A stretch of DNA of 64,000 nucleotides, from positions 288,001 to 352,000 of the forward strand of contig CAWBHS010000060.1 of the NCBI GenBank assembly GCA_963788655.1, given 5' to 3'. Position 1 is the first letter of the stretch. Each line of letters starts with the position of its first letter. Below, piece by piece: positions 1 through 64,000 of this stretch. The DNA comes from an uncultured Verrucomicrobiae bacterium. Its GTDB lineage: Bacteria > Verrucomicrobiota > Verrucomicrobiia > Limisphaerales > JAFGQR01. The position numbers and the translations under genes were made by a program. Below the pieces are notes generated by a model, which did no database searches, was not told the DNA's origin, and saw only the letters and a program-made list of their open reading frames with translations.

Positions 1-456
1 TTCCAACGCCCCGCCCACGGAGGCCACGAACGGTTTGTCCACCCGAGCCAGACGCTCCAGCAACGGCCAGTCGCTAAAGGAACAACTGGCGATCTTCACG
101 TAATCGAACCCGTGCGCCTCGATCCGGTCCACGGATGGTTCGTCAAACGGCGTACACATGGTCTTGAATCCCTCGGTCTGGGCCGCGTCCTTCAACGCCC
201 GGAACTCATCGTCGGTCAGGCGGGTGCTCTGGAAACGATCCACCAGTTTGACGTCCTTGCGCTCGCGATAGGCGGGGTGGATGAAGGTGTCGAGATGGCG
301 GTACTGCAATTTGAAGGCGAACTCGAATTCGCCGGCCAGTTCCCGGGTCACCGCCGCGCATTCGCGCACGACCCGGAGTCCGTGGGCGAGTTCGCCCATG
401 TGGTTGTTGGCCAGCTCCAGGATAAAGAGCGGTTTAGAATGTCCGTTGGATTTCAT
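1..456 (-). CDS. N-acetylneuraminate synthase (NeuB/SpsE) family protein, cut by window edge
   Basis: Hand translation: MKSNGHSKPLFILELANNHMG...FKLQYR...MCTPFDEPSVD...VKIASCSFSDWPLLE. Its ATG overlaps the upstream stop (ATGA, 453-456). Confidence 0.88.
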   Translation of the reverse strand, partial: MKSNGHSKPLFILELANNHMGELAHGLRVVRECAAVTRELAGEFEFAFKLQYRHLDTFIHPAYRERKDVKLVDRFQSTRLTDDEFRALKDAAQTEGFKTMCTPFDEPSVDRIEAHGFDYVKIASCSFSDWPLLERLARVDKPFVASVGGALE

Positions 457-1565
457 GCAGCCACCGGGAGCAGGCCGGAGTGGTCCCGCCCAGTTTGGTA
501 GAATTGCAGGGTTCGTGCGACCGCACTGGCAAAAGGAATCCACACCTCCAGGCCCAGTTCCTGCCGGGCGCGGCGAATATCAGGCACGTAATTGGCAGCC
601 GCCGCGGACGGCTGGGCCTGCCCGCCCAGGACCACCGGGAGAGGGCGCACCGCCCGGGTGGCGACCGCTTCCGCCACGGCGCGAATGGACACGGCTTCGT
701 CGGAACCCACGTTGTACACCTGCGACGGACTGGCGCGCAGCAGCAGCGTCCACAGCCAGATCGCCAGGTCGGCCGCGTAGAGATAAGACCGCACCGCCGC
801 GCCATCGCTCTTCACCTCGATGACCGGCCGGTGCAACGCATCGTGAATGAAATTGCCGATGGCGTAATGCGCCTGCAAGGGCAGCCCCGGTCCCACGAAG
901 GCGAAGCCGCGCGCGATCTTGCACTCCATGGCATGCTGCTCCTGGAACATGGCGCCGAGCAATTCCATGAGCCGCTTGCCTTCCGCATACGCCGCAAAGG
1001 CCGATGCACACGCCGGCGCGCCGGAGAAGTCTTCCGTCAACGGACCCGTGGCCGGCGCGGCGGAGCCATAAACCGCGCCGGAGCTGAGCAGCAAGATACG
1101 CGTGACCGATTGCGCCGCCGCCCATTCGAGCACCCGGCGCGTGCCGCTGTACAAAGTATCGAGCACCCGCAACGGCGCGGTCCGGGCGCTCTGCGGCCCG
1201 GTTTCGGCCGCCGCGTGAATTACGAAGCCAATGCGGCCGGCCACACTCTCCGCCGCCGCTGCGGCCAGGTCGGCTGGATCAAAGCTGCGAACCTCACCAC
1301 GGACCAACTGGATGGCCGGATTGGCGGCCAGGTGGGGCGCGTGGGCGGCGAACTGTTCGGGATTGCGCGTCAATACCACCGCCTGCGCTTGCAAATCCAG
1401 CGCTTGGTTGGCATGCACGAAACCCTCCAACAACCAGCGGCCAATGAAGCCGGTGCCGCCGGTAATCAGCACGGATTCACGGCGCAACGCCGACCAAACG
1501 GCGCGGGTGTGGTCCAAGATATGGTCAAGGTCGGCTTCCGGCACGGGCGCCGCCTCACGGTTCAT
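453..1565 (-). CDS. NAD-dependent epimerase/dehydratase (extended SDR)
   Basis: ITGGTGFIG, SSGAVYG and YAEGK motifs. True start placed at MNREAAP, well inside the track ORF 453..2138. Confidence 0.88.
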   Translation of the reverse strand: MNREAAPVPEADLDHILDHTRAVWSALRRESVLITGGTGFIGRWLLEGFVHANQALDLQAQAVVLTRNPEQFAAHAPHLAANPAIQLVRGEVRSFDPADLAAAAAESVAGRIGFVIHAAAETGPQSARTAPLRVLDTLYSGTRRVLEWAAAQSVTRILLLSSGAVYGSAAPATGPLTEDFSGAPACASAFAAYAEGKRLMELLGAMFQEQHAMECKIARGFAFVGPGLPLQAHYAIGNFIHDALHRPVIEVKSDGAAVRSYLYAADLAIWLWTLLLRASPSQVYNVGSDEAVSIRAVAEAVATRAVRPLPVVLGGQAQPSAAAANYVPDIRRARQELGLEVWIPFASAVARTLQFYQTGRDHSGLLPVAA

Positions 1566-1877
1566 CACGTTCTGCATTCGCATCATGCTCCGTCGTTGGG
1601 ATCCCCTGCAACCAGCCGGCGCGTCGGTATTGATGGGCTTTGGCGGCGAGTTTTTCGGCCAAGGTCTGCAAGTCGCCGGGCTCAAAGCCGAACTGGCGGT
1701 AACCCGGCGTTTGGTCGTATGCATGCCGCACGGCCTTCCGAAGTTGGGCCAATTGATAGCGGGCGATTTGGTCGGCGCTCCAGTCATTCGCCTGTGCCAG
1801 GAAGTCGCGCCATTCACAATATAGTGGCGGTTGCGCAGATCCGCATGCAATGGGCGGGTGGGGAGGGAGGCCCTCAT
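1555..1877 (-). pseudogene. Relic of a phenylacetate-CoA ligase/CapK-like gene
   Basis: WRDFLAQANDWSADQIARYQLAQLRKAVRHAYDQTPGYR..GFEPGDLQTL resembles the CapK N-terminus. Only ~100 codons remain, with a frameshift near 1820. Confidence 0.6.
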
Positions 1878-2056
1878 GGTATCAATCCAGGAGCAAGGCG
1901 GGGGATTTGCCTCAGGTCTGTGCGCAGCCCGAGTGCGATTTGGGCTGTCAGGTGTCCCCCCAGCCTGGAGGAATGGTGGAAGTTGCACGGACGCCGGTCC
2001 CAGTAGTCCTGGACGGCCTGCACCGGGGTCTTGCTGAAGGGATTGCTGAACGTCAT
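1874..2056 (-). pseudogene. Relic of a class I SAM-dependent methyltransferase
   Basis: VQDYWDRRPCNFHHS resembles the N-terminus of polysaccharide-cluster methyltransferases. Only 60 aa, no SAM-binding motif. Confidence 0.5.
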
Positions 2057-3196
2057 ACCGCGAGGGCTTCCGCCGGGTCTTGCCGCGCGAGGCCCTCGTA
2101 GTGCTCGTAGGTCTTGCGCACGGTGGTTTCGAAATCAATCCAGAACGTCCAGGCCCAGTTCGCGCCGGGCGCGGCTGATGTCGGGCACGTAGTAGGACGC
2201 GCGCTCGCGTTCAATGGGCGTCGGGGACACGATCTCCGGCGAGGGCCAGGGCTGGGCACTCAACCGGCCCACCTGGGCGGCGATGGCGGGCATCGAGACG
2301 GCTTCGTCGGAACCGACGTTATAGACCGACGAGGGACTGTCGCGCAGGAGGATCGTCCACAGCCAGATGGCGAAGTCGGCCAGGTATAGATAGGAACCCA
2401 CGGAAGGAACGGGAGCCGGCCGGGAAGCCGCAGGCCCGGCCAAGGCCTGCTGCAACAGGTACCCGAGGGGGTCCGACACCCGCAACAGCATGCCTGGACC
2501 GGCGACGCCAAAACAGCGGGCGACTTTGCAGTCCAGTTCATATTCCTTATGAAAGATCGCCCCCAGCAGTTCCATCACCCGCTTGCCTTCGGCAAAGACG
2601 TTCCCGGGGAGATCGCAGCCGGGCGCGCATCGCGCGTCTTCGGCCAGTGGCGCGGTGCCGGGCAGGCCGGCCCCGTAAATCGCCCCCGAGCCGAGGAGCA
2701 GCACCCGCAGGGCGGATTGGGTGACGGCCCATTCGAGCACGCGGCGGGTGCCGGAGTGCAACACGTCGAGATCGCGTAACGCCATGGGGCAGGGCGACTG
2801 CGGTTCTGCGGCATGGACCACAAAGCGAATGTCCCCGGGAAGCTGGCCCGCGAGCTGGCTCAGATCGTCAGGATCGAATTGGCGAACGTCACCGCGAAGG
2901 AGTAGGAGGGCGGGATTGGTGGCGAGGTGGGGGGCGCGGGCGGCGAAGTGCTCGGGCCGCCGGGTCAGCACCACCGCGCGCGCCTGAAGATCCAGGGCCT
3001 GGTTGGCGTGACAGAAGCTCTCCAGGAGCCAGCGTCCAAGGAAGCCGGTGCCGCCGGTGATAAAGAGCGTCTCGCGGCGCAGGCTGGACCACAGGTCACG
3101 GGTGTGGTCGAGCACATGTTCGAGATCAGCGCGTGGGAGCGGGTTCATTGCCATATTCATACGGTTTGCATCCTGCAGTACTTCGTGGTCATTCAT
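2053..3196 (-). CDS. Second NAD-dependent epimerase/dehydratase paralog, frameshift near 2145
   Basis: ITGGTGFLG motif and close similarity to 453..1565. The C-terminus WIDFETTVRKT continues in another frame to 2053. Confidence 0.82.
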
Positions 3197-3345
3197 TCCA
3201 TTTCATCGCGACCGCGCCCCTACGTTCCTGCGCTTCCCGGTTCCGGCGAACTTTCCCCGGTCAGAATCCGTGAAATTCAGCCTCCACGGTTGCCGGCGCC
3301 GGCAGCGCGCGTGACGGACGCCCCGGCCGTCCCGACCGAGAAACG

Positions 3346-4149
3346 TTATTGCAGCAACCGCAGCACGCTTTGCGGCAAGGCGTTGGCTTGCGCCAGCATC
3401 GCCGTACCCGATTGCACCAGGATGTTGTAGCGGGCGTATTGCGTGGCTTCGTCGGCCACGTTGACATCCTGAATGCGCGAACTGGCCGCAGTGAGGTTCT
3501 CTTTGCTGATGGTCAATTGGTCAGACGTAAAATTCAACCGGGCCTGGAAGGCGCCAATGGTGGCGCGGTCGGCCGCCAGTTGGGCGATGGCGGTCTTCAC
3601 CGTGTTCAGCGCCGCCAGGGCCAAGGTGGTCGTGGTCACGCCGGCACTGGTCGCGTCCGTGTAGGCCTGGGAGCTCATATTGACTCCCCCCATTTGAAAG
3701 GTATTGCCTTCGGAGTCGAGAGTCACGTTGAGGGTGTTGGCCGAGAACAGGCTGACGCCGTTGAAATCCTTGGTGGCGGTGTTGAGAATATACGCCGACA
3801 ACTGGGTAAATTCCGTGTTGTAGAGATCCCGATCCGAATCGCCCTTGGTCACGTCCTGCGCCAGCAGGCTCAGTTCGCTCATGCGATCCAGGGCACTGGC
3901 GATTTTCTTCAAATAACCGTCCTGGGTTTGCGTGAACGAGATCGCGTTGACGACGTTGGTCTTGGCGGCCTCCGTGCGTTTGACCTGGCTGTCCAGTCGG
4001 GAAGCAACCGCCAAGCCGGCGGCGTCGTCCGAGGGATTGATGATCTTGGAGCCAGAACTCAGGCGGCCGAGCGATTTGGCCAACATGTCCTGGCTGGTTT
4101 GCAGGTTGGTGGCGGCGGCAAGCGCCTGAATGTTTGTATTGATAACCAT
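3346..4149 (-). CDS. fliC: Flagellin (short, 267 aa)
   Basis: MVINTN..RLSSGSKI..PSDDAAGLAVA N-terminus and SRIQDVNVA..MLAQANALPQSVLRLLQ C-terminus. Confidence 0.96.
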   Translation of the reverse strand: MVINTNIQALAAATNLQTSQDMLAKSLGRLSSGSKIINPSDDAAGLAVASRLDSQVKRTEAAKTNVVNAISFTQTQDGYLKKIASALDRMSELSLLAQDVTKGDSDRDLYNTEFTQLSAYILNTATKDFNGVSLFSANTLNVTLDSEGNTFQMGGVNMSSQAYTDATSAGVTTTTLALAALNTVKTAIAQLAADRATIGAFQARLNFTSDQLTISKENLTAASSRIQDVNVADEATQYARYNILVQSGTAMLAQANALPQSVLRLLQ

Positions 4150-4172
4150 ACGTTACGAGGGGGTTCTGTTTT

Positions 4173-4207
4173 TGTCGGCGGACCTGCGTCCATGAGGTGG
4201 TCCGACA
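4173..4207 (-). promoter_or_regulatory. Putative CsrA-binding hairpin in the flagellin leader
   Basis: Minus strand TGTCGG-ACCACCT-CATGGACGC-AGGT-CCG-CCGACA gives a stem with AUGGA near the apex, ~25-60 nt before the fliC ATG. Confidence 0.55.
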
Positions 4208-4232
4208 CCGGTTCAGGTCCTAATCAAAGTCA

Positions 4233-4454
4233 TCAGGTTTCGTCAGTCAGTTTGGGGACGGCCCGGCGCTGGTCGGCGGCCGCCGCCTGGTTGTTCTTTT
4301 GAATTTCGTCGTACACCTCCTGGCGATGTACCGGCACGGAGGTGGGCGCCTGGATGCCCAGTTTCACCACGTCGCCGTCCAAGCGGACAATCTTCACGGT
4401 GATCCGTCCGTCAATAACGATGTTTTGATTAATTTTGCGCGCAAGGACGAGCAT
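4233..4454 (-). CDS. csrA: Carbon storage regulator CsrA
   Basis: MLVLARKINQNIVI...VKLGIQAP..VPVHRQEVY. Confidence 0.95.
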   Translation of the reverse strand: MLVLARKINQNIVIDGRITVKIVRLDGDVVKLGIQAPTSVPVHRQEVYDEIQKNNQAAAADQRRAVPKLTDET

Positions 4455-4480
4455 AGGAAGGGGCAGTGGGGCAGCATGGT

Positions 4481-4936
4481 TTACGACTTCGCCACCGGCA
4501 ATGGGTGCTGCAAGGCGTACTCCGCCGAGTTGAGCGGCACGACTTGCTTGCCCGCCAGCGTGTGACGGTTGATGACGATGGGGCCTTTGAGATTCACCGT
4601 GGCGCTGCCGTCCTTGTGCATCGTCACAATGTTGAACACCATGGCCTCCTGCGGATTGGTCAGGCCGATGCTGGCGGCATCGTCGGTACTGATGTCCGGA
4701 TGGTAATCATCGACCACCATCACCGGCGAAATCAGCAGGAACGCCATCTTGGGTTCCTCGGCCATTTGCAGCCACAGGAAAGGCGCCTCTTCCGGGCTAC
4801 CCAACAGTTGATACTTCTTGGCGGCCTCAAAGCCCAAGAGTCCTTCGGCAAAATGAACGACGCCCTGGGTGGGATCGGTCTGACCTTCGACCGGTCGCGG
4901 TTCGCACTCCATTACACTTGTTTCTGCGCATTTCAT
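4481..4936 (-). CDS. fliW: Flagellar assembly factor FliW
   Basis: FAEGLLGFE, PFLWLQ, TVNLKGPIVIN..GKQVV motifs. Adjacent to csrA and fliC. Confidence 0.93.
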   Translation of the reverse strand: MKCAETSVMECEPRPVEGQTDPTQGVVHFAEGLLGFEAAKKYQLLGSPEEAPFLWLQMAEEPKMAFLLISPVMVVDDYHPDISTDDAASIGLTNPQEAMVFNIVTMHKDGSATVNLKGPIVINRHTLAGKQVVPLNSAEYALQHPLPVAKS

Positions 4937-4966
4937 ATTATCTATGTCCGTTCGAAGGCAACTTTT

Positions 4967-4982
4967 AGCAGAGGGTGTGCCA
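4967..4982 (-). promoter_or_regulatory. Putative sigma-54 (-24/-12) promoter of fliW-csrA-fliC
   Basis: Minus strand TGGCACACCCTCTGCT has GG-N10-GC spacing, ~30 nt upstream of the fliW ATG. Confidence 0.6.
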
Positions 4983-5286
4983 CGGGGAAAAAACCCGCTC
5001 ATTTCCGGCATATAACCGCCCCAAGGCGGAAAAAGACGCATCGACACCCGGCCACTGAGTGCAAAAAGTCCCTCGGGCCGGTCGGAACGGAAATTTTATC
5101 CAAAACACTAGGAGTTATTTTCCTGACCGCGTGGTGCCATGGAAGAGTTTGCTTGCGAAGTCAGGAATCTGCCGTCGCGTCCAAGCCGAAGTCGCCGACT
5201 TGAGGAAGCGGAGCACCTCTGGTCGCGTCGGAACCGCCGCCTCATGTCAGCGGTTGCAGATACAGTTTACGGGTGAAGCACCCGGA

Positions 5287-5745
5287 TCAACGCGAAATGT
5301 CCGACTGTTTCAACAGCCGAAACTGATGCCGCGTGAGAACCTGCGTGGCCATCTCGTCATCTTCCAACTGGAGCGCCAAGAGCGATTTGCCATGCGGATG
5401 GGGAATGAAGGAATAGAGGTAATTGATATTGATCTCGGCTTCCAGCAAGGCCGCCATCAGCCGGGGCAGGTCGGTGGCAGCATCCATTTCGACGACCAGC
5501 AGACTGTTCTCGGTAAAGGCGAAGTCCTGATCCTTAAACAAGCGGCGCGCCTGATCCGGATCGTCCACCACCAACCGAATGATCGCATTGTCCGTGGTGT
5601 CCAGGACCGTCAACGCCAACACGTGAACAGCCCGCGAATTCAACAATCCCACCAGCTCGTTCAGCCGCCCCAGTCGATTGGCGGTGAAGACTGAAAACTG
5701 GACCACAGGGTCCGCCCGTCGGCCTTGCATGGTTCGTTCTACCAT
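5287..5745 (-). CDS. Tandem ACT domain protein
   Basis: QFSVFTANRLGRL...IRLVVDDPD and LLEAEININYLYSF, two ACT-like units. Confidence 0.85.
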   Translation of the reverse strand: MVERTMQGRRADPVVQFSVFTANRLGRLNELVGLLNSRAVHVLALTVLDTTDNAIIRLVVDDPDQARRLFKDQDFAFTENSLLVVEMDAATDLPRLMAALLEAEININYLYSFIPHPHGKSLLALQLEDDEMATQVLTRHQFRLLKQSDISR

Positions 5746-5856
5746 CAAGGTAATAAACCACAAACGACCCGCTAATGCATCACTTTTTGACGCGGACCTG
5801 ACCAAGGAAGCGGGGGCCGTCGCTCGCGCGAATCACCGTTGAAGAAGGCCCAAGGT

Positions 5857-6025
5857 CCAATGACCAATGACCAGAGAAGGCCCAAAAACCAAGCCCGAAT
5901 TCAACTTCCGACCGGCTCCCGATACGCCGCCGGGTCTTCTCACATGTATTCTCACCACTCAAGCGGCCCGACCACCACCCACTTGGTCATTGCGTCTTGG
6001 TCATTCTCTGGACATTGGACATTGG
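5857..6025. repeat. Inverted-repeat element built of heptamer units
   Basis: CCAATGACCAATGACCAGAGAA (5857-5878) matches the reverse complement of 6004-6025 at 20/22 positions. Confidence 0.75.
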
Positions 6026-6042
6026 GCATTGAGCATTAACCG

Positions 6043-7011
6043 TTAGCGCAGTTCCGGCAGAGGAATTTGAACAAACACCTCCCACTGTTTTTCAAGCACC
6101 GACGCTTCCGGTTTGCCGGCATGGACGTACAGGCCATACCGCAACCGAAGCGATTCCCTGGCCTTCAACACCCGCGGTGCCTCGTGCGTCAACGACGCGC
6201 CCATCCAACCATCATCGCGAACGTGGAAGACCGTGGGATGATTCGCGTTGCCCGGATGATCCATCAAGGTGATGCCTTCCGTAGCCTCACTCGTGATGGG
6301 CCCGGAATAGTCCACCCACCGGGCACGTTTCCAAAAACAACCGGCCTCGTTGACGCCACCTTCGGAATTGCGAATCGTGCCGCCGCCGTCATGCACGCCA
6401 ATGGTCTTGGCCATCCGCACTCCGATCAAGCCAAAGGGCGTTTTGCCCAGCGTGACCTCCCCGTCCTTGGCATCCAGGCGGAGATCGATCAACAGCATCC
6501 ATTCGCCATCGCGCAGCCAACGGGCCGAGGTTTGGCGAACTTCCTGCAAAAGCACCTTGCCCTCGTCCGTGGTCCAGGCATTGCGCGATCGCACCAACGC
6601 TTCTTCCGGACCATCTTCCAACCGCTCGATCCGCTGATGGATAATCCGGCCCTTGCCCTTGTCACCCCAAAAACTGATGCCGTTCACGTCATGGTGCGAA
6701 ATCCACACCGAGTTGTGATGACTGTGCGTCTCCGGATCATGCGGATGCCCCATCCGCGTCAACGAACGACCGGATGGCCCAATCACGGGAAACACAAACG
6801 GGCGTCGCAGGTCGGGTCCAAAATAATACCGGGCCAATTCCGCGCCGCGGTGCTGAAACGAAACCTGCTGATACGGCAGCGGAATGACCTGCATGTCGGG
6901 CACCGGTTTGGGCGGGGGCGGCTTCGGAGTGGAGGCCGCATAACCCGAACCGGCCACCGACAAAACCACGCTGCAAAGAAATCCGATTGGTTTCAGAAAA
7001 GTCGTTTTCAT
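6043..7011 (-). CDS. Secreted PmoA-like/DUF6807 family protein
   Basis: Signal peptide, RPFVFPV, HSHHNSVWISHHDVNG..FW, WVDYSG, DHPGN motifs. Confidence 0.75.
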   Translation of the reverse strand: MKTTFLKPIGFLCSVVLSVAGSGYAASTPKPPPPKPVPDMQVIPLPYQQVSFQHRGAELARYYFGPDLRRPFVFPVIGPSGRSLTRMGHPHDPETHSHHNSVWISHHDVNGISFWGDKGKGRIIHQRIERLEDGPEEALVRSRNAWTTDEGKVLLQEVRQTSARWLRDGEWMLLIDLRLDAKDGEVTLGKTPFGLIGVRMAKTIGVHDGGGTIRNSEGGVNEAGCFWKRARWVDYSGPITSEATEGITLMDHPGNANHPTVFHVRDDGWMGASLTHEAPRVLKARESLRLRYGLYVHAGKPEASVLEKQWEVFVQIPLPELR

Positions 7012-7142
7012 GGTGTTCTGCTTGCGAGATGACTACCTGCTTGCGCGAATCAATTCAATCTCAAGCAATGGGAAGCACCGGCACCCATGGTGGGAACCTT
7101 CCTCGGAGTTCCGGATAATCTGATTGAATGCTCATTGGCATT

Positions 7143-7331
7143 GATGGCGGCATGTCAGATGTACCTCGTAGATATCGGCTACATCCTCAACCACCCGCCC
7201 GCCGGCAAGAAGCCAGCCGCTCGAAACGCCGATCTTCCGGCAACTCATTTCCGGCAAGATCAGCGACCACACCCGCGTCAGGGGTGAATTCAAGACAGGG
7301 AATGGTCTTCGTGACAAAGGCGGCGAAGAAC
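7143..7331 (+). pseudogene. Fused relics, copy A: 3' end of a TolB-like gene joined to a clpB 3' end
   Basis: QMYLVDIGYILNHPPAGK followed by LETPIFRQLISGKISDHTRVRGEFKTG. Homologous to 8527-8620/10347-10442 and to 8091-8191/10635-10751. Confidence 0.7.
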
Positions 7332-7362
7332 AAGGAACAGCGCGTTCCGCCTTCTTCCGAAA

Positions 7363-7608
7363 TCAAAGCACGGGCAATTCGTCGCCCGGCAGCGGTGGCA
7401 CGTCCGGCGCTTTCGACAATACCGCAAGAAACTTCTCCCGACTTCCACGCTTAGCCCGCTCAGCGATGACTCTCTCGGTTTGCCATGCTCCCATCGCCTG
7501 CGCCAGTGCGAGGGAGAGCAACCGCTCTACCGGCACCTTTTCACGCTCCGCCATCGCGACCGCTTGTTTGTAGATCGCATCGGGCACTTCTGTTTGCATC
7601 GTTGTCAT
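7363..7608 (-). CDS. Antitoxin (RHH/HicB-like) of the PIN toxin
   Basis: MTTMQTEVPDAIYKQA...RAKRGSREKFLAVLSKAPDVPPLPGDEL. Start overlaps the toxin stop. Confidence 0.8.
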   Translation of the reverse strand: MTTMQTEVPDAIYKQAVAMAEREKVPVERLLSLALAQAMGAWQTERVIAERAKRGSREKFLAVLSKAPDVPPLPGDELPVL

Positions 7609-8036
7609 GTCAGCGTTCTCAGTTTCGTCAGGAACTCCGCCGGACTCAAGGGCACAATACCAAACTGCTTCGCCTCTGTAAAATGTCGCCGGTTGTGTGT
7701 AATGATATGTGCGGCCCCACACGCCACGGCCAATTCCAGAACCAAATCATCATCCGGGTCCGGCAACACTGGCCGCCAGCGGAAGTAAATGGGCTGCTCG
7801 ACACCCACCGCGCAGAGGTAGTCCAGGAAATCCTCACAGTCCTGCCACGAATAGCCCAGCGGCCGACCTTCCCGGTGAACAATCTCGGTGTATTCCGCCA
7901 TCAGCGACACGGACAAGTTCACCTGCCAGCGAGGGTCCGCTCCCAGGCCCTGCAGCAGCGCCGCCGATCCCCCATTGCGCGAACGCAACGCGGCGATCAG
8001 AACATTCGTGTCGATTACGATCTGGAGCGGCGTCAT
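7605..8036 (-). CDS. PIN-domain toxin
   Basis: IVIDTNVLIAALRS, DPDDDLVLELAVA, IITHNRRHF. Confidence 0.9.
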   Translation of the reverse strand: MTPLQIVIDTNVLIAALRSRNGGSAALLQGLGADPRWQVNLSVSLMAEYTEIVHREGRPLGYSWQDCEDFLDYLCAVGVEQPIYFRWRPVLPDPDDDLVLELAVACGAAHIITHNRRHFTEAKQFGIVPLSPAEFLTKLRTLT

Positions 8037-8090
8037 TGGCAACTAGCGTAGCACCCGATGTCAAACGCCTTCAAGCAACGATTCCCGCGT

Positions 8091-8191
8091 TCCCGCCAAC
8101 TCATCTCCGGCGAGATCACGGACAACACCTGCATGACCGTGGAGTTCAGGAAAGGCTAACGGTTTTCGAGGCGATAGCGCACAAGAAGTAG
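8091..8191 (+). pseudogene. clpB 3'-end relic, copy B
   Basis: SRQLISGEITDNTCMTVEFRKG..FEAIAHKK* parallels the end of the 10467..10751 relic. Confidence 0.65.
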
Positions 8192-8289
8192 AACGGGGCG
8201 TTCGGACTATCTGTTGACACCCACCAATCGCAACCGCATTCTTTCCATGAGAATGACGTTCACATTGCCTGACGATCTGGCGCGGCAGG

Positions 8290-8650
8290 GTAATTTGGGA
8301 GCAAAGCCTACAGTATGAAAGGCGACGGCACGAATATCCGTTTCTTTTACGACGATCCGAGCCACTACGGCTGGCGCGACAAGCTGACCCTCGTTGAAGG
8401 CAAGAGCTGGTGTAACGTCAACGACGATGGGAGCGGGAAGCAGCACCATCTTCCCGGCAACACTATACTCAATCGCGATCCGACTTGGATCGGCCTGGAC
8501 TGGCTTCTGGCCGCGACGGCCGCCTCGTGTGCTGGGATTCATCGGTCAACGGCGGCCGTCAGATGTACATCGCGGATATTGGCTACATCCTGGACCACCC
8601 GCTAACCGGCAAGATCCAGCCGCACCTTAAACACGCTCCCGCACCATGAT
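8290..8650 (+). pseudogene. Internally deleted relic of a TolB-like/beta-propeller gene
   Basis: GTNIRFFYDDPSHYGWRD...[12 protein letters not shown] jumps to [25 protein letters not shown]. Confidence 0.55.
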
Positions 8651-8723
8651 TTGGATCGCCTCATCGGACAAAGACGCCGACAACGCCAATTACCTTTGGA
8701 TTCAGCTCTTCCACTCCACGCTC
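8646..8723 (+). pseudogene. Type I R-M hsdM relic, N-terminus fused to an internal motif
   Basis: [13 protein letters not shown] joined to ANYLWIQLFHSTL, two motifs recalled as lying far apart in HsdM. Confidence 0.55.
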
Positions 8724-8953
8724 ATTAGAAAGGGACCGGATGGATTGAGACTGGTCAAAGGTCCGCGCACCGCGAATACTCTCTGAAAATGCCTAGTCGC
8801 CGTTCATTCAAGACAGACGAGAGCTTTCTCGAAAAGCTCGCCATCGGTGCTATCGGCGCCCGCGCCGTCTTTGCCGACCTCCAACGGCAAGGCCACAAAC
8901 CCATCGAACTGGAACGCGGCTCGATGGACTACAAGCATCCCAAGAATACTGAC

Positions 8954-9983
8954 ATGCCCGCCACGCTACCAACTCCGCTTTATACGGCCGGGCACGGTCA
9001 AGCCTTCGTCGGTGATTCGCTCGACCTTTTGCCGCGCTTGCCTGCCGACTCCGTGGACCTCGTCATCACCTCACCGCCATTCGCACTCCAGCGCCAGAAA
9101 GAATACGGCAACGCAACCGAGGGTGCCCACGTGGACTGGCTGCTCCAGTTCGCCGACCCCATCAAACGCGTGCTCAAGCCCACCGGGAGCTTCGTGCTTG
9201 ATCTCGGTGGCGCGTACCAGAGTGGACGCCCGGTGCGTTCCCTCTACAACTTTCGCGTCATGCTCCGCCTCTGCGACGAGTACGACTTTCGGCTCGCCGA
9301 AGAATTCTTCTGGCACAACCCCGCCAAACTCCCGTCGCCGATCGAGTGGGTGAACAAGCGCAAAATCCGTGCAAAGGACTCCGTGAATACTATCTGGTGG
9401 TTCGCAAAAACCGATTTTCCAAAAGCCGATGTGCGCCGCGTGCTCGCGCCCTACTCCGAGCGGATGAAGAAACTGCTGAAAGACGCCGAGAGCTTCTATC
9501 GCCCCAAACTCCGCCCGTCCGGCCACGATATCAGCCGGCGCTTCGCGGACAACAATGGCGGGGCCATTCCGTCGAACCTGCTGCAAATCCCGAATACCGA
9601 GAGCAACTCGGCTTACCAGCGCCACTGCGCCAGCGTGGGCGTGAAGCCCCATCCGGCGCGCTTTCCGGAGAAGTTGCCGACGTTCTTCATCGAATTCCTC
9701 ACCGAGCCCGGCGACACCGTGCTGGACATCTTTGCCGGCTCCAACACCACCGGTAGCGCGGCGGAGAAACTCGACCGGCGCTGGATGGCCTTGGAGAACG
9801 AACCGCACCTACCTGGCCGCCTCCGCCTTCCGTTTCGTGGACGAACTGCCGTCGGAAGAACTCGCCGCGCTCTGGAACCGGCTGCACTCGGACGATTTAC
9901 CGGTGGAAGTGAATCGGCAGCAGCGGGAGTTGGTGCTGAAAGACAAGTCCTCGCCGTATGCGACAAAACGCAAACGAAAATAA
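8954..9983 (+). CDS. N4-cytosine DNA methyltransferase, M.PvuII-like, frameshift near 9800
   Basis: TSPPFALQRQKEYGN, NPAKLPSPIEWVNKRKIR, HPARFP, DIFAGSNTTG. The C-terminal YLAASAFRF is in ORF 9732..9983. Confidence 0.9.
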
Positions 9984-10024
9984 CCTGGGACATTCTGGCC
10001 GGGCATTTAATTGATTCTTCAACA

Positions 10025-10188
10025 ATGGAAAGCATACCACAGAGTTCCTCGCAGACGGATTTGTTCGCCAGCACCCCATTCGCGTTCGGTCCTGGATTCC
10101 TTCGCGACCACGCCGGCCATATCATGACTGAACCTCGCATCGCTGTCGTGGAGTTGATCGCGAATGCCTACGATGCGGGTGCAACGCA
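10025..10188 (+). pseudogene. N-terminal relic of a GHKL/MORC-type ATPase
   Basis: [16 protein letters not shown] (ExxxNxxDA box), then an abrupt fusion to an unrelated fragment. Confidence 0.7.
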
Positions 10189-10189
10189 T

Positions 10190-10451
10190 TGCCGACTGCC
10201 ATCCGACGCCGGAGAATTACCAGCATGTGTATCTCTTCCGCGTCCCCACCGGATCGTTCATCCCCGTCGCAAAAATGAAAAACACGGCGTCCAAAGGAAA
10301 TTTCCACGTGGACCTTCACATCCAGCCCAGCGGCGACAGTCGCACGGTGTGCTGGGATTCATCGGTCAGCGGCGGCCGTCAGGTGTATATCGCGGATGTC
10401 GGCTACATCCTGGACCACCCGCCCGCCGGCAAGAATCCAAGCGGAACTTAG
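10190..10451 (+). pseudogene. C-terminal relic of the TolB-like gene, copy C
   Basis: [15 protein letters not shown]...[39 protein letters not shown]. Confidence 0.6.
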
Positions 10452-10466
10452 ACACACTCCCGCACC

Positions 10467-10751
10467 ATGATATGGATCCCTCCATCCGACCTCCAACTCA
10501 TGCTCCTGTACGCCCGCCTGACGGACTGCCAGATCTCCCTCGACCTGACCGCCGCAGCCGAAGAATACATCGCTCGCGAAGGCTACGACCCGGTCTATGG
10601 CGCCCGTCCGCTGAAACGTTTTCTCCGACTCCTCCTCGAAAGCCCTCTGTCCCGCCATTGTATCTCCGGCGAGATCAACGATCACAGCCGCGTGACGGTG
10701 GAGTTGAAGAAAGGGGCACTGCTGTTTGAGACGGAAGCGGGGAAGAAGTGA
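10467..10751 (+). pseudogene. hsdM-like start (MIWIPPSD) fused to a ClpB C-terminal D2-small domain
   Basis: DLQL..L..RL, EGYDPVYGARPLKRFL, LESPLSR..ISGEI are ClpB C-terminal motifs. The rest of ClpB is absent. Confidence 0.8.
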
Positions 10752-10782
10752 CTGATCCCAAACACTTGCGAAACCCTCCAAA

Positions 10783-12313
10783 ATGATTGGCTACCAGACC
10801 TACTGTGAAATCAAGGCCTTGCATTCGAGCCAGCACCTACGGGCTTCACAAATCGCTCGTCGACTGTCTTTGTGTCCAAAGACGGTCAGGAAGTGGCTCT
10901 CCAAAAAACGATACGAACAGCCACGGCAGCCCCCGAAGTTAAGTTTCCTCGACCCTTACAAGACTGCCATCGCGCTCGAAATGTCGTTTGGCCAGTGCAG
11001 CGCAAAGTCAGTTTATCGGTGGCTCAAAGCCGCCGGCTATCGAGGCGGTTACACCATTCTCAATGTCTTCATCAGGCGGCTGAGGCCACCGAAATCGTCA
11101 TGTCGAAACTTGGTGTTGCCTGTTCAATGGATGCTACAGGTAATGCAAGGCAAAACCAGTTGCGCCTCATTACTTCAGCAAATCGAAAACAGTGGCGCGC
11201 GTGAAGACCTTGGGCTGCTGCTTCAGCGCGCGAGAAAGTGTGCGCTCAGAGATCGGAACCGTGCCGTCTGCGTGCTTGCTGGGCTGAGAGGCATTGGAGT
11301 TCCAATTATTGCGCGATTCCTGATGATAAGCCGGCGCACAGTCGCACATAATCTCATTCTCTATCGTGCCGGCGGTCTCGACCGTCTCTTCGGATTTCGA
11401 ACAGGGCGGATAAGAAAGTCCGCACAACCAAAGTACAAAAGAAGCCGTTTTTGCGATCCTCCATTCTCCTCCCAGTGAACACGGCATTAACCGAACAACT
11501 TGGACGATGGATGCTTTGCATCAAGTCATGCAACGGGATGGCCATAAACTCGACAAAGCGGGAATCAGGGAGATTATCAAGAGGGCGGGCTTTCGGTTCC
11601 GGACAGCCAAGAAAGTACCTGACCAGCAATGATCCCGGTCCAGGACCAAACTTCAGGAAATAACCAGCATTCTGCGGAATCTGCAACCCGGTGAGAAGTT
11701 CTTTTCGGTCGATGAATACGGCCCGTTTGCGGTAAAGATTCAGGGAGGACGAAGCCTGATGGGGCCAGGGGAGACGAAGACAGTGCCCCAGTATCAGAAG
11801 AGTAAGGGCAGCCTGATTCTGACCGCAGCCCTGGAGTTGTCGGAAAACCAGGTGACGCACTTCTACTCCGACCGAAAGAACACGGACGAGATGCTCAAGC
11901 TATTGGAGTTGCTGTTGGAGCAATACACTGACCAGGCTTGCATCTACTTTTCCTGGGATGCGGCTTCCTGGCATGCCTCCAAGAAGCTCTACAAACGAGT
12001 CGAGCAGATCAACTCGTCCGAGTATCAGGCCAGCCACAAGGTGCCGATGGTCAGGCTCGCCCCACTGCCGTCCTGTGCCCAATTTCTGAATGTGATCGAA
12101 TCCGTGTTCAGCGGCATGGCCAGGGCGATCATCCACAACAGCGATTACCCATCGGTGGACGCCTGCAAAGCCGCAATCGACCGCCACTTCGAGGAGCGGA
12201 ACCAGCACTTCAAGGCACATCCGAAGCGAGCCGGCGACAAGATTTGGGGCAAGGAGCTTGTCCCGCCCGAGTTCAGCGAATCCAACAACTGCAAGGACCC
12301 TCGCTACCGCTGA
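10783..12313 (+). mobile_element. IS630-family transposase with an IstA(IS21)-like N-terminus, several frameshifts
   Basis: FFSVDEYGPF, WDAASWH, AQFLNVIESVF DDE motifs. N-terminal SQIARRL..KTVRKWL..LDPYK..GYRGGYTIL. Confidence 0.85.
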
Positions 12314-12410
12314 GGACTTCAATGATCAGCGGCAGATTGCCTCGGTCGGCTCGCTCACGGCGGATTGGGAGAGAATTCCCCGTACGAATTCACGCCTTGA
12401 ACCCTGAACC

Positions 12411-12483
12411 GTAGCAGCGGACGTCAGGAGGCTCTGATCTTTTTCGTCGGAAGTAGAATGAGCCTCCTGACGTTGGCTGCTAC
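12411..12483. repeat. GTAG-family REP doublet
   Basis: GTAGCAGCGGACGTCAGGAGGCTC ... GAGCCTCCTGACGTTGGCTGCTAC. Same family as 20885-20954. Confidence 0.8.
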
Positions 12484-12539
12484 CATGTTCGTGGGGGCGG
12501 TTCATGCCGGACATCGCCCCGTTGGGGCAAACATTCGCC

Positions 12540-12745
12540 TCACCGGGCGTCTTTCTGAAAAACTTGCGTGGCGGTTTTGAGGAACAAGTCGCGGGCGGCC
12601 CATTGGTCGGGGCCGGGGCATTGCACCATGAAGACGGCCACCATTCCGTTGGTCGGGTTCACGGACAAATCGGTGCCATAGGCGCCGTCGTGGTCAAACT
12701 GGCCGTTGCGCAGATGATAGCCAAAAGCATTCTGCCCATTTGGTG
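12540..12745 (-). pseudogene. C-terminal relic of a beta-lactamase-family serine hydrolase
   Basis: FDHDGAYGTDLSVNPTNGMVAVFMVQ resembles the class C-like C-terminal motif. N-terminus missing. Confidence 0.55.
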
Positions 12746-12918
12746 ACATTGGGAGCATCCCGGCCACGCGATGCAAGTCGATGGTCTGCTGTTGTTAGAC
12801 ATGCGGGACGCCTGTCCTACGGGATCGTTACGGCATCATGAATTCGCCCGGGCGCCCTCCCCTGCCCCACGAATTTGATTTGCCCAATACCAAATCCCGC
12901 TATGCTCTCCGAAGAACA

Positions 12919-13786
12919 ATGAAGAGTATCAATCTTGGCAACCAATGGCGGATCAAGGGGCTGCTGCTCCTGTTGGCCCTGGCAACCTGGCTTCCGGCCG
13001 TACCTGCAGGCGGCGGACCAACCGGTGCGCATTGCGCTGATGTCGGACACCCACATCACGCGGGGGACCAACGAATCACAACCATTTCACCAAGGGCGTT
13101 TTGACCGGGCCATCGCCGCGGTGAACGCGGCCCACGTGGATTTGGTGCTGATCGCTGGTGACCTGACGGAAAATGGCAACCGCACTGAACTGCGGGATTT
13201 CCGCCGGCAACTGCGCAAGCTGGCGGCTCCGGTGTGGTACGTGCCCGGTAACCACGACATCGGCGGCAAACTCATTCCCGGCAAGACCAACAAGAACGAC
13301 ATCACCCACCAGCGCCTCCGCGGCTTTGAACGACGCATGGGCCCGTCCTGGTTCGTCCGCGTGCAGAAGGACGTTCGGGTCGTGGGTGTCAATGGCTCTT
13401 TGCTGGGCAGCGGCTTTGCGGAAGAAGCAGCCATGTGGACGACTCTCAGCAACGCCCTGGCCACCCCCACCAACCTGCCGACGCTGCTGTTGATCCACTA
13501 TCCACTGTTTACGGAAAAACTGGACGAACCGGGGGGCGTGTATTGGAACGTTGAACCGGGGCCACGCCAGCGGTTGCTTGCCTTGATCCATCGCGGGGGA
13601 GTTCGCGCCGTGCTGTCCGGCCATTTGCACCGGGAAATCCTGCACCGCCAGGACGGCATCTTGTGGGTCACCACGCCGCCGGTTTCCTTTGCCCTGCCAC
13701 CCGACCGGCAGTATCGGGGTTGGACCCTGCTGACGGTCCCGCCGGAAGGCGAGGTAACCGCGGAGTTCCGGTATCTGATGGATTGA
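12919..13786 (+). CDS. Secreted metallophosphoesterase, frameshift near 13000
   Basis: SDTH, GDLT, PGNHD, HYP, SGHLH. The signal peptide lies in another frame from ATG 12919. Confidence 0.88.
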
Positions 13787-13929
13787 ATTGAGCGGCTCCG
13801 GTCATACGTCTATGATGCACGCGGTGATGCAGAAGCCTCCGCGACCGGAAATAAAAGCTGGCAACTTTTACCGGGAATGAATGTTGAGAACTAGGGAGCC
13901 GATGATAGACTGAACCACACGTCGCAATT

Positions 13930-15172
13930 ATGAGTAACCAAAACAATCGGGCGACCAACGGACGGGAAGACCCACCTGAACCTTCACGGAAGACCGTGCA
14001 GATCGCCATCGTCATTATGGCGGTGGCGGCCCTGGGCGCCTTTCTCCTGTTCAAACCCAAAGGCCCCGAAGCCGCCACCAATACTGAAACGAACCCGCCC
14101 ACTGTAGCCGTAAAGTCGCCGGCGCCCCCCTCCTCGAACACTGGCGGCGGCACTTGGACTCCGCCCAAGCCACCTCCGGTGACGGTGTCCGATCCAGTGG
14201 TGCCGACGATGCCTCCGCCAACGAACGTTCTCGTCCCGGTCCCGGCGCCGCCTGCCACCCCCGAAACCACCATGGCGTCGGAAGCCGTGCGGAAGCAATT
14301 GACCGATCTCGCCCAATTGGACCTGACCCAGGGAGAAGTGTCCGCCGACAAACTGACGGCCGCCGCCCAATCGCTTCAGGGCATTCTGGCCCAGGGACAA
14401 AGTGCCTTTGTCAGCGCAACCAGCCAAATGTCTCCGGCCGAAATCGAGCGATTGACCCTAAACATGAGCGCACTGGCCCCGGATCAGTTCCGGCCGTTCG
14501 CGGTGGCCGCCGCCAGCGCCGCGCTCAATGCCGCCACCCAAAGCCAGAACAAGGAAGACGTGGGCGCGCTGTTCCGGGTGTTGGAAGAGCATGGCGGTCC
14601 GGAAGTGGCGCCGCAATTGGAGAGCATGGCCCAGAATTGGAAATACTATTCAACCATTGCCCTGGCCAACCTGCCGGATGGCGCCGGCGTTCCCTCCCTC
14701 ATCCGGATGATCGGCGATGCCAACAATCCGTCGCCCAGCAGCCGAAACGCGGCGTTGCAGGCATTGGCGCAGGTGGCTCCCACTTCACCGGAAGCGATGG
14801 CCGTGCTCCAGGACCAGGCCAAGGCGAACACCATCCCGTTCACCACCTGGATCAATATTGCCTCCGGTACTGGGCGGACATGATTATCAAATCGGTGCCA
14901 TGTCACCGGACCAATTGCCGCCGGAATTGGCCGGCGCCAATATGAAATCCTGGCACCTCGAGATGACCAAGGAAGATTTCTACAGCACGGTCAATCCGGT
15001 CAACCTGACGCCGGATGAAATCAGTCAACGGCAACAAATCATTTCCGATTTAAAGCAGGTCACCGGTGATCCCGAGGTGCTGAAACTGTTGGATCAATCC
15101 GCCAGCTCACTGCTGAATCGGACCACCGCACCGCAAACGCCGGCAGGGCAACCCACCGAACCCGGCCGTTAG
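13930..15172 (+). CDS. Membrane-anchored hypothetical protein (Pro/Thr linker, HEAT-like helices), frameshift near 14870
   Basis: One N-terminal TM segment, Pro-rich spacer, helical repeats. Continues in ORF 14717..15172. Confidence 0.7.
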
Positions 15173-15613
15173 CAGCCAAGGTAAGTCCCCATCAATTGCA
15201 TCCCCCCACTGAGGATCAGCAGGTGCCTTCTTTGATTTGCACAAACGTCCACGCATTCCGGGAGTAAGCGGGGGAATACGCTCAGGGCGCATTGGGTCCG
15301 CCTCCACACATCGGTGGTTACGGCGAGTGCGAGAGCGAACAAAAGCTTCCATCCGCTGCCAGCTCTCATGACAATGCCAGGCCGTATGGGATTGTCATGC
15401 AATCGAAGTGCGTTACTGATGCGGCTGCGGAACGGGTTGCGGTCTTTGGTAGCGCCGATATTTAAATCTCCGTATCGCCGAATTGTATTCGGCAGGCCGT
15501 CCGAAACGTCCAATCCCGCCGGGATCGGTATAACTCCCGGCAGAGTGCAAAGCTGCGCTACAGCAAAGTGCAACTCTGCACTACCGGCCCAGCGCCATGC
15601 CGTGGTTGCACTT

Positions 15614-16090
15614 ATGGATCAGGTAGCCAACCGCGGGAGCGCCGCAATCTTGGCGGGACTTTTGGCGTTGGCCACCGGATGTTGCACCGCCGGCAAGCTC
15701 GCGCCGATTTCGGTCTCTGGCCCTGGCTGGCAGATTCGGCAGGGGCAGGCGGTATGGACACCAAGCCGTGATCAAACTGGTTTAGGGGGCGAGTTGTTGG
15801 TGGCCAGTCATCAAAGTGGAATCTACGTCTTCGACTTTGAAAAAACACCCTTGCCGGTGACCAAGGGACAGGTCACTTCCACCAACTGGCTCATTCAGTT
15901 TCCGGCGCAAAAGCGCAGCTTGGGCAGCCGTGGCCCGCCACCCGCGCGGTTCGCCTGGCTGTATTTGGGAGCGGCGTTGCAGGATCAACCGCTGCCCAAG
16001 CCGCTGCGGTTCGAGCGCGAACCGGAGGGCCGATGGCGCTTGGAAAACACCCGCTCCGGCGAAACCATTGAAGGATTCCTCACGCCGTGA
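15614..16090 (+). CDS. Putative lipoprotein, first gene of the lipid cluster
   Basis: Lipobox-like LLALATGC. Stop overlaps the MMPL start. Confidence 0.7.
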   Translation: MDQVANRGSAAILAGLLALATGCCTAGKLAPISVSGPGWQIRQGQAVWTPSRDQTGLGGELLVASHQSGIYVFDFEKTPLPVTKGQVTSTNWLIQFPAQKRSLGSRGPPPARFAWLYLGAALQDQPLPKPLRFEREPEGRWRLENTRSGETIEGFLTP

Positions 16091-19000
16091 TGCGTTGGTT
16101 GACGAAATGGTGGTGGCTGGTGCTGGCGGTGCTGGTCGTGCTGGGATTCAGCCGGCTGCGTTTTAATGTCGAGGTGCTCGACTTGCTGCCGTCCGACCTG
16201 CCCAGCGTGCAGGGACTGAAACTCTACCAGGAACATTTCGCCAATGCCCGCGAATTGATCATCACTTTGCGCGCGCCCACTGCCGAAACCGCCGAAGCGT
16301 TGACCGAGGCACTGGCGATCCGGCTGCAGCGGCAAACAAATTTAGTAACTGAAGTCACCTGGCAATCGCCCTGGATGGCGCACCCCGATCAAGCCGCTGA
16401 GCTGGTTGCTTATTTGTGGTTCAATCAACCGCCAAAAGTCTTCGAATCCTTGACCAATCGGCTGGCGCCCGATCAACGCGGCGCGGTACTCGCCGAGGCG
16501 CGCGAACAGTTGGCGACATCCCTATCGCCCATGAACATCGCCCGGCGGGCATTTGATCCGTACGATCTGCTGACGCTGCCAACGTTGACGAATTTCAGTG
16601 GCGGGTATCCAGAGCAAGGGCAACAGACCTTCAGTTCGGCCGATGGGACCTTTCGTATCCTATTTGTCCAGGCGCGTCCGGCTTTGGCAGGCTATCGTGC
16701 TTGCGCCGATTGGTTGGCGAAGATGCGACGGACAGTCGCGGAGACGCAGGCGCAGAAATTGGAATGGCGCGAAACGACTGTTCGCTACACAGGGAGGCCG
16801 GTGTTTGTGGCCGAGATTGCTTCGAGCATGCAACGCGACTTGAGCCGGTCGGTGGCCGGAGTAGCCGCGATCATTGCGGGGTTGTTCTGGCTGATGCACC
16901 GGCGCTGGCTTCCGATGCTATGGTTGCTGTGTCTGTTGGGGCTGATCCTCGCGGCAACGTTGGGATTGGGCGGCTTGCTCTTTGGAACGATCAATGTGGT
17001 CAGCATGGGCTTTGCCGCCGTGCTGCTCGGGCTGGCGGTGGATTACGCGGTGGTTCATTACCAGGAAGCCCTCGCGCATCCGCAACTGAGCGTGCCCGAA
17101 GTCCGCCGCCTCATTTCGCCCAGTATCATTTGGGCGGCACTGACGACGATTGCCGCGTTTCTGGTGCTTAACCTTGGTGGTTTGCCCGGCTTGGCGCAAC
17201 TGGGCACTTTGGTGGCCATCGGCATCAGCCTGGCCGCGCTGGTGATGGTGGTGGCGTTTCTGCCGCTGCTATTTCCAGAACGCCGGCATCTGCCGCCCGG
17301 CCGCCCCCCCTTCCCATGGCGAGGATTCTTATTTGCCCCACCGCCGCCGCCAGTCGTGGGGACCGCCACTCCGCCGATGCGATATGTCTGGGGTGCGCTG
17401 TGGGTGACGGGCCTCGTGGTCTTGGCGGCCGTGCTGGTGATACTGGCGCGAGGTCTGCCCGGCGTTGACCGTTCAGGGGATGCGCTACGCCCCCAACACA
17501 GCGAAGCGGAATCCGCGCTCAAGGAAGTCGCGGCCGCGGTGGGCGTGCCGCAAGAGCCGCTCTGGACAATTGCGACGGGAACCAACGTGCCGGCCGTTTC
17601 CAAGCGGCTCGACCAGGAAGCGGCGTTGTTGGCGCAGGCTCGTTCGAAAGGAGTCATCAATGATTACGTGATTCCTGCCGCACTGTGGCCGCAAGTAACC
17701 AACCAAGACGCCAATCGTCCCACGGCGCTTTGGTTGGCCGGCCAGGAGGTGGCGTTGCGGGATGCGGCTTTGCGCGCAGGTTTCAAAACGAATGCGCTGT
17801 TGCTCACCGACGAACTGTTACGCACCTGGCGGCGATTGGGAAACGGTTCCGGCGTCCAATGGCCCACCAACCAGATGAGCCAATGGTTGTTGAAACGTTT
17901 TGTCGCCAATGCGACCAACCAATGGCTGGCCTTGGGTCTGGTGTATCCCGCCACCAATCACACGACCGGCACCGCCTTGGTTCAATTGGCCGCCGAGTTC
18001 AAAGCCAATCATCTTGCGTTGTCGGGCTGGCCGCTGTTGGGAACGGCTACACTGGAGCGGGTGAAGGGACGATTGGGATTGGTGGTTTTCCCAATGGTGG
18101 GATTGGTGCTGGCGTCGTTGTGGCTGGCGTTTCGCAACGTGCGGGAAGTGTTGTTGAGCGTCTCGGTATTGCTCCTGGGCGGGCTGTGCGTGCTGACGCT
18201 CATGGCGCTGAACGGCTGGTCTTGGAATCTGCTGAACTTGATGGCGTTGCCGCTGATCCTGGGCACCGGCGTCGATTACGGCATTTTTATTCAACTTGGT
18301 CTGCGTCGTCACCGCGGCGACGTGACCGTGGTACGACGTTCCATCGGTCGGGCGCTGTTGCTCTGCGGGGGCACGGCCATCGCCGGATTTGGCGGCCTGG
18401 CCTGGTCAGACAATTTGGGCATGGCCAGCCTGGGCAAGATCTGCGCCTCCGGCATCGCCGCCAACATGCTCATCTCGATTTACCTCTTGCCGGCCTGGTG
18501 GTGTCGGATTGCGGGTCGGGCGGAGACGCCGGCACACGGCGCATCAAACCACTCCGAGTTGCCGACTGAACCTTCGACTTTCTATCGGGCCTGGCTGTGG
18601 CGGCTGGGGCTGCTGATGACGCGCATGGCGCCGTTATGGTTGCTGCAAAAGTTCTGCCTGCTGTTGGCGGCGGGCTATTACCGGCTTAATGGACCACGGC
18701 GGCGCGTAGTGGTGGCCAATCTGTTGCCCGTGGTGAATGGCGATCAACGTCGCGCCGCAACGCTGGCGCGCCGGCTTTACCAACAGTTTGCGTTGAAGCT
18801 GCTGGATCTATGGCGCTACGAGAATGGCATTCACTCCGCCATCGAGTTTGGGGGGCGCATTGAAAATCAAACTGGCAACGCAGCCCAGCCCCGCGGAATG
18901 ATTCCAGGAACCGTTCCCTTCACCACGCTGATCGATACTCACCGCACGGGAAGAGGCGTCTTGCTCATCTCCCCGCATCTGGGCAATTGGGAGGCCGGTG

Positions 19001-19563
19001 CTTTGTTGTTCAAACGGCAGGGCATTCCGCTGCTGATCATAACTCAGGCGGAGCCGGGCAAAGGACTCACGGAAATGCGCCAGGATGCCCGCGAGCAATG
19101 GGGCATCGAAACGTTGGTGCTCCGCAACGACGCCTTTGCTTTCGTCGAGTTGATTCGGCGATTGCAGGAAGGAGCCGCCGTGGCCTTGCTGGTGGATCGT
19201 CCGCCGTCGCCCAGAGCGGTCGAGGTCGAACTGTTTCACCGGCCGTTTCAAGCTTCCATCGCCCCGGCCGAATTGGCCCGGGCAACCGGTTGTGCGCTCT
19301 TCGGTGGGCTGGTGGTGCGGGATGCGCAGGGAGGCTATGTGACCGGGTTGTTGCCGGAATTCCAATACGACCGCAAAAAGCTGGGCCATCACGAGGCCCG
19401 CCGCGAACTGACCCAACAAATCCTGCGTGCATTCGAGCCGTGGATTCGGCAGCATTTGGATCAATGGTTTCATTTTGTGCCGATATGGCCGCGCGCGACT
19501 GCCGTCCCGACGGAGAACAATGGCGGGCGGGATCGTTCCGCGGCGAAGTCCGCGCTCCGGTGA
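16090..19563 (+). CDS. MMPL/RND exporter fused to a lipid A-type lysophospholipid acyltransferase
   Basis: Two MMPL TM repeats (GLAVDY, GTGVDYGIF) followed by a domain with HLGNWE, LVDR and DQWFHFVPIW. Confidence 0.9.
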   Translation: MRWLTKWWWLVLAVLVVLGFSRLRFNVEVLDLLPSDLPSVQGLKLYQEHFANARELIITLRAPTAETAEALTEALAIRLQRQTNLVTEVTWQSPWMAHPDQAAELVAYLWFNQPPKVFESLTNRLAPDQRGAVLAEAREQLATSLSPMNIARRAFDPYDLLTLPTLTNFSGGYPEQGQQTFSSADGTFRILFVQARPALAGYRACADWLAKMRRTVAETQAQKLEWRETTVRYTGRPVFVAEIASSMQRDLSRSVAGVAAIIAGLFWLMHRRWLPMLWLLCLLGLILAATLGLGGLLFGTINVVSMGFAAVLLGLAVDYAVVHYQEALAHPQLSVPEVRRLISPSIIWAALTTIAAFLVLNLGGLPGLAQLGTLVAIGISLAALVMVVAFLPLLFPERRHLPPGRPPFPWRGFLFAPPPPPVVGTATPPMRYVWGALWVTGLVVLAAVLVILARGLPGVDRSGDALRPQHSEAESALKEVAAAVGVPQEPLWTIATGTNVPAVSKRLDQEAALLAQARSKGVINDYVIPAALWPQVTNQDANRPTALWLAGQEVALRDAALRAGFKTNALLLTDELLRTWRRLGNGSGVQWPTNQMSQWLLKRFVANATNQWLALGLVYPATNHTTGTALVQLAAEFKANHLALSGWPLLGTATLERVKGRLGLVVFPMVGLVLASLWLAFRNVREVLLSVSVLLLGGLCVLTLMALNGWSWNLLNLMALPLILGTGVDYGIFIQLGLRRHRGDVTVVRRSIGRALLLCGGTAIAGFGGLAWSDNLGMASLGKICASGIAANMLISIYLLPAWWCRIAGRAETPAHGASNHSELPTEPSTFYRAWLWRLGLLMTRMAPLWLLQKFCLLLAAGYYRLNGPRRRVVVANLLPVVNGDQRRAATLARRLYQQFALKLLDLWRYENGIHSAIEFGGRIENQTGNAAQPRGMIPGTVPFTTLIDTHRTGRGVLLISPHLGNWEAGALLFKRQGIPLLIITQAEPGKGLTEMRQDAREQWGIETLVLRNDAFAFVELIRRLQEGAAVALLVDRPPSPRAVEVELFHRPFQASIAPAELARATGCALFGGLVVRDAQGGYVTGLLPEFQYDRKKLGHHEARRELTQQILRAFEPWIRQHLDQWFHFVPIWPRATAVPTENNGGRDRSAAKSALR

Positions 19564-20243
19564 AAGTGGCGGCGCGGCTTGCTTGCGGGATGCTCGCTTG
19601 GCTGGTCATCGGGCTCGCTACCCTTCACGCGGCCGATACTGACGCGCTGCTGGCGCGCTGGTTTGCGGCGCAGACCAACCTCCAGACCTGGTCGGCGGAT
19701 GCGGTTCAGACGCGCACAATCCAGACCTTTTCGCAACCGCTGATCTCCACCGGCAAAGTGTGGGTGGTGTTACCCGATCGGTTCCGCTGGGAACTGGGGC
19801 AGCCGCCGGTGACGATCGCGGTGCGCCAACCGGATTGGTTGTGGCTGCTGTATCCGAAACTGAAGCGTGCCGAGAAATACCCGCTCACGGGCAATCAGGC
19901 GGGGCCCTGGCGCGATGCGTTGACATTGTTGGAAGCAAGTTTTCCCCGCAGCCGCGCGGATTTGGAATCGCACTTTTCAGTGGTATCGATGACCCAATCC
20001 AATGACGTGGTGCGGTTGTCGCTTTCGCCCAAAAGCGGTTTCGCTCGCAAATTTATCCGGCGCGTCGAAGTCAGCTTTCACGCGGGGGACTTTGTGCCGC
20101 GCTCGACCGAATTGGAGTTCAGCGACGGCTCAACCATGCGCAACGACTTCAGCCATTCGATCCTCAATGCCCCGTTGTCGAAGGAGTTATTCGAAGTCAC
20201 GTTGCCGCCGGGAACCAAGGTGGTCGAGCCGCTGAAGCAGTAA
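19560..20243 (+). CDS. LolA-like periplasmic carrier
   Basis: Signal peptide, QTR..PL.STGKVW..PDRFRWE. GTG start overlaps the upstream stop. Confidence 0.82.
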   Translation: MKVAARLACGMLAWLVIGLATLHAADTDALLARWFAAQTNLQTWSADAVQTRTIQTFSQPLISTGKVWVVLPDRFRWELGQPPVTIAVRQPDWLWLLYPKLKRAEKYPLTGNQAGPWRDALTLLEASFPRSRADLESHFSVVSMTQSNDVVRLSLSPKSGFARKFIRRVEVSFHAGDFVPRSTELEFSDGSTMRNDFSHSILNAPLSKELFEVTLPPGTKVVEPLKQ

Positions 20244-20245
20244 GT

Positions 20246-20686
20246 ATGAGCGACCCGTTGGATGACGCGCTGAAGTTTTTGCCTCACGGGCCGGAGTTTC
20301 GTTTTTTGGATCGGCTGTTGAGTCTGGTCCCAGGTCAGGAGGGCGTTGGCGAATATCGGGTGCGCGGTGATGAACCGTTCTTGCGTGGGCATTATCCCGG
20401 TGATCCGATCTTCCCAGGCGTCCTGCTGGTGGAGGGCGCCGCGCAACTAGCCGGCGTGGTCCTGCAAAGCGACCCGGCCGGACCGCCGTTTCCCAATCTC
20501 AAACTGACCGCGTTGCAGGGAGTCAAGATCCTCGGCACGGCTCGTCCGGGAGAAGTGCTGCGCTTCGAAGCCCGATTAACCGGCCGGTTGGGTCAACTCA
20601 CTCAGGCGCGCGTGCAAGGATTTGTGGGCGACCAACTCGTGCTCGAAGCGGGGTTAACCTTAAGTGGGACGAGCCCGGGAGCGTGA
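20246..20686 (+). CDS. FabZ/FabA-like 3-hydroxyacyl-ACP dehydratase
   Basis: LPHGPEFRFLD, GHYPGDPIFPGVLLVEGAAQ. Confidence 0.9.
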   Translation: MSDPLDDALKFLPHGPEFRFLDRLLSLVPGQEGVGEYRVRGDEPFLRGHYPGDPIFPGVLLVEGAAQLAGVVLQSDPAGPPFPNLKLTALQGVKILGTARPGEVLRFEARLTGRLGQLTQARVQGFVGDQLVLEAGLTLSGTSPGA

Positions 20687-20884
20687 GCGGTGGCACCAAA
20701 CCCCGAGATTTCACTAACACTACAGCGACACTTTCCACAAATCGCGGATGGAGCGCGGCGTTTACGCCGCTTCACCGTCCTATTCAATAAGCCGCTGGCA
20801 GGTTCTTGGTGCTTGAAGCGGCCTAAAGGCCGCGCTCCGTTCTTCGGAAGTGTCGCTGTAGTGCTAACACAACAATGACAAATT

Positions 20885-20954
20885 GTAGCCGCCGACGTGA
20901 GGAGGCGGAGCACGGTCAGAGTCTCTGACTCCGCCTCCATACGTCGGCGGCTAC
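20885..20954. repeat. GTAG-family REP doublet between convergent genes
   Basis: GTAGCCGCCGACGTGAGGAGGCGGAG ... CTCCGCCTCCATACGTCGGCGGCTAC. Confidence 0.85.
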
Positions 20955-20976
20955 TTGGGGTGGCGACATATCGGGG

Positions 20977-22242
20977 TCAATTGCGCCGCGCCGCATAGCG
21001 CTCTTTCCATTCGGCACGGGAGATTTTGCCTCGTGTATTGGCGCTCAGGGAATCGACAAACCACCAGTCCCGCGGCACCTGCCAGGCGGGGAGGGCGTGC
21101 CGGAGGAATTGCTTCAACGGTTCGGTCTCCTTGGGACCGTCCGCCACCACACATGCGACGATCCGGTCGCCGCGTTCGCCCCGGGAATCGGCCGCGCCGA
21201 ACACCAGACAGTCTTTGACCGTCGGATGAGTGCGCAACACTTGCTCGATGCTTTCGGGCGCGACTTTGCGGCCGGCCACGTTGATCAGGTTTCCCACGCG
21301 CCCGTGCAAATAGACCGCGCCATTCCGAATTTCAGCCAGATCACTGGTTTTAAAAAGACCGTTCCCCAGCGTTGCATCGGGCAGGGGCCAATAGGTTTCA
21401 CCAACCGCCGGGCTGCGTACTTGCAGACAACCATCATCATTCAATGACAAGTCCACATCCGATAGCGCCTCGCCGACCAGGCCTTCTTCCTGGCGCGGCG
21501 CGGAGGAAACGTCGTAAGCAATCCCGCCACACTCGGAGGAGCCGTAGAAATTGTGGATCTTCAACCCACACGCGGCGTACACCTCCTGTTCCAATTCGAT
21601 GGTGAGCAGTGCTCCCGCGGAGATGGCCAACGCTACATTGCCAGGAATGGCTCCGGCCTCGTTCCATGCCCGCCATAGCGCGGGCACGCCCGCCAGAGTG
21701 ATCGACGTTTGTCCCGCGGCGGCCCCACGAACGATCTCGGGCAAGGCCGACGGAGCAAGGACCAAGGGTATGCCGTGCAGCAAGAGTGGCAAAACCAGGT
21801 TCGAGAATCCGTACGAATGGGCCATCGAAATCACGCCGAGATTGGGCCACGCCGGGCGCAGGCCCATGGCCTGAACGATTTGGCGCGCATCGGCCGCCAT
21901 TTGCGCTTCCGTGAGCGCCACCAGTTTGGCGCTACCCGAAGTGGCGGAGGTCAATTTCAAATGGCGGCAACCTGGCGGCGGCGGCGGGATTGTGGGTGGC
22001 GCTTGATCCGGCTCCAAGGGACACACCACCGTCCCGGCGCGCCAGGCTCGCAGGACGGTCAGAATGAACTCCGCGCCGGGGCCTTGCGGATGGGCGATTG
22101 CCTGGCGGCAAGGCCCGGCTCGCTCCACCGCGTCGGCCAGTTCTCGAAATCGCCAGCGGCGATTGGCCGCCAGATCCCAAAGCGCCAATTCGCCGCCATG
22201 TTGGCGAACAATTTCGCGCCAAAGGTCGTAAAGCATTGGCAC
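20977..22242 (-). CDS. AMP-dependent acyl-CoA/acyl-ACP ligase
   Basis: LTSATSGSAK, FYGSSECG, FKTSDLA, INVAGRKV, NTRGK. Confidence 0.9.
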   Translation of the reverse strand: MPMLYDLWREIVRQHGGELALWDLAANRRWRFRELADAVERAGPCRQAIAHPQGPGAEFILTVLRAWRAGTVVCPLEPDQAPPTIPPPPPGCRHLKLTSATSGSAKLVALTEAQMAADARQIVQAMGLRPAWPNLGVISMAHSYGFSNLVLPLLLHGIPLVLAPSALPEIVRGAAAGQTSITLAGVPALWRAWNEAGAIPGNVALAISAGALLTIELEQEVYAACGLKIHNFYGSSECGGIAYDVSSAPRQEEGLVGEALSDVDLSLNDDGCLQVRSPAVGETYWPLPDATLGNGLFKTSDLAEIRNGAVYLHGRVGNLINVAGRKVAPESIEQVLRTHPTVKDCLVFGAADSRGERGDRIVACVVADGPKETEPLKQFLRHALPAWQVPRDWWFVDSLSANTRGKISRAEWKERYAARRN

Positions 22243-22275
22243 CTTCCTAATCGATTGTTAGATTCGACGGCAAGC

Positions 22276-23010
22276 ATGATTTCGCCTGTTGAACAGCAGG
22301 GTCGCCGGTTCACTTTCGAACAAGACACCTTTGCTTTCGCCAATGAACTAATCTGGGAATACCAGTTCGACTCGATTACGGGCGCCTCCAGCATCCGGCG
22401 AAATTCGCCGCCACCAACGTATGCTCATCGCTGCTTTGTGCTGGTGCGCTCGGCCCGCCAGTTTTTGTATCACGCCCGTTTCGAGCCGCACCTGCCCGTG
22501 GCCGATGCCGCCACCTATGCGCGGTTAATTCGTCATGTCGTCCGGCGCAGCCCGCGGGTGCCCAGCGCCGAAGATCGCAAAATCGTCATTCCTGGATACG
22601 GCTGTCTTCGCGCGTTCAGCCAGGACCACGAAACGACCCTCAAACGCGGCTGCGGTGGCGCCTGGCAATCATACGTGCTGCGCAGCCATTGGCGGATGGT
22701 CTTTCCCATCTCACGCGCGCACCAAGCTCGGACGGCGCAGCAACTCGTCACGGCGTTTGCCACCAAGCCCGATCCAATTGTGCATTTGGTGCGTTTTCCG
22801 CAATTGACCATCAATCATGGCATCACGCTCTTTGACCTGGCCGATTCCGGGGAACAGATTCGTTTTGCTGCTTACGATCCCAACCAGCCAGCCCAACCTA
22901 CGGAACTGGTTTACGAGCGTGCGAAGCGAACTTTCTTCTTTCCGGCAAACCATTATTGGGCCGGCGGACGTGTGGATGTGATCGAGGTGTATCGCGGTTG
23001 GATTTATTGA
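22276..23010 (+). CDS. Hypothetical protein, possible papain-like fold
   Basis: Coding-like sequence with FAFANE, HRCF, NHGI and AYDPN. Confidence 0.65.
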   Translation: MISPVEQQGRRFTFEQDTFAFANELIWEYQFDSITGASSIRRNSPPPTYAHRCFVLVRSARQFLYHARFEPHLPVADAATYARLIRHVVRRSPRVPSAEDRKIVIPGYGCLRAFSQDHETTLKRGCGGAWQSYVLRSHWRMVFPISRAHQARTAQQLVTAFATKPDPIVHLVRFPQLTINHGITLFDLADSGEQIRFAAYDPNQPAQPTELVYERAKRTFFFPANHYWAGGRVDVIEVYRGWIY

Positions 23011-23077
23011 ACTGCACCGCTGGTATTGCTCCCCCCGGGGAGCGCGGATGCCTTCCTCCGCGCAACGAGCGGCTGGT

Positions 23078-23449
23078 TCAAGGAGTTGAAGCAGCCTTCG
23101 GCTTGCGGAAAGCCAGCCCGAAAAAGATCAAGCCGCACAAGTTGATGCCAGTAATGTAACCCAGCTTGTAAGTGCGACCGGTGTTGTTGCCGGCGAAGAT
23201 CGGGACGTTCTTTCCAATCAGCAGACTGGGCAGCGCGGCCGGCATGAGCCCTCCGTGGACGGTTCCCAGCCAGAAGCCGGCGGTACGCTCGGGTTGGTAC
23301 AGTCGAACGGCCGCCCATTGATAGCCCCAGCCCAGCAACAGGCCCGCAACGACCAGCGAAAGAACTTTACGCAATATGAAAGTGGCCAGACGGCGATACC
23401 GCGCACTGGTTTCAGACTTGGTCTGGTAACTGGTAAGCTCTGGATTCAT
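23078..23449 (-). CDS. Small membrane protein
   Basis: Three hydrophobic segments. ATG overlaps the GT2 stop. Confidence 0.65.
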   Translation of the reverse strand: MNPELTSYQTKSETSARYRRLATFILRKVLSLVVAGLLLGWGYQWAAVRLYQPERTAGFWLGTVHGGLMPAALPSLLIGKNVPIFAGNNTGRTYKLGYITGINLCGLIFFGLAFRKPKAASTP

Positions 23450-24171
23450 TGGCGGGAAGGAAACGCATTTGACAGTCCATTGGCCGAGGGCAAAGCCGTA
23501 GCGCGTGGCAGGGAAGACCACCAACTGAGCCAGCGCCAGGCATCCCGCAATGGACGAATCCGGCTGCGCGGTCCCCGGCCCACGACTTGAATAGGTACGA
23601 ACTCCACCCGGGCGCCGACTTGGATGAAGGCCGCCAGCATTTCGGATTCGACCTCGAAGCGCCGGCAGCGGATTGCCAAGCCGCGCCACACCGCGAGGTT
23701 GAGGAGGCGGAAGCCGCACTGGGTGTCCGGCAAGTCGCGGCCCAGCCGGGAAGACAAGGCGCGGCTCATGGCCATGTTGACCTGGCGGCGCAGCCAAGGG
23801 ATGGCTTGCCGGTCGGGCATGCGGTTGCCCACAACCAAGAGCGCGCCCGTGCGTCGGGCGCAGTCCACCAGTTTCGGAATATCGTCGGGTTTGTGTTGAC
23901 CATCCCCATCGAGCAGCACAACCCATTCGGCCCCGGCGTGCAACGCCGCAGTCAACCCGGTGTTCACCGCGGCGCCTTTGCCCTGGTTAAGCTCGTGGCG
24001 CACCACGTCGGCACCCGCTCGGCGGGCCCGGGCGGCTGTGGCATCGGTCGAACCGTCGTCCACGACGATGATCCGCGCCACCAAAGGGCGCACCCCGGCC
24101 ACCACCTTCCTGATGGTGGCCGCTTCGTTAAAGCACGGAACCACCGCCGCGCCGTTTTGGGGCCATTGCAC
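23446..24171 (-). CDS. Glycosyltransferase family 2 (DPM1-like)
   Basis: VVPCFNE, VDDGSTD, NQGKG, LDGDGQH, DTQCGFR. Confidence 0.93.
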   Translation of the reverse strand: MQWPQNGAAVVPCFNEAATIRKVVAGVRPLVARIIVVDDGSTDATAARARRAGADVVRHELNQGKGAAVNTGLTAALHAGAEWVVLLDGDGQHKPDDIPKLVDCARRTGALLVVGNRMPDRQAIPWLRRQVNMAMSRALSSRLGRDLPDTQCGFRLLNLAVWRGLAIRCRRFEVESEMLAAFIQVGARVEFVPIQVVGRGPRSRIRPLRDAWRWLSWWSSLPRATALPSANGLSNAFPSRQ

Positions 24172-24461
24172 GGGAGCATTATAAAGGATGTGCTGCCCTT
24201 GCTAAAGCGAATCTACTAGTTTTGCGTTGCGCCCCCCGGGAGGGTCGGGCTACAGTGTGGCGCATAAATGTGGTCCTTTGCGATACCCACCGATTTGCAA
24301 CCAGCGCGAATCGCGGAGAAACTGTTCCCGCGCGGGCAGGTCATGCTAATTGTGGCCCAACGGCGAGTGGGGCCGTCGGATTGGCAGTGGATTATCCTTG
24401 AGCCGCTGAGCCCGTCAACCTCCGCCGGTGGCGAACGCTGTCACCCAAGCAGCAAGAACTG

Positions 24462-25874
24462 ATGGCCAGCCGGATTCTCCTCATCAACGCCAACCGGTGT
24501 GTATTTCCGGAGCGAGTCTTTCCTTTGGGACTGACCTATTTGCAGGCAGCGTTGCGCCCGGCCGGCCATGAATGCCGCTGGCTCGACCTGCTGGACCAAG
24601 GCGATCAAATGGACGCGGTGTTTGAAAGTTTCCGGCCCGAGTATGTGGGCATTTCCGTGCGCAACATCGACGATGTCATCATCCGTAAGCAGGAAACCTT
24701 TTTTGACGATTTGCCGGCGCTTGGGGCGGCTATTCGCCGCCGGGCTGGGTGCCCCGTGATTGTCGGGGGCAGCGGCTTCAGTATTTTCCCCAAGGAATTG
24801 CTCGAATTATCCGAAGCCGATTTTGGCATTGTCGGTGAAGGGGAATCGAGCTTTCCCGAACTGCTGCGTTGCTTGGAAGCCGGCAGCAGTTACGAGGACG
24901 TTCCCGGACTGGTTTTTCGCAAGGATGGCCATCTGGTTCTCAATCCACCGGCCGCCCGTCCCTTAAGAAGCGACATGATTACGGGAGATCGTCCCGCGGC
25001 AGTGGCGACGCGCTACCTGGCCAGCAGCGGGGTGCTCAATGTGCAAACCCAGCGCGGCTGCGCGTATCGCTGCTGTTACTGCACGTACCCGGTTGTCGAA
25101 GGCCGGAGCCACCGACGCCAGCCGGCCGAACTGGTGGCCGAGGAATTGGCTCAGCTCGAGCGGTTGGACGCCAAATATGCGTTCATCGTGGACTCGGTTT
25201 TCAACTCCTCCAACCACCACGTCGCGGAAATCTGTGAAGCGATTCTGCGCCGCGGCGTAAAAATCTCCTGGAGTTGTTTCCTCCGGCCCCAGGGCCTGAC
25301 CGCCGATCTGATGCGACTGATGGTCCGGGCGGGCTTGGCGCACGTTGAATTTGGCTCCGACAGCTTCTGCGACGAGGTGCTCGAGGCCTATCAAAAGGGA
25401 TTCACCTTCGACGACATCCGGCAGTCCACCGAACTGGCGCAACAGACGAACGTGGGCTGCTGCCACTATTTCATCGCGGGCGGTCCGGGCGAAACCGCCG
25501 CCACCTTGCGCCAAAGTTTCGCCCATGCCGAACACCTGAAGCCCGCCACCATCCTGGCCGTGGTGGGCATGCGTATTTATCCTGGAACCGCTCTTCATGA
25601 TCGCGCCGTTGCGGAACGGCAACTCCAATCCGAAGACAATCTACTGGTTCCTCGTTACTACCTGGCGCCCGGTTTGAAGCAGGAAACGGTGTTCGAGCAG
25701 TTGCGCAAGGTTGCCGGTCGCTCGCCCAACTGGGTCGTCGGCGATCCGGTGCCGGCTTACATTCAACTGGTCGAGCGTTTGCGGCGGCGGGGAGTGGTCG
25801 GCCCGCTGTGGAGTTATTTCTCCGCAATGCAACGGCTCTGGCCTCAGGCAACCGGAGGCGGCGGCCAGCCATGA
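24462..25874 (+). CDS. B12-binding radical SAM protein (lipid-biosynthesis type)
   Basis: N-terminal cobalamin-binding domain (PLGL..L, SVRNID) and RGCAYRCCYCTYP (CxxxCxxC). Confidence 0.9.
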   Translation: MASRILLINANRCVFPERVFPLGLTYLQAALRPAGHECRWLDLLDQGDQMDAVFESFRPEYVGISVRNIDDVIIRKQETFFDDLPALGAAIRRRAGCPVIVGGSGFSIFPKELLELSEADFGIVGEGESSFPELLRCLEAGSSYEDVPGLVFRKDGHLVLNPPAARPLRSDMITGDRPAAVATRYLASSGVLNVQTQRGCAYRCCYCTYPVVEGRSHRRQPAELVAEELAQLERLDAKYAFIVDSVFNSSNHHVAEICEAILRRGVKISWSCFLRPQGLTADLMRLMVRAGLAHVEFGSDSFCDEVLEAYQKGFTFDDIRQSTELAQQTNVGCCHYFIAGGPGETAATLRQSFAHAEHLKPATILAVVGMRIYPGTALHDRAVAERQLQSEDNLLVPRYYLAPGLKQETVFEQLRKVAGRSPNWVVGDPVPAYIQLVERLRRRGVVGPLWSYFSAMQRLWPQATGGGGQP

Positions 25875-25938
25875 AGCCACGATGGTTCCTTTCCGTTGAA
25901 CATTGGCTTTCGCCCGCGCGTCCGTAAGCTTAACCCGC

Positions 25939-27177
25939 ATGTTGTTTCCGAACCATAGAAGTGCCGAACCACCCCGAGCGGTGGTGACCGGTGCCGGCAT
26001 TGTCACTGCCTTGGGCGTTGGCTGGAAAACCAACGCCGAAGGATTTCGTCTCGGTCGCACCCCGGCGCGACCCGTGACGTTGTTTGATGTCAGCCGGCAG
26101 CGCGTCAAGGTGGCCGCCGAGGTGGATCTGCCCGAGACGTTGCCGTTGGGGCGGTTGACGCCGCGACAATCGGCACGGCTGGACCGCGGGGCGAAGTTAT
26201 TGTTACTCGCCGCCCATGAAGCGTGGCACCAGGCTGGTTGGGAGCCGATGGAGAATCTGCCGTTTGTGCTGGGCACGACCGCCGGCGGCATGAGTCTGGG
26301 CGAGGACTATTATCGGCAAGCGGTCGAGACCCCCAGCCGCTTTGTGGGACAACCCACCCGCGCCCTGTATTATCAGGGGCAAACCCAGGCCCGAACGGTC
26401 AGTGACGCCTTGGGTTTCAGCGGGCCGATGCGGATTTTATCCAATGCCTGCGCTTCGGGCTGCGACGCGGTGGGACACGCCTGGCAGATGATTCGCCACG
26501 GACATGCCGAACGCATTCTGGTCGGAGGCCACGATCCGCACAGTCAAATGCTCTTTGCGGGCTTCGATTCGTTGCAAGTGCTTTCCCCCACCGTGTGCCG
26601 TCCGTTTGACCTCAATCGCAATGGCTTGCTCATGGGCGAAGGCGCGGGCGTGCTGGCGTTGGAGTCGCTGGCTCATGCCCAGCGGCGCGGGGCGGAAATC
26701 CTGGGTGAAATCATCGGTTATGGTTCAACGTTGGATCGGCATCATTTGACGCAACCCCATCCGCAGGGCGACGCGGCGTTGACCGCCATGAACCTGGCTT
26801 GTCAAACGGCCCGCATCAGTCCCGAAGAGGTGGACTACGTCAATGCGCACGGCACCGGCACGCCGTTGAACGACGCGGCCGAAGCTCTGGCCATCGGCCG
26901 CTGGGCTGGGGCACGGGTGACGACGTTGCCGGTGAGTTCCACCAAAGCCAGCATCGGCCACTTGCTGGGAGCGGCCGGCGCCGCGGAGGCAGTCGTTTGC
27001 CTGATGGCGCTGCGCGAGCAGTGGCTGCCACCGGAGCTTGCGTTTGAGAAGCCCGATCCGGCCTGTGCCTTTCCGGTGGTGCGCCAACCGCAGGAGGCGA
27101 CCCTAAACGTGGTGCTCTCGAACTCGTTTGGCTTCGGCGGCATCAACGCCACCCTGGCGATGAGGAGGTGGTCATGA
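25939..27177 (+). CDS. Beta-ketoacyl-ACP synthase (FabF-like)
   Basis: NACASG, NAHGTGT, GHLLGAAG, SNSFGFGG. Catalytic Cys-His-His intact. Confidence 0.92.
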   Translation: MLFPNHRSAEPPRAVVTGAGIVTALGVGWKTNAEGFRLGRTPARPVTLFDVSRQRVKVAAEVDLPETLPLGRLTPRQSARLDRGAKLLLLAAHEAWHQAGWEPMENLPFVLGTTAGGMSLGEDYYRQAVETPSRFVGQPTRALYYQGQTQARTVSDALGFSGPMRILSNACASGCDAVGHAWQMIRHGHAERILVGGHDPHSQMLFAGFDSLQVLSPTVCRPFDLNRNGLLMGEGAGVLALESLAHAQRRGAEILGEIIGYGSTLDRHHLTQPHPQGDAALTAMNLACQTARISPEEVDYVNAHGTGTPLNDAAEALAIGRWAGARVTTLPVSSTKASIGHLLGAAGAAEAVVCLMALREQWLPPELAFEKPDPACAFPVVRQPQEATLNVVLSNSFGFGGINATLAMRRWS

Positions 27178-28244
27178 GCCGAGTGTTTGTGTGCGGTTTG
27201 GGCGCGGTATCGCCGGCCGGTTGGAGCGTGGCGGACATGCGCCTGGCATTGCGACGTGGAGCGCCATTGCCGGTCAGACCGCTGAGCCGGCCCGGCTGGA
27301 GCAAACCGCTGCCTTCACGGCCCGTGCCGCCACCGGCCGCCCGCCCGGCGTTCATGAGCCACCCGCGCTTGCGACGCGCCAGTCCCATTACCCACTACGC
27401 TGCCGCGGCCACGCTCGAAGCTGTGGCTTCGCTTCAAAAGATCGCGGGAACCCAATGCCGCCTGGGAGTAATCCTCTGCCTCACTGCCGGATGCGTCCAA
27501 TATTCCAGCCGCCTCTGGGCGGAGATCCTGCAAGACCCATCCACTGCCAGCCCGCTGCTGTTTCCTGAAACCGTCTCCTCGGCCCCCATCAGCCATGTGT
27601 GTGTTTTATTGGAAAACACCCCGTTGGTTTACACGTTAATGGGCGATCCGGCGACGTTCTTGCAGGGACTGTCGGTGGCGGTGGATTGGCTGGAAGAAAA
27701 ACAAGTTGACGCCTGCGTTGTGATCGGCGCCGAAGAACCCAACTGGGTGCTGGCTGACGCCCTGCGCCATCTGGAACATGCCGCGATCCCGGGCGCAGGC
27801 GCGGGCGCCGTGTGTATCAGTCTCAATCCGGCGTGGACGCTAGGCGCGGAATTGACGGCGATTACCAATGTCCACACGGTCACACAGCGCACCACTCGCC
27901 ATGCCGCCGCTCTGGCGATGCGACGCGAACTGCCCACCGGTAGCCCGGACGAATTGCTCTGCGACGGAACCAGTGACAGTCACCGGTTCAGTGAGCCGGA
28001 ACGCGAGGCCTGGCGCGACTGGCCGGGACCACGCTTAAGCCCGAAACAGATTTTGGGCGAAGGCTTGATGGCTGCTGCGGCCTGGCAATGCGTTGCGGGA
28101 GTCGATGCGTTGGTCCAGGACGGATATCGCAGGGTTAATGTCAGTCTGGCCGGCGGCAATCAGCAAGCCATCGGCGCGCGGTTCGAATGGGTCCCGTCGG
28201 CGGCGAGGGCGAATCAATCCAAGGTCCGCAAAGATGAAAGCTAG
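27174..28244 (+). CDS. Non-catalytic ketosynthase / chain-length-factor-like protein
   Basis: GLGAVSPAG and SPLLFPETV present, catalytic motifs absent. Coupled to the active KS. Confidence 0.8.
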   Translation: MSRVFVCGLGAVSPAGWSVADMRLALRRGAPLPVRPLSRPGWSKPLPSRPVPPPAARPAFMSHPRLRRASPITHYAAAATLEAVASLQKIAGTQCRLGVILCLTAGCVQYSSRLWAEILQDPSTASPLLFPETVSSAPISHVCVLLENTPLVYTLMGDPATFLQGLSVAVDWLEEKQVDACVVIGAEEPNWVLADALRHLEHAAIPGAGAGAVCISLNPAWTLGAELTAITNVHTVTQRTTRHAAALAMRRELPTGSPDELLCDGTSDSHRFSEPEREAWRDWPGPRLSPKQILGEGLMAAAAWQCVAGVDALVQDGYRRVNVSLAGGNQQAIGARFEWVPSAARANQSKVRKDES

Positions 28245-28979
28245 ATGATGAACAAGCGCGTCATCCTAATCACCGGCGCCAACGGCGGGATGGGGCTGGC
28301 CATTGCCAGGGCGTTCCTGGCGGAGAATCCGGATAATGTCGTCGGGCTTGGTCTCCATGCCCGCCGTGAACAGGCGGAGGAACTGGCGGCGAAGCACGCG
28401 CCACGGTGCCGTTGCGTGCCGCTGGATGTCACTTCACCGGAAGCGTGGCAGGCCGCCGTCAAGTCAATCGTGGATGCCGACGACCGATTGGACGTGTTGG
28501 TGAACAACGCCGGCACTCACGAGGATACTTTGCTGGGCACCATGCCAACCGAAACCTGGCGCCGGGTATTGGCCACCAATCTCGACGGAGTGTTTCACGG
28601 TTGCCAGGCAGTGTTGCCCGTGATGATCAACCAGCGTCGTGGCCGGATTATTAATGTGGCTTCGCTCAGTGCGCTGTTGGCGCCGGCGGGACAAACCAAT
28701 TACGCCGCCGCGAAAGCCGGAGTGGTGGCGCTGACCCAATCCCTGGCCAAAGAGGTGGCGCGGATTGGAATCACCGTCAACGCGGTTTGTCCCGGCTATA
28801 TTGCAACCGAGGCCTTGGCCGAAATGAGTGGTCCGGAGCGCCAAGCCGCGGTGGCCCGGATTCCCATGCGACGGTTTGGGCGACCGGAAGAAATCGCCGC
28901 GGCCATTCGCTTTTTGGCCGGTGACGAGGCCGCCTATGTCACCGGCGCAACCTTGAAAATTGACGGAGGTATATTCTGA
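28245..28979 (+). CDS. 3-oxoacyl-ACP reductase (FabG-like)
   Basis: TGANGGMG, NNAG, YAAAK, VCPG. Confidence 0.92.
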   Translation: MMNKRVILITGANGGMGLAIARAFLAENPDNVVGLGLHARREQAEELAAKHAPRCRCVPLDVTSPEAWQAAVKSIVDADDRLDVLVNNAGTHEDTLLGTMPTETWRRVLATNLDGVFHGCQAVLPVMINQRRGRIINVASLSALLAPAGQTNYAAAKAGVVALTQSLAKEVARIGITVNAVCPGYIATEALAEMSGPERQAAVARIPMRRFGRPEEIAAAIRFLAGDEAAYVTGATLKIDGGIF

Positions 28980-29254
28980 TGGAAACTGACGCAACATATA
29001 ACGAAGAGATCAAACGGTTGATGCTGGAAAATCTCATGCTCCAGGTCACCGCCGATGAAATTAGCGACGAACAGCCTCTGTTCGGACCGGACAGCTTGGG
29101 ACTGGATTCCGTGGATGCGCTCCAATTGGTGGTCGCCCTCGACAAAACCTACGGCCTTAAGATTTCCAGTCCGGAGGTCGCGCGCGAAGTGCTCCGCAAC
29201 GTGTCCTCCATCGCACAGGCGGTCAAGGCGCATCGCGAGCAGCAACCGAGCTGA
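28979..29254 (+). CDS. Acyl carrier protein
   Basis: LGLDSVDALQL phosphopantetheinylation site. Confidence 0.92.
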   Translation: METDATYNEEIKRLMLENLMLQVTADEISDEQPLFGPDSLGLDSVDALQLVVALDKTYGLKISSPEVAREVLRNVSSIAQAVKAHREQQPS

Positions 29255-29257
29255 GCC

Positions 29258-29327
29258 GTAGCGGCGTCTCGGCAGAGTGCCGCCATCTTGCGAAAAGTAA
29301 GTGAGCGGCGTTTTGCCGAGACGCCGC
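29258..29327. repeat. GTAG-start inverted repeat (REP-like, possible terminator)
   Basis: GCGGCGTCTCGGCAGAGTGCCGC ... GCGGCGTTTTGCCGAGACGCCGC between convergent genes. Confidence 0.7.
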
Positions 29328-29351
29328 CCCGCCCTATCGATTCAGAATCGT

Positions 29352-30122
29352 TCAGTCAGCAGCTTGACGGGGCTTCGCTTCAACCACCCGTTCATCGAAG
29401 GTGGCGAAAATTTCTTCGCCTGGCTTGACGACCAGAAAATCCTTCTCCGCCCAATCGCCGTCCAGCCAGCGCTGGAACAAACTGAGGTCACCGTCGATTT
29501 CGCCAAACTCCCAGTGGCGCTCCGCACAAATCTGCCGGACTTGTTGGTCCAGCTTAAGGTGTTTGGCGAAGTCGAAATTGATCAGCACCCCGTGCGTGTA
29601 TCCCTCGGTCCAGCGGTTCATCTCTTCCATCAGAAACTTGGCTTCCTCCTCGCCGTATTTCTTGACCCATTTTTCGTAGGTGTCCTTGACGCCGGCGCCG
29701 GCACTGGCCGGCAGTGACGCCCCACCCCACACCGCGCCGTGGTCGCCGCGGCGCTGGATGCACTCCAACCAACCGGAGGTGTAGTAATAGGTGCCGGGCC
29801 GTTCGGAGAACAATTGCTGGTAACGCTCTTTCGAGCCCATGAAAAAGGTGATGCAATCGTGCGCCCGCGGAATGACCAGCGGCGTGTGCGTCGCCTTCAG
29901 CCCGACCAGGATGCTGCTGCACAGACCGTAGCCCAACAGGATGGCGTCGAAGCGGCCTTCCGGCACTGCCTCAATGCGCTGCTGGATGTCGCGGCACCCG
30001 GTCTTGGGAATGTCGTGATAGCCCTGGGTAAGGAAGTCGGTTTCAATCAGGTTCGGCGAACGGGCGGCCAAGTAACTGATTTCGCGGAAGGCAATTTCGC
30101 AGGCAATGACTTTCAAAAACAT
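29352..30122 (-). CDS. DUF1638 domain protein
   Basis: KVIACEI, LLGYGLCS, PRAHDCITFFMGS, GTYYYTSGW. Confidence 0.88.
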   Translation of the reverse strand: MFLKVIACEIAFREISYLAARSPNLIETDFLTQGYHDIPKTGCRDIQQRIEAVPEGRFDAILLGYGLCSSILVGLKATHTPLVIPRAHDCITFFMGSKERYQQLFSERPGTYYYTSGWLECIQRRGDHGAVWGGASLPASAGAGVKDTYEKWVKKYGEEEAKFLMEEMNRWTEGYTHGVLINFDFAKHLKLDQQVRQICAERHWEFGEIDGDLSLFQRWLDGDWAEKDFLVVKPGEEIFATFDERVVEAKPRQAAD

Positions 30123-30144
30123 AACGGCGCAAATCCATGCAATT

Positions 30145-31197
30145 TCATTCCACTCGGGCCAAACCGGTGCCTTTGACCACTTCACCGATGATCCAGGCCT
30201 TTTGGCGGCGAGCATGAACATACTTTAGCACAGCGTCGGCCTGGTCGCCCCCGACAATCAGCGTCATGCCAATGCCCATGTTGAAGACCTGATACAATTC
30301 CGCTTCCGGCACGCGGCCCTGAGACTGGATGATTTGGAAGATTGGTGGCAGCGGCCACGAGTCTTTGCGGATGACCACATCGCTGCGTGGGGGCAGCACA
30401 CGCGGGAGGTTGTCCACAAACCCGCCGCCGGTGATATGCGCCAAGCCCTTAATTACTCGCGGTTGGTCCGGACGATTGAACTGCTTGATCAGCGTCTGCA
30501 CCAACGGGCCGTAGCTCACGTGAACTTTGAGCAGTTCCGCGCCGATGGACTGGCGCAATCCCGTCACGCGACTGGTCGGTTTGAGTTTCATTTGCTCGAA
30601 GAAAATCCGGCGCGCCAGCGAATAACCATTCGTGTGCAGTCCGTTCGAGGCGAGGCCAATCACGGCGTCGCCAGGCCGGATGCCTTTGCCGTCGAGCATC
30701 CGCGATTTCTCCACCACGCCCACAATCGTGCCGCTCACGTCGTATTCGCCGGGTTGATAGAAGCCCGGCATCTGGGCGGTTTCGCCACCGATCAACGCGC
30801 AACCGTTCTCGACGCAGGCTTTGGCAAAGCCCTTGACGATCTGGGTGAAGACGTGCGGCTTCAATTTGCCCGTGCCCAGATAATCGAGGAAGAATAACGG
30901 CTCCGCACCCAGCACGGCGATGTCGTTCACGCAATGATTGACCAGGTCCTGCCCGATGGTGTCGTGGCGGTCCAGGGCAAAGGCCAGCTTCAGCTTGGTG
31001 CCGACGCCATCGACGCTCGAAACCAGCACCGGCTGACGGTATTTCTTCACATCGAAGGCGAACAAGCCGCCAAAGCCGCCCACTTTGCCGAGCACCTCGC
31101 GGCGATGCGTGGACGCCAGCAATTGCGGCAAGGTGGCTTTCACCCGGTTGCCCAAATCAATGTCCACGCCCGCGCGGGCATAAGCTGTCCGTTTCAT
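30145..31197 (-). CDS. purM: Phosphoribosylformylglycinamidine cyclo-ligase
   Basis: YARAGVDI, GGFGGLF, DGVGTK, GGETAQMPG, GLHTNGYSL, FNMGIG. Confidence 0.97.
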   Translation of the reverse strand: MKRTAYARAGVDIDLGNRVKATLPQLLASTHRREVLGKVGGFGGLFAFDVKKYRQPVLVSSVDGVGTKLKLAFALDRHDTIGQDLVNHCVNDIAVLGAEPLFFLDYLGTGKLKPHVFTQIVKGFAKACVENGCALIGGETAQMPGFYQPGEYDVSGTIVGVVEKSRMLDGKGIRPGDAVIGLASNGLHTNGYSLARRIFFEQMKLKPTSRVTGLRQSIGAELLKVHVSYGPLVQTLIKQFNRPDQPRVIKGLAHITGGGFVDNLPRVLPPRSDVVIRKDSWPLPPIFQIIQSQGRVPEAELYQVFNMGIGMTLIVGGDQADAVLKYVHARRQKAWIIGEVVKGTGLARVE

Positions 31198-31379
31198 GAT
31201 GGGCAGTAAGGTGTTGGCGCGTGGCCCATCGGGTCAATCTTTTTCAAGAAAACGCGTTTCCTCACTCAGCGCCAACGGCTCCGCAATCCGCTGCCGGGTA
31301 GGACGAAAACTCCGTCGAGCCCTACCAGGATATGGTTGCGGCTCTGCCCCGCTGGCTCCATTCGCGGGTTGGAACCGTT

Positions 31380-32829
31380 TTACTTTGGCTTCAACTGCGG
31401 GAACAGGATCACGTCGCGGATGCTCTCCTGGCCCAGCAGCATCATGCACAAGCGGTCAATGCCCAGGCCCAGGCCACCGGCCGGCGGCATGCCGTGCTCC
31501 AGTGCCACTAGAAAGTCTTCGTCCAGCTTTTGCGTTTCACCGCCGGCTTGATGCTCCAACCGCTCGCGCTGTTCCAGCGCATCATTTTGCTCGCTGTAGG
31601 CCGGGGCGATCTCCTGACCGTTGATGCAGCACTCGAACACTTCCACCGTCGATGGATCGTCGGGCGATAACTTGGCTAGCGGAATCAATTCCTTCGGAGC
31701 GTGCGTGACAAAGACCGGGTCGATCAGCGTCGGTTCAATCAATTTCTCGAAGAGAGCCTGGGTGACTTCGAAATCCTCGTATTCATCGGCAATCTCGGCA
31801 CCCAAATCGAGGGCGCGCTTGCGGCGTTCGGCTGGGGTGGTTCCAAACCAATCCGCGCCGCCCTTTTCGCGCACCAGTTCCTGGTATGTGGCGCGGCGCC
31901 ATGGCGGGGTCAGGTTGATGGTCCGAGTCACTTTGCCTTCGGCGTCCTTGTGCTCGACGACCAGCGTGCCGAGGACCTGTTGCGCCACGTGGCAAACCAT
32001 CGATTCCACCAGCTCCATCATGCTCTGATAATCGCCATAAGCCTGGTAGGCTTCGAGCATGGTGAACTCAGGGTTGTGGCGACGCGAAATGCCTTCGTTG
32101 CGAAAATTGCGGCCAATCTCGAACACCCGATCCAGCCCGCCCACCAGCAGGCGTTTGAGATACAACTCGAGCGCAATGCGCAAATAGAATTTGCACCCGA
32201 GGGCCTTGTGCTCGGTCACAAACGGCTGCGCCGCTGCTCCGCCGGGAATGGCCTGCATCATGGGCGTCTCAACCTCGACAAAGCCGCGCGCGTGGAAAAA
32301 GTTCCGAATCTCGCGAATGATGTCACTGCGCCGCAGAAAGGTCTGCTTCACTTCGTCGTTCGCCATCAAATCCAGATAGCGCTGGCGATAGCGAATCTCC
32401 GTGTCGGCCAGGCCGTGCCATTTCTCCGGCGGCGGTCGCAGCGCCTTGGTCAGGATGACGAAGCTGTTGGATTTTGACGCTGATCTCGCCCATGCGCGTG
32501 GTGAACATCGTGCCTTGAATGCCGATGAAATCGCCCAGGTCCAGATGCTTGAACAAATCGAACTGCTCGTCTCCCAGGACGTTCTTTTGCGCGTAAATCT
32601 GGATGCGGCCGCTTTGGTCCTTGATGTCCAGAAACATGCTTTTCCCCATGTCGCGATGCGCCGTAATCCGGCCAGCCAGCGCCACTTCGCGGCCCTCCGC
32701 GTAATTGGCCCGCGCCTCGGCGCAACCTTCGGCCGGCGTAAACTTGTTCTTGTACGGATCGATTCCCTTGGCTCGCAACGAAGCCAATTTCGCCTTCCGT
32801 TGTTCGATCAATGCATTGGTATCTTCCAT
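31380..32829 (-). CDS. lysS: Lysine--tRNA ligase, 1-nt frameshift near 32470
   Basis: OB-fold N-terminus (ORF 32323..32982) plus FRNEG..HNPEFTMLE and GMPPAGGLGLGIDRL (ORF 31380..32369). Confidence 0.96.
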
Positions 32830-32917
32830 AAACTTGCTTTCCCGGAGATGAAACATGGAAGACCTGCCAATGTCCAAATGCTTTTGTGGATAATGAATCG
32901 TGGAGGACCGCCAGGTC

Positions 32918-33110
32918 TTGGAGTGCGACCGCCCGCCGCCGCTTTCTATGCATCGGGAGCCAAACAAGCTGAGTAGCCTCAAGTCTCATGGGGCATCCTC
33001 CTGTCTCCGAAAGCGCCGGCAAGCCGGGCGCACTCCAGACGCTGGCGCGAACTTGAGGGGGCATCGAACCTCGCGAAGCGCATGGAGTGCGTGGAGCTTG
33101 CGCCCGCTTT
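32918..33110. repeat. Cluster of palindromic GGAGTGCG..CGCTTT repeats
   Basis: Copies at ~32918 and ~33082 flank an inverted copy AAAGCG..CGCACTCCA at ~33010. Confidence 0.6.
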
Positions 33111-33199
33111 CGCAGGCCGACAGCAGACCTATGGCCACCAGATCCTGTTTCAGCGATTCAGCCCTTCGGCTTTCGGATTTCGGATTTCCGCCGCCGTTC

Positions 33200-36100
33200 T
33201 TACCTCGGAAACGCCTTGTCCGGATATTTCGGCGGTGGCGGCACCGGGCGTGGATCCTTGGCGATTTGTTCCTGGAGAAGTTTGATGGCGGCTTTGAGTT
33301 GCGCGTCATCCCCGTTGAATGTGGCATGCGGCAGGTTGTCCACCACAATGTCCGGATCGACGCCATGGCCTTCAATCAGCCACTCGCCTTCGGGACCATA
33401 GACGCCGGTTTCCGCGGCGGTGGCCATCCCGCCGTCCACGAGCCAGCGGCGGGCAGACAGCCAAATCTCGCCGCCCCACGTGCGGGTGCCGATGACCTTG
33501 CCCAAGCCCAGGCGCTGGAAGCCTTCCGTGAATGCTTCGCCATCCGACGCGGTGCGCTCGTTGCACAGGACGACCGCGTGCCCGCGAAACGCATACTGCA
33601 TGTTCCAGGTCGGTAAACCGACACGCGGTTGCCAATAAAACCACGCCTTGCGCAGCAGCCGGCCGAGAATCCAGCTATCGATGTTCCCGCCACGATTGTG
33701 CCGCACGTCAATGATGAGCCCCTGGCGCTGGAACACCGGGTAGAAGTCGCGGGCCCACTCGGCGATGTTGCCGCTGCTCATGGCACGCAAGTGAACGTAA
33801 CCAATCTGGCCCTGCCCCAGTTCTTCCACCAGTCGCCGGCGCGTCCACTCCCATTCGTTGTAGCGCAACTCGGTTTCCTGGTCGGTACTGATGGGCCGCG
33901 CGATCACTTGGCGGGTCGGGTTCTTCGGCGGCGACTTCACTTCGAGCAGCACTTGCTGGCCGGCTTGCCCGCGCAAGAGCTGGATCGGATCAACGACATC
34001 CAGGGTCGGACGACCATTGAGACGCACCAGCACGTCACCTTCCTTGACGTTCACTTCCGGCCGGTTCAACGGTGAACGTTCGTCAGGATAATCGGGATCG
34101 GTTTGGTAAACGTGCGTGATCCGCCAGCCGCCAGCCGCCGCGTCGCGTTGGAGTTCCGCTCCCAGCGAGGCAAGTTTGATGTGGTCCGGCCCTTCGCGTT
34201 CGTCGCCGTAGCGCACAAAAATGTGCAGCGCGGATAACTCGCCCACCATCTCGGAAATCAAATCGCTGAGTTCACTGCGGTCCGCAACCCGGTCCACCAG
34301 CGGGAGGTATTTTTCGAGCACACCCCGCCAATCGACGCCGTTCATGTTCCGGTCGTAAAAGTAGTCGCGCATCATACGCCAAGACTCGCGGAAGATTTGC
34401 CGCCATTCTTCGCGCGGTTCGAGCGAGAGCATCCAACTGCCCAAGTTCACCCGAGCATCGTCGAGCTTGGCGGGAGCGGAACTGCCGGCGCCAATGACGT
34501 AGAAGCTGTCACCTTTGCGAACGAGTATATGCTTACCATCGATTGACAGTTCGTAGCTTTTGATGTCCGGCACCAGGGTTTTGGGTTTGGGCTTGTCATT
34601 GGTCTTTTCGAGCATCTGCAATTCGGTCTTGGCGTCGAAACCAGTGGGGCGCGAGGTCCAGAACAGACGTTTCCCCGCGGCGGTCAGCGAAGAATAATTG
34701 CCGGCGGGAACCGGTAGTTCTTCCAGGCGATCCTTAAGGCCGTCCAGTTCAATGGTCACTTTGACCGCACGCTCTTCTTTCGATTTTTCGGTGGCTTCGT
34801 CTTTGTCCTTTTTACCGGTCGCTGGTTTCTTGTCCTCGTCCACAGGCTGCAACTCATCATCCGGCCGGAAGGGCGAACGCAGCCCTTTGACCAGCGCCAA
34901 TTGGTAAATCTTGGTGGTTTCGGTGAAATACGGTTCCGGTTGCCGCGCACCCCAGGGACTGCTCACCAGCGAACGGAGTCGCCGATCCGACAGAAAATAT
35001 AGCCACTTGCCATCCGGCGACCACGCGGGATTCGAACTGTTCACGCGGTCGCTGGTCAGGATTGCGTGCCGCCCGTCGGACACATGATATACATGAATTT
35101 GTTCGTAGGTATTGGCAGCGGTTTGTACATAAGCCAACCATTGGCTGTCGGGCGACCAAGTCAGATCGGAAAAGTTCTCATTCCGCGACGTGGCAATTCG
35201 CCGCGTTTCTTTGTGTTGAAGATCAAACACCCAAAGTTGCTGGTTCTTGTCGTAATAACTGAGCCACTTGCCATCGGGCGAAGACACGCCATGAAACCGA
35301 AACACATGTCCATCGCTCGTCAATTCCTTGAGTTCCCCGATACCATTGGCCGGCAGCGTCCAGAACTCATACTCTCCGGTTTCATCGGACAACAGCAGCA
35401 GGTTCTTCCCATCCGGCAGGAAGCAACCGTCCCGGTAACGCACCCCGGTGTGACGCGGCGCGACAACAAAGCGGCCTTGCTTGACCGGCGCCACGAAGAT
35501 TTGGCCGCGCGCCGTGAGCACCAGGCGGTCGCCCGCCGGCGAAAGGTGCGCGGAGGTCAGGTAGTCCATCGGTTTCGTTACCCATTTCTCGCGCTCTTGA
35601 TCGTAATCGGTTTCCAGCGTGATCGGGATCACCACATCAGAGCCGCGTGCGAGGTCCAGCAACCGCAAATCCGCCCGCTGCTGATAGACGATCCGCCCGG
35701 CATCGAGCGCGGCGGATTTTACGTCGAACCGTTTGTGGTGCGTGTGCTGTTGCCCGTCGGTGCCGTCCGGTTTCATCGACCAGATATTCATGATGCCGTC
35801 GCGGTCGCTCACGAAATAGACTCGCCCGTTCCAAAACATGGGATGCTTGCTCGTGCCCGGAAAATCTGCCGTCAACGGCGTCGCTTCCGCCGCGCCATCG
35901 GCATACCGCCACAAGTTCTGGGCGGTGCCGCCTTGATAACGTTTGGTGCTGCTGCCCTGAAACGGCAAACGGGTGAAGAACAGAACTTTCGCGGCCGGGT
36001 CAAACGCGCCTTCACTGGCCTGGCTCAACGGCACCAAGCGTCCTGCTTCCGTTTGGAGATCGAGCCGCACCAGTTGGACATTGGGCAAGGTGGAAAAAGC

Positions 36101-36556
36101 GCGCGTCGAATAAAGGATTTGTCCATCCGGCGTCCACCCGACAACCGTGGCGCCGCCTTCGAATGTGTGCCGCGTCGGCCGGCCACCGGCTACCGGCATG
36201 GAATAGACTTCAGTCAGCCCTTCGTATTCGGCGGAAAAGGCCACCGTCCGGCCATCGGGCGAAATGGCTGCGTGTGCTTCCATGCCCGGATGACTGGTCA
36301 ACCGATGGGCGGCACCACCTTGCACGCCTGCCGTCCATAGATCGCCTTCCGCGGTAAAAATCACGAGGTCACCGTGGATGGCGGGAAAACGATAGTAACC
36401 CAGCAAGGACGCGATGCCGACGGCGCGGGGACCATCCTTTGCCTTCGGTGCGGCAGCAACCTGCTGGTCCGAACCGGCGGCCAGCGCAGGTAGATTCCAT
36501 CCCACCGAAACGGCAAACAAAAGGACACCGAAGATTGATTGAAACGTGCTTTTCAC
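33200..36556 (-). CDS. Tricorn-type S41 peptidase
   Basis: PD40 propellers, PDZ, GYVHL, DVRHNRGG, ASDGE, GTRTWGG, EGHGVDPD. Confidence 0.95.
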   Translation of the reverse strand: MKSTFQSIFGVLLFAVSVGWNLPALAAGSDQQVAAAPKAKDGPRAVGIASLLGYYRFPAIHGDLVIFTAEGDLWTAGVQGGAAHRLTSHPGMEAHAAISPDGRTVAFSAEYEGLTEVYSMPVAGGRPTRHTFEGGATVVGWTPDGQILYSTRAFSTLPNVQLVRLDLQTEAGRLVPLSQASEGAFDPAAKVLFFTRLPFQGSSTKRYQGGTAQNLWRYADGAAEATPLTADFPGTSKHPMFWNGRVYFVSDRDGIMNIWSMKPDGTDGQQHTHHKRFDVKSAALDAGRIVYQQRADLRLLDLARGSDVVIPITLETDYDQEREKWVTKPMDYLTSAHLSPAGDRLVLTARGQIFVAPVKQGRFVVAPRHTGVRYRDGCFLPDGKNLLLLSDETGEYEFWTLPANGIGELKELTSDGHVFRFHGVSSPDGKWLSYYDKNQQLWVFDLQHKETRRIATSRNENFSDLTWSPDSQWLAYVQTAANTYEQIHVYHVSDGRHAILTSDRVNSSNPAWSPDGKWLYFLSDRRLRSLVSSPWGARQPEPYFTETTKIYQLALVKGLRSPFRPDDELQPVDEDKKPATGKKDKDEATEKSKEERAVKVTIELDGLKDRLEELPVPAGNYSSLTAAGKRLFWTSRPTGFDAKTELQMLEKTNDKPKPKTLVPDIKSYELSIDGKHILVRKGDSFYVIGAGSSAPAKLDDARVNLGSWMLSLEPREEWRQIFRESWRMMRDYFYDRNMNGVDWRGVLEKYLPLVDRVADRSELSDLISEMVGELSALHIFVRYGDEREGPDHIKLASLGAELQRDAAAGGWRITHVYQTDPDYPDERSPLNRPEVNVKEGDVLVRLNGRPTLDVVDPIQLLRGQAGQQVLLEVKSPPKNPTRQVIARPISTDQETELRYNEWEWTRRRLVEELGQGQIGYVHLRAMSSGNIAEWARDFYPVFQRQGLIIDVRHNRGGNIDSWILGRLLRKAWFYWQPRVGLPTWNMQYAFRGHAVVLCNERTASDGEAFTEGFQRLGLGKVIGTRTWGGEIWLSARRWLVDGGMATAAETGVYGPEGEWLIEGHGVDPDIVVDNLPHATFNGDDAQLKAAIKLLQEQIAKDPRPVPPPPKYPDKAFPR

Positions 36557-36984
36557 GGAACAAAGAAATACGGGATTCGCCACTGGCTGCCAATCGGGAA
36601 AAGAGCTCAAACATTGGTGCCCCCCTTCGAACCTCAGTCGGTTTTGGAACGTCCGAATCCGCGGCGGCTATTGCCGGGTCAGTAACTTTCGTAAACCACA
36701 AACACACGAAGACACTGCCTAATCGCAACCCAAAATGCTTGAACAAACAGTTCAGACTCGGCAACGAACCGCTCACCGTGCCTTGGGCATCCGGTATCCG
36801 GTATCCAGCATCGGGCATCCAGATCGACCTTCCATCCTGACGACCGCGCCAGCCGACTTGACACCTGATTTCGCACTACCTACCGCCAATCATTTCCGTC
36901 CACGGCCACGGCTTCCCGCGCGGAACAGTTTCTTCCAGAACGGTTTTGACTTCTGAACCAAAAGAAGCTCCTATTGCTAATAAC

Positions 36985-38785
36985 ATGCAGTTGCACAAAT
37001 CATTTAGGATCCATTGCGTACGGGCAAAAATCGGGTGGCATGGGCTATGCCTGCTGTTGACCATTGGTCCGGCCATGGCCGATCTGGCCGAACCCCAGCG
37101 GGTCACCACCGATTTGACCCTGGCGAGCCTGATCCAGCGGGTATTGACCCACAACGAAACCGTCCAAACCAAGCTGCTGGAAATTGAAATCACCCGCCGC
37201 AAATACCGCGCGGAAAAAGGCATCTTCGAGCCGGAACTGGTACTGGATTACGAGCACCAGGACAACCAGCGGGAAACGACCTCGTTGGACTTCTTTCAAA
37301 ACCTCTCGCAAGTCCTGAATGAGCAAAACAACATCTACACCAGTGGCTTGGAATCGTTGGTGCCCACGGGTGCCAAGCTTCACCTGGGCTACACCTTGCG
37401 GGACTTGCGGAATAACTATCAAGGCCGCCTCAATCCGATGTTCGGCAATGGCGAGTTCGTCACGTTTGCCGGGGCCAGCCTGACTCAGCCATTGTTGAAA
37501 AACGCCGGCACCGCCGCGACGATGGCCAACATCCGCTTGGCAGCGGTGACGTCCGAAATCGCCTTCGAGGAGTACCGGCGCCAACTGATGCTCACCCTGT
37601 CCACGGCGGAAGCGGCCTATTGGAATTTGTATCTGGCGCAGGAACAAATGCTCTCCCTCAAACAATCCGTGGCCCTGGCGGAGAGCATCCTGAATGATAC
37701 CCAAGCGTCACTCAAAGTAGGCCGGGGCGCGGAATTGGACGTGCTGGAAGCGCAAGCGGGCTTGGCGTTGCGCCGTTCCAAGCAGGCGGAGGCGCGGCAA
37801 TTGTTTTTCGAAGCCGTCAATCGTCTGAATGCTCTTGTACTCCGAATCGATCCTCTCCGGCAACCGCACCGTGATTGCCGTCGATGAACCGCAAGTCACC
37901 AAAATACCGCTGACCTTTTTCGAAGGTTGGCAATCGGCCTTTGACTGGAACCCGGATTACCTGATCCGGCGCAAGCAGATTATCTCGGAGGACATCCGCC
38001 TGGCCTACGCGAAGAACCAACGGCTGCCGCAATTGGATCTCAAAGCCAGCTACGGACTCAACGGTCTGGGCGTGAGCCCGGCTGATTCCAACGACGATCT
38101 GTCCCGACAAGATTTCCCCTCCTGGTCCATCGGCTTGGAAATGCGGATTCCGTTGGGGGGCGGGATCAAAAGCCGAAATGAATTGGCGGCCTCCCTGCTG
38201 CGCAAGAAGCAAGCCCTGATCTCGCTCAAGGAATTGGAGAACCAGATTGCCAACGCATTGGACACTTCGTTGCACAAAGCGCGCAGCGCCCGGGACGACG
38301 TGCAGAACTACCGCACCGTGGTGGCGTTCAATGAGGATTTGCTCCAAACCCGCCTGGCCCAACTCAAAGCCGGCAAAGTCGAAAGCCGCAAAGTGCTCGA
38401 AGTGGAGGCGGCCTTGCTGGAAGCCAAAACGTCGCTGGCTGAAGCGAAAGTGAAATACAAACGCGCGCTGCTCGAACTGGAATTGATGCAAGGCTCGTTG
38501 TTACGCTCGCTGCACCTCGAATTGACCCAACGCGACTTGGAACAGCGCACCTCCCAACTGCTCAAGCGTGGTGAAGTCACCGACCAGCAATACCAGCATT
38601 TCCTGAAAGAAGTGCAGGCGGCTTATTGGGAAAAGCAGCCGCCCATGGACACCGTAACCGAAGACAAGGCGCGCCAGATGTTGCGCGATACCGAACTCAA
38701 ATCCGCCCCCGAAACCCAACCGGTCCAGCCAATAAACCCAGATCAATACCAGCGCGCTTTGGAACTCTTGCGCCAGGAAAAGTGA
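36985..38785 (+). CDS. TolC-family outer membrane protein, frameshift near 37830
   Basis: SLTQPLLKNAG, AYWNL and KNQRLPQLDL across ORFs 36946..37887 and 37829..38785. Confidence 0.88.
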
Positions 38786-38796
38786 AGGCGGGAGGT

Positions 38797-39015
38797 AAAT
38801 CCGAAGACCGAAATCCGCAATCCGAACGAAGCCCACAGTCCATCGTCCGAAACGAAATTTCAAGTTGTATGCACTCCAGAACTCACAACGTTTCTTCGCA
38901 CTCGTTGCGCCACCCGAGCAGTGGGCGTAACCGTTGGTTTCCATCCCGTGGTCAGGTCCTTCGCTTCTTCGGATTTCGGCCTTCTTCTGGATTTCGGATT
39001 TCGGCCTTCGGATTT
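38797..39015. repeat. Heptamer-based (AATCCGA) inverted-repeat element
   Basis: AAATCCGAAGACCGAAATCCGCAATCCGAACGAAGCCC (38797-38834) pairs with 38978-39015. A single arm is also at ~33163-33188. Confidence 0.8.
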
Positions 39016-39744
39016 CCCCTCCCCTTGTTGCTCGTCCTGGTGCTTGGCGCTGGCACGGTCAATTCCTTCTCCGCTTCGGAACCGGCGGCCTTCTCGGGTA
39101 TCACCGAACCGTTCTGGGATGTCATTTTGAGCGCGTCAGTGCCCGGCATCGTTAGCGCCAAAAAAATTCACGAGGGCGATTCCATCAAGGAGGGCGAGCC
39201 AATCCTGGAACTCGACAAACGCATGGAAGCATTCGAAGTCCACCGGCGCCAGTTGGTCATGGACGCCAAAAAGCGGGAGTTCGACAACACCCGGACGTTG
39301 TACGAAAACTCGAAAGGCGTTAGCAAAGATGAGTTGGACAAGGCGGAGCTGGAGTACCAAGTCGCCGCGGTCGAACACGACATGGCGGACGAACAACTGC
39401 GCAAACGCATCATTACCGCACCCTTTTCCGGAACCGTGGCGGAATTCTATCTCGACGAAGGCGAGGCCACGCAGGCTTACCAACCGCTGGCGCATTTGGT
39501 GGATACCAAACGTTGCTATTTCATCTGTAACATCGAAGCCAAAGCGGCCGCGGGCTTGAAGTTGAACCAAACCGTGAAATTGGAAATCGACACCGGCGCC
39601 GCTCCGGCAACTGTCCCGGCCAAAATTAGCTTCCTCTCACCGGTCGTGGACCCGGCCAGCGGTTTGCTAAAAATCAAGGCCCTGTTCGACAACACTGATG
39701 GCAAGCTCCGCCCCGGTCTGGCCGGTCGCATGATCCTCAACTAA
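38869..39744 (+). CDS. Efflux RND/HlyD periplasmic adaptor subunit
   Basis: Lipoyl halves, ITAPFSGTV, ISFLSPVVDPASG, LRPGL. Start uncertain. Confidence 0.88.
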   Translation: MHSRTHNVSSHSLRHPSSGRNRWFPSRGQVLRFFGFRPSSGFRISAFGFPLPLLLVLVLGAGTVNSFSASEPAAFSGITEPFWDVILSASVPGIVSAKKIHEGDSIKEGEPILELDKRMEAFEVHRRQLVMDAKKREFDNTRTLYENSKGVSKDELDKAELEYQVAAVEHDMADEQLRKRIITAPFSGTVAEFYLDEGEATQAYQPLAHLVDTKRCYFICNIEAKAAAGLKLNQTVKLEIDTGAAPATVPAKISFLSPVVDPASGLLKIKALFDNTDGKLRPGLAGRMILN

Positions 39745-39753
39745 CGCAACACC

Positions 39754-41622
39754 ATGGCGAGCCCGAATCCAATCCAAAACGGCGAGCATGACGGCACGCT
39801 GCAGTCGCTTAATGAATTGCGCCGGTTTGCCGGTCCGCCGCGCGATTTCTGGCCGCGTTACCTGGCGTGTCTGGGCCAACTTTGCGCGGCCAGCCGGGTG
39901 GTCCTCTTGGTCCGCAATGCCGCGGGTACCGAAGGCTGGAAAAAACTGGTCGAATGGTCGGCCGAAGGCGGGGCCGCAAAACACGGCGCGGTATTCGCCA
40001 GCCAACTGGAGACGGTGGCGGAACGTTGCGCGCAGGACACCCATTTCGTCAGCCCGCTGGCCACCGCGGCGGGCCGCGGCAATGGCGCTTTCATTCTCGC
40101 TGACAAAATCCGGCTTCTGCGCGCCGAAGAGCAATGCGTCGCGGTCTGCCTGTTGCCCGAAGCCAGCGAAGCCTCCGCCCGCGAAACCCTTTTACGCCTG
40201 AACCTCGCCGCGGACACGCCATCCTCGTACCAGGAAAACCTCGCCGCCCAGCAAGCCAAAGCGGACGTCGAAAAATTGGCGGGTGCCCTGGACCTGATGA
40301 TCCAAGTGAATGCCGAGAAGAAGTTCGTCGCCGCCGCCCTGGCGTTTTGCAACGGCCTGGCCACCCGGTTCGGTTGCGACCGCGTCAGTCTCGGTTGGCT
40401 GCAACGCGGCTACATTCGGCTGCGCGCGATCAGCCGCACGGAGAACTTCAACCGCCAGATGGCCGCCGCGCAAGCCCTCGAAACGGCCATGGAAGAAGCC
40501 CTCGATCAGGACGATGAAGTCGTTTGGCCGGCGCCGGAAGAAGCCACGGTGGTTGCCCGCGACCATGAAGCGTTTGCCCGCGAACAAAAAGTCGATTACC
40601 TCTGCTCGCTGCCACTGCGCGTCGATGACAAGGTGGTGGCGGTCCTGACGTGCGAACGCCAAAGCGCCGCCTTTTCCGCGGCTGAACTCCAGCAACTGCG
40701 GCTCTGTGCGGACACGGCCGCGCGGCGCCTGGCCGACTTGCGGCACTACGATCGCTGGTTTGGGGCGCGGTGGGCCACCACCGCCCGCGAACAGTTGGGC
40801 AAAGTCGTCGGCCCGGAGCATACCTGGATCAAAGTGCTGACCCTGGTGATTGTGGCGCTGTTGGCGGTCCTGTTCTTTCTGCGCGTGCCCTACCGGGTGG
40901 AAGGCAACTTCGTTTTGCGCAGCGATGAGGTGGCTTATCTGACCGCGCCATTCGACGGCTACATTGACAGCGTACCGGTTCGTCCCGGCATGGCCGTCAA
41001 GGCTGGCGATCCGCTGCTGCGTTTTAAAACCAGCGAACTCGAGTTGGAGGAATCCGCAGCGCTGGCCGACTGGAACCGTTACCAGCGCGAAGCCGAAAAG
41101 TCCCGCGCCGCTAATTCGCTGGCCGAAATGCGGATTGCCGAGGCCATGGCCAACCAGGCCAAAGCCCGGCTGGACTTGACGCGATACCGGATCAACCAAG
41201 CGGTCATCAAATCACCGTTTGCCGGTGTGATTGTGGAAGGCGACCTGCGCGAGCGTCTCGGGTCGCCCGTGAAACAGGCCGACGTGCTGTTTAAAGTGGC
41301 GCGCGTGGATACGCTGTATATTGAAGCTGAAATCAACGAACGCGACATCCATGAAATTATCGGCAAGCACACCGGCGAAATGGCGTTCGTGAGCCAGCCC
41401 CAGCTCAAGTTTCCCATCCGCATCGTGAACATCGAACAAGCGGCGTTTCCCAAGAACGAGAAGAACGTGTTCCAGGTCCGTTGCGCGGTCGAAGGCGGTC
41501 CGCAGCCCTGGTGGCGTCCCGGCATGAGCGGCCTCTGCAAATTCAACGTCGAAAAACGGACTCTCATCTGGATCGTCAGCCACCGCACCGTCGATTTCTT
41601 GCGGATGTTGTTTTGGTGGTGA
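39754..41622 (+). CDS. GAF domain + HlyD-family membrane fusion protein
   Basis: CDRVSLG, AMEEALDQD, TM segment, APFDGYI, SPFAGVIVEGDL, WRPGMSG, C-terminal LRMLFWW. Confidence 0.88.
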   Translation: MASPNPIQNGEHDGTLQSLNELRRFAGPPRDFWPRYLACLGQLCAASRVVLLVRNAAGTEGWKKLVEWSAEGGAAKHGAVFASQLETVAERCAQDTHFVSPLATAAGRGNGAFILADKIRLLRAEEQCVAVCLLPEASEASARETLLRLNLAADTPSSYQENLAAQQAKADVEKLAGALDLMIQVNAEKKFVAAALAFCNGLATRFGCDRVSLGWLQRGYIRLRAISRTENFNRQMAAAQALETAMEEALDQDDEVVWPAPEEATVVARDHEAFAREQKVDYLCSLPLRVDDKVVAVLTCERQSAAFSAAELQQLRLCADTAARRLADLRHYDRWFGARWATTAREQLGKVVGPEHTWIKVLTLVIVALLAVLFFLRVPYRVEGNFVLRSDEVAYLTAPFDGYIDSVPVRPGMAVKAGDPLLRFKTSELELEESAALADWNRYQREAEKSRAANSLAEMRIAEAMANQAKARLDLTRYRINQAVIKSPFAGVIVEGDLRERLGSPVKQADVLFKVARVDTLYIEAEINERDIHEIIGKHTGEMAFVSQPQLKFPIRIVNIEQAAFPKNEKNVFQVRCAVEGGPQPWWRPGMSGLCKFNVEKRTLIWIVSHRTVDFLRMLFWW

Positions 41623-41689
41623 TGCTCGTCCGATTTGTTCCCTCGTTGGGAACCACTTCCTTTTGCCCACCGGCCCAAGGCCAAGGCAA

Positions 41690-41945
41690 TGAGGCATCAA
41701 GTCAGGAGGTGTTTCTCGACGAATTACAGCGGGCTGGGGCCTCGCACAGTTTCACAACCTGGCCCGGCTACGAGGTTGCGGGTCGGCCCATTGATCTTTT
41801 GGTGGAGAAACGTGGCCACTCGTTGGGTTTTGATCTGGTCGGCTATCCTGGCCAGTTCGCCAAGGCTTTTGACCTCGAAAAATACCGCTTGTTTCAACGG
41901 GCCGGCCGGCCTTTGTTTCCACTGTCATTCTCAGCGTGGCGCCGG
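41690..41945 (+). pseudogene. Relic of a restriction-endonuclease-like C-terminal domain (as on SF1 helicases)
   Basis: WPGYEVAGRPIDLLVE...GFDLVGYPG...YRLFQRAG..LFPLSFSAW without the upstream domains. Confidence 0.45.
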
Positions 41946-41949
41946 ACAC

Positions 41950-42420
41950 GCACGAAACCGAACGCCGACTCACCGGGCAATTGCAGGCCATGATGGCTGA
42001 TCCGCAGAACCGCGGCCGGGTCGTCGCGCATCACTCGGTGGATTTGATTATTCCCATCCTCGATCCCGAAGGAAATGACCGCGAGGATTTCCTGCGTTGG
42101 ACCGTCAAGCCGGTCATGGCCCATCCGACGACGCCCCAACAGTTGAAAACCCTCGAGGCTGAAACGCGCGATTATTTGGCGGCGAGTTTTTCCTCGCTGC
42201 GTTCCGAGCTAAAAGCCAAAGCCAAGACCAAGGGGACCTACGGCCAATTGGATTTCATACAGATTTGGCCATCGTGCGGGACCAACTGCCTCCAGCCATC
42301 GAAGAAACCCGGCGTTACCAAACGTTGCAAGTGCTCGTCAATTGCACCCGCCGCAATCTGCTGCCCGATCCCGACGCCACCGAAGCCCAGCGGGAAGAAT
42401 GGAGCGCTGAACTGCAAGGT
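41950..42420 (+). pseudogene. Internally deleted AAA ATPase relic
   Basis: HETERRLTGQLQAMMADP, DLIIPILDPEG and PPAIEETRRYQTLQ.LVNCTRR spread over two frames. No Walker A. Confidence 0.55.
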
Positions 42421-43067
42421 GCGGTAGGGCGAGACTCCGTCGAGCCCAAATTTCCCCGCATCGCTGGCGCCGATCCAGAAGCGGTGTCGGTGGGAAGGCT
42501 TGGGCGCTCGATCGTTAGAGATTTCTCGTTGGTTATATCAGGGTTCGCGAACACGCTCGCGCTCCAATGGACGACTCAGCGGCGGCCGTCAATGAACCTT
42601 CGTCTCCCCCACTACTCTGGGATTTGGTCCTTGGTCATTGTTCCTCGGTTATGCCGTAATTCAGCTAAGCCGGATGGAGAAGCTTTCCACATAGTCAAAG
42701 TCACTGCCGCTAAAAACATCCTACCGCAGTCGTTTTCATGAAAGAACGCGCAGTTTTCTCCGTAGATAACGGGCATACAGGAGAATTGTTATGGGTAGTC
42801 AGGTGGAATGGATTGAGGATGGGGCAGGTGCCGGGAGGGAAACGGGCGATTGTGGCGCTGCTTTGGCCGCGAAATGCCACGCCCCGCCCGGCCAGCTTCC
42901 CCGAGCTTTATTGCCGACAGGGGCGCTGGCGCCAAGCGATGGATTCCCAAGCTGAGCAGGAACCACGCGGCCCGGCGTTTGCCCATCCAATGGGTGACCG
43001 TCGCTGCTGAGAGCTGGACAATTGCTATCGGTGCCAAGGCCGAACGTCGGGCGATGACGGGCACCTT

Positions 43068-43733
43068 TTGAAGCTGCACGCGCAGCTCCTGGCCGGAGAC
43101 ACCCATGCCGCCAATTTGATCGCCGAGTTTCTTCTGGCAAAGTTGATACGAAAAGTTCACGCCTATTTCCGAAGTCGGGACACCCAGTTAGTTTCCGACG
43201 CCGTTACCGATGCCCTGTTGGATTATATCAATAAGCCCCATAATTTTGATGCGAGCCACGGAAAAGGTTTGGGGTCGTTCCTTTTGCAAGAAGCCCAATG
43301 GCGCCTGGAGACACTTCAACGTTCCGAAAGACGCCGGGTCCGCCGCCAACAGGAGTTCAGCGCCGCGTGCCAATTCGAGATGGAATCGGTCTTGTCGGCG
43401 GAAAACAGTCAATGCGATCGCCTTCTGAACACGGATGCGCCGCTTGAAGAGCTACTTGCGCAGTGCGCGCAAGCCTTTTTAAGCCCGACTGATCACGCCA
43501 TCATCGAGTTGATGGCCAGGGGCACGCGGAAGACGGAGGACTTTGCCTCAGTCATGGGCTTGCGGCACCTGGAGTCCGACGCAAGGCGCAAGGAAGTAAA
43601 ACGCGCCAAGGACCGCATTTCGAAGAGGCTTCAACGTCAGATGCGGAACCTTGCCCGGAAGTATTTTGAGATTTCCAAAGAAAGTTTGTCGAACTTCGCC
43701 TTTGGCGGCGCATTAACAAGTAGAAGGCCATGA
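43068..43733 (+). CDS. ECF-like sigma-70 family protein
   Basis: Region-2-like DAVTDALLDY..P..FD..LGSFL and region-4-like FASVMGL..EVKRAKDRISKRL. Confidence 0.65.
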   Translation: MKLHAQLLAGDTHAANLIAEFLLAKLIRKVHAYFRSRDTQLVSDAVTDALLDYINKPHNFDASHGKGLGSFLLQEAQWRLETLQRSERRRVRRQQEFSAACQFEMESVLSAENSQCDRLLNTDAPLEELLAQCAQAFLSPTDHAIIELMARGTRKTEDFASVMGLRHLESDARRKEVKRAKDRISKRLQRQMRNLARKYFEISKESLSNFAFGGALTSRRP

Positions 43734-44003
43734 AGTCGCAAGATGCAAACGAATGATGTCACGAAAACGCGGAACACTGCGCGGATGGATCGGCCGGTTA
43801 TTATCACCGCCGCGAGTTGCGACCTGCCCGTTGGGGCCGAGCGAATGAGTTTGGAGTTTAAACTCCAAATCCCAAGCCCGCGCCTGCGGCTTGAAAGACG
43901 GCGTACAGGCGGCCAGAGGCGGGTCCGGCACGGGCGCAACGGCTTTGGCCTTCTGAAGGAAAAAGGTAACGCATTCAAACTCAGCATGATCTCGGCATGA
44001 ACC

Positions 44004-47000
44004 ATGGAAAGTGAGCTTATGAAATCAAACATACGAACCAGCCTATATGCGGCGTTGGCAGTATTAAGTGGCGGCGCCTTCGCGGCCACCCCCTTGGCCG
44101 CCTCTGCGCCAGTGGTGGTTGAGCGAGGCCCGAGCCACCGTGTTTGGCAGCGGACCACCTACGTGCAAACCCCCTCGGGGAAACGACTCCCGCGGGTGTC
44201 CCGCTACGTTGAACTGGCCACTGGCATGCATTACTGGGAGGATGGTCAGTGGAAAGAGAGCCGGGCAGAAATCGAGCTCGCCCCCGACGGAGCCGTCGCC
44301 CGCCGAGGATCGCACAAAGTGAGCTTCGCCCCGAACATCAACACCCGAGGGTCGATTGCCCTGGAAACCGAGGACGGCAAACATTTTCGCAGTCATATAT
44401 TGGGTTTGGCGTACACGGACGAAGCCTGCGGCCAGAGCCGCATGATCGCCACGATCAAGGATTCGATTGGGGAATTGACTCCGCCCAACCAGGTCCTCTA
44501 TCCCGACGCCTTCACCGATTACAGAGCCGATGTCCGGTACACCTATACGAAAGCCGGATTCGAGCAGGACATCATCCTGCGGGAGCAATTGGATTCTCCC
44601 GCCACCTATGGGATGAATCCAGAAACAACCCGCTTGGAAGTGTACACCGAGTTTGTGGAGGCGCCCACACCAATCGCAGTGCAGACCGTCGTGGTCGCCG
44701 AGGGAACAGACCCGCGAATTGCGCAGACTCTGCAGGAGCCGGACTTGGTGGATGAGCAATTGGACTTTGGCGCGATGCGGATGGGGCCGGGCCACGCATT
44801 CCCGCTGGAGGCGCGACCACAGATGCGCGATGAGGCGACGCCTACCGGCAAGCGTGGGAGCAGGCGCGAGGGGCGGCAGTTGCTCATTGAAAAAGTCGAG
44901 TATTTCCAGATTGCGCCGCAGTTGGACCAGTTGCCAAAGTCGGCGGCCGTGGCGGCTCCAAACGCAAGACGATGTTAGCCAGTCAGGGTAACACCAGCAG
45001 CACAATTGGCAGAAGCTTTCTGCCTGCCTCCCCGCCCGTTCGCATCGAAAAGCCCCAGATGCAACTGGCCCAGGCAGGACGCGCGGAAAGCGGGCTGGTC
45101 CTGGACTATCAGACCATGAGCAGTTCAAGCAATTATACCTTCCAGAGCCGGACTCACCTATTACGCCAGCGGCAGCGTGAATTTAAGCGGCACCACCACA
45201 ATACAAGGCGGAACGGTCGTGAAGTTCGGGCAATTGCACGCATCACCTTCCGGGGCCGATTGACTGCAGCACCAGCGCGTATCTGCCGGCAATCTTCACG
45301 GCCAAGGATGATGACACCGTCGGCGAAACAATTAGCGGGTCCAGTGGTTCACCAGCCAACTGGTATGGCTACCCTTTCTACCTGACGGGCGCTTCGGATT
45401 ACAAGCTGCACGATCTCCAATGCCGGTATATGACGAGGGCGTTCAGGTGATTAGCGCGGTTAGCGAGCTTTGAGCTGTCGGCATGCGCAAGCCGCAGCAG
45501 GGTTACATCGGCGTTCTGACTGAAAAAGCCCCGTTACCCTGCGCAACGTGTTGATTCGACAACGATCTCACCGTCGGCAATTCAATTGCGACGTCACTCG
45601 GCTGACGCATCGAGGTAGAGCAGGTGAACTTTTCATCAGTATCCGAACTTAAATACCATGGGGCTCCGGCACCTTGAACCTGACCAACACCCTGCTGATT
45701 GCAGTGACCAACGTCTGGTTTACTCGGGAAGCAACGTGGAAACCAACCTGGACGACACGGGCATCTTCCAAACCGTGGGCGCGGGCGCGCACTATTTGGC
45801 GGCAGACAGTGAGTATCGGGATGCCGGCACCACCAACATCAACGCTGATCTGTTGGCCGACCTCAAAAAGATGACGACCTATCCGCCGACGGAATTCACC
45901 AACAGCCTCATCTCCGAATCGGTAACTTGGAGCCCCCAAGCGCTCCGCGATACCGACACACCGGATTTGGGTTACCATTACCCACCGCTGGATTACCTGC
46001 TGGCAGATGTCACGGTGACCAATGCCACCGTGCTGGTAACCAACGGAGCCGTCATCGGCGTTGACGCTGCGGCGACCAATTGGGGCCTGTGCTTGGACAA
46101 CGGAGCGCTGGTGCTCAGTGAAGGGACACCATCGGCCCTCAACGTATTTGTGCGGACCCACTGCGTCCAGGAATTGCCCTGGGGCAACAGGACCAACGGC
46201 GCCCCCATGTTTGCCGATGTTTACCCGGCTCCCGACGTTTCCCCCATTACCAAGTTCCGGTTTACCGATTTTCCCATGCTCAATGGGACCTACCTGTTCA
46301 ATCAAAATCCTGATGAAGGATTTGTCGATCCGATGATCTTCCGGGATTCGCAAATCCGCGGTGGCTACTTCCAGACCTCGCCCGGCGTATCGAACGTCAC
46401 GATGGCGGTAACGAATACCCTGCTGGAACGGGTCAACACCACGCAAAACTCCAGTTTTCCAACCGTGTTGGAGTTGCGCAACTGTTTGTTCGAGGAAGGC
46501 TTGCTGGTGCTCACCAACGCTGCCGGCAGTTCGTGGAAGGCGACTGACAACCTGTTCGACAAGACCAGCGTAACGAACGGCGGCGGGGCCACCTTGTCCA
46601 GTAGCTACAATGGTTACGTGACCAACTACAGCCAACTGTATCCCTCCAGCGCCAACGACGTCATTTTGACCAACAGCACGTTGGATTTCGTGGTTGGTCC
46701 CTTGGGCGATTATTACTACCCAACCAATGGCGGGCTGCTGAGCACGTTGATCGACGCGGGCAGCATGAACGCCACCAACGCGGGCTTTTACCACTACACG
46801 ACGACGACCAACCAAGTCATGGAAACCAACTCGGTGGTGGACATTGGCTACCACTACCTGGCCGTGACGAACGTGGACGGAGTGTGGTTGCCCATCGACA
46901 GCGATGGGGACGGGCTCTCTGACGGCGACGAATTCTATAGCTATGGGACCGATCCTAATGATCCCGACAGCGACGACGATGGCATGATCGATCAACCCTT

Positions 47001-47046
47001 TGCGGTTTGGATCACCCGACCCGATCCCACGCACGACCTGCCTTAA
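44004..47046 (+). CDS. Large secreted protein (~1000 aa) with C-terminal Ca-binding DxDxDG repeats, broken by indels at ~44960-45660
   Basis: Signal peptide, VVERGPSHRVW N-domain, Thr/Asn-rich body, DSDGDGLSDGDE..GTDPNDPDSDDDG. Confidence 0.7.
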
Positions 47047-47099
47047 CCCCCGCCAAGTTAATGACCAACGCGAACAATGTTAGAAGGAGACTACTTGCT

Positions 47100-50000
47100 A
47101 TGAAAAATACGATTCAAACATCTTGGCGGCGCTTGGTTTGCCTCACCAGCTTAATGGCCGGTGTGCTTGGCTGCGGAGGGTCGCTGGTGGCCGCGCCTGC
47201 CGAACCGACCCTGCACGAACAGATTGCGCACGCCACCGACATGGGCGTGCCGTTGGTGTGGGTTGGAAGCGGAACCGGCGCTGAGGTGGCCGACCAGGCC
47301 CTGTGGCAGGCCTTCGGGCAATTGCGGACCGCAGGTGTCGAGGCCGGCGCCCAGGCCTTTGAGCAATTCACGGCGATGTTTCCTGAGTCGGGCTGGACAC
47401 CCGCCTTGCGGCTGAAGCTCGCCCAATACTATCGGCGGGGCGGTCGCTTGAGCCAGTCGTTGGCCCAGTGTCAGGCTGCCTGGATGGCCACAGCGGGTGA
47501 AAAAGCGCCGACGGCCAAGGCTTTGGCCGACGAGGTGTTATTGCTCTGGGGCCAAACGATGGGGGACTTGGGCCAGACCGCCGCCTTGGACGACTTGTTG
47601 GGCACGGTCGGGGACCGGGCGATGGCCAATATCCATTCGCAGCGCAAGTTCATCCTGCTGCGCAAGAACCTGGATGGCATGAAGTCGCGGTTGGCCGGGT
47701 TGAACCACTTCAAATGCGGCGTCGATGCGGTGGCGCAAATGGCCTTCAATACTCGGTTATTGATCGATCCATGTGAGGTGCTTAACGTGGCGGCATCGCC
47801 GGACGGTTTTTCGCTGGCGGACCTGGTGCGGCTGGGCCGGCGGTTGCGAATGGAACTGGTGGCGGTGCAACGGCTGGGCGGCAACGAACTGATCGTGCCC
47901 AGCGTCTTTCATTGGAAGCTCAACCACTACAGCGCCATCGTCGGCCGGACCAATGGCCTCTACAAAGTGGTCGATCCGATTCTGGGCGGCGTCCGGTGGT
48001 TGAGCGCCGACGTCATCAACGACGAAGCCAGCGGGTACTTTTTGGTGGGCCCAACGGCTGCCCTGCCGGCGGACTGGCGCCGGCTGGAACCGCAAGAAGC
48101 CAAGGGAGTCTGGGGCAAGGGGGGCAATGAAGTTGCGCCCCTGTCCAGTCCACCCCCGTGCGGAGTGCTGGGTTTAAGCTGTCCTTCCTGCAAGCTGGGC
48201 GGTCCCAGCTTTATCGCCAGCAACATTGGAGGCTGCGGGGGCTGCGGGGCCAGCGGAGCGATGACGAGTTTTTGGAGAGGCTATGAACCGATCGGCGGAA
48301 GCCCCAGCCCGGTCTTTGAGGAATCCTATGTTCCTCAAGCCCTGCTCAACACCGGGCCTTCAGGCATGCCCTCGTGGACGGTCGAGGAACCTTATATGTC
48401 AGTTTGGTTGGTGGACGAACCGATGCGCTACCACCCCAGCCGCGGACGGGACGTCAGCCTGAAGCTGACCTATCATGAACACGAAAGCCGGCCGGAGTCC
48501 TCCTCCATTTTCAGCTTTGGAACGGGTTGGAATGCGAACATTCTCAGTTACTTGCTCCTTGATGGATATAACGTCACCGCGTATGCGCCGGGCGGCGGGG
48601 AGTGGCGCTATTACGGTTCGGAGCATGTTTCCCCGGGGCCGGATTATTGGAGTTACAGCACCGTGAGCACCATCGGGACTTCTTACCAAATCGCTTTTCC
48701 CGACGGGACGGCGTTGAAATACGAGTTGCTTGTTCCCGACGGCCTCGGGTCCACCAACGCCTTTCTGACCCAGACCGCCGATCCGGCCGGATACGGCCTG
48801 AGCTTCTACTACAGCACCAACAACAACGTTGTCCTGCTGACCGAATTCGTCGATCGCAATAGCCAAACCAACACCGTCCGGTACGATGACACCCTTACCA
48901 CTCAGGTTTCGGAGGTGGAGAACCCGTTCGGCCAGACCGTTCAATTCGAGTATGACGAGGACGGATTACTAACCAACCTGACCGACGTGGTGGGGCTGAG
49001 CAGTTCGTTCACGTATTCGAATTACGACAGCGTGCCGCTGCTGGCAAAACTGACCACCCCGTACGGGGACACTCATTTTGACTACGTGGAGCCAGATGCT
49101 TGTCTTTGCTTTGGCGGTGACACCAGCGCCATCCACGTCGTCGAGCCCAATGGGGCGAACCATCTTTATGTCTATAAAGACAGTTCGACATTCGTGCCCA
49201 ATAGTTACGACGATGCGCCTGAGGGCGTGCCAGTAGCAACGAGCACTACTACTGCACTTGACGGTGGGCTGTGCAATTACAACATGATGTATCGTAATAG
49301 CTTTTACTGGGGGCCCAATCATTACGGCCTGCTGAGCACCACCAATGTGTCGGAGTTGAGCAGCAACGATTTGCGTATCGCCCGCCTGCGCAACTGGTTG
49401 CACGACCAGGAAAACGGCTCATTCGATCTCAGGGTTTCGGGCACCATTAACTTGGAACGGGAGGCAAGCCCAGATGGGGTTATCGAAGGCCAGAAGACTT
49501 GGTATGGGTAGACGCGCGACCCCGATCATCCGGCGCCGAATTGGGAAGGGGACAATTCCCGCCCGTCGTGGGTGGCGAGGGTGCTGCCCGACGGCCAGAC
49601 CCGCTATGCGTACCAGGAATTCAACGCGCGCGGCAATCCCACCCTGGTGGTGACCACCAATCTTTTGGGCAGTACCTCCCAGTGCGTCACCAATTGGTAT
49701 GCGTACGACGAGGACGGCATCGACCTGCTGTCCGTCACCAACCAGGCCGGGGTGCGGGTGGCGGCCTTTAACTACAACAGCAGCCACCAGGTGCTGAACG
49801 TCACCAACGCCTTGGGCGAGGTCACCACTTATACTCACAACGAGGACGTTCCGTTTACCAGCGTCAAACGCCCCAGCGGCCTGACCACCACCAACCTCTA
49901 CGATAACCATTACTGGCTCACCACGACCATCGACCTGGAGATCAACCGCACCAATACCTATGCTTGGACCAATGGCCTGGTGCATACCCACACCGACGAG

Positions 50001-52961
50001 CGGGGACTGACCACCACCAACACTTGGGACGCCCTGGGCCGGCTGACCCAGGTGGATTACCCGGATGGCACGTCCACCAAGTATCGTTACGACAAGCTTG
50101 ATCTGGCCGAACTCATTGACCGGCTGGGCCATACCAACAGCTTCACCTACAACGCCGTCCGTCAGAAGACTTCCGCCACCGACGCCGAAGGACGCACCAC
50201 CACGTACATGTACTGCGACTGCGGCTCGCTGGAATACATCACCAACGCCCTCAACGAAGTGACCGCCTTCGCCTACGACTACCTGGGCCGGCGCACCATG
50301 ACCTTCCACCCCGGCGATTACAGCGTGACCAACACCTACGACCTGGCCGGCCAATTGACCGCTGTGTCCGACGCGCAGGGCGGCACCACCAATTATTACA
50401 ACCTCCAGGGCTTGCTGACGGTGGTCAGCAACGCCTACGGCCGCGTTCAGCAGATTCTTTACGACGAAGACAGCCGGGCCACCAACATCGTCGATGCCAA
50501 CGGTGTGGCCCTCCAGCAGACCTTCGACGCCCTGGGCCGGTTGCGCACCCGCACCTACCCGGACAGCGGGGTGGAGAGCTTTGGCTATTCGGAGCGCGGG
50601 TTGGTGGCCTACACCAACCAATTGAGCAAAGTGACGCGCTACGGCTACGACGAAGCCCAGCGCAAGACCGCCGAAACCAACGCAAACAACGAAGTACTTG
50701 AGTTCACCTACAACGCCGCGGGCGATTTGCTGACGCTCACCGACGGCAAGGACCAGGCGACCACCTGGGCCCACGACGCGTATGGCCGGGTGACCAACAA
50801 GGTTGATGCCCTGGACAACACCGTGCTGGCTTACAGTTACGATCCGGCCGGCCGGCTGACCAACCGCTGGAGCATTGCCAAAGGCCACACCTACTACGCC
50901 CACGACTGGGCGGGCAACCTGACCAACGTGGATTACGCCGCCAGCGCGGATCTCCGGCTGTCGTACGACGCCTTGAACCGCCTGCAAAATCTGGTGGACG
51001 GCGTGGGGACGACCAGCTACACTTATACGGATTTGGGGCAGTTGCTGACCGAGAACGGCCCCTGGGACGATGACACGGTGACTTACGCGTACACCAACCG
51101 AATGCGGCAAAGTCTGAGCCTGGCGCAGGCCGGCGCCAGCGCCTGGGAACAGACCTACGCCTACGACGCCATGCGGCGGCTGACCACCACCACCTCGCCC
51201 GCGGGAGCTTTCGGCTACGCCTACACGGGAGTATCGAGTGGCACTTGGCCGGCGACGCTGGTAAAGAAACTCACCCTGCCCACCGGCGGCTACATCACCA
51301 ACGCGTTTGACTCGGTGGGCCGCTGGAACAACACCCGGCTTGTCAGCTCGCAAGGCGCGAGGATCAGCAAGACGCGGTGCGAATACAATGGAAATCAAGT
51401 CAACGCGATTTACCGTGACGAAAACACCCCGGACGAAGGTTGGATCAATTACGAGTACGATAACATCGGCCAGTTGCGGAAGACAGAAGACGATGGCCTG
51501 GACCGCCTGCATGAGCAATTTGGTTACGCGTACGATGCCGCGCACAACCTGCAACACTGGACCAACAACGCCCTGGTGAGGACGTTCAACGTCAACGCCG
51601 TGAACGAAGTGACGAACGTCACCCGCACAGGAGGGATCACCGTGGCCGGGTTCACCACCAGCACGGCGACAAACATAATGGTCGCCGAGGAACCGGCGGT
51701 GATTTTCTCGGACAAAACGTACTTGCGGACCAACGTTGGCGTGGGAGATGGCTGGGGCACGGTGACAGCGATTGCCCAGTCCGCCACGGGCCAGACCGCG
51801 AGCAATTCGATCACCGTCTATTTGCCCTTTTCGGTGGCCTTCGGCTACGACCTGAACGGGAACCTGCTCTCCGACGGGTATCGGGCGTTCGACTACGACG
51901 ACGAAAACCAACTGGTTCAGGTGCTGGTCACCAACGCCTGGAAGAGCGAGTTTGCCTACGACGGCAAGCTGCGGCGGCGGGTGCGCAAGGAATACGCCTG
52001 GCAAGGCGGCGGGTGGGTGCAGACCAACGAAGTGCATTACGTGTACGACGGCAACCTGGTCATCCAGGAACGGGACGGCAACAACGCGCCCGTGACCACC
52101 TACACGCGCGGCCTGGACTTGAGCGGTTCGCTGCAAGGGGCCGGCGGCATCGGCGGGCTGTTGGCGATGACGCATCCGCTGCCCGGCCTACCTCCGAACT
52201 ATTATTACCGGGCCGACCTCAATGGGAACATCGTGACGATGGTCAACACCAACGAGTTAATCGTGGCCAAGTACCTCTACGAGCCGTTCGGGAAAGTGAT
52301 CGCAATGAACGGCGCCATGGCGGGGCTGAACCGGTATCGCTTCTCCAGCAAGGAGGCGCACGAACCGTCGGGGCTGGTGTATTACGGCTATCGGTATTAC
52401 GAGCCGTGGTTGCAACGGTGGGTGAATCGGGATCCAGTTGAGGAGCAGGGTAACCTGTTCGAATTTGTACGCAACGATCCATGTGATCTACTCGATTCCA
52501 TGGGCTTAACGGTTTGGATTTGCGCCAGAAAATCGGAAAAACCGTCGTCGTTTCCTTTGGGAAACCACGTTTACTTCTACAACGATATGGCTTCGGCGGA
52601 GGAAAACAGGTCCTGCGGTATGAGCGCATCCTTGGGTAAGGGAAAACCTGGAAGCTCTTCAGATACGGGTCCACACACATTCGGGCAGGACTGCAAGCCT
52701 GTCACCGACGATACGGAACTCGGAGAGTCCATCATGCAATGCTGTTTTGAAACTGCCAATAAGGGCGTGTGGTTTCCGTTCGTGAACGACTGCCACAACA
52801 AGGTAAATAATTGTCTTAAGCACTTTCATATTAAGCCACCTCGCCATCCGCGCTTTGGCCCGCCCGTAATTATTGAGCACCCTCCTTATCACCCGCCAGT
52901 CAGGCCGCCTAGATGGCCGTATGGATTCACCACTACGACATACCATCCGATGCAATGGTGA
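47100..52961 (+). CDS. Rhs/YD-repeat polymorphic toxin with signal peptide, TPR-like region and C39 peptidase-like domain, frameshift near 49510
   Basis: RBS AGAAGGAG. KCGVDA..HWKLNHYSAI..VVDP, many YD repeats, core YYGYRYYEPWLQRWVNRDP, DSMGL junction, ~150-aa Cys-rich tip. Confidence 0.88.
50836..52421 (+). repeat. Rhs core segment duplicated at 53879-55464
   Basis: ~1.59 kb direct repeat at constant offset 3043, ending at ...TTGCAACGGTGG. Confidence 0.95.
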
Positions 52962-53015
52962 CCGAGGGCAACTAACTCTTACCGAAAAAACGAGCTTAAA
53001 CTAACTATAGCAACT

Positions 53016-53876
53016 ATGCATGTACCTGGCACTGCATCACAAACAGGGGTTCGCCGCTTTGTTGTCTTGATTGCTGCTGCAATGTTCTTTGCTTCTGAAC
53101 CTCACGCCTATTGCAGCGACTTTTTCTACCTTGATTCAAAGAGGATAGATAAGCTTTTATCGGCGGCTGGCCTACCACACTATCACCCTGGTGTATCGCG
53201 GAACCAAACAGGAAATGAGCTTTTCCTAACCGAAATTACCAATAGAGGTACGCTCGCCATAATAGTGTCGGCACAAGGAATACGAAAGCAAGTACTGCCG
53301 GAGGTGGCTGCAGCGGTTGCGGACGATGGCCGGCCGATCTGCTCCATCATGGATCACACTCTAGTTTTTGCTACGGGTGAGAAAGTCCCTCTCTTGGCTG
53401 GAAGCCGCTGGGGATTTTCCCACGACCGGAAGTTCTTCTTCTACTTGCGAGAACTCCCCGCTGCCGGTAGCGTGTTTCAGACTGTTGATCCTTTGAAGCC
53501 GTTTGTTAAATTGCCGGTAGACTTTCTGCCGCAGAGGATTTTCACCCGCACTAATGAGATTCTCGTATTTGGTCGGAAATACGATGGTGGCCGCGCGCCA
53601 GGCGCTCTTACAGGGCTTGTTTTTGTGACGGGCCAAACAGTTCCTAAGTTGGCGAAGGAAATCGAGCTTTCTCGTTTTGGCGGAGTGTCGGACATGGACA
53701 GTGAGACTGGTCTGCTCTTGGTGGAGGGCAAGCGCGAGATGTTTAATACATGGGGAATTTTCGACCCGCACACGGGTAAGTATAAGCCGCTTGGCGTAAA
53801 GAAGGGTTACGGTTTCTTTTTGGAACCTGGATTTCGAAAGGATTTGGAAAAGCTGTGTGAGCCGAGCACTCAGTAA
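53016..53876 (+). CDS. Putative immunity protein for the first Rhs toxin
   Basis: Directly downstream of the toxin tip, lower GC, N-terminal signal-like segment. Confidence 0.65.
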   Translation: MHVPGTASQTGVRRFVVLIAAAMFFASEPHAYCSDFFYLDSKRIDKLLSAAGLPHYHPGVSRNQTGNELFLTEITNRGTLAIIVSAQGIRKQVLPEVAAAVADDGRPICSIMDHTLVFATGEKVPLLAGSRWGFSHDRKFFFYLRELPAAGSVFQTVDPLKPFVKLPVDFLPQRIFTRTNEILVFGRKYDGGRAPGALTGLVFVTGQTVPKLAKEIELSRFGGVSDMDSETGLLLVEGKREMFNTWGIFDPHTGKYKPLGVKKGYGFFLEPGFRKDLEKLCEPSTQ

Positions 53877-53878
53877 AC

Positions 53879-55923
53879 GTTACGACGCGGCCGGCCGGTT
53901 GACTAACCGCTGGAGCATTGCCAAAGGCCACACCTATTACGCCTACGACTGGGCGGGCAACCTGACCAACGTGGATTACGCCGCGAGCACCGACCTCCGG
54001 CTGGCCTACGACGGCTTGAACCGCCTGACAAATCTGGTGGACGGCGTGGGGACGACCAGCTACACTTACACCGATTTGGGCCAGTTGCTGACCGAGAATG
54101 GCCCCTGGGACGATGACACGGTGACTTACGCGTACACCAACCGTTTGCGCACGAGCCTGAGCCTGGCGCAGCCCGGCGCCAGCGCCTGGGAACAGACCTA
54201 CGCCTACGACGCCATGCGGCGGCTGACCACCACCACCTCGCCCGCGGGAGCTTTCGGCTACGCCTACACGGGAGTATCGAGTGGCACTTGGCCGGCGACG
54301 CTGGTAAAGAAACTCACCCTGCCCACCGGCGGCTACATCACCAACGCGTTTGACTCGGTGGGCCGCTGGAACAACACCCGGCTTGTCAGCTCGCAAGGCG
54401 CGACGATCAGCAAGACGCGGTGCGAATACAATGGAAATCAAGTCAACGCGATTTACCGTGACGAAAACACCCCGGACGAAGGTTGGATCAATTACGAGTA
54501 CGATAACATCGGCCAGTTGCGGAAGACAGCGGACGATGGCCTGGACCGCCTGCATGAGCAATTTGGTTACGCGTACGATGCCGCGCACAACCTGCAACAC
54601 TGGACCAACAACGCCCTGGTGAGGACGTTCAACGTCAACGCCGTGAACGAAGTGACCAACGTCACCCGCACAGGAGGGATAATCGTGGCCGGGTTCACCA
54701 CCAGCACGGCGACAAACATAATGGTCGCCGAGGAACCGGCGGTGATTTTCTCGGACAAAACGTACTTGCGGACCAACGTTGGCGTGGGAGATGGCTGGGG
54801 CACGGTGACAGCGATTGCCCAGTCCGCCACGGGCCAGACCGCGAGCAATTCGATCACCGTCTATCTGCCCTATTCGGTGAGCTTTAGCTACGATCTGAAC
54901 GGGAACCTGCTCTCCGACGGGTATCGGGCGTTCGCTTACGACGACGAAAACCAACTGATCGAGGTGCTGGTGACCAACGCCTGGAAAAGCGAGTTTGCCT
55001 ACGACGGCAAGCTACGCCGGCGGGTGCGGAAGGAGTATGCCTGGCAAAAAGGCGCGTGGGTGCAGACCAACGAAGTGCGCTACGTGTACGACGGCAACCT
55101 GGTCATCCAGGAACGGGACGGCAACAACGCGCCCGTGACGACCTACACGCGCGGTCTGGACCTGAGCGGCACGCTGCAAGGGGCCGGCGGCATCGGCGGC
55201 CTCTTGGCGATGACGCATCCGCTGCCGGGTCTGCCGCCGAACTATTACTACCGGGCGGACCTCAACGGGAACATCGTGACGATGATCAACACCAACGAGT
55301 TGATCGTGGCCAAGTACCTCTACGAGCCGTTCGGAAAAGTGATCGCGATGAACGGACCCATGGCGAGCGTGAACCGGTACCGTTTCTCCAGCAAGGAAGC
55401 GCACGAGCCGTCGGGATTGGTGTATTACGGCTACCGGTATTACGAGCCGTGGTTGCAACGGTGGCCAAACAGAGACCCCATCAACGAACCGGGGTTCAAA
55501 CTGCTCACTCGTAGCGGTGGAACAATCAACTGGGATGAGGAGAGGAATCTTTACGCCTTTCTTCGGAACAATTCCGTAAACAACGTTGATCCCTTGGGGC
55601 AATCTGTTCTCGCACCAGTGGCAGGTTGGATTGGGACTGACTGTGCAGTTCCTGATCCAACCGATGCTGCGTGGCCGAAGTGGGCCGTGTATGGCATCGC
55701 CATCTGTGCCGCAGCCGCAATCGACGCTTGTTTCACAACGCGCACCTATACCTGTCGGGTTTTTTGCCCCTTATTGCGACAGGTGGAAACAACAACGCTG
55801 AAGTGGGAACAGTGCAGGCCACCGGAACAGGAAAACCTATGCTGAAGCTTGTCGAAACGCTGAAAGGGCTGCGCGGAACGCAGCTCCTCAGGAACACGAA
55901 CGAAGCATTGTCAATGGAGGTAA
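53879..55923 (+). pseudogene. Orphan Rhs core with an alternative C-terminal toxin
   Basis: Starts mid-YD repeat with no own N-terminus. DPLGQ junction and a different tip, which spans shifted frames to a TAA near 55923. Confidence 0.8.
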
Positions 55924-55926
55924 TAG

Positions 55927-56300
55927 ATGTCTAATGCATCCGTCGGCAGCAGCTTTGTTCGCACGAGAATATCGCGTGTGTGAAACTGTGTTTCTTGCAC
56001 CGCTAAGAGTTGGGGAGTCGCACGCCCATTTTGAATTGAAGATTGAGGTCTATCGAGACGGTTTCCGGGTTGTTCTCGGCAGCAGTGTTCGCTCTGGAGT
56101 TTTTCAATTTAGAGAATACGCCAGTGCCGCCCGTCAGCAACCAAGCCTCGATCAAGGGCGTTGTTCCGCTCTATGTCCTCGATGAGTTCTATGACACAAC
56201 GACGATCAGTGCTCGCTCGCAAGCGGAAGCATTACAAGCAGCCTTCCAGGTCATTCACGAAAAATTAACCCAGGCTGGCTGCGAGATTGAAGTGCTCTAG
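55927..56300 (+). CDS. Putative immunity protein for the orphan toxin (frameshifted)
   Basis: GGAGG RBS before ATG 55927. Coding sense continues through ORFs 55934..56185 and 56043..56300. Confidence 0.5.
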
Positions 56301-56872
56301 CCGCAGGGGCTTTGCCAATTCTGTTACAAAACCGATAAGTGAGCGGGCTGTCCCGCACAAACGGTGAGAAGGAATCTAGCGCGCCTCAGGCCGGCGCGAT
56401 AGAAGGTCGGCCACCCGCGCCTGCCGCACAGCCCTCGCGCTCCCTCCTGCCGCTGCGGGTGCGGCATCCGGGCCACACCCTGCGCCCCCTTGCCCCCGCA
56501 GCGTGTGTCCCGGCTGCCGCTCCGCTACGTCGGTCGGCCAGGGCTGCTAGCGGCCCGCCGCCCCGAAAGACACCCCCGGCGGGCGCTCCGTGTCACGCTG
56601 GCTGCTAAAGGCAAAGGCAGCCTTCGCGCCACTCCGCGCAGGTGGCTGCACCAACGGCGGGCCAACCGGAATAGTGGCGCTCGCCGACTCGCGCCAGAGC
56701 TTCGCCAGTTCGGGCGTCGCGGTTGCAATCGTGGCGTCCTGGGTGTTCTGCGCGTTCCGGCCCTGCGTTCGCGAGTGAGCGCTCGCAACAGAATCGAATG
56801 CGCTGTCGATAAAGTGACAGGTTCAAAGTTGTTGACATGTTTTGCACCCTGATGCCAACCTCCCGCCACTCT

Positions 56873-57841
56873 ATGAGAATGGCACGGATCAAGATTCAAG
56901 GGCGCAGTGCGGTGTATCACTGCATGTCGCGGATTGTCGGGGGACAGGCTTTGTTGGATGACGTGGGGAAGGAGAAGTTGGTGGCCATCCTCGGGCAATT
57001 GGCTGCGTTTTGCGGCCTTGAAGTCATCACCTACTGCATGATGTCCAATCACTTTCATGTTCTCGTTCGCGTTCCGGAACAACAGAATCCCTCCGACCAG
57101 CAACTGATCGAGCGCATGGAAGCCTTGTACAGCAAGAAAAGCGCCCTGGTGCAATTAGCCCGCAACACTTTGGTGCAGCACGGCCGGATCGATCACGATA
57201 TTCGGCAATCCATGGTGGAGCGAATGGGGGATGTTTCCGCGTTCATGAAGGAACTCAAGCAGCGGTTCAGCCGTTGGTACAACCGACAATCGGGGCGCTT
57301 TGGCACGCTCTGGGCCGAGCGGTTCAAGAGTGTATTGGTGGAGGATCAACCGGGAGCGGTTGAAACCCTCGCCGCGTACATTGATCTGAATCCAGTGCGC
57401 GCCGGTTTGGTGGACGATCCCAAAGAGTATCGTTTCTGTGGCTACGCTGCGGCGTTGGCCGGCAACAAAGCGGCCCGAGCGGGATTGCTAAGCTTCCAAA
57501 AGAGCATCGACTGGAAGACCGGCGCTGCTGAATATCGAAAACGCTTGTTCGTGGGAGCGGGAGTCGCCGGAAGAAGCGATAAATTGGTTCTGGATCGCGA
57601 GCAGATCAAACGCGTGTTGTCTCAAGGCGGTGAGCTGAGCCAGGCACAAATCCTGCGTTTGCGCCTCCGACATTTAACCGATGGAATTGTGCTGGGTTCG
57701 AAGGCCTTCGTGAACGAAATCTTTGCGTTGCACCGCGACAAATTCGGCGCCAAGCGACAATCGGGAGCCCGGCCGATTCGCGGCGTGCCGTTGCGGGAGC
57801 TGAGCGTTTTGCGGGATTTGCGCGTCTCCGCCGTTAGCTAA
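56873..57841 (+). mobile_element. REP-associated tyrosine transposase (RAYT, HUH/Y1)
   Basis: YHCMSR, YCMMSNHFHVLV (HUH), GTLWAERFKS, YIDLNPVRAGLV. Confidence 0.9.
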
Positions 57842-57889
57842 GAGTTTACTGGGACCTTCCGTTTGAATCTTCGTTGCCTTTTTGAACCA

Positions 57890-59867
57890 GTAGAGTAGAG
57901 AGGAAAGCACGGAATGAAAGGCCCGAAAACCAATGACCGCCGCTTCCCTCTCCCTCGTCGAACCGGACATGGAGATTTCCCCCATCCGGCTCTCGCCAGT
58001 GTCGGCTCTTCCACAAAGCATTCACAACGCAACCAGTCCCAGATGGTCCAAGTGAGCATACAGGCTGACGCCCTCACGGGCTCGCCAACCCCGTTGGCTG
58101 CGACGTTGCAGATGCCGTCCCAACCGATACCGCACGAAGTGATTGAGCTGACGAAATGCCTTCCGCGGATAGCCCAACTTGAAGTAGTTGGACCAACCCC
58201 GCAGGTGACGGTTCACCCGTCCAATCAACTCCGGCATGGGCGTATGACTCTGATGCGGGTTGATCAACCCTCGCAACGCTTTCCGTTCCCGATCCATCGT
58301 TTTGCGCGACGGTTCCAGGTTCCAGTAACGCTGCGGCCGACCGTATTGATCGCGGTCATACCGAAAGGTGTAGCCCAGGAAATCCAGGCTCTGGCCCGAT
58401 TGCTTCAAATCCACGATCCGAGTTTTATCCCGGTTGATTTGCAGGTCCAGCCAGCCTTCCAGTTTGCCCTCGATCCATTCCCGCAACTTCGGACTGATGT
58501 AGCGAGCCATGACCACGAAGTCGTCCGCGTAACGGATCAGCTTCGCTTTGGCCCATTGCGCCGGTCCATCTCCTCGTTGGAAGAGGTGGTCGAACCAGTG
58601 CAAATAGACATTGGCCAGCAAAGGCGAAAGCACTCCACCTTGGGGGGTGCCCCGGTCGTTGCGTCGCACCGTGGGTGGTTGTCCCCCTGGGGGCGGTTCC
58701 ACCACCGGCGCCTTGAGCCATTGTCGGATCAGTCCCAGGACCGAACCGTCCACCACGCGCATCCGCACGCAAGCGATCAGCTTATCGTGGGGAATGCTGT
58801 CGAAGTAGCCAGCCAAATCCGCATCATACACCGCCGTTTGACCCTCCTTCAGGTGCTGTTGGATGGCGCGCAAGGCATCGTGCGCCGATCGTCCGGGCCG
58901 AAACCCGTGGGAGCAGTCTTCAAAGTCGGCTTCGAAGATCGGCTCCAGGATCAGCAACACCGCCGCTTGCACCACCCGGTCCCGCACCGTCGGAATGCCC
59001 AACGGCCGCAACTTGCCGTTGGCCTTCGAGATATACACCCGCCGCACCGCTTGGGCACGATAGGTTTTGTCCCTCAGGCTCCGTTCGATCTCGGACAGAA
59101 ATGCCGCTTCGCTTTCCGGCGTCGTGGTGATCTGTTCGATGCTCACTCCGTCCACGCCCGGCGCACCGTCGTTGCGCCGCACCGCGGCCCAAGCCGCTTG
59201 CAGCACGTCGGTTCGATACACCAAAGCGTAGAGACTGTAGAAGCGAAACCGCTTCTGTTGTTTGGCTTTCTGGCCCAGCTTCTGTCTCAGTTCCCGCAGG
59301 CTCGGCGGCAGGATCGCTTCCCGGAAGGAAAGTTCCTCCACCGCTTCTTCTGTTGTAGGAATGAACTCCATCCCAATCAGCTCCGGATTCCTCTGACTCG
59401 GCTTGACTCTGGCCAGGGCTCCTTGGCTCCCTGCCAACTTGATCGGCAGATCGACGCTACTATGAGCCCATCCGACGCCGCGATTCGGCCCCACCAGCGG
59501 TTATGGCTTCCCGCCAGGGGTTGTCCTGCGTTACAGGCCAGGACTCCGAACCGGGCCTCCCAAGTTCCCAGTGGTTCTTTCTGCGCGCGCTGTCTCCTCT
59601 CACCCCGGGGAGTCCGGTCGGTGCATGGGATCGAATCTTCCCGACCGATGCGGGCTTCACCACATCCGGCAGGCTGGCCACTCCCAGTTTTGTGTAACGA
59701 GGCCGAACCGAGTTCGCGGAACGCTACGGCTCGCGCATTGGCCTTCCCCAGCTTCAACGGGCAGGATCGCTCCCACCCGCTTAAGGGTCGGCTACATGAC
59801 TCTCGACCATTTATCATGGTTAACACGTTGCAGTTAACAAGAACCACCAAGCTTGCTTGGCGCTTTC
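57890..59867 (-). mobile_element. Group II intron (ribozyme plus RT ORF)
   Basis: Domain V GAGAGCCGGATGGGGGAAATCTCCATGTCCGGTTCG and domain VI ending CTCTACTCTAC at 57890. 5' boundary inferred by rejoining the flanks. Confidence 0.9.
58022..59371 (-). CDS. ltrA: Group II intron reverse transcriptase/maturase without an endonuclease domain
   Basis: [53 protein letters not shown]. No HNH tail. Confidence 0.95.
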
Positions 59868-60016
59868 CGAATTGACACTAATTAATGGGATTTCCCAACC
59901 GGTGTCAAAACGCTACTCGGTACCTTGAATTCGTGGTAATTCGTGTAATTAGTGTCTTCACCTTCGTGTCTCAACTCTGCCTTTGCTTCCTGGCGGGAGC
60001 CTGCTAGACATTTCCC

Positions 60017-61384
60017 ATGCAAGCCGTCCTTGATTACCTGAAACAAAACGAGGCCCGATTCGTCCAGGAACTTTGCGAGTATGTGCGGTTTCCCAGCGTG
60101 TCCGCGCAACCGCAGCATCAGAAAGACATGGCCGCCTGCGCCCGCTGGCTGGTACAGCACTGCACTCGGATAGGATTGAAAGCCCGCCTGCAGCCGACTG
60201 CGGGACATCCCATCGTGATTGCCAAAACGCCCCGCGCCCGTTCGGCATCGCGTCCGCATTTCCTCGTTTATGGGCATTACGACGTGCAACCGCCGGAGCC
60301 GTTTGAGTTGTGGAAGACTCCGCCATTCGAACCGACCGTGGTGGGCCGCTCGCTTTTCGGCCGTGGCGCCAGCGACAACAAAGGCCAGCACCTGGCCCAC
60401 TTGAACGCCGTCGAAGCGCATCTGCAAACTGGCACTGAGCTGCCCTGCGATCTGACGTTTGTCATCGAGGGCGAAGAAGAAGTCGGCAGCAGTCACCTGG
60501 CGGATTTCTTGCGCCACAATCGAAAGGAGCTGAGTTGCGAAGCCGTGATCATCTCCGACAACGGCATTCCCAGCCGGAAATATCCGGCGTTGACCTACGG
60601 GCTGCGTGGGATCGCTGCCCTGGAAATCGAACTGCGCGGTCCGTCGCGTGATCTGCACTCCGGTATTTTCGGCGGCACGGTGGACAATCCGGCGATGGCG
60701 TTGTGTCAATTGCTGGCCCAGTTGCGCGACCAGAACGGGCGCATAGCCGTCCCCGGCTTTTATGACGACGTCAATCCGCTGGTGGCTTACGAGCGCAAAC
60801 AGTTCGCCCGCCTGCCCCATAACGATGCGGCCTACCGCAAGTTCCTCGGCGTGCCGAAGTTGTTCGGCGAACGTGGCTACACCGCCATCGAGCAACGTTC
60901 GGCCCGACCCACCATTGAGATCAATGGTTTGACGAGCGGCTACCAGGGCGAGGGCAGCAAGACCATCGTGCCCGCGTGGGCCCGGGCCAAACTGACGTTC
61001 CGCCTTGTCCCGAACCAGAAGCCGGACAAAATCCTCCGGTTGGTGCGCCAGCACTTGAAGCGGATTTGTCCCCCAACGGTGCGGATGTCGCTGCAATCAG
61101 GCCACGGCGGCGATCCGTATTTGGTGTCACCGACCAGTCCACATTCGCAGGCGGCGCTGCGGGCGTTGAAGTTTGCTTTCGGCTGCGAGCCAGTGCTGAT
61201 GCGCGAAGGCGGTTCCATTCCCATCGTCAACGATTTCAAGCGCATCCTGGGCGCCGACACCTTGTTGCTCGGAATGGCCTTGCCCGATGACAATGCCCAC
61301 TCGCCCAATGAAAAATTCGACCTCGATTGCTTCGCGTGTGGGATGCGGTTGGGGGCATGTTTGTGGGAGGAAATGGGGCGGTGA
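60017..61384 (+). CDS. M20 family dipeptidase
   Basis: YGHYDVQPP, GRGASDNKGQ, EGEEE, DLHSG, GGSIP, HSPNEK. Confidence 0.93.
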   Translation: MQAVLDYLKQNEARFVQELCEYVRFPSVSAQPQHQKDMAACARWLVQHCTRIGLKARLQPTAGHPIVIAKTPRARSASRPHFLVYGHYDVQPPEPFELWKTPPFEPTVVGRSLFGRGASDNKGQHLAHLNAVEAHLQTGTELPCDLTFVIEGEEEVGSSHLADFLRHNRKELSCEAVIISDNGIPSRKYPALTYGLRGIAALEIELRGPSRDLHSGIFGGTVDNPAMALCQLLAQLRDQNGRIAVPGFYDDVNPLVAYERKQFARLPHNDAAYRKFLGVPKLFGERGYTAIEQRSARPTIEINGLTSGYQGEGSKTIVPAWARAKLTFRLVPNQKPDKILRLVRQHLKRICPPTVRMSLQSGHGGDPYLVSPTSPHSQAALRALKFAFGCEPVLMREGGSIPIVNDFKRILGADTLLLGMALPDDNAHSPNEKFDLDCFACGMRLGACLWEEMGR

Positions 61385-61602
61385 AGGGTTGAAGCGTTGA
61401 AGAGTTTAAGTGGGTGGACCGCCTGGTGTTAATCGCGAGGCATGGGGAGGACAGGCGCCTCGCCTGTCAACCGGTGCGCCTCGCACCGGCAGTGTTTGGA
61501 GGACGGCTCTCGATTCATTTAGCGCCCGGCGACATTCGAGTCAACGGCGGGGCGCCGTTGACAGCGCCCGGGGCGGGCGCGCTCCCCGGAAGCGACGAAC
61601 CT

Positions 61603-62178
61603 TCACCGCAATTCCCAGTTGGCGAGTTCTTCTTTGAGCCGTTCCATCGGCAAGCCGACCACGTTGGTGTAAGAGCCGTGAATGTTTTTCACGATTTCAT
61701 CGCCTTCTTCCTGGATGCCATACGCCCCGGCTTTGTCGAGCGGGTTTACTTTGGCGAGATACCGGCGGATTTGATCCAGGTGCAAATGGCGGAAGGTGAC
61801 CGTGGTGCTGACGGCGAACAGTTGCTGGCGATGTTTCCGCAAGTAAATGAGGCAAACGCCGGTGACAACTTCATGGGTGCGCCCCTGGAGTTTGGTTAGC
61901 ATCTGCTGCGCCTCGTCCAGGTTTTTTGGTTTACCGAAGATCGTGCGGCCCAGGCAAACAATCGTGTCCGCGGCCAGCACCAGGGCATCCGGATGCTTTT
62001 TGGCGACGGCCCGGCCTTTCCGGTAGGCGTTGATTTGAGCGGTTTCGTGCGGGGTGAGGTGCTCGGGTTGGACCTCTGTGACGCGCGTGGACAGCGTGGC
62101 AAACTCGAAGCCTGCCTCCCGCAACAAGTCCACCCTCCGGGGCGAAGCCGAAGCCAGCATTAATGGAGGCAAGTTCAT
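61603..62178 (-). CDS. maf: Maf family nucleoside triphosphate pyrophosphatase
   Basis: LASASPRR, AADTIV, GKP, DKAGAYGIQ, NVVGLP. Confidence 0.95.
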   Translation of the reverse strand: MNLPPLMLASASPRRVDLLREAGFEFATLSTRVTEVQPEHLTPHETAQINAYRKGRAVAKKHPDALVLAADTIVCLGRTIFGKPKNLDEAQQMLTKLQGRTHEVVTGVCLIYLRKHRQQLFAVSTTVTFRHLHLDQIRRYLAKVNPLDKAGAYGIQEEGDEIVKNIHGSYTNVVGLPMERLKEELANWELR

Positions 62179-62464
62179 AACTGATTCCTTTTGGCCGGTG
62201 CCGCTGGTTTCATTTCGAGTCCGTTCGTTTGCATCCGTCATCAATTGTCAGTTCACGACTCCGCTGCCACCACCGTCACTTGCTGAATCAAAGGCTACCA
62301 GAAAGCGGGCGGGAAGTCGAGCCGCGCCCGCGGTTGCGCTCAAAGCTTGCCAGTGGGAGCCGCTTTGTTTAATTTCCGCGGCATTAATCATGTGGCGTGA
62401 TGCAACACCAGAACTCTTTTGTCCGTTTTCCGGTTAAATCCTGAACCTCAATACCCTTCTTACC

Positions 62465-64000
62465 ATGAATACCGAAATGCGCGTGCGGTTGTCCCTGATG
62501 ATGTTTCTGGAATACTTCATTTGGAGTGCCTGGTACGTCACCATGGGCCCTTACCTTGGCGGCACTCTCAATTTCAGCGGCACAGAAATCGGCTATGCCT
62601 ACAGCGCCACCGCGCTGGCGGCGATGATCTCCCCGTTCTTTGTGGGCATGATTGCCGACCGGTTCTTTGCCACCGAAAAAGTGCTGGCGGTGCTGCACAT
62701 TCTGGGCGGACTGCTGATCTTCGGGGCCGCCCAGGCCAAGACCTTTGGCGTCTTTTTCCCGTTCCTGATCGCCCATACCCTTTGTTACATGCCCACGCTG
62801 GCGTTGACCAATTCGATCTCGTTCAACCAGATGACCAATACCGGCAAGGAGTTTCCCAGCATTCGCGTCCTGGGCACGATCAGTTGGATTTGCGCCGGCT
62901 TGACAGTTGGCCTGTTGGGCAACAAGGCCATCACTACGCCGATGCCATTCGTGATCGCCGCCGGGGTGTCCATTCTGATGGGCCTATACTGTTTAACCCT
63001 GCCCCACACGCCGCCAAAAGCCACGGGCCGGGTCACCGCCCGCGATGTGCTCGGATTGGATACGTTGCAGTTGATGCGGGAACGCTCGTTCGCCATCTTC
63101 ATCGTCAGCGCGTTTTTGATCTGCATTCCGCTCACGTTTTACTTCAGTTTCACACCGTCCTTCCTTGGCGACCAGAACGTGAGTAACATTCCCGGCAAGA
63201 TGACCCTGGGGCAGGCTTCGGAAATCTTCTTCATGCTGGTGATGCCGTTCTTCTTTGCGCGCCTCGGCGTCAAATGGATGCTGATCGTCGGCATGCTCTC
63301 CTGGAGCGTGCGGTACACCCTGTTCATTCTGGGTTATAACGGCGCGCTGGTCTGGCCGTTGTATTTGGGCATCGTCCTGCACGGCGTGTGTTACGACTTC
63401 TTCTTTGTCACGGCCTATATTTATGTCGATCAGAAAGCCAGCGAAGCCATGCGCGCCAAGGCGCAGGGATTTATCGCGTTTGTCACGCTGGGCGCCGGCA
63501 TGTTCGTGGGCGCCACGCTTTCCGGGTGGGTGGTGAATGCCTACAGCTTTCCGAACGTCACGCCAGACAAATACAAGACCGTGACCGACTCTGCCGAATG
63601 GACCGCCGGCAATTTCGCGAAATGGGAGGCCGCGAACCAACCGGTTTTGGGTCAGGTGGTCTATCTGGTGGCCCCGACCAACACGGCGAACACGGTTTGG
63701 GTGGCCCGGTCAAACGGCAAGCTCGAAGTAACCCTCGAAAAACCCGATACCACCCAGGCGGCGGAAGTGGACCTGAAGAAACTACTGTCCTTCCCCGAGC
63801 GACCCGCGGCTATTGTGGAGGCTTACCAGCAAGAAGGAGGAGTGTTTAAGCCGGCCGAGCAATTCGCGGGCAAACCCCTGACCGCCTTGAGCAAGCCCAT
63901 GCCTTGGTGGAACTCCATTTGGATGATCCCGGCGATTGGCGCTTTTATCATCATGGTGTTGTTTGGCCTCTTCTTCCAATACCAGCATGTAAAACCAAAT
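62465..64000 (+). CDS. MFS nucleoside:H+ symporter (NupG/YegT-like), runs off the window
   Basis: Hand translation: RLSLMMFLEYFIWSAWYVT, GMIADRFFA, IRVLGTISWI, LGQASEIFFML, LHGVCYDFFFV. Absent from the ORF track because it has no stop. Confidence 0.9.
   Translation, partial: MNTEMRVRLSLMMFLEYFIWSAWYVTMGPYLGGTLNFSGTEIGYAYSATALAAMISPFFVGMIADRFFATEKVLAVLHILGGLLIFGAAQAKTFGVFFPFLIAHTLCYMPTLALTNSISFNQMTNTGKEFPSIRVLGTISWICAGLTVGLLGNKAITTPMPFVIAAGVSILMGLYCLTLPHTPPKATGRVTARDVLGLDTLQLMRERSFAIFIVSAFLICIPLTFYFSFTPSFLGDQNVSNIPGKMTLGQASEIFFMLVMPFFFARLGVKWMLIVGMLSWSVRYTLFILGYNGALVWPLYLGIVLHGVCYDFFFVTAYIYVDQKASEAMRAKAQGFIAFVTLGAGMFVGATLSGWVVNAYSFPNVTPDKYKTVTDSAEWTAGNFAKWEAANQPVLGQVVYLVAPTNTANTVWVARSNGKLEVTLEKPDTTQAAEVDLKKLLSFPERPAAIVEAYQQEGGVFKPAEQFAGKPLTALSKPMPWWNSIWMIPAIGAFIIMVLFGLFFQYQHVKPN

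Follow-up and report, generated by a model that had tools for sequence, protein, structure and literature searches.

What arms and opens Rhs capsules that have no T6SS is an open question, and even in RhsA no catalyst is known for the N-terminal cut (PMC8765631). A gene in the window, a 64,000-nucleotide stretch of DNA from an uncultured Verrucomicrobiae bacterium, bears on this question. The gene runs from 47100 to 52961 (+ strand), with its ATG at 47100, and encodes, in this order, a signal peptide and TPR block, a C39 peptidase with a leader-like motif after it, a disordered linker rich in Cys and Gly, a YD shell and a variable tip. A preliminary description, made without database searches, had proposed that the C39 domain cuts in cis at this motif and releases the shell after Sec export; the signal peptide, TPR-like stretch, C39 triad, motif, linker and shell all lie where it had placed them. 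Since a bacteriocin-type protease sits directly before a copy of the kind of signal cut by such proteases, self-clipping of the front end at one site is likely. We consider it probable that these proteins are Rhs capsules, likely polymorphic toxins exported by Sec, with a TPR-C39 front end that is expected to bind the built-in leader and to cut once, at Gly339-Lys340|Gly341.

A C39 peptidase domain at the N terminus of an Rhs protein

The front end starts with a predicted Sec signal peptide (47100..47195, + strand, residues ~1–32), the basis for which is a hydrophobic N terminus with a mean hydropathy of 2.2 over residues 12–22. An uncharged hydrophobic 11-mer is present here and in 129 of the 142 homologues with a usable N terminus, versus 7 of 695 shell controls. 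The signal peptide of this protein also contains a weak lipobox-like LGC. Lipid-anchor release as a family rule was ruled out, a lipobox-like pattern occurring in only 7 of the 142 homologues. Next comes a YbgF/CpoB-like TPR block (47274..47699, + strand, residues 59–200), which forms helical hairpins with pLDDT >90 in the structure model, resembles TPR structures with Z of ~11–13 (e.g., 2xev, Z 11.8), and gave an E of 0.049 against TIGR02795 in a profile search.

The C39 peptidase domain itself (47700..48056, + strand, residues 201–319) displays a triad consisting of Cys206 (FKCG, 47715), His276 (LNHY, 47925) and Asp292 (VVDP, 47973), all on the + strand. Pfam Peptidase_C39 (PF03412) matches residues 206–316 with an E of 2.5e-4 and 21.3 bits, slightly below the cut-off of 22, and a precomputed match to the same family exists in 11 of 25 long homologues. 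The predicted structure of the domain has the papain-like PEP fold of Peptidase C39. It most closely matches 6mpz, the double-glycine protease LahT (Z 13.3, rmsd 2.7, 118 aligned), with PCAT1 and ComA ranking next, and structural alignments to C39 folds stop at residue 319. The fold match bears out the C39 assignment that had been proposed. The triad is almost fully conserved in the family: of 177 homologues, 176 have the Cys, 176 the His and 175 the Asp, and in a larger alignment of 257 the numbers are 256, 256 and 253. The Gln found six residues before the catalytic Cys, 4.3 Å from the oxyanion in the LahT structure, is absent from the family, where the equivalent column holds a Pro in 162/177; LahT data suggest that this Gln is dispensable. 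In PCAT/AMS exporters the C39 is joined to the transmembrane and ATPase domains of an ABC transporter, whereas here it is followed by a YD shell. The domain is predicted to resemble a PEP domain in its workings while standing outside the PCAT/AMS exporters.

The family is widespread: clustered at 50% identity, relatives of the front end number 1,491, distributed over Verrucomicrobia, Proteobacteria and other phyla. Cultured, non-pathogenic carriers include Rhizobium, Mesorhizobium and Methylomicrobium, and some genomes have several family members. A scan of genome contigs with the single sequence returned no relatives; scanning the contigs with an alignment did find them. Rhs proteins with an N-terminal C39 were not described in the literature covered, which included few subscription papers and little of the supplement of PMC3482391, where the architecture could be listed.

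A leader-like motif follows the peptidase

Downstream of the end of the C39 fold, after a short and constant spacer of about six residues, the chain reads LEPQEAKGVWGKGG at residues 329–342. The ExxxVxGxG pattern singled out in the preliminary description proved to be conserved: the motif is kept in 235 of 253 homologues (chance expectation 0.04 per 60-residue window), a conservation that can be inflated because some homologues were retrieved with motif-containing queries, with 80 loci chosen independently of the motif giving just 2 of the 18 misses. It aligns without gaps to double-glycine leaders as W-15, L-12, E-8, V-4, G-2 and K-1, and without gaps to the ComC leader (printed in PMC5481443) at -15, -12, -8, -6, -4 and -2. 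Conservation, model and co-evolution delimit a putative built-in double-glycine-type leader extending from Trp326(-15) to Lys340(-1) (48075..48119, + strand). This register places the predicted cut between 48119 and 48120 (+ strand), after Gly339-Lys340 and before Gly341, and not after the trailing GG. Cutting after Gly341-Gly342 was ruled out because Gly342 is unconserved; position 342 varies freely, and conservation is confined to a G-[K/R/M]-G core, with Gly at -2 in 247 of 248 non-gap sequences and at +1 in 226 of 247. Counted by leader position, L/V/I/M(-12), E(-8) and V/I(-4) are found in 163, 143 and 162 of 175 homologues, and G(-2) in 167 of 174.

With Lys340|Gly341 as the predicted bond, P1 is occupied by a residue that is not small: among 235 homologues, -1 is Lys in 126, Arg in 75 and Met in 16, with Lys and Arg together accounting for 201. 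PCAT cut sites are GG, GA or GS, and the cleft is described as very narrow. Position -7, where LahT and PCAT1 need a Leu, is mostly Ala, Gly or Thr, and the residue facing it is larger (Leu/Met in 240/257). Judged by its sequence, the motif is leader-like, agreeing with a double-glycine leader at -12, -8, -4 and -2 and in its helix, and it falls short of a canonical one in lacking L(-7) and a small residue at -1. As a correction to the motif originally described, its final GG is not conserved.

Co-evolution ties the motif to the putative leader-binding groove (Leu239, Ala255 and Tyr313). In an analysis of 257 sequences, Tyr313-Leu329 ranked 3rd, Leu239-Val337 9th and Ala255-Ala334 15th among all pairs, followed at lower ranks by Leu239-Leu329 (40th) and Tyr313-Val337 (71st); Lys340 had no strong co-evolving partner among these sequences (best rank 76). 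Leu239 aligns with LahT Ala61, and its offset from the catalytic Cys equals that of PCAT1 Ala55, which binds leader positions -7/-12 (PMC6959990). Tyr313, mapped by alignment end offsets, corresponds to LahT 137 and PCAT1 135, the residues contacting leader position -4 (PMC6959990). PCAT1 leaders are helical at -10 to -4 (PMC6959990), and in our model the leader helix spans -10 to -6 (residues 331–335). In two models, pLDDT is 95–97 through Lys340 and 44–57 directly after it. Both co-evolution and model confidence favour the predicted docking of the motif on the protease.

We also inspected 23 relatives without C39. Three of their N termini score 17–21 bits against the post-cut profile (the rest <10), and in these three a signal-peptidase-type site either coincides with the Gly341 position (two relatives, offset 0) or is displaced from it by -1 (one relative). 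The other 20 have no usable register, and several have a different domain of 100–300 residues there.

A disordered linker, an Rhs shell and swappable tips

The predicted new N terminus is a disordered Gly/Pro/Cys linker (48120..48362, + strand, residues 341–421), with pLDDT <50 over residues 345–421. Family linkers are 22% Gly and 14% Pro; 192 of 194 contain one or more Cys, and one Cys column immediately before the shell is occupied in 79 of 97. The Rhs/YD shell (48363..52505, + strand) matches PF05593, TIGR01643 and TIGR03696 (the last with an E of 3.5e-20), has a fold resembling RhsA 7q97 and other Rhs shells, and ends in a two-aspartate core (Arg1773, Asp1778 and Asp1799). The variable C-terminal tip (52506..52961, + strand) consists of 151 aa with seven Cys and a His ... 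NDCHN pattern. It has no Pfam match, and a homologue search gave none at E 0.01 among 25 candidates; tip relatives terminate Rhs fragments in L096 (E 3e-11) and L002 (E 1e-8), and its Atlas look-alikes are unnamed proteins of 133–145 aa. Tips are swappable across the family, 99 of them falling into 88 unrelated clusters, and of 37 scanned tips a single one, from L068, scored above the cut-off of a toxin family (HNH). YD repeats, a two-aspartate core, variable tips, a small downstream gene and orphan modules are all features of Rhs polymorphic toxins, and we infer that the tips are toxic.

A new observation is that the number of Cys is odd in 86 of 99 tips, or 76 of 88 independent tip clusters, versus 11 of 22 control tips. 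Such counts suggest a disulfide tether. Linker and shell together have an even number of Cys while the tip has an odd one in 46 of the 86, and a simple linker-to-tip disulfide in all members was rejected since it does not fit whole-chain Cys parity. The odd Cys in the tip of this copy may be catalytic.

The shell of this copy is interrupted by an in-frame TAG at codon 804 (49509-49511, + strand), with the frame intact on either side. The TAG lies beyond the region covered by the preliminary description (47100..48260), which missed it. This gene copy is therefore broken or mis-assembled and, as assembled, only its first 803 residues would be made and no full-length toxin. Relatives mostly have an open frame of 1,500–2,100 codons; this copy lacks the uninterrupted frame of an Rhs polymorphic toxin. 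Recoding of TAG was ruled out, as it terminates 372 of 1,892 long ORFs and there are no suppressor tRNAs among the 49 tRNAs in the genome. A promoter scan upstream of the gene revealed no excess over chance.

Gene neighbourhood and T6SS

Downstream, at 53016..53876 (+ strand), lies a gene that its position makes a candidate exported immunity gene; its 286-aa product has a hydrophobic N terminus, no family match and no relative among the sequences compared. An orphan Rhs 3' module (53857..55845, + strand; TIGR03696), which shares 94.6% identity with the shell over 258 aa, has a different 81-aa tip with seven Cys, and orphan modules are found at other loci as well. Upstream, a large exported partner gene (44004..47046, + strand), broken into at least three ORFs, ends in a TSP3_bac repeat (PF18884). 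Its neighbour cluster recurs in 20 of 81 loci, with LamG, Ig, RCC1 or fn3 domains, and this large adhesin-like neighbour is likely a targeting partner. The TolC/HlyD genes at 36946-41622 were rejected as a dedicated exporter, no such neighbour cluster recurring in the 81 loci.

No PAAR or VgrG had been visible in the sequence, and indeed neither family was matched on the protein or on the scanned neighbours. TssC, Hcp and TssF were not found in this 86%-complete genome, and its VgrG-like match was discarded as a partner since it lies on another contig, in a baseplate-type locus, and not beside the gene. Most carriers are without T6SS genes, TssC (the T6SS sheath gene) being present in just 4 of 56 carrier genomes and 3 of 40 high-quality ones, which supports the proposed T6SS independence at the family level. 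The two hallmarks of a T6SS Rhs effector, a PAAR/VgrG-binding N terminus and a genomic T6SS, were not found.

Alternative explanations

The motif could instead be an uncut pseudo-substrate, which would occupy the leader groove with a Lys/Arg P1 that blocks hydrolysis, and fold or silence the protease until displaced. A P1 that breaks the GG/GA/GS rule and a narrow cleft are in line with this, co-evolution and pLDDT indicate binding and not cutting, and Cpi1 inhibits the C39 toxin Cpe1 by sitting on the same surface (PMC12136450). We nevertheless find it unlikely, because Gly at -2 (247/248) and +1 (226/247) is what a threaded scissile bond needs, C39-less relatives begin at the +1 position, and no alternative substrate is in view. 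We have similarly little expectation of a cut made in trans, which the presence of several family members in some genomes would allow, or of one shifted by a residue, after Gly339 or Gly341, the latter offering a small P1 residue. Against this reading, Val337 is held at -4 by its contacts with Leu239 and Tyr313, the signal-peptide mimics mark Gly341 as the first residue, and the spacer between protease and leader is short and constant.

That the C39 domain acts on another protein, either by being a second toxin, as Cpe1 and StbD are, or by maturing the neighbouring adhesin, seems very unlikely. C39-fold toxins are structurally near (9l5u, Z 11.9; 8ssm, Z 11.1), Tox-PLC39 tips are known (PMC3482391), and an adhesin-like neighbour is common. 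However, in those toxins the C39 domain sits at the C terminus and comes with an immunity gene of its own, whereas this C39 is the constant N-terminal part, and C39-less relatives (C95 and L094) retain a similar upstream neighbour, which therefore does not need the protease. It is hardly credible that the capsule is an adhesin or signalling container and not a toxin, with a cap cut for some other purpose: the scarcity of toxin family matches among tips and the adhesin-like neighbours would fit, but the two-aspartate core is intact, 99 tips form 88 unrelated clusters, one tip is an HNH nuclease, and there are orphan 3' modules here and at other loci.

Comparison with known systems and proposed mechanism

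The C39 PEP domains of PCAT/AMS exporters (LahT 6mpz, PCAT1-CtA 6v9z, ComA 3k8u and 5xe8) share the fold, the Cys-His-Asp triad and groove residues with this family, and their double-glycine leaders share the register -12/-8/-7/-4/-2 and a short helix. In contrast, the Rhs family has no ABC transporter, its C39 follows a signal peptide and TPR, and protease and leader share one chain, in which the leader comes second and has Lys/Arg at P1 and Ala/Gly at -7. T6SS Rhs effectors that undergo autocleavage near the N terminus (RhsA 7q97; TseI, PMC8765631) have a similar YD shell, aspartyl core, variable tip and cut before the shell, but the C39-Rhs family has no PAAR, prePAAR or VgrG link. The N-terminal cut of RhsA takes place inside the shell by an unknown mechanism (PMC8765631), whereas the C39-Rhs family has a separate recognisable protease domain ahead of the shell.

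The bacterial teneurin-like BiTLP (9ifo; PMC13018210) also combines signal peptides, a YD shell and two cuts, and its own disulfide, C719-C2216, which links the N-terminal side to the enclosed tip, can be likened to the tether predicted here. BiTLP has FN-plug and NHL instead of TPR-C39, its paper does not mention C39, and its tethering Cys lies before the cut, not after it as predicted for the C39-Rhs family; FN-plug/NHL was not seen in our 803-residue model, whose matches to 9ifo are weak (rmsd 20). C39 domains that cleave the chain they belong to, in cis and depending on redox state, are known from the toxins StbD-CT, where this was shown (bioRxiv 10.64898/2026.05.07.723447), and Cpe1 (PMC12136450), but in these the C39 forms the toxin at the C terminus and its target GG lies upstream of it. 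The concept of an N-terminal peptidase with a variable tip is already established. In the covered parts of the respective papers, the processing peptidases ZU5, PrsW and PVC metallopeptidase (PMC3482391) and S8-PTS (PMC9424270) are constant, N-terminal or adjacent, and come with variable tips; C39 appears in the former only as a C-terminal toxin (Tox-PLC39), and in the latter, where the peptidase is in a separate gene, it is not mentioned.

In the self-clipping mechanism that we favour, the Rhs capsule protein would be exported by Sec, the C39 groove would bind the leader in cis, and the bond after Lys/Arg at P1 would be hydrolysed. What the cut would shed is a cap made of TPR and C39, as opposed to a membrane anchor, and the shell would then have a free Gly at its start, followed by the rest of the disordered, Cys-bearing linker. 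The usual second cut would be made at the C-terminal aspartyl core, and one unpaired tip Cys might be engaged in a disulfide, most simply with the conserved linker Cys, keeping the cut tip tethered until reduction. More speculatively, these proteins might form a large, undescribed class of needle-free two-part Rhs toxins. In such a class, Sec export would be followed by a Gly-Lys/Arg|Gly cut, made by the built-in bacteriocin-type protease, that exposes an entry peptide without fixed structure; the tip would be released by the aspartyl core of the shell, an obligatory unpaired Cys in every tip would form a disulfide to that peptide until the target reduces it, and a variable adhesin would pick the target. 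We offer this picture tentatively and hold it to be less likely than not.

For the arming and opening of Rhs capsules without a T6SS, the family supplies a named protease, one predicted bond and a predicted disulfide tether, across more than 1,000 sequence clusters. If the proposal is true, the specificity of C39 peptidases would be widened to Lys/Arg at P1, and these Rhs proteins would carry a compact, self-removing protein cap.

A C39-fold domain precedes the Rhs shell

The C39-Rhs gene runs on the plus strand from an ATG at 47100 to 52961 (1,953 codons) and encodes, in order, a hydrophobic N-terminus, a TPR block (residues 59-200), a C39-fold domain (201-319), a leader-like motif (W326-K340), a disordered Gly/Pro/Cys linker (341-421), the YD shell, a two-aspartate core and a 151-residue tip. 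The preliminary description overlooked a single in-frame TAG at codon 804 (49509-49511), within the shell, with the frame intact on either side. This stop is either an assembly error or a nonsense mutation marking a true pseudogene. The assembly contains many breaks, since a crude paralogue test with no control genome flagged 169 of 913 loci for frameshift-like joins and 151 for internal stops, and genes lie in pieces beside the C39-Rhs gene and on contigs C62, C68, C89 and C95. Our argument is made at the family level and is independent of this interrupted copy.

The Pfam C39 match scored 21.3 bits, slightly under the cut-off, and the top sequence match among solved structures was LahT (6mpz; E 0.087 for the single sequence, 2.3e-4 for a profile). 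A structure model of the front end, built on a 100-sequence alignment (mean pLDDT 91.5), is also closest to LahT (Z 13.3, rmsd 2.7, 118 residues aligned), with PCAT1 and ComA next. Together with a triad kept in at least 253 of 257 homologues (Cys206 and His276 in 256 each, Asp292 in 253), this bears out the C39 domain and triad of the preliminary description. The family is without the Gln normally found six residues ahead of the catalytic Cys; in LahT that Gln lies 4.3 Å from the oxyanion, and a His may take over its job (PMC6363468).

A conserved motif sets the predicted cleavage register

With 4 truncated homologues dropped, the motif pattern is present in 235 of the 253 that reach far enough (chance expectation 0.04 per window). 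Its columns are W/F/Y326 (169), L/V/I/M329 (163), E333 (143) and V/I337 (162), counted over 175 sequences, and G339 (167), K/R340 (147) and G341 (149), counted over 174. Position 342 accepts any residue, so that of the proposed double-glycine-like leader the core holds but the second Gly of the trailing pair does not. Ungapped alignment to the ComC leader (PMC5481443) places W326 at -15, L329 at -12, E333 at -8, A334 at -7, V337 at -4, G339 at -2 and K340 at -1, and the predicted scissile bond is therefore K340|G341.

Several observations support this register. The motif lies outside the C39 fold, since the structural alignment with PEP domains stops at residue 319. Both models place a helix at 331-335, comparable to that at -10 to -4 of the PCAT1 leader (PMC6959990), and pLDDT drops from 95-97 to 44-57 directly past K340. 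Mean-field co-evolution over 257 sequences ranked, among all pairs, Y313-L329 3rd, L239-V337 9th, A255-A334 15th and Y313-V337 71st. L239 aligns with LahT A61, and its offset from the catalytic Cys is identical to that of PCAT1 A55, which holds leader positions -7 and -12 (PMC6959990); Y313 corresponds, by end-offset mapping of the structural alignment, to LahT 137/PCAT1 135, named as a contact of leader position -4 (PMC6959990). These pairs and the sharp pLDDT drop favor the docking of the motif on the protease that the preliminary description had proposed to check.

The last support comes from relatives that are without TPR-C39, two of them in the same genome. We assembled 23 (20 of about 25 matches plus three further ones), and a search of these for a C39 match found none. 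A profile of the 11 residues following P1' (G341), built on 78 of 232 post-cut segments, gave 17-21 bits for three of the 23 and <10 for every other. In these three, a signal-peptidase-type site, assigned by a simple rule rather than a trained predictor, falls at offsets 0, -1 and 0 from the predicted cut. A fourth case, L136, has AQA followed by GYP, the commonest post-cut start, yet scores poorly, and the rest have longer or unrelated N-termini. In six loci (L094, L129, L130, L133, L137 and L140) an unrelated domain of 100-300 residues replaces TPR-C39, which makes the front end interchangeable as well. The two paralogues in the same genome, L126 (G000:C48:39296-44404, minus strand) and L093 (G000:C95), have a signal peptide fused directly to the linker; beyond L126 lies a series of short modules that resemble tips, all with a hydrophobic leader of their own.

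The family is widespread, probably exported and rarely accompanied by a T6SS

Against 1.84 billion cluster representatives, the TPR-C39-motif region has 1,491 matches at E 0.001 and 1,112 at 1e-10; we analyzed the best 150. Scanning genome contigs with a pattern, we confirmed 182 of 209 stretches and obtained 80 loci, in Verrucomicrobia (which hold the nearest named loci), Rhizobium, Mesorhizobium, Reyranella, Methylomicrobium, Accumulibacter, Fibrobacteria, Acidobacteriota, Vulcanimicrobiota and others. In the bacterium's own order, 81 of 251 genomes have matches at 1e-20, C39-less forms counted. Two forms of 2,300-2,600 residues (P0007 and P0020) carry LysM domains in addition.

Among the 142 homologues whose start is usable (13 with too short an N-terminus left out), 129 have an uncharged hydrophobic N-terminal stretch, versus 7 of 695 control segments. 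Of 56 carrier genomes picked by hand from the order, only 4 have TssC; among proteobacterial carriers it occurs in 2 of 5. Searches of the bacterium's own genome (86% complete) for TssC, Hcp and TssF gave zero matches, in agreement with the T6SS-independence initially suggested. This genome has eight secretin matches. It also has a locus with baseplate and split VgrG-related genes (L128, G000:C39:140000-158000) that, with T6SS sheath and Hcp matches absent from the genome, resembles a locus for extracellular injection or for a tailocin.

No recurrent T6SS or type I cluster adjoins the C39-Rhs gene among 81 loci. In 20 of these, the window counted, its neighbor encodes a large exported protein in which TSP3_bac, LamG, Ig, fn3 or RCC1 domains occur. 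Here this is the gene at 44004-47046, upstream, which ends in a TSP3_bac repeat, and is in at least three pieces; the genome has four other loci related to it, some adjoining other Rhs genes. In alphaproteobacterial loci one finds instead exported proteins of 330 residues that belong to no Pfam family (17 loci), preceding a 90-residue exported single-YD protein immediately upstream of the C39-Rhs gene (13 loci, such as L032:7602-7871). We infer a targeting role for such neighbors. Just 5' of the large gene, an ECF-type sigma factor-like gene (43068-43733; Sigma70_r2 E 0.08) is a possible regulator. The C39-Rhs gene is followed by a gene of 286 codons, hydrophobic at its N-terminus, and by an orphan Rhs 3' module that shares 94.6% identity with the C39-Rhs protein over 258 residues but has a different tip. 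Farther out are a TolC-like gene, as two overlapping ORFs, and two genes of the HlyD family, of which one has a GAF domain (36946-41622, with unrelated sequence beyond), and an IS200-like transposase gene with a minus-strand group II intron-like reverse transcriptase, judged by its YADD motif (56837-59494; a further copy on contig C68).

Most tips carry an odd number of cysteines

We excised tips from 99 full-length members, after dropping 18 without a core match and 3 duplicates; two or three of those kept seem mis-cut. Their Cys count is odd in 86, including both tips in the window (52506-52961 and 55600-55845), and in 76 of 88 tip clusters. Exactly one Cys is found in 51 (15 expected) and zero in 3, while for seven other residues the count is odd in 41-53 of the same tips. 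In gammaproteobacterial Rhs controls, a small set of which one is mis-cut and some may be Sec-type, 11 of 22 tips are odd (Fisher p 4e-4). The linker has at least one Cys in 192 of 194 members, and in 79 of 97 there is a Cys in one column right ahead of the shell; the sparsest members have one linker Cys, one shell pair and one tip Cys.

The odd Cys is thus a candidate disulfide tether of the tip, resembling that of BiTLP, whose enclosed tip is linked by a disulfide to the N-terminal side of the chain (PMC13018210). A simple linker-to-tip bond does not suit every member: linker plus shell are even in 46 of the 86 odd-tip chains, often with a third Cys nearby (positions 424 or 479). In the main tip, whose His ... 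NDCHN pattern is reminiscent of permuted papain-like enzymes, the odd Cys may alternatively be catalytic; the Atlas yields only a weak IcsB lead (0.88). A full disulfide-tethered entry model for C39-Rhs toxins seems to us rather unlikely.

Predicted self-cleavage of the front end

Processing peptidases at the N-terminus of polymorphic toxins are an established concept, where C39 features, in the excerpted text of PMC3482391, only as a C-terminal toxin. The catalyst of the RhsA N-terminal cut is given as not known (PMC8765631). In giant proteins of Omnitrophota, C39 domains lying close to the N-terminus have been proposed to cut these proteins (bioRxiv 10.1101/2023.11.21.568195). Our literature search for TPR-C39-leader-Rhs proteins found no account.

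The C39 domain would cut K340|G341 of its own chain, removing the TPR-C39 cap. Against this, P1 is Lys or Arg in 201 of 235 homologues, outside the GG/GA/GS rule, and a narrow cleft is described for LahT (PMC6363468) and PCAT1 (PMC6959990). Leader position -7 is Ala/Gly where Leu is expected, perhaps compensated by Leu/Met at the facing position. Leader binding, moreover, does not equal cutting; Cpi1 inhibits Cpe1 at this same surface (PMC12136450). Self-cleavage in cis by a C39 domain has a precedent in StbD-CT (bioRxiv 10.64898/2026.05.07.723447), although in that protein a GG ahead of the domain is cut, whereas here the motif follows the domain. On balance, we consider self-cleavage of the front end at GK|G probable, and the family represents Rhs polymorphic toxins with a TPR-C39 cap that is likely self-removing.
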